From the NCBI GenBank assembly GCA_035470985.1, contig DATIQI010000244.1, positions 1 through 33,549 on the forward strand: DNA of 33,549 nt, written 5' to 3'. The stretch's first letter is position 1. Every line of letters begins with the position of its first letter. Below the pieces are notes generated by a model, which saw only the letters and a list, made by a program, of their open reading frames with translations, searched no databases and had not been told where the DNA came from. This stretch comes from Acidobacteriota bacterium. GTDB taxonomy: Bacteria > Eisenbacteria > RBG-16-71-46 > SZUA-252. The translations under genes were made by a program, and so were the position numbers. This document shows, piece by piece, positions 1 through 33,549 of the stretch.

Positions 1-1050
1 TGAAGCTTGGTAACCCCAACGGTGCTCGCGCCCTGAGGGCCTTCGGCTCGAGGCGGGGCGGATCGCCTCCCAGAGTCCCGAGGACTCGAGAAAGTCGAAT
101 CCGCGGGACGCCGCGTCGCGGAATCGAGCCTCCCCCGTGGAGCGGTAGACGCGCGCGAGGGCCGCGATCGCGCGCGCCTGCTCGTCGAGGAGCCGTTCGT
201 AGCGAAGCCGCGACCAGTCGGGCGCGAGCGCCGCGCGGAAGAAGCCGCCGTCCACCGAGTCCTGGAGCGCGAGGGCCGCGGCCGCGCCGCGCACCGCCAG
301 CGCGCGGATCCGGTCGTCGCCGCGCGCGTCGGCCGCTCGGAGCAGGAACGAGATCGCGTCCCATCGCGCCGTCTTCGGCGCCGAGCCGAATCCGCCGTGC
401 TCCAGATCCTCCAGATCGAAGAGCGCGTCGAGGTTCTGCTGGACGTACTCCTCCTCGGTGACGCTGGTGAGCGCGAGCGTGTCGGGGTCCCACGTGCGCG
501 CCACGCCGCGCTCCGCCTCCGCGATCTTGGGATCGACCTGCGCCCGGTTCGTCTTGTAGAAGCGGGACGCCTGCGACAGGAAATCGCGCAGCCCGGTCGG
601 CGGGAGGTACGTCGCGGCCGCCAGGAGATGACCCTCGGGTGTCAGCACCGCGGTCGTCGGCCAGCCGTTCGTCAGGTAGCGATCGGAGATATCCGGGCGG
701 AGGTCGGTGTCCACGCGGATCGGCACGAAGCCGAGGTTCAACGCGGCGAGCGCGTGGCCGTCGGTGTAGGAGGAGTCCTCCATGACGCGGCACCAATGGC
801 ACCAGCCCGCCGTGAGATTCAGGAGCACGAGCCGCTTCGAGGCGCGCGCTTCGTCGAACGCCTCGCGGCTCCAGTCGCGCCAGGCCGGGCGGCGGGGAGC
901 GGACGCCGCGCTCTTCGTGCCGGCGCCGGCCGGGCCGGTCGAATCGGCGGGCGACGCGGGGGACGCGGGGGACGCGGGCGCGGGCGGCGTGATCGCGACC
1001 GTAGCGAGAACGAGGAGCGCGTGAACCGCGAGCGCGGCGCGGCGGTTCAC
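1..1050 (-). CDS. Secreted thioredoxin-fold (DUF255/YyaL-like) protein, N-terminal part; the gene runs off the left edge
   Basis: The minus frame is open from 1050 to position 1. It is absent from the ORF track because it has no stop in the window. Hand translation gives VNRRAALAVHALLVLATVAITPPAPASPASPAS (signal-like, PAS repeat), then SKRLVLLNLTAGWCHWCRVMEDSSYTDGHALAALNLGFVP, which contains a WCxxC thioredoxin-fold motif. The GTG start at 1050-1048 overlaps the TGA of the upstream gene (GTGA). Confidence 0.6.
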   Translation of the reverse strand, partial: MNRRAALAVHALLVLATVAITPPAPASPASPASPADSTGPAGAGTKSAASAPRRPAWRDWSREAFDEARASKRLVLLNLTAGWCHWCRVMEDSSYTDGHALAALNLGFVPIRVDTDLRPDISDRYLTNGWPTTAVLTPEGHLLAAATYLPPTGLRDFLSQASRFYKTNRAQVDPKIAEAERGVARTWDPDTLALTSVTEEEYVQQNLDALFDLEDLEHGGFGSAPKTARWDAISFLLRAADARGDDRIRALAVRGAAAALALQDSVDGGFFRAALAPDWSRLRYERLLDEQARAIAALARVYRSTGEARFRDAASRGFDFLESSGLWEAIRPASSRRPSGREHRWGYQAS

Positions 1051-1496
1051 GCCTTCTTCGCCCTCGGCTTCCCGCCCTTCCGGCGCGCGGCGGCCCGCGC
1101 CTCGCGCTCCGCCAGGTAGCGCTCCAGGTCCTGCTCCGTCCGGATCAGGACCTTCTCGGCCGGCGTGGTGCAGTAGCGCTCGCACTCGGCGGGGTCGTAG
1201 TCGCGACAGATCTCGGGCCGGAACTGGTAGTGCGTGCAGCGCCCTTCCACCAGCCACTCGCACGGCGTGTCGAACTGGACCATCCAGTTGCCGTCCCAAT
1301 CGACGGTCACCGAGACGTTCTGGTGGAGGATGTACCAGCGGATATTGTCGAAGTCGAGTTTCGTGCGCGGTTTCGGAATCTCGACGGCGACGTAGCGGCA
1401 GCAATGGTCGCAGCCCGCGCAGGGGTTCCCCTCGGGGAGCGCGTAGCGTCCGTCGTCGAGCAGAGGGACGCCGATCGGCGGCCGTGGGGGCCGCAT
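1047..1496 (-). CDS. YkgJ/UPF0153-type cysteine-cluster protein
   Basis: The ORF 1047..1739 contains CAGCDHCCRYV plus later Cys residues (CEWLVEGRCTHY, ICRDY, ECERYC), typical of the CxxCxxCC YkgJ family. The N-terminal 80 aa of the long ORF are R/P/S-rich and look non-coding, so the ATG at 1496 (MRPPRPPIGVPLLDD) is preferred. ATGs at 1562, 1571 and 1589 are alternatives. Confidence 0.6.
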   Translation of the reverse strand: MRPPRPPIGVPLLDDGRYALPEGNPCAGCDHCCRYVAVEIPKPRTKLDFDNIRWYILHQNVSVTVDWDGNWMVQFDTPCEWLVEGRCTHYQFRPEICRDYDPAECERYCTTPAEKVLIRTEQDLERYLAEREARAAARRKGGKPRAKKA

Positions 1497-1870
1497 CGGG
1501 GGCGTATCCGCCTTCGGTGTCAGGCGAGGGGAGAAGGCTCGGTTCGGTCTTGGGTCTCTCATGGTCGGCATGGACCCGCGCGTCTCCATGCCGCGACGGG
1601 AGTTCCACCAGGATAGCGCGAATCGGCCTCGCGCGGAACGTGAAGGATGCGCGGCGGTTCCGCGCCTCGGCCCGAGCCTCGGCACGCCGCGCGGCCCGGA
1701 TCTCGAAACCGGCGACGCAAGGACCATTGCGCCCGGCACCGCGCGGGTCTAGCGTCGGCCGTACCGGTGAGCGCCATGCACCCGAGTCCCGCGGGCGCCC
1801 CTTGCTCCCCACTCCGTCGCCCGCCCTGCCCACCGAACGGATCCGCGCGGTCCCCGCGCCTTCACACCGC

Positions 1871-1886
1871 GTCGGATCGATCCGAC
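1871..1886. promoter_or_regulatory. 16-bp perfect palindrome GTCGGATCGATCCGAC, 33 bp upstream of the lipoprotein A start
   Basis: Read directly from the sequence. It lies in the divergent intergenic region between the ykgJ-like gene and 1919..3205. It could be an operator or a small hairpin. Confidence 0.25.
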
Positions 1887-1918
1887 GGCTCGATCGCAGC
1901 CGCCAAAGGAGGGACTTC

Positions 1919-3205
1919 ATGCGTACCATGTCCCGTGCCCCGAACCGGTCGCTGCTGCGGTTCACCGCCGCCACGATCGCGTTCTCCATGCTCCTCCTGA
2001 TCGGATGCTCGAAGGACGCCGAGAGGCCCGGCGCCCTCGGCGGCCCGACGGCCGTCGTTCCGAGCGCGTCGCAGGCCGCGCCTCCCGCCGTGATCGACCA
2101 GCGCGGCGACGCGCCGCCGGCGGGCGTGATCGAGGTCGCGGCTCACGCCACACATCTCCATATGTGGCCGTACACGGGCGACCGTTTGAACGAGTCGGCG
2201 AAGGACCCGATCAATCTTCTCTTCTTCGGAAACGCCGACCCGCGCTCCATTCGCTCGACCCTGCTGAACCTCGACGGGGACCGGAGCGCCTTCGGATTCC
2301 CGAACGCGCCGCCATGGAACCAGCGCTGGACCGACGCCTACGGCGACGTTCAGACGGCCTGGGCCGACGGGGAGGGGTGGACGGCGAGCGTGGTGCAGTT
2401 GGCCCTGGGAGACTTCGAGCCGCTCCGGTTCCATCTTCGCCTCTTCCGCACGTCCCAGACTCCGGGCGCGTGGACCTTGGGCGCGGCCCACTTCGAAGTG
2501 CTCATTCCGGGCACGTTCGAGCATCAGGTCCTCTCCTGGCAGTGCGCGCGTGACCTCGTGATGGCCGATCTCCTGAGGGCGGGGATCGTGGTCGGAGCGC
2601 CCGACATGACCGGCCCCATCACGCAGACGCCGAGCTACCGGGAGGTCATGGCCGTGATCTACAACGGGCTCCCTCCCGAGCTGCGCGCGTACATCGGGGG
2701 GCCCCTGGCCGATGTCGCCGAGGATTGGCCGATCCCGAACGACGGCCGCGCGGCGGTTCTGACGCTGGGCGGAACGCCGGACTGCGGCTGTCCGCAGTCG
2801 CAGTCGTTCACCATCCAGGTGGCCCAGGCGGTGCCGAAGCCGATCTGCAGCGACGGCCCCGGCGACTGGGTCTACATCGAGGGGCCGGTGGCGTTCACGC
2901 GGAACGCGACCGTCGACGAAGCGGGCGTCTACAGCTACACGGCGCACGCGTCGGGGCGGCTGAGCGTCACCCCGATCGACCTGTCCACGAATCCGCCGAC
3001 GCCGCTCGGACCGTCCTACATGGCCATCGTTTCCGAGGACCAGGAGGGCTCGAGCTCCTCGTACGACGACCGCGCCATGTTCCGGTATCGCCGGATCGCC
3101 GCGCAGGAGGGCGGCGCCGAGCGCCTCACGTACGATCTGAAGGTCGCTTGGAACGGCGAGAAGAAGCTGCGGATCACGGAGCGCTGCCTCGAGCCGGAGC
3201 CCTGA
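1919..3205 (+). CDS. Lipoprotein of unknown function (paralog A of 5662..6963)
   Basis: An in-frame ATG at 1919 is preceded by AAAGGAGGGA. The N-terminus MRTMSRAPNRSLLRFTAATIAFSMLLLIGCSKD is a signal peptide with a lipobox. Long identical blocks are shared with 5662..6963: LGAAHFEVLIPGT, EHQVLSW, AVIYNGLPPELRA, SVVQLALGD. Confidence 0.7.
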   Translation: MRTMSRAPNRSLLRFTAATIAFSMLLLIGCSKDAERPGALGGPTAVVPSASQAAPPAVIDQRGDAPPAGVIEVAAHATHLHMWPYTGDRLNESAKDPINLLFFGNADPRSIRSTLLNLDGDRSAFGFPNAPPWNQRWTDAYGDVQTAWADGEGWTASVVQLALGDFEPLRFHLRLFRTSQTPGAWTLGAAHFEVLIPGTFEHQVLSWQCARDLVMADLLRAGIVVGAPDMTGPITQTPSYREVMAVIYNGLPPELRAYIGGPLADVAEDWPIPNDGRAAVLTLGGTPDCGCPQSQSFTIQVAQAVPKPICSDGPGDWVYIEGPVAFTRNATVDEAGVYSYTAHASGRLSVTPIDLSTNPPTPLGPSYMAIVSEDQEGSSSSYDDRAMFRYRRIAAQEGGAERLTYDLKVAWNGEKKLRITERCLEPEP

Positions 3206-3241
3206 TCGACGGCGAACTCCACCCGCGTCACTCGAGGGATC

Positions 3242-3273
3242 GAAGCGGCGGACTCGTGAGGGCCCGCCGCTTC
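3242..3273 (+). terminator. Hairpin after lipoprotein A (10-bp stem GAAGCGGCGG/CCGCCGCTTC, 12-nt loop), no U-tract
   Basis: The stem was read directly. It starts 37 nt after the stop at 3205. No T-run follows it, so its function as a terminator is uncertain. Confidence 0.35.
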
Positions 3274-3439
3274 CCCGTTCCAGACCCCGCGCGCGTCCGA
3301 TTCGATACGCGGCGAAGCGAAACCGATACGGGATTCGAATCCGCCGGCCCTCCCCCGTGAACGACGCCTCGCCGCCCCTCGTCCCGTAACTCGTCTCCCT
3401 TTCATCGATTCCCGCTCCGGCCCGAACCTCCGCGAATCG

Positions 3440-3454
3440 TGGCACGGCCCTTGA
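3440..3454 (+). promoter_or_regulatory. Sigma-54-like -24/-12 element TGGCAC-GGCCC-TTGA
   Basis: The -24 half (TGGCACG) and the 5-nt spacing are perfect, but the -12 half is TTGA rather than TTGC. It ends only 15 nt before the ATG at 3469, which would imply a near-leaderless mRNA. An NtrC-type activator is encoded at 7000..8370. Confidence 0.25.
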
Positions 3455-3468
3455 GATAGCGCCGTGGC

Positions 3469-4077
3469 ATGAATCTCCACGACGACATCGAACGCCGCCA
3501 CGACGAGGGCCTCCAGGGCGTCATCTCGCGCCGCGACGCGCTGCGCCGGATCGGACTCCTGGCGGCCGCGGCGGGCGCCGCGGGCTGCACGCCGCTTCGG
3601 ATCGTGCTCCGCGCCTATCCCGACGCGTTCGACCGCGAAGGCGATCGGACGGACCGCGTTCTCGGCGCCTTCGTTCGCACCGTGGTCCCCGGCGCCGGCG
3701 GCGACGACGCGTCTCTGGCGCGCGCGTTCCACGACCCCAGCTACCCGTTCGCGCGGCACGCGGCGTTCTTCGCTTCCGATCTCTGCGCGCGCGCGACCGA
3801 CATCGCGGGAGCGCGTTCGTTCGACCGGCTCGACGACGACCGCCGAGCCCGCGTCGTCCGCGACGGACTCGGCGCCGACGCGACCACCCGGCGGATCTAC
3901 CGCGGCGCGATCTTCCTGACGCAGGTCGCGACGTACGCCGGGATCTACGACGACGGCGGCAGCGGGCTCATCGACTTCCCCGGAGCGAACGGCGGCTACC
4001 TTCGCGAGGAGATCTCCTATCCCGGCGCGGCGGCGTTTCTGCCCGCGTGCCGGACCGAGGACGGAAGCCATGCGTGA
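3469..4077 (+). CDS. Tat-signal small subunit (gluconate 2-dehydrogenase subunit 3-like) partnering the GMC flavoprotein
   Basis: It has a twin-arginine motif ISRRDALRRIGLLAAAAGAAGC, possibly with a lipobox Cys. It is about 200 aa and sits immediately upstream of the GMC gene with an 8-nt overlap. This is the common pairing for this family. Confidence 0.55.
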   Translation: MNLHDDIERRHDEGLQGVISRRDALRRIGLLAAAAGAAGCTPLRIVLRAYPDAFDREGDRTDRVLGAFVRTVVPGAGGDDASLARAFHDPSYPFARHAAFFASDLCARATDIAGARSFDRLDDDRRARVVRDGLGADATTRRIYRGAIFLTQVATYAGIYDDGGSGLIDFPGANGGYLREEISYPGAAAFLPACRTEDGSHA

Positions 4078-5665
4078 CGCGAACCGAGATCGAGAAAACC
4101 TGTACGACGTCGTCGTCGTCGGAAGCGGCTTCGGGGCCGCGCCGCCCGCGCTGCGCCTCGCTGAGGCGGGCTATCGCGTGCTGGTCCTCGAGAAGGGCCC
4201 GGACATCGTCCCGGAGCGTGACTTCCGCCAGACCCAGAGCCCGGCCTACTTCCGGCGCTACCTCCGGACCCTGTCCGGCAAGGGCCTCAACCTGACCTTC
4301 GCCGAGGGGCTGGGCGGCGGATCCGGCTTCTACGAGATGGTCTCGCTCCGCGCGCCTTCGATCGTGTTCGACCAGCGCGGCGAGGGAGGGCGGCCGCTTT
4401 GGCCCGACGGAGTCGGCCGGGCCGCGCTCGACCCCCATTACGACACCGCCGAGCGGATGCTTCGCGTGGAGCAGATCGCGGCCGAGGACGTTCCGAAGAC
4501 CGGGCAGGTCTTCGCGCTCCTGATGAAGCGCCTCGGTTACTCGTGCGATCGCGCCCGGTACGCCGCGCGCGGATGCGTGGGGAGCGGGTATTGCGTCTCG
4601 GGGTGCGTGTTCGGAGCGAAGCAGTCGCTCCACCTGAACTACCTGCCGGCCGCCGTGGCCGCCGGCGCCGAGATCCGCACCGATACGAACGTCGCCGACA
4701 TCGCCCCGACGGGGAGCGACGACGCGCGGTCGGACGGCCGCGCGCTCGCCTCGTACCCCCCGCGCTGGGAGATCCGCTGCCGGTCGCGGGCTCGCGGCGA
4801 GGAGCGCCTGCGCGCGCGCCTCCTGGTCGTGGCCGCCGGCACGGTCGGTTCGGCCGCGCTCCTCCTTCGGTCGAAGAAGCGGATGCCGCGTCTCAGCCGG
4901 CACGTGGGGCGGAACGTCGCCTTCAACGGAAGCGTGAAGGCGGTCGGGCTCCTGCCCCGCGAGTATCCGGACGGAGATCTCTACGTCGGCCGGTCCCATC
5001 CCGGCATGGTCTCGTACGAGTTCCTGGAATCGCACGGCATCGTGGTCTCCGCGGTGAAGCCGCTCCCGCTCCAGATCGTGGCGGGCGCGCGCCTCGTCCC
5101 CTCCGGGGGGAAACTCGAGGAGGACTACTGGGGTGCGGAACACGTCGCGCTGATGCGAACGCTTCGCCGGCGCGGGCTCATTCTCTACGCCACCGGCCTG
5201 ACGCCGCCCGCCGGGAGGATTCGGCTCCGGAGCGACGGAACGCCTTCGGTCTCGGCCGCGCTCGATGCCGGATGGCGCCGGTATCACCACGAGGTGCACG
5301 CGCTCCTGGAATCGATCCTCGCGAGGGCCGGATGCGCCCCGGTGCCCGTGGCGTATCTCGATCCGTCCGGGACGCCCTATGAAGAGCTCCATTTCTTCAC
5401 CACGCACCAGGTCGGCTCCTGCCGCATGGCGGAGAGCGTTCGACACGGGGTGGTGAACGCCTCGGGCGAAGTCTTCGGATACCCGGGGCTCTATGTCAGC
5501 GACGCTTCGTCGCTGCCTTCGTCGCTCGCGGTGAACTCGAGTCTCACGGTCCTGGCGAACGCGGAGCGGATCGCGGCGGGCATTCTCGCCCGCCACGGCC
5601 GCGCCCCGATGCCTCAGACCGCGCAGGTCACCGCGGCGCCACACTCGGAAGGAGGCCAGCCATGA
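4070..5665 (+). CDS. GMC-family FAD-dependent oxidoreductase
   Basis: The N-terminus has the Rossmann motif DVVVVGSGFGAAPPALRLAEAGYRVLVLEKG. The C-terminus, HQVGSCRMAE..VVNASGEVFGYPGLYVSDASSLPSS, is GMC_oxred_C-like. It has no signal peptide of its own. Confidence 0.85.
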   Translation: MRDANRDRENLYDVVVVGSGFGAAPPALRLAEAGYRVLVLEKGPDIVPERDFRQTQSPAYFRRYLRTLSGKGLNLTFAEGLGGGSGFYEMVSLRAPSIVFDQRGEGGRPLWPDGVGRAALDPHYDTAERMLRVEQIAAEDVPKTGQVFALLMKRLGYSCDRARYAARGCVGSGYCVSGCVFGAKQSLHLNYLPAAVAAGAEIRTDTNVADIAPTGSDDARSDGRALASYPPRWEIRCRSRARGEERLRARLLVVAAGTVGSAALLLRSKKRMPRLSRHVGRNVAFNGSVKAVGLLPREYPDGDLYVGRSHPGMVSYEFLESHGIVVSAVKPLPLQIVAGARLVPSGGKLEEDYWGAEHVALMRTLRRRGLILYATGLTPPAGRIRLRSDGTPSVSAALDAGWRRYHHEVHALLESILARAGCAPVPVAYLDPSGTPYEELHFFTTHQVGSCRMAESVRHGVVNASGEVFGYPGLYVSDASSLPSSLAVNSSLTVLANAERIAAGILARHGRAPMPQTAQVTAAPHSEGGQP

Positions 5666-6963
5666 ACCGAACCCGTCCGCACGCCGTCCGCCGCGCGCGC
5701 GCCGCGTCCCGCGCGCCCGCCGCCGCCATCCTGCTCGTCGCGCTCGCCGTGACGGGTTGCGAGAAGTCCATGGAGCTCTCGATTCCGGTCGATCCGTACG
5801 CGCCTTCCGGCGACCGCTACCTCGGCTCGATCCTCGGCGCCGGCGCGATCGAGACGCGCGGGGACGCCGAGCCCTCCGGCGTCGTCTCGGTGAACCACGA
5901 CGGGGCGTCGCTCCGGTTCTGGCCCTACACGGGCGCCGGCTTCGACGGCACGCCGTCCGATCCGGTCCACCTGATCTTCCGGGGAAACGCCGACCCGCTG
6001 ACCCTCCGGGCGGCGCTGATGAACCTCGACGGCGACCGGACGGCCGCCGGATTCCCGCCGGTCGCCCCCTTCAATCAGCGCTGGCGCGACGCCTTCGGCG
6101 ACGTGCAGACGGGCTGGGCGGAGGGTGAAGGTTGGAGCGGAAGCGTCGTGCAGCTCGCCTTGGGCGACTACGCGCCGGTGCGCGTCCATCTCCGCCTCTT
6201 CCGGACGGCGGCGCCCACGGGCGGCACCTGGACGCTGGGAGCGGCGCACTTCGAGGTTCTCATTCCCGGAACGACGGAGCACCAGGTCCTCTCGTGGATG
6301 CTGGCGCGTCACGTCGTGGTCGCGGACCTGGCGCGGACCGGACTCCTGATCGGGCCGCCCGCGTCGGGCGGCGTCGTCTCGGCCGCGCCTTCGTTCCGCG
6401 AGATTCCGGCCGTGATCTACAACGGGCTCCCGCCCGAGCTCCGCGCCTTGACCGGCGGGCCGGCCGGGGACCAATCGTCGCCGGTCCCGATCCCGTCGGA
6501 CGGCGAGGTGGTGATCCTCTCGCTCGGCGGATCGCCGAACGCGGGGACGGCGGACGCGCAGACCCTGACGCTGAACTTCGACCAGGTGATCCCGAAGCCG
6601 CTCTGCTCGGACGGCCCGTACGATTGGGTCTACGTGCAGGGGCCCGTGACGCTGCGGCGGAGCGCGTCGGTGGACGCGGAAGGACGCTACCGGTACAGCG
6701 CGCGCGCCACGGGAACCGTGACGGTCACGCCGGTGGACATCACGGCGAATCCGCCGGCGCCGATCGGCACGCCCTTCACCGCCGAGGTGGCGGAGCACCA
6801 GGAGGGCTTCACCGGAGGCAACTCCGAGATGGTCTTCGCGCGATCGAAGCGAATCGCCGCGCAGAACGGCGGCGCCGAGCTCCTGATGCGCGATCTCCGC
6901 GTGGCCTCGAGAGGAGAGAAGCTCCTCCGCACGCTGGAGCAGTGCCTGCAGCCGCTCCCCTAG
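5662..6963 (+). CDS. Lipoprotein of unknown function (paralog B of 1919..3205)
   Basis: It overlaps the GMC stop by ATGA (5662-5665). It has a signal peptide and lipobox (AAILLVALAVTGCEKS). It is collinear with paralog A, including the conserved Cys pairs PKP(I/L)CSDGP and the C-terminal E(R/Q)CL(E/Q)P. Confidence 0.7.
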   Translation: MNRTRPHAVRRARAASRAPAAAILLVALAVTGCEKSMELSIPVDPYAPSGDRYLGSILGAGAIETRGDAEPSGVVSVNHDGASLRFWPYTGAGFDGTPSDPVHLIFRGNADPLTLRAALMNLDGDRTAAGFPPVAPFNQRWRDAFGDVQTGWAEGEGWSGSVVQLALGDYAPVRVHLRLFRTAAPTGGTWTLGAAHFEVLIPGTTEHQVLSWMLARHVVVADLARTGLLIGPPASGGVVSAAPSFREIPAVIYNGLPPELRALTGGPAGDQSSPVPIPSDGEVVILSLGGSPNAGTADAQTLTLNFDQVIPKPLCSDGPYDWVYVQGPVTLRRSASVDAEGRYRYSARATGTVTVTPVDITANPPAPIGTPFTAEVAEHQEGFTGGNSEMVFARSKRIAAQNGGAELLMRDLRVASRGEKLLRTLEQCLQPLP

Positions 6964-6970
6964 TCGTGGC

Positions 6971-6996
6971 GGGGCCGTCCCCTCGGGGACGGCCCC
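6971..6996. terminator. GC hairpin between convergent genes (GGGGCCGTCC(C)-loop-(G)GGACGGCCCC)
   Basis: A 10-11 bp perfect stem fills the 36-nt gap between the stop at 6963 (+) and the stop at 7000 (-). It is a plausible bidirectional terminator. Confidence 0.55.
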
Positions 6997-6999
6997 GAT

Positions 7000-8370
7000 T
7001 CACTTCATCCCGTCGTTCCCGTCGCCGCCGGCTTCGATTCCGAGTTCCCGGATGACCCGACTGAGATAGCTCCGTTGCACTCCGAGGAGACGCGCCGCCT
7101 CGGTCTTGTTCCCTCCGGCCCGGCGGAGCGCGTCGCGGATGTGGCGGATCCGAAATTCCAGCTCGGCCTCGTGGAGTCCGAGCCCCTCGAGCCCTCGCTC
7201 GGCCGGGGCCGGGGCCGCGAGTTCGGGCGGGAGAAGATCGGGCGTCAGGATGTCCCCGGCCGCGAGCACCACCATCCGTTCGACGACGTTGCGAAGCTGC
7301 CGCACGTTCCCCGGCCACGCGTAGGCGCGGAGCGCCCCGCGCGTCTCGTCGGAGAATCGAAGCGCGTGGCGGCCCACCGCCTGACCGAAGCCCTCCCGGT
7401 AGAGGTCGGCCAGCACCAGGATGTCCTCGGGGCGCTCGCGAAGCGGCGGGACGCGAAGCGCGACGACGTTCAGGCGATGGTAGAGATCCTCCCGAAACGT
7501 CCCTTCGCGGAGCGCGGAGGCGAGATCCCGGTTCGTCGCGGCGAGCACGCGCGCGTCGCCGCGGATCGTCCGCGTTCCGCCCAGCCGCTCGAACTCGCCC
7601 GTGTCGAGGAAGTGGAGCAACTTCACCTGCAGCCGGGGCGTCACGTCGCCGATCTCGTCCAGGAAGAGCGACCCTCCGGACGCGAGCTCGACCTTGCCGG
7701 CGCGGCGCTGGTGCGCGCCCGTGAAGGCGCCCTTCTCGTGTCCGAAGAGCGCCGATTCGGCGAGCTCGTCCTCCAGGGCCCCGAGATTCACGTACACGAA
7801 CGGTCCGCTCGCGCGGGGGCCCCGGCGGTGGATCCACTCGGCCAGGACCTGCTTGCCCGAACCGCTCTCGCCCGTGATGAGAACCGTGGCCGCCGACGCG
7901 GCCGCCTTGGACGCCATGGCGAGGAGCGAGACCATCGCCGGCGACGCGCTGGCGGGAGGTTCCGCGGCGGCGACCTCGAGAAGCGCCGTGTTCGTCCGCA
8001 CCAGCGATCGCCGCTCCAACACGCGACGAAGCACCGATTCGACCAGGTCGAAGTCAGCGGGCTTTTGGAGGAAGTCGACCGCCCCGCGGCGCAACGCCTC
8101 GACCGCTGCGTCGACCGTTCCATGGGCCGTGAGCACCACCACGTCGCAGCCGACGCCCTGCTCCCGCCACGTCTTCAGGACGTCGAGGCCGCTCATCCCG
8201 GGGAGATTCAGGTCGAGGAAGACCAGATCGAACTCGCGGCTCTCGCTCGCCGCCAGGGCGGCGGGTCCGTCCGCGGCTTCCCGCACCGAATGCCCCCAGT
8301 GCTCCAGCCGGGAACGCATGGCGCGCCGGAGCGCGGGGTCGTCGTCCACGAGCAGAATCTCGGCGCTCAC
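7000..8370 (-). CDS. Sigma-54-dependent response regulator (NtrC family: receiver + AAA+ + Fis-type HTH)
   Basis: This is the C-terminal 456 aa of the artefactual 7000..10788 ORF. Motifs are ILLVDDD...FLDLNLPGMSG (receiver), GESGSGK, EKGAFTGA, LFLDEIG, WPGNVRQL (sigma-54 AAA+) and GNKTEAARLLGVQRSYLSRVI (HTH). The GTG start at 8370 overlaps the kinase stop (GTGA). Confidence 0.9.
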   Translation of the reverse strand: MSAEILLVDDDPALRRAMRSRLEHWGHSVREAADGPAALAASESREFDLVFLDLNLPGMSGLDVLKTWREQGVGCDVVVLTAHGTVDAAVEALRRGAVDFLQKPADFDLVESVLRRVLERRSLVRTNTALLEVAAAEPPASASPAMVSLLAMASKAAASAATVLITGESGSGKQVLAEWIHRRGPRASGPFVYVNLGALEDELAESALFGHEKGAFTGAHQRRAGKVELASGGSLFLDEIGDVTPRLQVKLLHFLDTGEFERLGGTRTIRGDARVLAATNRDLASALREGTFREDLYHRLNVVALRVPPLRERPEDILVLADLYREGFGQAVGRHALRFSDETRGALRAYAWPGNVRQLRNVVERMVVLAAGDILTPDLLPPELAAPAPAERGLEGLGLHEAELEFRIRHIRDALRRAGGNKTEAARLLGVQRSYLSRVIRELGIEAGGDGNDGMK

Positions 8371-10766
8371 GCTCCCTCCATCGTGTCCGGGCCCGCTTCG
8401 GGGAGCGTGCAGACGAAGCGCGCGCCGCCGTCCGGGTGATCGTCCACCGCCACCGTTCCCGCCATTCGTCCGAGGTACTCGCGCGCCACGTAGAGCCCGA
8501 GACCGAGCCCGCCCTCCGAGCCCTGGGGCGCCGGGCGTCCCTGGCCGAATTGCGTGAAGATCCGCTCCCGATCCTCCGCGGGAACGCCCGGTCCCTCGTC
8601 GCGCACGACGACACGCTGGCGCCGATGCGGCCCCGCGTCCACCGTCACCTCGATCCGGCCGCCCTGCGGAGAATAGCGGATGGCGTTCTCGAGGAGGTTG
8701 GTCAGCACTTCCACGAGCCGGCTCCGGTCCGCCCGGATGGGCGCCAGGCCCTCCGGGACGTTCCGCTCCAGGCGAAGGCCGCGCGTCTCGAGGAGCGGCC
8801 GGATGCCCGCGACCGCCTCCTCCACCACCGAGCCGAGCGGCATCGCTTCGAGGTGCAAGGGTGGCCCGGCGGGCTGCCGGAGCCTCGCGACGTTCATGAG
8901 ATTCTGAACGAGCCGGTCGAGCTGCCGCGCCGCCTGGACGATGGAGGCGAGCGATTCCCGCTGGCGCTCGTTCAGCGTGCCGTCGAGTCCGTCGATCAGG
9001 TTCCGCGACGTCCACGACACCACGCTGAGGGGCGTCCGGAGATCGTGGGCCACCCGCGCGAAGAAGTCCTCCTTCAATCGGTCGAGCGCCGCGGCCTGCT
9101 CCCGCGCCGCCCCTTCGGCGGCGACCCGCTCGAGGAGGCCGAGGCGATCGAGCGCGATGCCCGCCGGCCGCGCCAGGCGCATGAGGAAGTCGAGGTCGGC
9201 CTCGATGTAGCGCCAGCCGGTCTCCTTCTCTCCGACGAGCGCGACGCCCTCGAGGCCGCGCGCGCCCGGGATCGGCACGGCGAGCCGGAATCCCTGGCGG
9301 ATCAAGTCCGGATCCATGTCGTTTCGCTCTGCCTCCGGAAGGTCGGTCGCCCCCGGGGCGGCCACGAGCGCCGTTCCCTGCGCGGAGTCCGGATGGCGCG
9401 CGGGCGCGCTCGGCGGCGCCGCTCCCACGACGACGCCGAGATCGGCGAGATCCGCGCCTCGAACCAGCCGGACGCGCACGACGGTCGGAGCGAGGTTCGT
9501 CCGGATCGCCCCCTCCAGCGCCGCGCCGACGGCTTCCCGTCCCGTCGCCGACGCGATCTCGCGCCCGAACGTGTCCGCCGCGATGTCGTGCTTGTAGCGG
9601 ATCTGGAAGAGCGTGCGGTCGACGAGATCGGCGATGGCGCGCCGGGTCGGCGCGAAGAGGAGGATCGGGACGGCGGTCGCCGGAATCCAGACGAGTTCCG
9701 GGCGGCCGGGCACGAGGAGGCGAACCAGGTCGCCGACGACGAGCACGAGGATCAGGTACACGCCCGCCAGCGCGAGCGCCAGGAGCGAGTAGATGACCGA
9801 GCGGCGAATGATGAGATCGATGTCGAGGAAGCGCTCGCGGGCGACCGCGATGGAGAAGGAGAGCGGAATGGCGAGCGTCGCGAGGCGCGCCGCCGGCAGG
9901 GGCAGGATCTCGGGGAGTCCCAACGCGTGCGGAAGGGCGAACCCGAGCGCGTACGGGATCACCCCGATCGAGATCCCCCAGAGGAGCCACTTCGCCTGCC
10001 GGCGCTCGCGCGCGAGCAGGTGACGCCTCGCGCCGCGGTAGAGGAGCGTGACGCCGACCGCCTCCCCCACGAGGAGGAGCACGATGGGGAGGCGCTCCAC
10101 GGCCTTCAGGTACGACCAGGCGCCGGGGTCCGGGTGACGCACGTAACGGAGGAATCCCTCCACGTGGAGCCCCGCGACGGCCAGGCCCAGGGCGTAGAGC
10201 CCGGGCACGAGCCAGGGGACGCGGTCCACGATCGGGCGGCGGCGCGGAAAGACGAGAACCAAGTGCACGAAGAAGAACGGCAGCACCGGCAGCACGGCGA
10301 TCCGCGCGAGCGACGGCAGGAGATCGACCCCGCGGAGGGACGGAGGCGCGAACACGCCTCCGGTTCCGATCGCGACGGCGTAGAGGACCGACGCCCCGAA
10401 TAGGATGCGCGCGGCCGGCAGGTGGAGTCGAATGGAGAAGACGAATGCGGCGGCCGCCCAGAAGAGCGCGGCGGCGACCGACGACACCGCGAGTTCGGGC
10501 CAGCCGTGCGCGTGACGCGGCACGACCTCGCGCGAGGCGCCGTCGCCCTCCAGGCGGGCCGGCGTGTCCGGGCGCAGCCCCTGCGCCCGAAACGCGAGCT
10601 CGGCCGGGCTTCCGACCGACGCGCCGTTCAGGCGGGCGGGGTAGGGACCGGGCCAGGACCCCGCGGGCAGGTCGGCGACCCGCGATTGCGCGAGGATCCC
10701 CGCGATCGCGACCGCCAGTGTCGCGAGGAGCACCACCAGGAGTCCGCTGCGGTGTGCGAACGTCAA
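8367..10766 (-). CDS. Multi-TM sensor histidine kinase
   Basis: The TTG start has GGGGGA upstream. The N-terminal half is hydrophobic with multiple TM helices. It contains an H-box FFARVAHDLRTPLSVV, an N-box NLLENAIRYSP and G-boxes DEGPGVP / GGLGLGLYVAREY. Confidence 0.85.
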   Translation of the reverse strand: MTFAHRSGLLVVLLATLAVAIAGILAQSRVADLPAGSWPGPYPARLNGASVGSPAELAFRAQGLRPDTPARLEGDGASREVVPRHAHGWPELAVSSVAAALFWAAAAFVFSIRLHLPAARILFGASVLYAVAIGTGGVFAPPSLRGVDLLPSLARIAVLPVLPFFFVHLVLVFPRRRPIVDRVPWLVPGLYALGLAVAGLHVEGFLRYVRHPDPGAWSYLKAVERLPIVLLLVGEAVGVTLLYRGARRHLLARERRQAKWLLWGISIGVIPYALGFALPHALGLPEILPLPAARLATLAIPLSFSIAVARERFLDIDLIIRRSVIYSLLALALAGVYLILVLVVGDLVRLLVPGRPELVWIPATAVPILLFAPTRRAIADLVDRTLFQIRYKHDIAADTFGREIASATGREAVGAALEGAIRTNLAPTVVRVRLVRGADLADLGVVVGAAPPSAPARHPDSAQGTALVAAPGATDLPEAERNDMDPDLIRQGFRLAVPIPGARGLEGVALVGEKETGWRYIEADLDFLMRLARPAGIALDRLGLLERVAAEGAAREQAAALDRLKEDFFARVAHDLRTPLSVVSWTSRNLIDGLDGTLNERQRESLASIVQAARQLDRLVQNLMNVARLRQPAGPPLHLEAMPLGSVVEEAVAGIRPLLETRGLRLERNVPEGLAPIRADRSRLVEVLTNLLENAIRYSPQGGRIEVTVDAGPHRRQRVVVRDEGPGVPAEDRERIFTQFGQGRPAPQGSEGGLGLGLYVAREYLGRMAGTVAVDDHPDGGARFVCTLPEAGPDTMEGA

Positions 10767-10793
10767 GCTCGGTCCCCCTACCGAACACGAGAT

Positions 10794-10821
10794 GGCGGCG
10801 GGCCCGTGGGAGCCCGCCGCC
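10794..10821 (-). terminator. Hairpin after the cytochrome operon (10-bp stem GGCGGCGGGC/GCCCGCCGCC, 8-nt loop)
   Basis: It lies between the tetraheme gene stop (10863) and the kinase start (10766). The T-tract is weak (ATCTCGTGTT on the minus strand), so it could act as an attenuator rather than a full stop. Confidence 0.4.
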
Positions 10822-10862
10822 TCAGGATAGACGTTCGGCCGGTCGCTGCCGAGGGGGGATTC

Positions 10863-11456
10863 TTACTCGGCCCCCTCCGCCTCGGCCGCCGCGCCCCGCT
10901 TGTAGCCTTCGGGGATCGTGTGCTTGATCTTCGCGCTGGCTTCCTTGAAGTCGATCTTCTTGCCGCCGGTGCCCTTCTCGTTATGGCACTTGTCGCAGGT
11001 CTCCTGCGTCACCTCGAGGAGGCCGTGATCCGCGGCCTTCATCGACTTGTCGCGGATGCCCTGCATGACCGACTTCTTCAGATAGTCGCTCCCGGCGCCG
11101 TGGCACGACTCGCAGCCGACGCCTTCGGCCGCGACGAACGTCGGCTTGAACTTGTCGGCCGGCTCGCCGTGACCCGTGACGTGGCAGGAGAGGCACTCGT
11201 CGGCCTTCTGCGGATCGGCGATGCCCTTCTCCTTCGCGATCTCCAGCGCCTTCGGGGTCGCCAGCGTCTCGAACGCCTTCGCGTGCTTCGACTCCGCCCA
11301 GACCTTGTACTGCGCGCCGCCCTTCTCGGAGTTGTGGCACGTCTTGCACTTCTTGTTGCCGACGTACATGTGCGCCGGCGCGTCGGCGGCTTGCGCCACC
11401 CCGCTCCAGGCGATCAAGCACGCCGCCATCCATAGCGTCGCACTAAGTCGTTTCAT
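10863..11456 (-). CDS. Periplasmic tetraheme c-type cytochrome
   Basis: It has a signal peptide MKRLSATLWMAACLIAWSGVAQA and four CxxCH motifs (CKTCH, CLSCH, CESCH, CDKCH). It overlaps the upstream gene by 14 nt. Confidence 0.85.
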   Translation of the reverse strand: MKRLSATLWMAACLIAWSGVAQAADAPAHMYVGNKKCKTCHNSEKGGAQYKVWAESKHAKAFETLATPKALEIAKEKGIADPQKADECLSCHVTGHGEPADKFKPTFVAAEGVGCESCHGAGSDYLKKSVMQGIRDKSMKAADHGLLEVTQETCDKCHNEKGTGGKKIDFKEASAKIKHTIPEGYKRGAAAEAEGAE

Positions 11457-12939
11457 CGTTCTGTCTCCTTTCGATTTGCCGAATCTTCAACCACAGCAAG
11501 AACACCGCGAACGTGACGATGAGCGTCGACACCACCAGTCCTTGCCGGCGGAATCGGTATTCCTTGACGGCCGCGTGGCCGGCTTCCTCGGCCTTCGCGA
11601 CCACCGTGATGCCCGGACGGGCCGCCTCCTCGAGATCCTCCTCCCGGAAGCTGTGAATCGCCACCCGCGCCTGTATCTGCGCCTGGTGCACGTCCTTCAG
11701 CGTGTATCGCGCGTCGGAGATGTCCATGCCGAGGTTCTCCGCCCGCGCCAGAACGGCTTCCGCCCGATCCTGTCCGACCGCGAGGCTGTCGAGCAGCCCC
11801 CGAAGCCGGTGGATCTTGGGCGCGGCCGCGTCGGAGGCGCCGTCCACGTGGCACTTGGCGCACGGCGACGGCTCCTGGAACGCGACCATGGCGTCGGCGG
11901 TCGGCTGGACGGCGTGATTGCCGTGGCAGACGACGCATCCGCCGAGTTTCTTCTCCTCGAAGTGAGCCTTGTGGACGCTCGCCTCGTAGAGCTGCTCGTT
12001 CGATTGATGGCACTGACCGCAGACCGCGATCACGGAGGCGACGCCCGGAGGCGCGGCGCCGTGATTGCCGTGGCACGAGTTGCAGGCGGGGGCGTTCAGA
12101 TCCGACTTCTCGAGGAGCGCCTTGCCGTGGACGCTCGCCTTGTAGTCGCGGTACTGCGTGGTCGGGATGCGATAGCTCGCCATGTACTTGGCGTCGGAAT
12201 GGCAGCGCGCGCAGGTCGCCGGGATCTGCGTCGGATAGACGGGCGAGCGCGGGTCCTTCACCGCGCGGACCGCGTGGTTCGAGTGGCAGCTGACGCAGGT
12301 CGCCACCTTCCAGTCGCCCTTCGCGTGACGCTCCCCGTGGACGCTGGTCAGGTACTTCTCCTTCTGGTCCACCGGAAGCGAGGGGTTGAAGTCGCGCATG
12401 TACGACGCGTTCCCGTGGCACTTCGCGCACGTGTCCACCACGCGGCTCGGATGGACCGGCGACTTCGCATCGGTGACCGCGGCGATGTTGTGGACGCCGT
12501 GGCACGAGACGCACTGGGCGCCCTTCGGATTCGCGTCGAGCGACCGGCCGTGCGCGCTCTCTTTGAAATCGGCGAACGCGTCCTCCAGCTTGTAGCGCGC
12601 GCGGAACCCCTCCTTCGCGCCGCCGTGGCACGAGCCGCAGAGCTTCGGGATGTCCTGCTTCTTCGGGACGCCGATGAAGCCCTTCGCCTTCGACATCGCG
12701 ACGTCGCCGTCGTCGGAGCGCGGATCACCGCCGTGGCAGTCGGCGCACGAGACGCCGCGCTGGCGGTGGATGTCGTGGCGATAGGCCTGCGCCTCCGGGG
12801 TCTCCTGCTCCAGATGGCACGTCATACACTCGTCGCGGACCCCCGGCGCGGCCGCGGTCGAGTCGGGCGCCGCCCACGCGGCGGAGGACGCCCCGAGGCC
12901 GGCGGCGAGCAGGAGGCCGAGGAAGGCGCGTGCGCGCAT
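11443..12939 (-). CDS. Undecaheme c-type cytochrome with a C-terminal membrane anchor
   Basis: The start MRARAFLGLLLAAGLGASSAAWA (signal peptide) is at 12939 and overlaps the cytochrome b stop by 1 nt (TGATG). It has 11 CxxCH motifs (CMTCH, CADCH, CGSCH, CVSCH, CAKCH, CVSCH, CARCH, CNSCH, CGQCH, CVVCH, CAKCH). The C-terminal TM helix is LVVSTLIVTFAVFLLWL. Confidence 0.85.
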   Translation of the reverse strand: MRARAFLGLLLAAGLGASSAAWAAPDSTAAAPGVRDECMTCHLEQETPEAQAYRHDIHRQRGVSCADCHGGDPRSDDGDVAMSKAKGFIGVPKKQDIPKLCGSCHGGAKEGFRARYKLEDAFADFKESAHGRSLDANPKGAQCVSCHGVHNIAAVTDAKSPVHPSRVVDTCAKCHGNASYMRDFNPSLPVDQKEKYLTSVHGERHAKGDWKVATCVSCHSNHAVRAVKDPRSPVYPTQIPATCARCHSDAKYMASYRIPTTQYRDYKASVHGKALLEKSDLNAPACNSCHGNHGAAPPGVASVIAVCGQCHQSNEQLYEASVHKAHFEEKKLGGCVVCHGNHAVQPTADAMVAFQEPSPCAKCHVDGASDAAAPKIHRLRGLLDSLAVGQDRAEAVLARAENLGMDISDARYTLKDVHQAQIQARVAIHSFREEDLEEAARPGITVVAKAEEAGHAAVKEYRFRRQGLVVSTLIVTFAVFLLWLKIRQIERRQNDETT

Positions 12940-14015
12940 CACAACACCCCGATCGCGGTCATGACGATCATGAAGAGGAGCACGACGATTCCGACGTAGG
13001 TGAGCGTCCGGTTGCGCGAGCCCTTCGGCGTCTTCGCGTCCCACCAGGGCACGAGGAACCAGAGGAGCCCGGCCAATCCGAAGAGGAGGATCCCCACGAC
13101 CTCACCGTCCATCGATCCCATCTTCGCCGGGAAGTACTTCAGGGCCTGATACATGAAGAGGAAGTACCACTCGGGCTTGATCCCCTCCGGCGCCGGAGCG
13201 AAGGGGTCGGCCTTCTCGCCCAGCTCCCACGGGAAGAGGACGGCGAGGATCGCGAGCAAGTTCAGCACGATCAGCCAGAGCAGGAGATCGCGCAGGATGA
13301 AGTTCGGGAAGAAGGGCATGCTCTTCCGCCGCTCGGGAGGCAGGTCCTTCCACGATTCGGGCTGGTGCATCCCCTGGGTCTGAACGAGCAGCATGTGGAG
13401 CCCGAGGATCGCGGTGAAGACGGCCGGGAAGATGGCGACGTGGAGCCCGTAGAAGCGCGTCAGGGTCGCCGTCGTCACGTCCTTCCCCTCGCGGAGGAAC
13501 TGCATGATCGGCTCCCCGATGAAGGGAACGACCGCGACGATGGTCGTCCCGACCTTCGTGGCGAAGTAGGCGAGCGTGTTCCAGGGGAGGAGGTACCCGC
13601 TGAAGCCGAGTCCCATCGCCAGACCCAGGAGCACGAAACCGGAGTACCACGTCAGCTCGCGCGGCCGGCGGAACGCCCGCGTGAAGAAGACCGAGAACAT
13701 GTGGATGAAGATCGCCAGGATGAAGAGATTGGCCGCCCAGGAGTGGATGGAGCGGATCAGCCAGCCGAACTTCACCTTCGTGACGATGAAGCGGACGCTC
13801 TCGAACGCGGTCTTCTCGCCCGGCTGGTAGTACATCAGGAGGAGAATCCCGGTGACGACCTGCACGACGAAGAGGAAGAGGGCGACGCCCCCGAAGTAGT
13901 ACCAGAACGATCCCTTCCACGAAGGAACCGTCTTGTGCGACGCGAACTCCACGATCGGATCGATGTTCAGCCGTTCGCGGAGCCATGCCTGCGCGCGGGC
14001 GATCAGTCCCGGCAT
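12939..14015 (-). CDS. Cytochrome b (single polypeptide covering the b6 and subunit-IV regions)
   Basis: The internal ATG at 14015 (MPGLIARAQAWLRERL) has GGTGGGAG upstream. The heme-ligand His pairs are H-x13-H (SIHSWAANLFILAIFIH) and H-x14-H (LHVAIFPAVFTAILGLH). The PEWY Qo motif is present (IKPEWYFLFMYQ). Confidence 0.9.
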   Translation of the reverse strand: MPGLIARAQAWLRERLNIDPIVEFASHKTVPSWKGSFWYYFGGVALFLFVVQVVTGILLLMYYQPGEKTAFESVRFIVTKVKFGWLIRSIHSWAANLFILAIFIHMFSVFFTRAFRRPRELTWYSGFVLLGLAMGLGFSGYLLPWNTLAYFATKVGTTIVAVVPFIGEPIMQFLREGKDVTTATLTRFYGLHVAIFPAVFTAILGLHMLLVQTQGMHQPESWKDLPPERRKSMPFFPNFILRDLLLWLIVLNLLAILAVLFPWELGEKADPFAPAPEGIKPEWYFLFMYQALKYFPAKMGSMDGEVVGILLFGLAGLLWFLVPWWDAKTPKGSRNRTLTYVGIVVLLFMIVMTAIGVL

Positions 14016-14035
14016 CTCGTCGCTCCCACCTGGTC

Positions 14036-14482
14036 CTAGACCTTCGACACGATGACGTCGTCGCCCTTCTGGGCGACCTTGTATTCCGTGAGCGGGCGCG
14101 GCGGCGGGCCGGAGATGTTCCGCCCGGTCAGGTCGTACATGCCGTTGTGGCACGCGCACCAGATCTTCTCCAGGTCGGGCCGGTACTGCACGGTGCAGTC
14201 GAGGTGCGTGCAGACCCCCGAGAACGCGCGCAGTTTGCCGTCCGATCCGAGCACCAGGATCCCCGGATCGTGGCCGAACTTGAAGACGACGCCGCTGTTC
14301 GGTTTCAGGTTCTTGATGTTCGCCGCCACCACGCTCGTGACTTCGGCTTCGCCGAGCGGGGGCGTCTGGAGGTACTCGAACACGGGATAGAGGACGGTGC
14401 CGAGCCAACCGACGGCACCGATGCCGAGGAGCGTGTCCAGGAAGGTACGGCGGGTCATTCCGTTCTTCGGTTCGGAATCCAT
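14036..14482 (-). CDS. Rieske [2Fe-2S] subunit
   Basis: It contains the CTHLDC and CACHNG boxes. The N-terminus has a twin-arginine motif (MTRRTFLDTLLG) and a TM helix. It lies directly upstream of cytochrome b. Confidence 0.9.
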   Translation of the reverse strand: MDSEPKNGMTRRTFLDTLLGIGAVGWLGTVLYPVFEYLQTPPLGEAEVTSVVAANIKNLKPNSGVVFKFGHDPGILVLGSDGKLRAFSGVCTHLDCTVQYRPDLEKIWCACHNGMYDLTGRNISGPPPRPLTEYKVAQKGDDVIVSKV

Positions 14483-14692
14483 GCGTTACTCCGAGGGCTC
14501 CTGTCGCGCACGGACCACCGCCCCATCGGCGGATATGGCCCGACCAAGGAACTATCGGCAGTGTGCGACACGACCGCGTAACTCAACAGGTATTCTTTGG
14601 TTGTAGGGAGAGGGGTACCGGATGAGGCTCGTGCGGCACGATCGCGACTTCGGTCCGCGCGAGCCGGATCGGGGCGGCGCGCCTCGAGGAGC

Positions 14693-14733
14693 AACGAAAA
14701 CCCCCGGAGCGCCTCACGACGGCGCTCCGGGGG
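14693..14733 (-). terminator. Rho-independent terminator of the monoheme cytochrome c gene
   Basis: It has a 13-bp perfect stem (CCCCCGGAGCGCC / GGCGCTCCGGGGG) and a 7-nt loop. On the minus strand it is followed by TTTTCGTT. It starts 57 nt after the stop at 14790. Confidence 0.7.
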
Positions 14734-14789
14734 CCTGGAATCGTTTGCGTTTCGAGCGCTTCGCCCGCGGTCGAATCCCGCGCGGGCGT

Positions 14790-15302
14790 TTATTCGCTCT
14801 TCGGCTTCTCCTCCGCCTTCGGGGCTTCCTCGGCCTTCGGAGCTTCCTCGGCCTTCGCGCCTTCCTCGGCCTTCACCTCGGTCTTCAGCGAGGCGAGCCA
14901 CGTCGTCAGGGTCGCCAGCTCCGCGTCGGTGCCCTTGAACTTCTTCATGTGCTTCTTGCCGTCCTTCGCCTCGAGCTTCATCAGGTACTTCCCCAGCCAC
15001 TCGGCGTCGCGGGTCAGTCCCACGCCCGAGAGATCGGGGGTCTTCTTCTTGGCCTTGGCGTCGCCCTCGGGAGCCCCTTCGGACTTCTCCGCGTTCTCCG
15101 CCTTCTCGCCCTTCGCCTCGTCGGCGGCTTCGGCGCTCCGCTTCTCGATCCCCTGCGCCGACACCATGTGGCACGAGTTGCACTTGTTGCCGAGGAAGAG
15201 CTCCTTGCCGGGGTTCGGCTTCTCCTCCTCCGACTGCGCCGCAGCGCTCCAGATCAGGGCTCCGGCCAGCACGGCGGCGAACGAGATCCATACACGCTTC
15301 AT
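14790..15302 (-). CDS. Monoheme c-type cytochrome with a K/E/A/P-rich repeat tail
   Basis: It has a signal peptide MKRVWISFAAVLAGALIWSAAAQS and a single CNSCH motif. The C-terminal tail is EVKAEEGAKAEEAPKAEEAPKAEEKPKSE. Confidence 0.8.
   Translation of the reverse strand: MKRVWISFAAVLAGALIWSAAAQSEEEKPNPGKELFLGNKCNSCHMVSAQGIEKRSAEAADEAKGEKAENAEKSEGAPEGDAKAKKKTPDLSGVGLTRDAEWLGKYLMKLEAKDGKKHMKKFKGTDAELATLTTWLASLKTEVKAEEGAKAEEAPKAEEAPKAEEKPKSE
14805..14878. repeat. 18-bp tandem repeat (core CTTCCTCGGCCTTC at 14825, 14843 and 14861, plus one degenerate copy)
   Basis: Read directly from the sequence. The repeat is in-frame and encodes the AEEAPK repeats of the cytochrome c tail. Confidence 0.7.
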
Positions 15303-15526
15303 GCGATTTCTCCCCTAGGCCCGACGGTCGAATCCAGCCGCGAGGCTGGGCCCCTCTCGCGGCGGCCCCCGATTCCGAGAATTCGGCGGCGAACGGAGTG
15401 CTTGCTCTTATGAACCCCGCTCCGGGGTCGTGGTTCGGGCGCCGATCCCGTTTCGACGGCGCCGGTCACGGAAACGCCGCGGGGCGTAAGGCCACGCGGC
15501 GCCATGGGATCCAGGGATCGGGCGAC

Positions 15527-16471
15527 TCAGCGGCGGCGCGCCCCGCTCGGCTGGAGAACCAGGGGATTTCGGGCCACGTAGAGGCCCACCTGGAGCCTGT
15601 CTTGGAGTCCCAGCTTGTCGAGAATGTGTCCGACGTGCTTCTTCACGGTCGGCTCGCTGATGCCGAGCGCTTGAGCGATCTCCTTGTTCGAGCGTCCGAC
15701 GGAAATTAATTCCGCCACGTCCAACTCGCGGGAAGAGAGCGCGTGCGTGTGATTGTCGGTGGCCGGGGCGAGGGCGTGGCGCATGATGGCCGACGCCGTG
15801 CCGGCTTCGTACCAGGCGTTTCCCGACGCGACGGTGCGGACCGCGTGGAAGAAGACCTCGGGGTCGGCGCTCCGTCGGATCGTGCCCGAGGCGCCCTCGG
15901 CGACCGCGATCTGGAGGCAATCAGTGCCTTGCGAGCAGAGCGGCCCTTGCGGCGAAGGGCCCGACATGGCGATGTCGCGGCCCGGCTTCGGCGGATTCAG
16001 GACGATGCACTCCCCTTCACCACGCTCCGCCATGGCCAGGATCGGCGTGTCGGGGGCCTGGGTGCGAATGTCCACGATCGGGGTCCGCCCCACGTTGGCT
16101 CCGATCCGGAGCGCGATGAGGAGGATGTTCGGGCGGAGCCTGCCGCAGAACTCGGCGGCCTGCTCGACCGATTCGGCCTCGCCCACGATCTCGAAGTCGG
16201 CCTGCGTCACGAGGAGCGACACGAGCGCCCGGCGATCGAGCGGGAGCTTGTCGGCGACGACGATCCGGATTCGGTTCGGCGCGCCCGGCGCGCGTCGATC
16301 GGCTTCGGAGCGGCGGACGGCCTGGATCCGCGCGGGCTTCTTCGGGGCGGCTTTCCGCGCCGCGACCTTCTTCTTCGCCGCCGCCTTCTTCTTCGGCGCG
16401 GCCTTCATTCGGGGGCGGGCGGCCGGCTTCTTCTTCGCCTTCCGCGCCGATTTCCTGGATGCGCTCGCCAC
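15527..16471 (-). CDS. Atypical LuxR/NarL-family regulator: histone-H1-like K/A/P tail + receiver-like domain + LuxR HTH
   Basis: The GTG start has GAGG upstream. The N-terminus is SRKSARKAKKKPAARPRMKAAPKKKAAAKKKVAARKAAPKKPA. The receiver-like region is IRIVVADKLPLDRRAL...NILLIALRIG. The C-terminal HTH is LSSRELDVAELISVGRSNKEIAQALGISEPTVKKHVGHILDKLG. Confidence 0.75.
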   Translation of the reverse strand: MASASRKSARKAKKKPAARPRMKAAPKKKAAAKKKVAARKAAPKKPARIQAVRRSEADRRAPGAPNRIRIVVADKLPLDRRALVSLLVTQADFEIVGEAESVEQAAEFCGRLRPNILLIALRIGANVGRTPIVDIRTQAPDTPILAMAERGEGECIVLNPPKPGRDIAMSGPSPQGPLCSQGTDCLQIAVAEGASGTIRRSADPEVFFHAVRTVASGNAWYEAGTASAIMRHALAPATDNHTHALSSRELDVAELISVGRSNKEIAQALGISEPTVKKHVGHILDKLGLQDRLQVGLYVARNPLVLQPSGARRR

Positions 16472-16533
16472 GGCAAACCTCGTATGGGTTCACTAGATAC
16501 ACGGGCCGATGCGGCCCCGTTTTGTCGGTCAAT

Positions 16534-16547
16534 ACTACCATGGTAGT
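16534..16547. promoter_or_regulatory. 14-bp perfect palindrome ACTACCATGGTAGT upstream of the LuxR-type gene
   Basis: Read directly from the sequence. It lies 63 bp upstream of the GTG at 16471 in a locally AT-richer patch. Confidence 0.25.
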
Positions 16548-16581
16548 CCGATCCTCCCGAGAGCGCAAGGCGACAGGTTCG

Positions 16582-19374
16582 TCACCGAATGACGACGAAT
16601 CGGCCGATGTCGCGCCCCAGTTCCGTCTCCACCGAGAAGAGATAGACCCCGCTGACGATCTTCTGGCCGTTTCGCGAGATGAGATTCCAGGGGACCGCGC
16701 CCGCGCCGGTATAGACGGGGTCCTTTCCATACTGGAGATCGGCCGGAGGGCGACCGTCGAACGCCAGCTCGCGGACCAGATCCCCCGCCAGCGTGTAGAT
16801 CCGGATCACGCCCTTCGTTCGAGGCAGATTCTGGAACATCACCTTCGTCCCGGACGGATCGTCCTCGCGCGGAACGAGGTCCCACTCGGCGCGGGCCTTG
16901 TAGGGATTCGGAACCACGAAGACGTGCTCCTGGTCGGAGCGCGCGTCGCCGCGCGGGATGACGACCTGTCCGTTCTGGGCGCTCGGCGTTCCGACGAGGA
17001 TCATCTCGTCGTCGGTGCCGGCGATCGGCACGGCCGAGACGGGGACGATCGAGTAGAAGTAGGGGAACCCGTTCAGGACGTTGCGATCCTCGTAGCTGTA
17101 CCGGCCCACCGCGAAGAGCGTGTCCGTTTCGAAGTAGGAGGAGTCCCGCATGACGGAGCGCGTCTCGTGGTTCCAGGAGACCCGCACGCGCTGCGTGGCG
17201 ACGATCGGGGCCGACGGATCGACGAGCGCCGCGAGGTCGCGTGCCTGCGACCGGCCCGGGCGGAACCGCCACTCGCCCATCAGCTCCCAGAGGTCCCGGG
17301 AGGGCCCGTTCGTGCCGAGCGGCCGTTCCCAACCGGTCGCCTTGTAGATCCGGTAGCCGAGAAACTCCTTCAGATTCCCCCTCTGCGCGTCGCGCACCAA
17401 CTCGGCGAACGTGTTCCACTTCAGCGTGATCTTCCCGTCGCCCGGGAAGAACCAGGCGCTCACGCGGGTGGAGTCGAGGCGGGTCTTGTACCGCTCGAGG
17501 AAGTCGCGGGGTTCGCTGGCGCCGTCGGAGCCGGCGTAAACCGGAGACGGAAGCGGAGCGGACGCGACCCAGTGGACGAGGCGCTCCTTCCCCTCCTGAC
17601 CCGTATCCCCGTCGCAGTCCAAGTCGACGTAGACGCATGCGTGCCCCACCGGGACGTTCACGGTGTCCGCGCTCGCGCAGTGCGTGAAGACGGGATCCTC
17701 GGGATTCAGAGGCGGGTCGACGCAGAGGAACCGGCCGCCTTGCTGGTCCGCGCACGGAATGACCGGGTCCCACGCGGCGAGTCCTTCATAGCGCTCGAAT
17801 CCGGGGCCGCTCGGAATCGCGGACCAGAAGCGGACCCGACAGACGGACGACTCGGGGACCTGATAGACGAAGGTCGTGCTCGAGAGCGACCGGAGGCACG
17901 TCTCCTTGCCGCACTGGCCCGTGTAGGCGTCGCCGTCGAAGTCCGCATAGACGCCGTCGAAGACCTGCTGCGCGACGATGGCGTTCTCGATGAGCGTCCC
18001 GCCGGCGCCGACGCGGTTCCCGATCCCGAGCCCGAGCCCCATCACCCAACCCACGGAGACGGTGAGCGTCGACTCGGGGAGGAGCGCGCGAAACGGCCCC
18101 GTCGCCATGAGGATGCGGTAGTCGGACGGCCGCGACGACCGGATCTCGCCGAGCAGGTCCGGGTGGAGCGTCGGATCGGTCATCAGCTGGTAACGCTGCG
18201 CATCGTTCTGCGGATCGCCTCCCGCGGCGAACGGCGCCTCCCCCGAGAAGAACTTGAACGAGGTGATCCCGACCGTGCGGGGCGCGTTCACCCCGCTGGG
18301 GTCGATCGTGTGGTTCAGGAACATGCAGCCGAAGTACCCGGGCACGTCCCCCCGCTTCTTCTCCGCCGGCTTGTTCGGATCGTCGCGATTGTCGTACGCG
18401 TAGCCCATCTGGAGGCGCCGGCGGACCGTGGCTCCGGTCGGGCCCGAGTACTCGATGTCGCGGTTGATCAGCCCTGCCTGGTCGTCCTCCCAGTAGAAGT
18501 CGATGGCGCGCGAGCCGCAGTCCATGTCCGCGAAGATGCCGACCATCACGTTCCGAAGCGTTCGCCCCGAAATGTTCCGGATGGCGTAGTCCATGCCGAC
18601 GAAATCGTTCTGCCCGGGCGTCGCCCATGCGTACGACGTCTGGCGCACGTGGAGCCCGAGCGGAACGTGCTCGGACTGCTGCTGGCGGATCTGCGGGACG
18701 TCGTCGTAGTACTCGCAGGCCAGCATCTGCTGCCCGACGGCGGCGTAGTCCTCGTCGCAGAGTCCGTCCCGGTCGTCGTCGATCCCGTTCAGGAAGTCCT
18801 CGTCCACGAAGCCGTCGCCGTCATCGTCGGGAAGGACGCTCGCGGAAATGATTCGATTGCCGTCCGGAATCCCCTCGTAGGCCTCCCGGACGTCGGCGAC
18901 CCGGTCCGCCGGCAGACTGACGCAGACGTTGTCCGGGAAGAGGGCCGGCGAGAACTCGCGCTCCCGCCAGTTCGCGGTGGTGACGTGCGGAATCCCGCTC
19001 GGGTCGAGCGCGCCGACCCAGAGCCCGGCGGCGTAGAGAGAGTCGTGCCCCGATCCGGCCGGCCATTCCGCCGAGGGCACCGTCGTGAGGAGCGGATTGT
19101 TCGCGTTTCCGGTCTCGCCGAGGTTCGTGAGCTGGAGCTGGAGCCGTCCCACGTCGTGGACGACCCTCCCGTCGAGCCGGAAGAGCGGATGGTATCCGCG
19201 CGGGTCGGCGACCGGCGGCGCGCTGTCGTAGCCGCAGAGCGCCAGGTGGAGCGCGACGAAGCCCGCGATCGCCGCGCGTGCGCGGAGCGCGCGGAGCCAC
19301 GAGCGTGGTTCCGGATGAAGGGCGTGCGGCGTTCGGTCGGTGCCGGTTCCCCGTGAAGCGACGAGCGATCCCAT
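16582..19374 (-). CDS. Large secreted protein with Asp-rich Ca-binding-type repeats and a T9SS/FlgD-like C-terminal sorting domain
   Basis: The N-terminal signal is RALRARAAIAGFVALHLALCG (lipobox-like). It contains DDDGDGFVDEDFLNGIDDDRDGLCDEDY and DLDCDGDTGQEG (thrombospondin type-3-like). The C-terminus is IRIYTLAGDLVRELAFDG...NGQKIVSGVYLFSVE...RFVVIR. Confidence 0.75.
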   Translation of the reverse strand: MGSLVASRGTGTDRTPHALHPEPRSWLRALRARAAIAGFVALHLALCGYDSAPPVADPRGYHPLFRLDGRVVHDVGRLQLQLTNLGETGNANNPLLTTVPSAEWPAGSGHDSLYAAGLWVGALDPSGIPHVTTANWREREFSPALFPDNVCVSLPADRVADVREAYEGIPDGNRIISASVLPDDDGDGFVDEDFLNGIDDDRDGLCDEDYAAVGQQMLACEYYDDVPQIRQQQSEHVPLGLHVRQTSYAWATPGQNDFVGMDYAIRNISGRTLRNVMVGIFADMDCGSRAIDFYWEDDQAGLINRDIEYSGPTGATVRRRLQMGYAYDNRDDPNKPAEKKRGDVPGYFGCMFLNHTIDPSGVNAPRTVGITSFKFFSGEAPFAAGGDPQNDAQRYQLMTDPTLHPDLLGEIRSSRPSDYRILMATGPFRALLPESTLTVSVGWVMGLGLGIGNRVGAGGTLIENAIVAQQVFDGVYADFDGDAYTGQCGKETCLRSLSSTTFVYQVPESSVCRVRFWSAIPSGPGFERYEGLAAWDPVIPCADQQGGRFLCVDPPLNPEDPVFTHCASADTVNVPVGHACVYVDLDCDGDTGQEGKERLVHWVASAPLPSPVYAGSDGASEPRDFLERYKTRLDSTRVSAWFFPGDGKITLKWNTFAELVRDAQRGNLKEFLGYRIYKATGWERPLGTNGPSRDLWELMGEWRFRPGRSQARDLAALVDPSAPIVATQRVRVSWNHETRSVMRDSSYFETDTLFAVGRYSYEDRNVLNGFPYFYSIVPVSAVPIAGTDDEMILVGTPSAQNGQVVIPRGDARSDQEHVFVVPNPYKARAEWDLVPREDDPSGTKVMFQNLPRTKGVIRIYTLAGDLVRELAFDGRPPADLQYGKDPVYTGAGAVPWNLISRNGQKIVSGVYLFSVETELGRDIGRFVVIR

Positions 19375-19582
19375 CGAGAGTAGCCCTCCCTCGGTGGCGT
19401 GCCGGCCTGACGGTGACGTAGAGGGTCGGAATCGGTGACGCGAGTGCCGGAGCGGGGGACGGGCTCAAGGCGGAGGGGGAACGACGGCGCCTCTCGTTCC
19501 GGAGGTTAGACCCGTCTCCTTCGGGACGCCAAGGAAAATTCTGCGTTCGGCCGGCGCCGGACGGGCCCGCGCCGCCGACGCG

Positions 19583-19861
19583 TTACATCGTCTTCAGCGC
19601 GTAGTACGCCGCGACGATGGCGAGAGCGGCGACGACCAGACCCAGGACGAATTTTCCGGCGGACGTTCCTGCCGCCGCTTCTTCGTGGGCCGAGAGTTCG
19701 GGGTGCGCCGCGAGGTAGCGATCGACGAGGTCCTTCGCGTCCTTCAGATCGAGTCCCTGTTCCTCCCGCACCTGCTTGATCGCGGCGATCTTGTTCCCCT
19801 GGTGGAGATGGGCGATCGCCGTGACGGAGGGCTCCGCCTGCCGGTCTTCCGTGCGTTCCAT
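19583..19861 (-). CDS. Small C-tail-anchored membrane protein with a ribosomal L7/L12 C-terminal-domain-like segment
   Basis: The ATG at 19861 has GGAGGA 7 nt upstream. GNKIAAIKQVREEQGLDLKDAKDLVD closely resembles the L7/L12 CTD ([25 protein letters not shown] in E. coli). The C-terminal TM helix is FVLGLVVAALAIVAAYYAL. Confidence 0.55.
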   Translation of the reverse strand: MERTEDRQAEPSVTAIAHLHQGNKIAAIKQVREEQGLDLKDAKDLVDRYLAAHPELSAHEEAAAGTSAGKFVLGLVVAALAIVAAYYALKTM

Positions 19862-19923
19862 CGCTTCATCCTCCGTGGGTCGGGCGCCGATCGCATCGGC
19901 CATGAGCAGCGGTGGCAAGGGTG

Positions 19924-19996
19924 TGGGCCCTGTTGGACTCGAACCAACGACTCCCTGCTTAAAAGGCAGGTGCTCTACCGCCTGAGCTAAGGGCCC
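19924..19996 (-). tRNA. tRNA-Lys: tRNA-Lys, anticodon UUU
   Basis: Hand-folded cloverleaf: acceptor GGGCCCT/AGGGCCC, D arm GCTC-AGGCGGTA-GAGC, anticodon arm CCTGC-CTTTTAA-GCAGG, variable loop GAGTC, T arm GTTGG-TTCGAGT-CCAAC, discriminator A. CCA is not encoded. Confidence 0.9.
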
Positions 19997-21051
19997 ATCT
20001 GTCGCAGCGCGTGCAGGTTACCACGACTCTCTCGATCCGACGTTAGCCCAACTGATCCGGTGACTGTGCCGGTTTCCGACCAGACGCGCTCCAACTCCCG
20101 GCGCACCGCAGCGTCCGAGAGTCGGGAGTAGCGCTGCGTCGTGACCACCGACGCGTGCCCGAGCAGCTCCTGCACGGCCGGGAGCGTCACTCCGGCCTCG
20201 AGCCACCAGCACGCCGCCGTGTGGCGCAGCATGTGCGGGTGGAACCGCGCGACGCCGGTTTCGCGCCGCACGATCCGCGTGAACGAGCCCTTGGACGACG
20301 CACTGAAGGGAACGAGCCGCCCGATCCGCCCGGCGATCGCGCGGTCGAGGTCCGGCGGGAGCGGAATGCGTCGCACCCGTCCGGTCTTCCCCGCCACGAC
20401 CACCAGTGTTCCCCGCTCCACATCCTTCGCCTGCACGTTCGTCAGCTCCCCCCACCGCAGTCCGGTCGCGAGCCCGAGCCGGAGCGTGAACCGGTAGGGT
20501 TCGGCGACCGTGAGCAACCGCCGCACTTCATCCTCCGTGAGCCGGTCCGGCGGTCGCTCGGGCACGCGCGGCATGAGGCCCCGCGGGAACGGGCTTCGGT
20601 CCAGGTACCCGGCGTCCACGAGCCAATTGAGGAACCTCCGCACCTCCTTCAGGTAGTGGCGCACGGTCTCGGGTTTGAACGGCCGGTGGTCCCTGCCGGC
20701 ACCGATGCCCTCGATCCAGATGCGCAGCTCCCGCAGGTGGTCCGGCCGGATCTCCGTGACCCGGAGATGCCCGAGGAGCGGCTCCGTGAACCGCCGGAAG
20801 CAGCTCTCGGCTTCCCGCCTCCCCCGTTCGGTCTTCCGGGTCCGAACGTCGGTTTCGAGCCAGCGGCGGCCCAGCGTGGCGACCGTCGCGTGCGGAGCGG
20901 GTGACGCGATTCCGGCGCGGAGTCGGTGGAGCAGGGTCACCGCCCTCCCGAACTCGCGGCCCAGCGACTTCCGTCGCTCGCGACCACCCTCGAAGATCCG
21001 TGCGTAGTAGCACGGACCGCGTTTGTACATCCCTCGCGGGAGCTTCGGCAT
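19987..21051 (-). CDS. int: Tyrosine recombinase / phage-type integrase
   Basis: Catalytic signature residues are present: GLRWGEL (Arg), HMLRHTAACW (H-x-x-R), LLGHASVVTTQRYS (His...Tyr). The last three codons and the stop lie inside the tRNA-Lys 5' end. Confidence 0.9.
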   Translation of the reverse strand: MPKLPRGMYKRGPCYYARIFEGGRERRKSLGREFGRAVTLLHRLRAGIASPAPHATVATLGRRWLETDVRTRKTERGRREAESCFRRFTEPLLGHLRVTEIRPDHLRELRIWIEGIGAGRDHRPFKPETVRHYLKEVRRFLNWLVDAGYLDRSPFPRGLMPRVPERPPDRLTEDEVRRLLTVAEPYRFTLRLGLATGLRWGELTNVQAKDVERGTLVVVAGKTGRVRRIPLPPDLDRAIAGRIGRLVPFSASSKGSFTRIVRRETGVARFHPHMLRHTAACWWLEAGVTLPAVQELLGHASVVTTQRYSRLSDAAVRRELERVWSETGTVTGSVGLTSDRESRGNLHALRQMGP

Positions 21052-21054
21052 AGT

Positions 21055-21294
21055 TCAGGCCTCCGTTCGGTGCCGAGCCCACGCAAGTACGTCCGCGGGG
21101 ATGAAGCGTAGGCGGGCGCCGAGGCGGACGCAAGGAAGGTCGTGGTACGTGACGAGCCGGCGCAGGGTCTTCGTCGACAGGCGGAGGAAGCGTGCGGCCT
21201 CCGCGGTGGTCCAGAGGTGATCGGGCAGTCCGGGATCCGACCCCCTCGCGGTGCGAAGCGCGGCATCGAATCCAGAATCCCTAAGGCGTCGCAT
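21055..21294 (-). CDS. Excisionase/AlpA-like (MerR-superfamily) HTH protein
   Basis: The internal ATG at 21294 gives MRRLRDSGF...WTTAEAARFLRLSTKTLRRLVTYHDLPCVRLGARLRFIPADVLAWA, a typical Xis-type HTH. It lies 3 nt upstream of int and overlaps the preceding gene by 14 nt. Confidence 0.55.
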   Translation of the reverse strand: MRRLRDSGFDAALRTARGSDPGLPDHLWTTAEAARFLRLSTKTLRRLVTYHDLPCVRLGARLRFIPADVLAWARHRTEA

Positions 21295-22102
21295 CGACCG
21301 CCTCGTTCTCGCTTGCGGGACTGCGGGTTGTTCCCGCCTCCCTCCCCTTACTGCAAGGGGAGGCCGCGAGGGGAGGCGGCGCCAGCAGCTGTAGGAGCGC
21401 CGACGGCAGATCGTCCATCGAATCGCAGGTCGCGGATCGGCCAGCGAACCCTTGGCCAAGGATCGTTCGGATGCGCACCGCACGCTCCGCGGACCGGGTC
21501 AGGAAGAGTAGATCCAGCTCGCCGCAGCCGAGCGCTTCCCCGAGGGTCCCGTACCGCCGGACCTTGCTTTCCACCTCGGCGAGTCGCTCGGTACCCAGGT
21601 CGACCTCGACCGCGACGACCCGCGTCACCCCCTCCCCACCGAGCACAAGAAGAAGGTCCGGGACGATCCCCCAATCGGAGGACGTGCCTCCCTCCCGGAG
21701 CTCCCAGTCGGGGAGCGCCCGGATCAGCCGCGGACCGGACGGGGCGGTCGCAACGGTGGCCCACGTCCAGACGATCGCCAGATGGTGATCGAGGCCGCCC
21801 CGCGGTACCCTACCCACCGGCGTTCCGCGGTCCTCGAGCGCCCGGCGACCCGCTGGCCCCACCAAGTACCAGCTCTCCTGGTTGGGAGCCCCCGCGCGCA
21901 CCTCCAGCACGTGCGCGTCGTAGAGCTTCCGCAGTCGCGCCGCCGCGGTGTCCCGGCGGACGCCCCGGAAGCAGACGGAGGCCAGGTCGCTGGTCCGAGC
22001 GATCCGAAAGCGGTTGAGGGCGAGCAGTAGCTTCACGTCCCGCTTCCCCATCACGATCCGGCCCGTTCTGCGTCTCCGATCGCGCGCGATCCTCGCCCTC
22101 AT
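21281..22102 (-). CDS. Replication-relaxation (Replic_Relax-like) protein: wHTH plus a PD-(D/E)xK-like core
   Basis: The ATG at 22102 overlaps the upstream stop (ATGA). The N-terminus is KRDVKLLLALNRFRIARTSDLASVCF...RLRKLYDAHVLE (wHTH-like). The core is IVPDLLLVL...VVAVEVDLGTE, matching the family signature as I recall it. This needs HMM confirmation. Confidence 0.5.
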   Translation of the reverse strand: MRARIARDRRRRTGRIVMGKRDVKLLLALNRFRIARTSDLASVCFRGVRRDTAAARLRKLYDAHVLEVRAGAPNQESWYLVGPAGRRALEDRGTPVGRVPRGGLDHHLAIVWTWATVATAPSGPRLIRALPDWELREGGTSSDWGIVPDLLLVLGGEGVTRVVAVEVDLGTERLAEVESKVRRYGTLGEALGCGELDLLFLTRSAERAVRIRTILGQGFAGRSATCDSMDDLPSALLQLLAPPPLAASPCSKGREAGTTRSPASENEAVDATP

Positions 22103-22419
22103 ACGAACGGGCTCCGCACCGGAAGCTGGCAGGTCGGGCAGCTGGTCCACCCCGCTCGCCCCCCGCACACCCGGCAGCGCCCGAACACGTACCCTTCGTG
22201 CACGGCACGGCAGGACGCGCAGAGGAAGACACCGTAGAGCGGAACCGCGTGCCCACGCGGGCATGCGGTCTTCTTGGAAAGCATCGTCGGCAGTCGGGTC
22301 CCGAATCGGGCTGCCTTAGTGAGCGCTCCTACGCCCAGCGCGATCGTGTGGACAACCCACCACGCAATCTGGATCGGGAGTAGGACGAGGCCCACGAGAT
22401 CACTTCCGCCGCGTGCCAT
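22099..22419 (-). CDS. Membrane-anchored Cys-rich (double zinc-ribbon-like) protein
   Basis: It has one N-terminal TM helix (LVGLVLLPIQIAWWVVHTIALGVGAL). This is followed by CPRGH..CASC..CRVCGG..CPTC. Confidence 0.5.
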   Translation of the reverse strand: MARGGSDLVGLVLLPIQIAWWVVHTIALGVGALTKAARFGTRLPTMLSKKTACPRGHAVPLYGVFLCASCRAVHEGYVFGRCRVCGGRAGWTSCPTCQLPVRSPFV

Positions 22420-22424
22420 CGCCG

Positions 22425-24011
22425 CTACCCCAGCCCCAGCTCGTCCGACCCACCGAGCACTGGGGGTCGCGCCAGTATGTTGGATAGCCCCCGCGCCGGC
22501 GGGGTCGCCCCTTCCGATTCGCGCGCGATCGTGGCCCGCACCTCGTCGGCTGGGATCGAGACCGTCCCGGCACGGATCCGATCACGGATCTCCTCCGGGA
22601 CCTTCTCCGCGGCGGCGCGGAGGGCGTCCATGTCCAGGCGGGGCGAGCGGCAGACCTGCGCGCGTGCGCGCTCCTTGGGCCAGAGCAGGAACTCCCGTCG
22701 GCCGAGGGACGTGAGCTGCTCCACGGCGTCCTCGCGCGTTGCACCCTTCCCCGGCTTTCGATCCCGCCGATCCGTGGGCATCGCGTGGGCCATCGCCTTC
22801 GCGTCCTCGAACGCGCACCGGTACGACATCTCGAGCGCCACGTTTGTCCGGAGCAGCTTCAGGAGCACCGGGTCGATGGCCGCGATCTGGGCCGGCTGCT
22901 GGTTGATGAACCAGGCCGAGCACTTCTTCCAGCGAACCTGCGAGAGGAGTCGCGCGAACTGTGCGCGCTCGTCCCGGCCGAGGCCCTCCTGGAACTCCTC
23001 GAATACGAGCAGCGTCTGGGGCGAATCGGGTCCGACGTGTCGAGAGAGCGCGGCACGCGTTAGCCGCGAGAGCAGCACCGACGACCAGAACCGGGCGAGC
23101 CGCTCGGCTCCGGCTGGTGGGTCACCAACGTCGATCACGGTTAGACCAGACTCCAAGCACTGGGCGAACGACAGGCAGGAGGGGGCGCTCAGGGCGAGGC
23201 GGGTCCCCTCGTTCAGGAGGAACAGGTCGAGACGGGAGCGCACCGCGTCGATCGAGGTCCGGTTCTCGTGCGTCAGGAGCTCGCCGACGTACCGCTTCGC
23301 GGCTGGGTCGGTGGATCTCCGGGCATCGCGCTGGAGCAGCGAGGGCGCACCGAGCCAATCGAGCATCCGCGGGAGCGGCAGGTCGAGTTCGATCAGGATC
23401 GAGACCAGCCGGAGCACGATCCGCTCCATCCGGAGGCCGAACTCGTCCTCGACGCCGGCACAGAGCGTGGTCGCGATCGATCGGGCTTGGACATCGCGCG
23501 GCACGCTCTCCGGTTGGGTGATCCGAAGGAGCGGCACCCGAACCGGATCGAATGGTCGGACGACGCGGAGGTTCCTTAGTAGGTGTTCCGGCGAGACGCC
23601 AAGTGCGATGAGCGCAGGAACGACGACGTCCAGGATCAAGGAGGACAACTCGCCCTTCAAGTCGGTGATCACTACCGGCGTTCTGCCGTGGCGGAGCAGC
23701 TGCATCAACACAGCGAGGGCGCCGTAGCTCTTCCCGCTTCCCGAGGCCCCGACCGTCGAGAGCGAACGGGCGAGGAACTCTTCCCGGGGGAGGCCCACCC
23801 AGAACGGCTTCCCGTGGTCGTCGCGGGTGCGACCGAGCACTACGGCGTCCGGCCCGGGCTCCACGCGCATCTGTTGAACGAACGTGCGGAGGTCCTCAAT
23901 CCGAGACGCGTCCTCGGCCTCGACCAACCGGCGGTGCCACGTCCGGGCGAGCTCGGCGGGGCCGCGTCCGAGGCGCTGCCGCTGTAGGTACGCGAGCCAG
24001 TCCCAGCCCAC
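22425..24011 (-). CDS. Soluble P-loop NTPase of the T4CP (TraD/VirD4) / HerA-FtsK type
   Basis: The GTG start shares 1 nt with the upstream TAG. Walker A is VGASGSGKSYGAL, followed by PVVITDLKGE. The Walker-B-like motif is TLLVFEEFQEG, and there is a Gln-rich motif WFINQQPAQI. No TM helix is present. Confidence 0.7.
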   Translation of the reverse strand: MGWDWLAYLQRQRLGRGPAELARTWHRRLVEAEDASRIEDLRTFVQQMRVEPGPDAVVLGRTRDDHGKPFWVGLPREEFLARSLSTVGASGSGKSYGALAVLMQLLRHGRTPVVITDLKGELSSLILDVVVPALIALGVSPEHLLRNLRVVRPFDPVRVPLLRITQPESVPRDVQARSIATTLCAGVEDEFGLRMERIVLRLVSILIELDLPLPRMLDWLGAPSLLQRDARRSTDPAAKRYVGELLTHENRTSIDAVRSRLDLFLLNEGTRLALSAPSCLSFAQCLESGLTVIDVGDPPAGAERLARFWSSVLLSRLTRAALSRHVGPDSPQTLLVFEEFQEGLGRDERAQFARLLSQVRWKKCSAWFINQQPAQIAAIDPVLLKLLRTNVALEMSYRCAFEDAKAMAHAMPTDRRDRKPGKGATREDAVEQLTSLGRREFLLWPKERARAQVCRSPRLDMDALRAAAEKVPEEIRDRIRAGTVSIPADEVRATIARESEGATPPARGLSNILARPPVLGGSDELGLG

Positions 24012-24385
24012 TAGGTATCACCGAACGGCAGCGTGGGGTCCTCGTCCGGGGGCATACGACGAGCGCGCCCGTACGCCGGGACATCCTCGGCCCGGTGCCG
24101 AGCGGTTCGCCGCAGCCGCTCGCGGTCCGCCTGCCGGCGCTTCGCAGCAGCCGGATCACCCACGGACCGAACCAGCCGAGCGCCGAGTCCTACGAGGAAC
24201 ACGACCGCCAGGATCCCCAGGACACCGGATCCAAGCGCGGGCCCCAGGGTGTTTCCGATTCCGTGCAGAACGTCGCCGGTCACCGCCGAAACGATGCCAC
24301 CAACCATCGGGAACAGGACCGCGAGGACGATCAGCAGGAGAACGAGGCGCCACGCGGTCCGCAGGATGCGCTCGACGAAGTTCAC
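24011..24385 (-). CDS. Small polytopic membrane protein (2-3 TM) with a basic C-terminal tail
   Basis: The GTG at 24385 overlaps the upstream stop (GTGA) and has GGAGG 5 nt upstream. The sequence is WRLVLLLIVLAVLFPMVGGIVSAV...GSGVLGILAVVFLVGLGARL. Confidence 0.45.
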   Translation of the reverse strand: MNFVERILRTAWRLVLLLIVLAVLFPMVGGIVSAVTGDVLHGIGNTLGPALGSGVLGILAVVFLVGLGARLVRSVGDPAAAKRRQADRERLRRTARHRAEDVPAYGRARRMPPDEDPTLPFGDT

Positions 24386-25167
24386 GGCAGCCTCCGAAAC
24401 CGAACGGCGCGGGCCCCGGATCGTTCGAAGAAGGCCTTCCAGAACGCGCGCAGGGCGCTCCGCTCCGATGCGTCGAGGTTTGGACGCGGCACCTCCAGCA
24501 CTTCGACCTCGACTCCTTGGAGGTTGGCGGCGTGGCGGCGAAGCCACCCGGGGAGCGCCTGGAGCGTGGAATCGAGCGGAACCCGGTACAGGGAGAACCC
24601 GGGGGCGTTCTCGAGGAGATCGCTCACCAGCACGAGCCGACGGCTCGGTACGGTCGGTCCGAATCCCTCGAGGTCCGCCGCTTCCTTGATGGCAGCGCAG
24701 AGTCCCGTTCGCTCGGCGGTGGACGGTTGGAGGGCCTGGTCGAGGGCCTCCCGGAGCGGGCGGGAGAAGATGGAATCGACGCGGGCCGCGCGACGGCTCG
24801 CCGTTTCGACGAGCGCGTTGACGGACCGGTCGGGAACCCGGGCGCGGAACCAGGACCGCGCGTCCCCGTCGGGGTACTGGCCGATCGAGCAGAGGGTCAC
24901 GAGTTCGCCCCGTTGGAACTCGAACGCCTCCATCTCCCCGAGGCGCCGGCGTACGGCCTCCGCCTGCACGGCGCTGAGCGGGTCCGTGACGTCGAGCAGC
25001 AGGAGCGTGCTGCGCGTACTCGGCAGTGTGGGGTCAACGTCCGCTCGCTCGATGCGCCGGTTCCGATCGCGGAGCGACTCCTGCAGCGCGAGCATCCCCA
25101 CGAGCGCGAGGAAGACGAAGGCGAGGAGGGCAATGCCGACGCGGTCCTGGGTGCCGAGACGCTTCAC
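24382..25167 (-). CDS. N-terminally anchored protein, possibly a degenerate vWA-like alpha/beta fold
   Basis: The GTG at 25167 overlaps the upstream stop (GTGA) and has GGGAGGG upstream. The TM helix is IALLAFVFLALVGMLAL. Then come STLLLLDVTDPLS ... ERTGLCAAIKEAA ... RRLVLVSDLLEN, which resemble the vWA beta1/MIDAS-like, helix and beta4 segments. The MIDAS motif is imperfect. Confidence 0.45.
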   Translation of the reverse strand: MKRLGTQDRVGIALLAFVFLALVGMLALQESLRDRNRRIERADVDPTLPSTRSTLLLLDVTDPLSAVQAEAVRRRLGEMEAFEFQRGELVTLCSIGQYPDGDARSWFRARVPDRSVNALVETASRRAARVDSIFSRPLREALDQALQPSTAERTGLCAAIKEAADLEGFGPTVPSRRLVLVSDLLENAPGFSLYRVPLDSTLQALPGWLRRHAANLQGVEVEVLEVPRPNLDASERSALRAFWKAFFERSGARAVRFRRLP

Positions 25168-26576
25168 GCGGCTGCCCTCCCGCCCGGGCCCTGCGAACGG
25201 TCGGCTCCCCCGCGGCGCATCATCTCCTCCACGTGCCCCTCGACGCGGGCGAGCGCGGCCGTGATGCGCTCCGAGTTCTCGAGCACGATGCCGTGCGCCC
25301 GGCCCTCGAGGTCCGCGTGGATTGCCCGGGCGCGGGCGGCCCGCTCCGCGAGTCCCCGGACGAATTCCTCCGGGATGAGCGTCGTGAATGCCGGGTACTC
25401 GGCGAAGTACGCCGGCGGCGGACTGGTACGAACGAAGAGGTTTTCCTCCCGCCACGCCTTGAGCAGCGCGGTGCAGCGCGCCTGGATGTCCGCACGGTCG
25501 GTTTCGTACCCGTCCCGCACTCGGTACGCCTGAACCACGATGGCGTCGAGGCCGGAGAGCGCGGCACGCCCTCGGCCGAGTTCCTCCTGGAGATCGAGCG
25601 GGAGCCTCTGGACGCGGGCGACGACGCGGGCGACCTGCTCATCCCGCGCTTCGAGGAACGCACGGTCGGCGTTCCGGAAGGCCCGATCCCGCACTCCGTA
25701 GAACGGGTAGCCGTCGTCGGAGGTGTAGCCCTTGAGGAGGCTGATACCCCAGGTGAGGAGCCCGGTCGCGAGGAGCGCGGCGCTCAGGAAACCCAGACCG
25801 AACGGATCGCCCAGGAGGTCGTGGAGGGACGCGGCGGCCGCCGTCCCCGAGGCGAGCCGATCCCGGTACGCGGCCACCACCAGATTGAAGCCGCCCGCGA
25901 ACGCCACGGCCAGCACCAGCCCAACGAAGCCCAGGACGCGCCCGACCCTGCTACGGTGCGCCAGCCACGGGAGGACCATCCGCCCGGTGGCGAAGGCGCT
26001 CCCGACGTTCACGAGCGCCACGCCGGAGGCTCCCAGGAATCCACCGAGGAGGCCGAAGTCGGCCGCCTCGGAGAAGAGCCACGCGTTCGCGCAAGCTTCG
26101 ACGAGGAGCAGTACGGCCACGATCCCGAAGTGGAGCCAGGCCGAGGCCGGGTAGTGGGCGTCCCGGGCGAGGCCGTGGTCACGAGCGAACACCCGGAGAT
26201 CGCGCAATCGCCGCTCCCGCTCCGCCCAGAGCGTTGCCAGTTCGCCCGCGGAGCCGACCTCCCGGTCGACGTCACCTGCAGCCTGGGCGACCCGATCGGT
26301 GAGGTCGCGTGCGGTCGGGAGCGAGGCCTCGATGGTCGTGAACTGTGCGGTGAGCCGATGGACCTCGGCGCCTGCCGGCTCCCCACGCTCGCGGTGCTGG
26401 CGCTCGAAGGAACGGACGATCTCCATCTCGAACTCGGTGGGACCCGTCGCGTCCAAGGTGGGGAGGTTCTCCCGACCGGAAGCTCGAGCATCGCCCCGGA
26501 GGGAGCGACCTCTTGCAGCGCCGCGGATCGAACGGACTGCCCTTCGGGGGAATTCGCGGGTGGGAAGATACCGCAT
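25164..26576 (-). CDS. Four-TM membrane protein flanked by long helical (coiled-coil-like) cytoplasmic regions
   Basis: The ATG at 26576 has GAGGAGGA 4 nt upstream. The first 160 aa are charged and helical. The four hydrophobic helices are WLHFGIVAVLLLVEACANAWLF, LLGGFLGASGVALVNVGSAF, VLGFVGLVLAVAFAGGFNLVVAAY and LGFLSAALLATGLLTWGISLL, followed by KGYTSDDGYPFYG and 170 aa of helical sequence. Confidence 0.6.
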   Translation of the reverse strand: MRYLPTREFPRRAVRSIRGAARGRSLRGDARASGRENLPTLDATGPTEFEMEIVRSFERQHRERGEPAGAEVHRLTAQFTTIEASLPTARDLTDRVAQAAGDVDREVGSAGELATLWAERERRLRDLRVFARDHGLARDAHYPASAWLHFGIVAVLLLVEACANAWLFSEAADFGLLGGFLGASGVALVNVGSAFATGRMVLPWLAHRSRVGRVLGFVGLVLAVAFAGGFNLVVAAYRDRLASGTAAAASLHDLLGDPFGLGFLSAALLATGLLTWGISLLKGYTSDDGYPFYGVRDRAFRNADRAFLEARDEQVARVVARVQRLPLDLQEELGRGRAALSGLDAIVVQAYRVRDGYETDRADIQARCTALLKAWREENLFVRTSPPPAYFAEYPAFTTLIPEEFVRGLAERAARARAIHADLEGRAHGIVLENSERITAALARVEGHVEEMMRRGGADRSQGPGGRAAA

Positions 26577-26584
26577 CGGGTCCT

Positions 26585-26631
26585 CCTCGTTGTGGCAGCC
26601 CGAATCGACTCGGGTAGCTCCGACAACGAGG
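26585..26631 (-). promoter_or_regulatory. Leader hairpin that pairs with part of the RBS of 25164..26576
   Basis: The outer stem is 9 bp: CCTCGTTGT (26585-26593) with ACAACGAGG (26623-26631). The inner stem is CCCGA/TCGGG. On the mRNA the 3' arm ACAACGAGG runs into the GAGGAGGA Shine-Dalgarno. Confidence 0.3.
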
Positions 26632-26730
26632 GGTGCGGTCAGTGTGACAGATCGATCGCCACCGAGAGCCGAGGCGGCGCGGACCCCGCACTGTTGCCGT
26701 GGGTGCCGCTCGGGGTTGCGCGCCGCCGCC

Positions 26731-26937
26731 TTACTCGCGACGTCTTTGCAGTTTCCTAACCTCCTCCTCGACAACGTCCCGGCGGACGGGGCTCGCCCAG
26801 AGTGCGAGCAGCATGCGAATTCGAGTGGAAAGGGATCGGGCAGCCTGGCGGGGGCTCTCCTCGAGCTCCAGCGCGCTCAGGCTGCCCGTCATCGGTTTCG
26901 TTCGTTCCGATCTTGGGTAGCCATTGCGATCCTCCAT
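26731..26937 (-). CDS. Hypothetical 68-aa protein (possible small regulator)
   Basis: The ORF has a strong RBS (GGAGGGAGG, 8 nt upstream of the ATG). It lies at the head of the minus-strand operon. No recognisable motif was found. Confidence 0.3.
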   Translation of the reverse strand: MEDRNGYPRSERTKPMTGSLSALELEESPRQAARSLSTRIRMLLALWASPVRRDVVEEEVRKLQRRRE

Positions 26938-27277
26938 TTCGTGCGCCTCCCTCCATGGAAGTGCTCACCAGCGGTCCGCCGCCCCACCCCCCGGAGGGAC
27001 GGCACGACCCTTCGCGCGATGGTAGCGCGGGTGTGACAGCGCAGAACCTCGATCCAACTTGACTGCACCCAACCGTGGCAGTACCATGCACTTAGGCTTG
27101 GTTCGGGCCATCTCGGCATCCGTAGACAGGTTCCACGGACCCGCACGCCTCCCAAGCTCGCGCGTCCGGACTCCACGTCGGCCGCGCCCTTTCTATTCGG
27201 GGTGTCACAACCATCCCACCGGGATGCGAGACACACGCTGTCCGCGACCTCGGCCCCGGACCTGGAGGGTTCCCACC

Positions 27278-28036
27278 GTGCCGCGCGCAGAGGAGCTTCT
27301 CGCGATCGTTCGCGACTTCAACCGGTCCCCCGGCGACCGAGTCGCGGCGTTCTCGGAACTCCTAGGCCTCAGGTCGGGTTGGTGGGGCACGGGCCTCACG
27401 CTGCGGGAGTTCGCCGTCTCCCGCGCCTCCTACTTCGCGGAGCGTCGGTCGCAGGCGGGACTTCCCGGCGACCTCCTGGACGCCGAGGGCATCGCCGATG
27501 AGGCACTCCTCCTCCTCCAGGACCCCGAGGCGGTCATCCAGGGGGAGCCCGCTGGGTGGCTGGTCGGCGTGATCAAGATTCTACTCGCAGGTGGGCTTCG
27601 GCGGGAATCCATCCATATTCGGTCCATCTCGCTCGACGATCCGAACGTGCGAACGGTGCCGCCATCAACGCGTGCGGACCACGGCACCGAACGCTCGACC
27701 GAGGAGATCGCCGCCGCCTGGACCCTCGGGCGCGCGCTGGTCACGGCGCTCAGGGAGATGCCGCCGGGACGGAGGCGCACCGCCGAGCACGTGCTCCGTG
27801 CCATCCTCGCGCATTATCTCGAGAAGCGACGGTTCGTAGGGTTCGCGCTCCTCGGTGAAACTCTCGGAAAGAGCGGGGACGCGGTCCGACAGGACTGGCA
27901 GCGCGCCCGGAAGCAGATCGAAGCGTCGGTGCGCCACGCCGCGCCGCACTTATTGCGAATGCTTGGACCGATAGGAAGGCGCTTCAAGCGCCTCCAGGAT
28001 AGGTCCTCCGTCCAGGGAAGGCCCGGGGACGGATAA
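27278..28036 (+). CDS. Divergent ECF-like sigma-70-family protein (tentative)
   Basis: The GTG at 27278 has GGAGGG 8 nt upstream; the ATG at 27224 is an alternative. The region-2-like segment is AEGIADEALLLLQD...WLVGVIKILLAGGLRRE. The region-4-like segment is ALREMPPGRRRTAEHVLRAI...LGETLGKSGDAVRQDWQRARKQIEASV. Confidence 0.4.
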   Translation: MPRAEELLAIVRDFNRSPGDRVAAFSELLGLRSGWWGTGLTLREFAVSRASYFAERRSQAGLPGDLLDAEGIADEALLLLQDPEAVIQGEPAGWLVGVIKILLAGGLRRESIHIRSISLDDPNVRTVPPSTRADHGTERSTEEIAAAWTLGRALVTALREMPPGRRRTAEHVLRAILAHYLEKRRFVGFALLGETLGKSGDAVRQDWQRARKQIEASVRHAAPHLLRMLGPIGRRFKRLQDRSSVQGRPGDG

Positions 28037-28155
28037 CCAAGCCTCCTAAGGAGCACATTTTGACCAGAACGCGCAAGGGCGGGACCGCGACGGGGTAATG
28101 TACGAGCCGAATCGAGGCGCCTGCGTACCCGCGGAGTCGCAAACTGAGAGCTCGC

Positions 28156-31100
28156 CTATTTCAGCAACGTCATTCTGCTGGTGGATTCCAAACCGTCCGC
28201 GAATCGAATCTTGTAAAAGTAAATCCCGCTCGCGACTGTTGCGCCTCCGGCGTTACGACCGTCCCACCGCACCTCATTCACCCCCGGTGTAGCACGGACG
28301 AGGATCGACCGAACATGCTGGCCCGCGATGTTAAATATCCGAATCGTCGTCGCTCCGATGCGCGAACTGACAAACCGGATCGTGGTGTACGGGTTAAACG
28401 GGTTCGGGTAGTTGCCGTAGAGGTGGCTCCGAGTCGAGGGAACTACTGGACCGCCCAGGGAGACTCCTGTAATCAACTGGTTATCCTGGATCGGGTACAG
28501 GGGGCCGTAGAGCGATGTTTGGAAGCCCGCAGAGCCGTTCCAGTTGTTTGTCATGGTGGGGTCCGACGGACACGGCCAGCACTTGAGTGTGTCGAGCTGT
28601 CCCCGCACACCACGGCAGCCAGTCAGGAACTTGTACAGCACACGCATCCTGTCTTCGATTCCAGTGTGTGGGTAGAGCGGAGATGACGGGGGTGCACCCT
28701 GATGACGCACGGCCCCGATCGTGAAACCGTAGCTCAGCGCTTTCGCCCGGTCGTGATCCGTTACCGTATCCGTCTCAAATGTGTACGCGACGCCTGCCAC
28801 CTGTGTCTCGCCGCCAAAGCCCGGGTAAAGAGCCGCATTAGTCGCCTGGAAGCTGCCCACTTTGGTCAGCGCGTCAAAACGCTCCGGACGGGGGCAGCCT
28901 CCATCCAGGTCGTACGAGAAACCGCTCACCAGTCCAGGTCCTGACGATGGATTCGCGAACTTATCATCGATCGCAGGATACTGAACAGATCCCGTTCCGT
29001 TCCAAGAATCTCCGACCGTGACGAGGCCGAGTACGTTGTTGAGGAAATGTGCTCTATAAGTGCCCGGTTCCCCCGGGGGTACATCGGCGAGGCTCCTCAA
29101 CACATCGTTACCAGTGACCAGAAGGCACCGATCCCCGGCACTAGCTTCTGGGAACGACTCCCCCGTCGTAGGCTTGGCCCACCAATCGCTCAGTAATGCC
29201 GCATCGGACTCGTCAATCGGCACAGCACTCCGTTCATGTGTCGCCTCAATGACAATCCGGTACCACTTCGCGAGGGAATCCGCTATGGGGTAATCGAGCG
29301 CATTCGGGAAGTAGTTCCGATCGTGCCTCGGGCGCTGCCCCGGCCATTCACGCCCGCCGATCCCCGAACCAAATCCGAACCCCTGGAGCAGCCGATACCG
29401 ATCCACCCTGACTCCGAGACCCCGTAACGCCTCGATGACTGGATCTCTCCCAGTCTCCCAGGTGGTGTATGCACCGTCCAGGTAGAGGATCGGGGTGGTC
29501 GTCCTGCCTTGTAGCAAAGTACCCGCATGCCCTGGCTCGTAAACACTCGGGAGGACATCGAACTCGATAATGTCCGGTGCGAGTGTGACGCCACCCGGAA
29601 GCAGTGGGAGATCGGCTACCTCGTTGGCGGCGCGGTCCGTCTGGAACTGGTACACGGCCGTCCCGGCGATATCAACCGCCTTGAAGTAATACTGGAGGCG
29701 TGTGCCCCTTGGGAGGAATGACAAGGAGGAGTACGCGGCGACGCCGTTGATCGTAAAGCCGCCTGGGAGGTTGAGGCCGATCTTGTCCCGCGGAGGCCAG
29801 TCCACGCGGAACTTGCTACCCACGAGGATCGTGTCTGTGCCCGCGATCACGACGGCATCCGCATCCAGTTCGGTGGAATCGAATGGGCTCCAGCTCTTGG
29901 TTTGTGGGTCGAGGAGTCGGTAAATCATCCGGGGTGCCCCGAGGCTCGGCTGGTAGGCGGCGTTGTCAACCAGAACTGGTACGCCCGCCGCGTGTCCTCG
30001 GTGCCAGTTGATTCCCATTCCGTTGCTGCGTATTCCGGACACGATGCTAACAACCACGGAATCCCCGATCGGGCTGTTGAAGTTGTCCGTGATCGCCCCA
30101 ACCCCTATCCCACTTCCACGTATACCAGGCCAACATGGGGGGGAAACACAGGTTACGGGACCGCAGGGTCCACCACCACAGTTCGCCCGACTCAAGATCG
30201 TCCCATCAACGAAAGTCGACTGCGCAACCGAGGATGGGAAGATCCCGAAGGTTGGGACCTCGGATCCCGAAACGACCTCGAGCACGAGGTCATCGTAGAG
30301 CACGCCGTATAGCGTGGAGGAATTGCACACACCATCCCGGGCCAAGTTCTGAACGCACTGGAGGTTGAAGCGGACTTGGACTGAGTCCGCGCCTATCGCC
30401 AGAGGCAGATCGTCACCATCCGTGACCCACGTTTCCTCGACTCCATGCACTACGGCCCCGCTGGCACGTGTGTTTGCCCAAACGGTCCACGCGCCATCTC
30501 GGTACACTCTATATTCAGACCATTGCACGTATCCATCCCCAACAGGGAGGTTTAAGTACGCAGTCCACCGGGTATTGACCGCACCCGTGCCTGGAGGGAT
30601 TGGAAACGAACACGTGGTGAGCGATGTGGATTGCCCGCTGACCGCGTTCTTACTGGCTGGGTCGCACCCAGTAAAAAAGTGGTCGGTCGCGCTGTTCTTT
30701 TGGACGCCGCAGATATCACTGGTCGCGTAGTCGCTGCCTGCCCCGATTAGCCAGGACGGGCCGACCCCATCTAGAATTCTCGGCGCGACAAGGGAGGACG
30801 TAGCGCCTTCGGAGTAGATCTCACCGTTGTCGCTCGTCTGGATGTTGTCCAGGACAACGCCGTTACCGTAGGGCCAGTTTCCGTCTTCACTCGAGAACAG
30901 GTTGTCCGAGACGAGCAGCATGTACAAGGCGCGATGCTCCGCAGCAATCGTGATGGCATATGGAACTGTGAGGGGACCCTGACTGGCACTACCCACGACC
31001 GTCACTTCCCCCGACGTCGTGTTCACCGATCCTCCATTTCGAATGCTGCCGGTCCACGAAATGAGTCGGCGGGCCGCTCCGGACTCACCGAGATTGACCA

Positions 31101-32115
31101 CGTCCTCGTAGCGTAGACGATCCGCGCCCAGCGGATCTTCCGCGCCCTCACCCCCACCGATCAGGTACACGAAGTCGTAGTCGCGCTCGGCGCTGATGTT
31201 CAGGCTCATCGTCAGCACGTAAGTGGACGCGTGGGGGACACCAGTATTGATGTACAGCACGCTAAGGGCGTTGTTCGGATACCCGACGCTGTTCCCCCAG
31301 GCGTCGTCGTACGTACCACACCATAGGCTGTAGTTTCCAAAGAGGATTGGCGGGCGCTCGGTCGCCGGAATCGACGAGTCAATGATGTGCCAGAGGCTCC
31401 CGACAGCCGTCCGATCGACCGAGGTGTACCCCCCTCGCGTTCCTATGCCGTAGCCGTTCAGGCTGTCCGCAACCGGACTCGAACGAGGCGCCCACATCCC
31501 GCTAGCCCGGTCGAGGCACGCACCCGGGTACAGATAGTAGGTCTTCGTTTGCGTGGCCTGGCGAATGAACGAGCCGCTAAGGGTCGTTAGAGCGCTTGGT
31601 TCGCGCTTTGGCCGGAGTTGGAGGGGGATGGGCGCTTGCGTGAGCATCGCTCCGGGGTCAGGTTCAACAGCGAAGCCCGGCTGGAAGTCCTCGACTTGGA
31701 TCTCAGTTGATGCCTGCCCGGACAGCCCGCCCGCCGTGGCTGTGAACGTCACGCTGTAGACTCCCGACTGGTCATAGCCGGGTGTCCACGAAAACGTACC
31801 CATCGCGTTCCCCATCGACGGCGTGAATGTGGCGTTGTGACCCGTCGGCAGGAGGGAATCGTCCGCCGTCAGGGATATAATCGGATCACCATCGATGTCG
31901 GAGGCGCTCACGTTAAACGCCGCTTGCGCGCCTTCAGGACAAGCGATGGTCGCTGGGGCCAATACCGTCGGGGCACTTCCGCTGACTGTTGCGGCCCTTA
32001 CGGCAGGGGCCTGCGACATGTCAATCCGCGACGAAGCAAGTGCCGAAGCGGTGCACCAGGGGACGAACAGCAATGCGAGGACCGCAGCGCCGAGCGCACG
32101 TTCCCTCCCCGACAT
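28156..32115 (-). CDS. Giant secreted protein: Ig/cadherin-like N-terminal domain, unknown core of about 1000 aa, T9SS type-A (Por_Secre_tail) C-terminus
   Basis: The start at 32115 gives the signal peptide MSGRERALGAAVLALLFVPWCTASALA. The Ig-like segment is FNVSASDIDGDPIISLTADDSLLPTGHNATFTP...GTFSWTPGYDQSGVYSVTFTA. The C-terminus is NYPNPFNPYTTIRF...IRIFNIAGQHVRSI...VRWDGRNAGGATVASGIYFYKIRF. No HExxH motif is present. Confidence 0.8.
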   Translation of the reverse strand: MSGRERALGAAVLALLFVPWCTASALASSRIDMSQAPAVRAATVSGSAPTVLAPATIACPEGAQAAFNVSASDIDGDPIISLTADDSLLPTGHNATFTPSMGNAMGTFSWTPGYDQSGVYSVTFTATAGGLSGQASTEIQVEDFQPGFAVEPDPGAMLTQAPIPLQLRPKREPSALTTLSGSFIRQATQTKTYYLYPGACLDRASGMWAPRSSPVADSLNGYGIGTRGGYTSVDRTAVGSLWHIIDSSIPATERPPILFGNYSLWCGTYDDAWGNSVGYPNNALSVLYINTGVPHASTYVLTMSLNISAERDYDFVYLIGGGEGAEDPLGADRLRYEDVVNLGESGAARRLISWTGSIRNGGSVNTTSGEVTVVGSASQGPLTVPYAITIAAEHRALYMLLVSDNLFSSEDGNWPYGNGVVLDNIQTSDNGEIYSEGATSSLVAPRILDGVGPSWLIGAGSDYATSDICGVQKNSATDHFFTGCDPASKNAVSGQSTSLTTCSFPIPPGTGAVNTRWTAYLNLPVGDGYVQWSEYRVYRDGAWTVWANTRASGAVVHGVEETWVTDGDDLPLAIGADSVQVRFNLQCVQNLARDGVCNSSTLYGVLYDDLVLEVVSGSEVPTFGIFPSSVAQSTFVDGTILSRANCGGGPCGPVTCVSPPCWPGIRGSGIGVGAITDNFNSPIGDSVVVSIVSGIRSNGMGINWHRGHAAGVPVLVDNAAYQPSLGAPRMIYRLLDPQTKSWSPFDSTELDADAVVIAGTDTILVGSKFRVDWPPRDKIGLNLPGGFTINGVAAYSSLSFLPRGTRLQYYFKAVDIAGTAVYQFQTDRAANEVADLPLLPGGVTLAPDIIEFDVLPSVYEPGHAGTLLQGRTTTPILYLDGAYTTWETGRDPVIEALRGLGVRVDRYRLLQGFGFGSGIGGREWPGQRPRHDRNYFPNALDYPIADSLAKWYRIVIEATHERSAVPIDESDAALLSDWWAKPTTGESFPEASAGDRCLLVTGNDVLRSLADVPPGEPGTYRAHFLNNVLGLVTVGDSWNGTGSVQYPAIDDKFANPSSGPGLVSGFSYDLDGGCPRPERFDALTKVGSFQATNAALYPGFGGETQVAGVAYTFETDTVTDHDRAKALSYGFTIGAVRHQGAPPSSPLYPHTGIEDRMRVLYKFLTGCRGVRGQLDTLKCWPCPSDPTMTNNWNGSAGFQTSLYGPLYPIQDNQLITGVSLGGPVVPSTRSHLYGNYPNPFNPYTTIRFVSSRIGATTIRIFNIAGQHVRSILVRATPGVNEVRWDGRNAGGATVASGIYFYKIRFADGLESTSRMTLLK

Positions 32116-32301
32116 AAAAAACCGCCACACGCCGACAATTACGCGCCTGCCACGGGGTGGCGTGCACGTTGGCTGCCCATTAGGTCCACGGGGTATGGCA
32201 TTGGTTGTCATTTCCGTCACTCCCAAGCCTGGCCGAAGAGCTCCGGATATCGCGCTCCGGGCCAATGCATCCAAGGATCGCAGCACTCGAACCAAGCTGT
32301 C

Positions 32302-33201
32302 CTACCGCCAGTCCCCAATGTACTCATCACCAGGACCGGGGCTGACCTGGGCTTGGCCGGAGCCATCAGGGTTCATCGTGACGATCGCGAGGTACGCCGA
32401 AGCACCCCAGGAGAAAGCGATCTTGGACCCGTCGGGCGACCAGATTGGGTACCACTTGATTCCGCTTGTGTTCGTTAGCTTCTGGAGGTTTGCTCCGTCG
32501 CTATTCACGACATAGATTTGCGAGTCACTACCTGACGGCCCATACCAGTGGAACACGATCCTCGCCCCGTCAGGCGACATCCGCGGGTAGACCTCGTGAA
32601 CGGTGCCGAGGTTTAGACTGAGGATGCGGCTCTGGCCAGTTCCGTCCGCGTTGAACCGGACGATCCCGAAGCCGTCAACACCGAGAAATGTGTTCTGCGA
32701 TGTCCAGCTAATCTCGAACACGTTTAGGGTATCCGCTACGAGTGTGGGAGAGGTACCGTCCGCGTTGACTGTCCAGAGTTCCGGGTACGTGCTCGTCGTG
32801 CGAACGAAGGAGATTCTGGTCCCATCCGGGGACCAGCTGGGGCTGTCGTCGCCAAGATCATCCGTAAGTCGCACGGGGTCCGTCCCATCCCAATTCATAA
32901 CCGCGAGTTGATGCCGGTCGAAGGGATACGTCTGTGCGACGTAGCGCCGGAGGAACGCGATCCGTTTCCCATCGGGAGACCACCGAGGTTGCGAGTCAAA
33001 GAGGGAGTCATTGGTTAGCCGCGCCACGCCGGAGCCATCGGGCCTCATCGAATAGACCTCCCAGGCGGGAATGTCCCGGGAGCTGGCGAACAGGAGCCCG
33101 TTGCCTGACGTGGGGAGAGATGGCTTGGTCGGTTTGTCTTTGTCGCATGCAGTGCATAGCACCATTGCCATCAGTACAAGCAGGGGAACGCGCTTCAGCA
33201 T
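32302..33201 (-). CDS. TolB-like PD40 beta-propeller (lipo)protein
   Basis: The ATG at 33201 has GGAG upstream. The signal is MLKRVPLLVLMAMVLCTAC. PD40 motifs repeat through the protein: QPRWSPDGKRIAF, SPSWSPDGTRISF, YPRMSPDGARIVF, YPIWSPDGSKIAF. Confidence 0.8.
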   Translation of the reverse strand: MLKRVPLLVLMAMVLCTACDKDKPTKPSLPTSGNGLLFASSRDIPAWEVYSMRPDGSGVARLTNDSLFDSQPRWSPDGKRIAFLRRYVAQTYPFDRHQLAVMNWDGTDPVRLTDDLGDDSPSWSPDGTRISFVRTTSTYPELWTVNADGTSPTLVADTLNVFEISWTSQNTFLGVDGFGIVRFNADGTGQSRILSLNLGTVHEVYPRMSPDGARIVFHWYGPSGSDSQIYVVNSDGANLQKLTNTSGIKWYPIWSPDGSKIAFSWGASAYLAIVTMNPDGSGQAQVSPGPGDEYIGDWR

Positions 33202-33549
33202 GGGAACTCCTTCTGACACAGGCCCAGAGAGGCCACCGGGCGAGGGTCCTCGGACGGGGGACGCATTGATTCTCGCCTTCAGCATGTTCAGATTAGGATG
33301 GTCCACAAGGTCCAGATCTCCACGCGGACTGCTGCCTCTCAAGGAGGTGCTAGTGGGGGGACTCCTTCGCAGCAGCCGCGGGAAGCGGCGGATAAACCGG
33401 GCTCGTGCGTGTACCGCTCCCGGGGAGCGCGGCTGCCGATGCCACGAGTATGCGCGCCTCCCGGCCGCGGCCGCAACGGCGGTCCGGCCGTCGGATGGAC
33501 CTCGCGTGACCGCTACGGCGTCCAACCGGCCCACTGCCCCGTGTTCAGG

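What the first reader, a model, noticed from the sequence alone, without database searches (positions are those of the whole stretch)
22425..26576. Uncharacterised four-gene membrane/ATPase module inside the tRNA-linked element (candidate novel DNA-transfer or conflict system)
Four co-oriented genes are stitched together by start/stop overlaps: GTGA at 25164-25167, GTGA at 24382-24385 and TAGTG at 24009-24013.
- A 470-aa protein with four central TM helices between two long helical cytoplasmic regions, carrying a KGYTSDDGYPFYG motif right after TM4.
- A 261-aa N-terminally anchored protein whose strand/helix pattern looks like a degenerate vWA fold (LLLLDVTDPLS ... TGLCAAIKEAA ... LVLVSDLLEN).
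- A 124-aa polytopic membrane protein.
- A 528-aa soluble P-loop NTPase with T4CP/HerA-like Walker A, Walker B and Q-rich motifs, but lacking the TM domain of canonical coupling proteins.
I cannot match the three membrane proteins to any family I know. The combination could be a minimal mating-pore/translocation apparatus, with the ATPase's membrane anchor supplied in trans, for a compact integrative element resembling the single-ATPase transfer systems of actinomycete integrative elements (AICEs). Alternatively it could be cargo: a membrane-effector/NTPase defence system carried by the element. Either option would be undescribed for this kind of lineage.
Basis: partly seen in the sequence, partly recalled or inferred. 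Interest (0 to 1): 0.8.

Follow-up and report, generated by a model that had tools for sequence, protein, structure and literature searches.

The report
Mobile-element transfer genes plus membrane cargo
The four overlapping genes are real but are two separate things: a membrane-anchored DNA-pumping ATPase belonging to the core of a small tRNA-linked mobile element of Candidatus Eisenbacteria, and a swappable pair of uncharacterised membrane proteins from a very large, unnamed family.

Summary
Four co-oriented minus-strand genes overlap at exactly the stated bases. A has 4 TM helices and the KGY..DD.YP.YG motif, B is an anchored vWA fold, C has 2 TM helices, and D is a soluble HerA/FtsK/T4CP-type P-loop ATPase.

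The genes are not one module.
- **C and D** are conserved in about 17 Candidatus Eisenbacteria loci as C-D-(membrane Zn-ribbon protein)-Replic_Relax/MOB_C relaxase-HTH_17 excisionase-tyrosine integrase-tRNA. This matches the compact "coupling protein-relaxase-xis-int" layout of integrative mobilizable elements (IMEs). C looks like D's membrane anchor encoded as a separate gene.
- **A and B** occupy a variable slot just upstream of C. Sister elements carry an E2/JAB/E1 system there instead. A/B identities disagree with the D tree.
- **The A-B pair** belongs to a large family with no Pfam, NCBIfam, PADLOC or PHROGs model (3,070 clusters at 50% identity). In 120 metagenome loci it never sits next to D. 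There it usually heads a four-gene operon A-B-X-Y. X weakly resembles a TolQ/ExbB stator with a long coiled-coil tail, and Y is weakly TolR-like.

Verdict: an IME backbone of a known kind, with a split coupling-type ATPase, carrying an uncharacterised membrane cargo pair. The function of A-B is unresolved; I lean towards envelope-associated conflict cargo.

The parts
25164..26576 (-). A: 470-aa inner-membrane protein. It has an N-terminal cytoplasmic helical region, 4 TM helices, the KGY..DD.YP.YG motif, and a long C-terminal helical region. It is the first gene of the exchangeable A-B cassette.
   Evidence: ORF and overlaps. TM helices. AlphaFold2 gives an all-helical model, pLDDT 81. No fold match in PDB or BFVD. 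No Pfam hit in 62 family members. Family of 3,070 clusters at 50% identity.
24382..25167 (-). B: 261-aa protein with an N-terminal signal-anchor helix and a vWA domain carrying a variant MIDAS site (DxTD...SD). It is the obligate partner of A.
   Evidence: AlphaFold2 pLDDT 89. Foldseek top hits are vWA domains. B follows A in 90 of 94 metagenome loci that have room for it. Alignment.
24011..24385 (-). C: 124-aa protein with 2 TM helices and a conserved basic/acidic cytoplasmic tail (R..RL..RR.AEDVP....DPxLP). It is the proposed separately encoded membrane anchor of D.
   Evidence: Overlaps both neighbours. Found directly upstream of D in 17 of 19 related loci, with or without A-B.
22425..24011 (-). 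D: 528-aa soluble HerA/FtsK/T4CP-superfamily P-loop ATPase. It is the proposed coupling-type DNA translocase of the element.
   Evidence: Walker A, Walker B and sensor motifs. Pfam hits among 35 relatives: DUF87 33, HerA_C 23, TrwB_AAD_bind 20, FtsK_SpoIIIE 9. A profile search of PDB sequences hits HerA, FtsK and a 'DNA translocase coupling protein'. D is always followed by the Zn-ribbon gene and the relaxase gene.
22099..22419 (-). E_cys: 106-aa protein with an N-terminal hydrophobic helix and a Cys-rich (CxxC-type) Zn-ribbon-like C-terminus. It is a conserved backbone gene lying between D and the relaxase.
   Evidence: It starts 5 nt after D's stop. tblastn found it in every related locus long enough to hold it, at 33-73% identity. 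No Pfam hit.
21281..22264 (-). Replic_Relax (PF13814, MOB_C-type) putative relaxase. The true start is probably near 22090, because the long ORF would otherwise overlap E_cys.
   Evidence: Pfam E 1.4e-9, 38.8 bits against a cutoff of 25.3. PF13814 corresponds to the CONJscan MobC relaxase superfamily (PMC5357655) and has a PD-(D/E)XK fold (PMC3424549).
21055..21483 (-). HTH_17 (AlpA/Xis-like) excisionase candidate. The domain sits in the C-terminal 50 residues of the ORF, and relatives are 78-128 aa, so the real gene is probably shorter than this ORF.
   Evidence: Pfam HTH_17 E 2.3e-11. Gene sizes in relatives.
19987..21051 (-). Tyrosine integrase.
   Evidence: Pfam Phage_integrase E 1.2e-23. 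Conserved at this position in relatives.
19923..19996 (-). tRNA-Lys(UUU). Its 5' end abuts or overlaps the integrase stop codon. It is the presumed attachment site.
   Evidence: ARAGORN. The same int-then-tRNA arrangement on one strand occurs with tRNA-Arg and tRNA-Cys in relatives.
26577..28100 (.). Distal arm of the element. It holds the ORFs 26731-26937 (-) and 27059-28036 (+), neither of which has a family hit. G+C falls from about 0.69 to about 0.60 near 28.0 kb, where a T9SS-sorted surface-protein gene begins. The far boundary is inferred, not shown.
   Evidence: Composition profile. Pfam results. No att direct repeat was found.

Best explanation
The block is a composite of two units sitting in one tightly packed operon-like array.

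**1. C and D belong to the backbone of an approximately 8-kb integrative mobilizable element (IME).**
- The element lies on the 5' side of tRNA-Lys.
- Its gene order is C, D, E_cys, MOB_C-type relaxase, Xis, Int.
- D is a soluble ATPase of the HerA/FtsK/T4CP superfamily, presumably hexameric.
- I infer that D acts as the element's own coupling protein or DNA translocase. After excision by Int and Xis, the relaxase nicks the element, and D delivers the relaxase-DNA complex to a secretion channel, most likely one borrowed from a conjugative element in the same cell.
- C is a 2-TM protein translationally coupled to D, with a conserved cytoplasmic tail. I infer that it is the N-terminal membrane anchor that canonical coupling proteins carry in the same polypeptide, here encoded as a separate gene.

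**2. A and B are an exchangeable two-gene cassette in the element's variable slot.**
- A is a 4-TM inner-membrane protein with cytoplasmic coiled coils.
- B is a signal-anchored vWA protein, probably facing the periplasm.
- They form an obligate pair in a very large uncharacterised family.
- Elsewhere the pair normally heads a four-gene operon with a TolQ/ExbB-like, long-tailed membrane protein (X) and a TolR/ExbD-like protein (Y).
- I infer that A-B is cargo rather than transfer machinery. The most likely role is an envelope-associated conflict, exclusion or sensing function that benefits the element or its host.

**What is shown and what is inferred**
- Shown: gene structure, folds and motifs, conserved C-D-E-relaxase-xis-int synteny, optional and discordant A-B, and A-B independence from D.
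- Inferred: the coupling-protein role of D, the anchoring role of C, mobilization by a helper system, and the function of A-B.
For: **Backbone**
- The order D, E_cys, Replic_Relax, (HTH_17), Int was found in essentially every related Candidatus Eisenbacteria locus.
- A tRNA or tmRNA gene sits next to the integrase.
- PF13814 is the MOB_C relaxase family. A compact CP-relaxase-xis-int layout is documented for streptococcal IMEs, including a MobC plus VirD4 class (PMC5357655).

**D**
- Walker A, Walker B and the NQQP sensor motif are present.
- Relatives hit DUF87, HerA_C, TrwB_AAD_bind and FtsK_SpoIIIE.
- A profile search of PDB sequences hits HerA, FtsK and a coupling protein.

**C**
- It is present immediately upstream of D in 17 of 19 loci.
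- It always has 2 TM helices and the same tail motif, in lineages with and without A-B.

**A-B as a separable cassette**
- A-B is present in only 6 of the D-bearing loci. Seven others carry E2-CBASS/JAB/ThiF genes in the same slot. In several loci the slot is bounded on the far side by a conserved gene, U.
- A-B-bearing elements fall in two separate D lineages.
- Identities to the window are discordant. L001 has A 50%, B 47%, D 80%. L145 has A 55%, B 52%, D 45%.
- In 120 metagenome loci (G+C 0.31-0.72), B follows A in 90 of 94 loci with room. X follows in 60 of 63, and Y in 41 of 51. D never appears.
- A-B occurs alone in alphaproteobacterial-type chromosomal contexts.
- Type I R-M, GmrSD, TIR and methyltransferase genes lie beside or in the slot in sister elements.
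Against: **Against the mobilization reading**
- The window's D does not reach the thresholds of the T4CP-specific Pfam models. T4SS-DNA_transf has E 0.23 and TrwB_AAD_bind has E 0.3, and both match only the P-loop region. 'Coupling protein' is therefore a reading from context, not a family assignment.
- No att direct repeat, oriT or excised form was found.
- No helper T4SS is known for this phylum.
- The element sits on the 5' side of the tRNA, which is unusual.

**Against A-B being independent cargo**
- Where A-B is present in these elements it is always directly abutted to C, with start/stop overlap in the window. It is kept in two D lineages. A functional link between A-B and C-D is therefore not excluded.

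**Against a defence role for A-B**
- Support is only guilt by association.
- Many A-B-X-Y operons lie among housekeeping genes.
- The neighbour census shows only modest enrichment: of 136 neighbouring proteins, 3 had GmrSD_C, 3 an integrase domain, 1 NERD, 1 Mrr and 6 SNase.
Confidence: 0.6

Rival explanations
1. The four genes form one functional machine. A-B would be the membrane platform, with a periplasmic vWA sensor, and it would be powered by the C-anchored ATPase D. In these elements C-D would take the place that the X-Y (TolQ/TolR-like) pair holds in the canonical A-B-X-Y operon. The machine would serve either as a defence or exclusion system, or as a minimal translocation pore.
For: - In all six A-B-bearing elements the order is strictly A-B-C-D, with overlapping or abutting genes.
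- The arrangement persists in two D lineages that are only 45% identical.
- A-B in these elements, unlike most family members, lacks X-Y.
Against: - C-D occur in at least 11 loci without A-B, and keep the same C tail motif there.
- A-B occur without D in 120 of 120 sampled metagenome loci.
- A-B adjacency to C is explained by the position of the variable slot. E2/JAB/E1 modules occupy the same position in other elements.
- A/B similarities and D similarities are discordant.
- The C profile shows no similarity to TolR or MotB.
Confidence: 0.12
2. The element is an autonomous, AICE-like element. D would be a TraB/FtsK-type double-stranded-DNA translocase sufficient for transfer. The Replic_Relax protein would be the replication initiator, giving a rep-xis-int order like pSAM2 (from my own knowledge). 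A, B and C would play Spd-like membrane roles in spread or pore formation.
For: - The order Replic_Relax, xis, int, together with a single FtsK/HerA-like ATPase and several small membrane proteins.
- PF13814 has been linked to plasmid replication as well as relaxation (PMC3424549).
- FtsK_SpoIIIE hits occur in 9 of 35 D relatives.
Against: - The host lineage is Candidatus Eisenbacteria, not a mycelial actinomycete. Its T9SS-type sorting domains imply an outer membrane. I know of no precedent for single-ATPase dsDNA transfer across a diderm envelope.
- The window's D does not hit FtsK_SpoIIIE.
- A-B are optional and widespread outside mobile elements.
Confidence: 0.1
3. D and the Replic_Relax protein are not transfer genes. 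They would instead form a HerA-plus-PD-(D/E)XK-nuclease defence pair, like the DUF4297-HerA or SIR2-HerA systems, carried on an integrative island.
For: - The best PDB sequence hits of the D profile are defence-associated HerA proteins such as 8j4u and 8wiv.
- NCBIfam gives a weak HerA_antiphage hit.
- Replic_Relax has a PD-(D/E)XK nuclease fold.
- Sister islands are rich in defence genes.
Against: - All these hits cover little more than the P-loop, at 20-30 bits.
- The PADLOC mad8 hit comes from a profile built from HHpred matches against the PDB, so I treat it as generic rather than MADS-specific.
- The pair is invariably fixed next to xis-int, in the order typical of IME mobilization modules, and is the only constant non-recombinase content of the islands.
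- Walker A at residue 88 leaves little room for the HAS-barrel that HerA proteins have (inference; not modelled).
Confidence: 0.1

Closest known systems
Streptococcal integrative mobilizable elements with a compact coupling protein-relaxase-excisionase-integrase module, especially IME class 8 (VirD4 CP plus PF13814/MobC relaxase) (Coluzzi et al. 2017, PMC5357655)
   Same: - The gene order matches: ATPase upstream of the relaxase, then excisionase, then integrase.
- The relaxase carries a PF13814 domain.
- The element is small, site-specific, has cargo upstream of the module, and has no T4SS genes of its own.
   Different: - The integrase is a tyrosine recombinase, not a serine recombinase.
- The ATPase is a divergent HerA/FtsK-like protein below the VirD4 and TcpA model thresholds.
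- Its membrane anchor (C) is a separate gene.
- An extra membrane Zn-ribbon gene lies between the ATPase and the relaxase.
- The host is a diderm FCB-group candidate phylum.
- Insertion is on the 5' side of tRNA genes.
TcpA / FtsK-like non-canonical coupling proteins of Firmicutes ICEs and IMEs
   Same: Both are HerA/FtsK-superfamily ATPases encoded just upstream of a non-canonical relaxase in a small mobile element.
   Different: TcpA proteins hit PF01580 clearly and carry their own TM segments. D does not hit PF01580 and has no TM anchor. The relaxases partnered with TcpA are RCR-type, not MOB_C.
Actinomycete integrative and conjugative elements (AICEs; TraB plus Spd proteins)
   Same: Both have an int-xis-rep/relaxase core plus a single FtsK/HerA-type ATPase and small membrane proteins.
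   Different: The phylum and cell envelope differ. D lacks the FtsK_SpoIIIE signature and the TraB architecture. A relaxase-type domain is present. The membrane proteins A and B are optional cargo that is also found outside mobile elements.
Zorya (ZorA/ZorB) and other TolQ/ExbB-type 5:2 motors, including inner-membrane-tethered vWA proteins linked to TolQ-like genes (Mol Biol Evol 2025, PMC12204202)
   Same: - This comparison concerns the wider A-B family.
- Its usual partners are X, which has a TolQ/ExbB-like TM core followed by a very long coiled-coil tail as in ZorA, and Y, which has a TolR/ExbD-like helix with an Asp.
- B is a membrane-tethered vWA domain, like the proposed vWA force transducers.
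   Different: - A and B hit no ZorA or ZorB model. X and Y hit them only weakly and only in the coiled-coil tail.
- B lacks both the SHLS/His motif and a conserved TM Asp.
- A has no counterpart in those systems.
- The window has no X or Y at all.
Defence-associated HerA ATPases (SIR2-HerA, DUF4297-HerA) and PADLOC 'mad8'
   Same: DUF87-type P-loop core. These give the best sequence hits of the D profile in the PDB and the best PADLOC hit.
   Different: The similarity is confined to the generic ATPase core. There is no Sir2, DUF4297 or other MADS gene nearby. The fixed partners are a relaxase-family protein, an excisionase and an integrase.

Membership tests
Type IV coupling protein (VirD4/TrwB) | N-terminal two-helix membrane anchor in the same polypeptide | tested here: not met
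   D has no convincing TM helix; the one hydrophobic window the scan flagged (122-140) lies inside the ATPase core. A 2-TM protein, C, is encoded immediately upstream with a 1-nt overlap, and is conserved with D in 17 of 19 loci. The feature is therefore possibly supplied in trans.
Type IV coupling protein (VirD4/TrwB) | Match to T4CP-specific models (T4SS-DNA_transf, or TrwB_AAD_bind including the all-alpha domain) | tested here: inconclusive
   For the window protein, E is 0.23 and 0.3, below the cutoffs, and only the P-loop region matches. TrwB_AAD_bind is hit by 20 of 35 relatives at E <= 0.01, with a best value of 1.1e-6.
Type IV coupling protein (VirD4/TrwB) | Encoded next to a relaxase and working with a T4SS | tested here: inconclusive
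   Adjacency to a PF13814 gene is universal. Any interaction with a T4SS cannot be tested with these tools.
HerA/FtsK superfamily P-loop ATPase | Walker A, Walker B and the Q/R sensor motif of the RecA-like core, plus a DUF87 match | tested here: met
   GASGSGKS at residue 88, LLVFEE at 334, and NQQPAQ. DUF87 scores 24.1 bits against a cutoff of 23.2 and is hit by 33 of 35 relatives. The profile hits HerA and FtsK chains in the PDB.
Integrative mobilizable element (IME) | Integrase, excisionase and relaxase present, with no conjugative pore genes of its own | tested here: met
   Phage_integrase, HTH_17 and Replic_Relax are all above threshold. None of the other genes hits a T4SS family.
Integrative mobilizable element (IME) | Defined ends (att direct repeats), oriT, excision and mobilization | tested here: inconclusive
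   No repeat of the tRNA region of 12 nt or more lies on the element side of the tRNA. No obvious oriT was found. Excision and transfer cannot be tested here.
MOB_C relaxase (PF13814) | Replic_Relax domain above the gathering score | tested here: met
   E 1.4e-9, 38.8 bits against a cutoff of 25.3, covering profile positions 3-175 of 191. Nicking activity was not tested.
vWA domain (protein B) | Rossmann-like vWA fold | tested here: met
   The AlphaFold2 model has pLDDT 89.4. There are 78 PDB matches at E <= 1e-3, and the listed top 50 are dominated by vWA domains.
vWA domain (protein B) | Canonical MIDAS motif DxSxS...T...D | tested here: not met
   The family conserves D59-x-T61-D62 and S182-D183 instead. 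Metal binding remains possible but was not tested.
Zorya (ZorA/ZorB) | MotA/ExbB-type and MotB-type proteins matching the ZorA and ZorB models | tested here: not met
   A-D have no ZorA or ZorB hit. The A TM region against TolQ/ExbB/MotA by hhalign gives probability 0.1%. The window has no X or Y.
MADS (mad1-mad8) | Multi-gene mad operon with methyltransferase, specificity subunit and kinase | tested here: not met
   The only hit is mad8, at E 1.8e-10 to D. The mad profiles were built from HHpred hits against the PDB, so I treat them as generic. No other mad gene lies in the block.
AICE (actinomycete ICE) | TraB with an FtsK_SpoIIIE domain, Spd proteins, and an actinomycete host | tested here: not met
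   The window's D has no FtsK_SpoIIIE hit. Relatives are annotated Candidatus Eisenbacteria. A-B are not element-specific.

The most novel reading that the evidence does not exclude
A-B may be the core of an undescribed, very widespread envelope machine. Its canonical form, A-B-X-Y, would combine four parts:
- a periplasmic vWA domain;
- a 4-TM coiled-coil protein;
- a ZorA-like, long-tailed TolQ/ExbB-type stator;
- a TolR-like partner, sometimes accompanied by a secreted SNase nuclease.

This would be a new class of motor-coupled sensor or effector acting against phages or incoming DNA. The Eisenbacteria elements carry a motor-less A-B. It might work with the host's motor, or with the element's own C-D ATPase in place of X-Y. 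The latter would make A-B-C-D an ATP-driven hybrid.
Probability: 0.15. Interest if true: 0.8.

Novelty: new variant of a known kind. Interest (0 to 1): 0.55.

Why it matters
- **A new mobile-element family.** The analysis defines a family of small tRNA-targeting mobile elements in a candidate phylum (Eisenbacteria). To my knowledge no mobile elements have been described there.
- **A split coupling protein.** The coupling-type ATPase appears to be split from its membrane anchor. If confirmed, this would be a natural test case for what the T4CP transmembrane domain does.
- **A reusable cargo slot.** The elements have a defined slot that alternates between an E2/JAB/E1 ubiquitin-like system and the A-B pair. 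That slot is a useful guide for finding new accessory or defence genes.
- **A large family with no model in the four libraries searched.** The A-B pair belongs to a family of thousands of sequence clusters with no Pfam, NCBIfam, PADLOC or PHROGs model and no solved relative. It usually sits in a four-gene membrane operon with a TolQ/ExbB-like long-tailed protein. A family this size with no known function is worth characterising, whatever it turns out to do.

Tried and rejected
**Family and structure searches**
- Pfam, NCBIfam, PADLOC and PHROGs scans of A, B and C found nothing above threshold.
- A single-sequence search of D against PDB sequences found nothing useful.
- Foldseek of the A model against PDB and BFVD returned only coiled-coil noise.

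**The mad8 lead**
- The PADLOC mad8 hit to D looked promising. I set it aside after reading that the MADS profiles were built from HHpred hits against the PDB, and because no other mad gene is present.

**Searches for related loci**
- The search for related loci with the A alignments failed, because no stretch was conserved enough. I replaced it with a degenerate DNA pattern for the KGY..DD.YP.YG motif. That sample is therefore biased towards family members that keep the motif.
- tblastn of A against plasmids found no match.
- tblastn of D against plasmids found only 84-residue P-loop matches to T4CP-annotated genes on Pseudomonas plasmids.

**Element boundaries and signals**
- The search for att repeats of the tRNA region found no repeat of 12 nt or more on the element side of the tRNA.
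- Promoter, terminator and inverted-repeat scans were uninformative.

**Profile comparisons with motor proteins**
- A TM region against TolQ/ExbB/MotA: negative.
- B and C against TolR/ExbD/MotB: negative.

**Other checks**
- X and Y profiles against the window and all element loci found no hit, so C is not a remnant of X or Y.
- Relaxed HMM searches for A or B homologues upstream of D in the loci lacking A-B found none.

**Not done**

Full report
**Observation**

The window is about 70% G+C up to roughly 28 kb, then about 60%. On the minus strand a tight array of co-oriented genes runs from 26576 down to a tRNA-Lys(UUU) gene at 19923-19996.

- TAGTG at 24013-24009;
- GTGA at 24385-24382;
- GTGA at 25167-25164.

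GGAGG-like ribosome-binding sites precede the B and C starts. Codon-position G+C periodicity supports coding for A, B and D.

Hydropathy and motif checks confirm the description of each protein:
- A has four TM helices followed by KGYTSDDGYPFYG.
- B has one N-terminal helix.
- C has two TM helices.
- D has no convincing TM helix, and has Walker A GASGSGKS and Walker B LLVFEE. The one hydrophobic window the scan flagged in D (residues 122-140) lies inside the ATPase core.

A, B and C have no hit above threshold in Pfam, NCBIfam, PADLOC or PHROGs. The packing does not end at D. The next gene starts 5 nt after D's stop.

**What surrounds the block**

Downstream of D lie five features:
- a 106-aa protein with a hydrophobic N-terminus and a Cys-rich Zn-ribbon-like tail (E_cys);
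- a Replic_Relax (PF13814) protein;
- an HTH_17 excisionase-like gene;
- a tyrosine integrase;
- the tRNA.

To the left of the tRNA are ordinary chromosomal genes: multihaem cytochromes, a histidine kinase and a LuxR-type response regulator. To the right, beyond about 28.1 kb, is a large surface protein with FlgD_ig and Por_Secre_tail (T9SS) sorting domains. The block therefore lies inside an element of about 8 kb attached to tRNA-Lys.

**The ATPase D and its fixed partners**

D has at least 90 homologous clusters of about 520 aa. Several are annotated Candidatus Eisenbacteria. A scan of species-representative genomes found 13 loci; 11 are annotated Eisenbacteria or Eiseniibacteriota MAGs and the other two are unnamed MAGs.

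In every locus with enough sequence the order is D, E_cys, Replic_Relax, usually HTH_17, then a tyrosine integrase. The integrase is typically followed by a tRNA gene on the same strand. The tRNA is Arg, Cys or Lys in different loci. In two loci a tmRNA gene takes that place.

A small 2-TM protein homologous to C sits directly upstream of D in 17 of 19 loci. It has a conserved cytoplasmic tail of the form R..RL.VRR.AEDVP....DPDP.L. This holds whether or not A and B are present.

D belongs to the HerA/FtsK superfamily. Among 35 relatives, the Pfam hits were:

| Pfam family | Relatives hit (of 35) |
|---|---|
| DUF87 | 33 |
| HerA_C | 23 |
| TrwB_AAD_bind | 20 |
| FtsK_SpoIIIE | 9 |

. A profile of the family finds HerA, FtsK and a 'DNA translocase coupling protein' among solved structures, but only over the ATPase core. 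The attractive PADLOC hit to mad8 (E 1.8e-10) is not specific. The MADS authors built their profiles from HHpred matches against the PDB, and no other mad gene is present.

**Reading the backbone**

PF13814 is the MOB_C relaxase superfamily of CONJscan. Coluzzi et al. describe streptococcal integrative mobilizable elements with exactly this compact order: coupling protein, relaxase, excisionase, integrase. One of their classes pairs a PF13814 relaxase with a VirD4 coupling protein (PMC5357655).

By analogy, C-D-E_cys-relaxase-Xis-Int is the mobilization and integration backbone of an Eisenbacteria IME family. D would be its coupling-type ATPase, and C the membrane anchor that canonical coupling proteins carry as their own N-terminus. 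This is inference from context. D does not reach the thresholds of the T4CP-specific models. No att repeat, oriT or helper T4SS was found.

Two alternatives are kept as rivals at about 0.1 each:
- An AICE-like single-ATPase transfer system. PF13814 has also been linked to replication.
- A HerA-plus-PD-(D/E)XK-nuclease defence pair.

**A and B are a different unit**

Direct searches found few A homologues and 21 B homologues, some from alphaproteobacteria. Distant A homologues are always followed by a B homologue, in contexts without C, D or an integrase.

A profile search of 1.84 billion representative proteins found 3,070 family members at E <= 1e-3, of which 1,421 are at E <= 1e-30. None of 62 sampled members has a meaningful Pfam hit.

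These loci span G+C 0.31-0.72. Within them:

| Gene following A | Present / loci with room |
|---|---|
| B | 90 / 94 |
| X | 60 / 63 |
| Y | 41 / 51 |
| D | 0 / 120 |

- X is a third gene of 470-660 aa, with a multi-TM N-terminus and a long Ala/Ser-rich coiled coil.
- Y is a fourth gene of 190-230 aa, with an N-terminal helix carrying a conserved Asp.

**Folds of A and B**

The AlphaFold2 model of B is confident (pLDDT 89.4). Its best PDB matches are dominated by vWA domains. The MIDAS site is a DxTD...SD variant. In many homologues the segment before the TM helix is strongly basic, which suggests that the vWA domain faces the periplasm. That is inference.

The A model (pLDDT 81) is all-helical. 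It has no significant match in PDB or BFVD.

**A-B is optional and exchangeable within the element family**

Among D-bearing loci, the position just upstream of C holds one of two alternatives:
- A-B in six loci: the window, L001, L002, L024, L145 and L146.
- An E2-CBASS/JAB/ThiF-E1 set, with one or two further genes, in seven loci: L003, L004, L005, L007, L010, L012 and L015.

In several elements of both kinds, a conserved small gene (U) bounds the slot on the far side. U is absent from the window.

On a D tree, the A-B-bearing elements fall into two separate lineages. Similarities to the window are discordant:

| Locus | A identity | B identity | D identity |
|---|---|---|---|
| L001 | 50% | 47% | 80% |
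| L145 | 55% | 52% | 45% |

This is the pattern expected for a cassette exchanged among elements, not for a co-evolving partner of C-D.

Type I R-M, GmrSD, TIR/Nmad2 and methyltransferase genes lie beside the slot in sister elements.

**What A-B might do**

The evidence is indirect.

For a conflict or defence role:
- A-B occupies the same slot as a ubiquitin-like E2/JAB/E1 system.
- Defence genes lie nearby in sister elements.
- In the wider family there are some neighbouring GmrSD, Mrr, NERD, integrase and transposase genes, and a secreted SNase next to the operon in 8 loci.

Against it:
- Many A-B(-X-Y) operons sit among housekeeping genes.
- No PADLOC model matches.

The partners X and Y give a mechanistic hint:
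- The X TM core aligns to TM2-TM3 of TolQ/ExbB. The match has hhalign probability 48% and E 1.8e-4 over 81 columns. It pairs YYLGF..TL with the GLFGTV motif, and GLITTFVGL with ALIATAIGL.
- The Y helix aligns weakly to the Asp-bearing helix of TolR (E 0.04).
- A TolQ-type stator with a very long cytoplasmic tail is the ZorA architecture.
- Membrane-tethered vWA proteins linked to TolQ-like genes have been proposed as force transducers (PMC12204202).

A itself shows no similarity to these motors. The window has no X or Y. I therefore commit only to 'exchangeable envelope-associated cargo, most likely a conflict, exclusion or sensing function'. I put the defence reading at roughly 40%.

**Verdict**

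- The anchor-in-trans idea fits C-D.
- The cargo idea fits A-B.
- The four genes are not a single module, and nothing supports a self-sufficient mating pore.

The backbone is a new variant of a known kind: an IME with a coupling protein-relaxase-xis-int module, here with a split, divergent ATPase, in a new phylum.

The A-B pair is a member of a large, uncharacterised family. Its usual four-gene form deserves study in its own right.

I could not exclude a functional link between A-B and C-D. The strict A-B-C-D adjacency recurs in two D lineages. I give that rival reading about 0.12.

Noticed in passing
Loci L023, L025-L144 and L151 (for example L028:4472-9004 and L151:6572-11344): A widespread four-gene operon, A-B-X-Y, has no model in Pfam or PADLOC. 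X has a TolQ/ExbB-like TM core (hhalign probability 48%, E 1.8e-4) followed by a 250-450-aa Ala/Ser-rich coiled-coil tail, which is a ZorA-like architecture. Y has a TolR/ExbD-like helix with a conserved Asp. The host G+C range is 0.31-0.72.
   Followed up: partly
L023:4759-5352, L068:8349-9173, L081:2444-3268, L053, L111, L031, L063 and L124: A staphylococcal-nuclease (SNase) homologue lies next to the A-B-X-Y operon in 8 loci. The one whose sequence I read (L023) has a hydrophobic, signal-peptide-like N-terminus. The gene sits either downstream of Y or divergently upstream of A, so it may be a fifth component.
   Followed up: partly
L003:7088-8822, L004:7309-9343 and L005:3266-5185; homologues in L007, L010, L012 and L015: In seven sister elements, the slot that holds A-B in the window instead holds an E2-CBASS / Prok-JAB / ThiF-E1 ubiquitin-like set, with no cyclase gene. 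It lies directly upstream of C-D.
   Followed up: partly
L001:748-1326, L002:6795-7376, L003:6310-7059, L010:6293-6925, L015:4192-4767 and L018:7533-8066: A conserved small protein, U, bounds the variable slot on the side away from C. It does so in elements carrying either kind of cargo. Its core is about 120 aa, with the motif VRVFVPS.DR.G..LP...GAT...G.GIW, and it has no family hit. It is absent from the window.
   Followed up: partly
Window 19923-21051; L001:7104-9520; L006, L011 and L018: The integrase is followed by a tRNA gene on the same strand, so the elements sit on the 5' side of tRNA-Lys, tRNA-Arg or tRNA-Cys. In L001 a second, unrelated integrase element with DUF3987 genes lies on the 3' side of the same tRNA-Arg. 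No att repeat was found in the window.
   Followed up: partly
Window 22099-22419: A 106-aa protein with a hydrophobic N-terminal helix and a Cys-rich Zn-ribbon-like C-terminus lies between the ATPase and the relaxase. It is conserved in all related elements at 33-73% identity. It has no family hit, and its role is unknown.
   Followed up: partly
Window 26585-26631: A 15-nt inverted repeat, 87% complementary with a 17-nt spacer, lies 9 nt upstream of the A start codon. It may be an operator or a 5'-UTR hairpin.
   Followed up: no
Window 27059-28036 (+) and 26731-26937 (-): Two ORFs in the distal arm of the element have no hits in Pfam or PHROGs and no homologues in the sister elements. The only sigma-70-like promoter match in the region (27059-27087) lies at the start of the plus-strand ORF.
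   Followed up: no
Window 28156-32295 and 32302-33534: The lower-G+C flank (about 0.60) holds two genes. One encodes a 1,379-aa surface protein with Big_9 and He_PIG domains and a C-terminal FlgD_ig/Por_Secre_tail (T9SS) sorting domain. The other encodes a PD40 beta-propeller protein. Both are consistent with an FCB-group host.
   Followed up: no
Window 8367-16471: The chromosomal flank to the left of the tRNA holds multihaem c-type cytochromes (10863-13044 and 14790-15302), a histidine kinase (8367-10766) and a LuxR-type response regulator (15527-16471). A 930-aa ORF at 16582-19374 has no Pfam hit.
   Followed up: no
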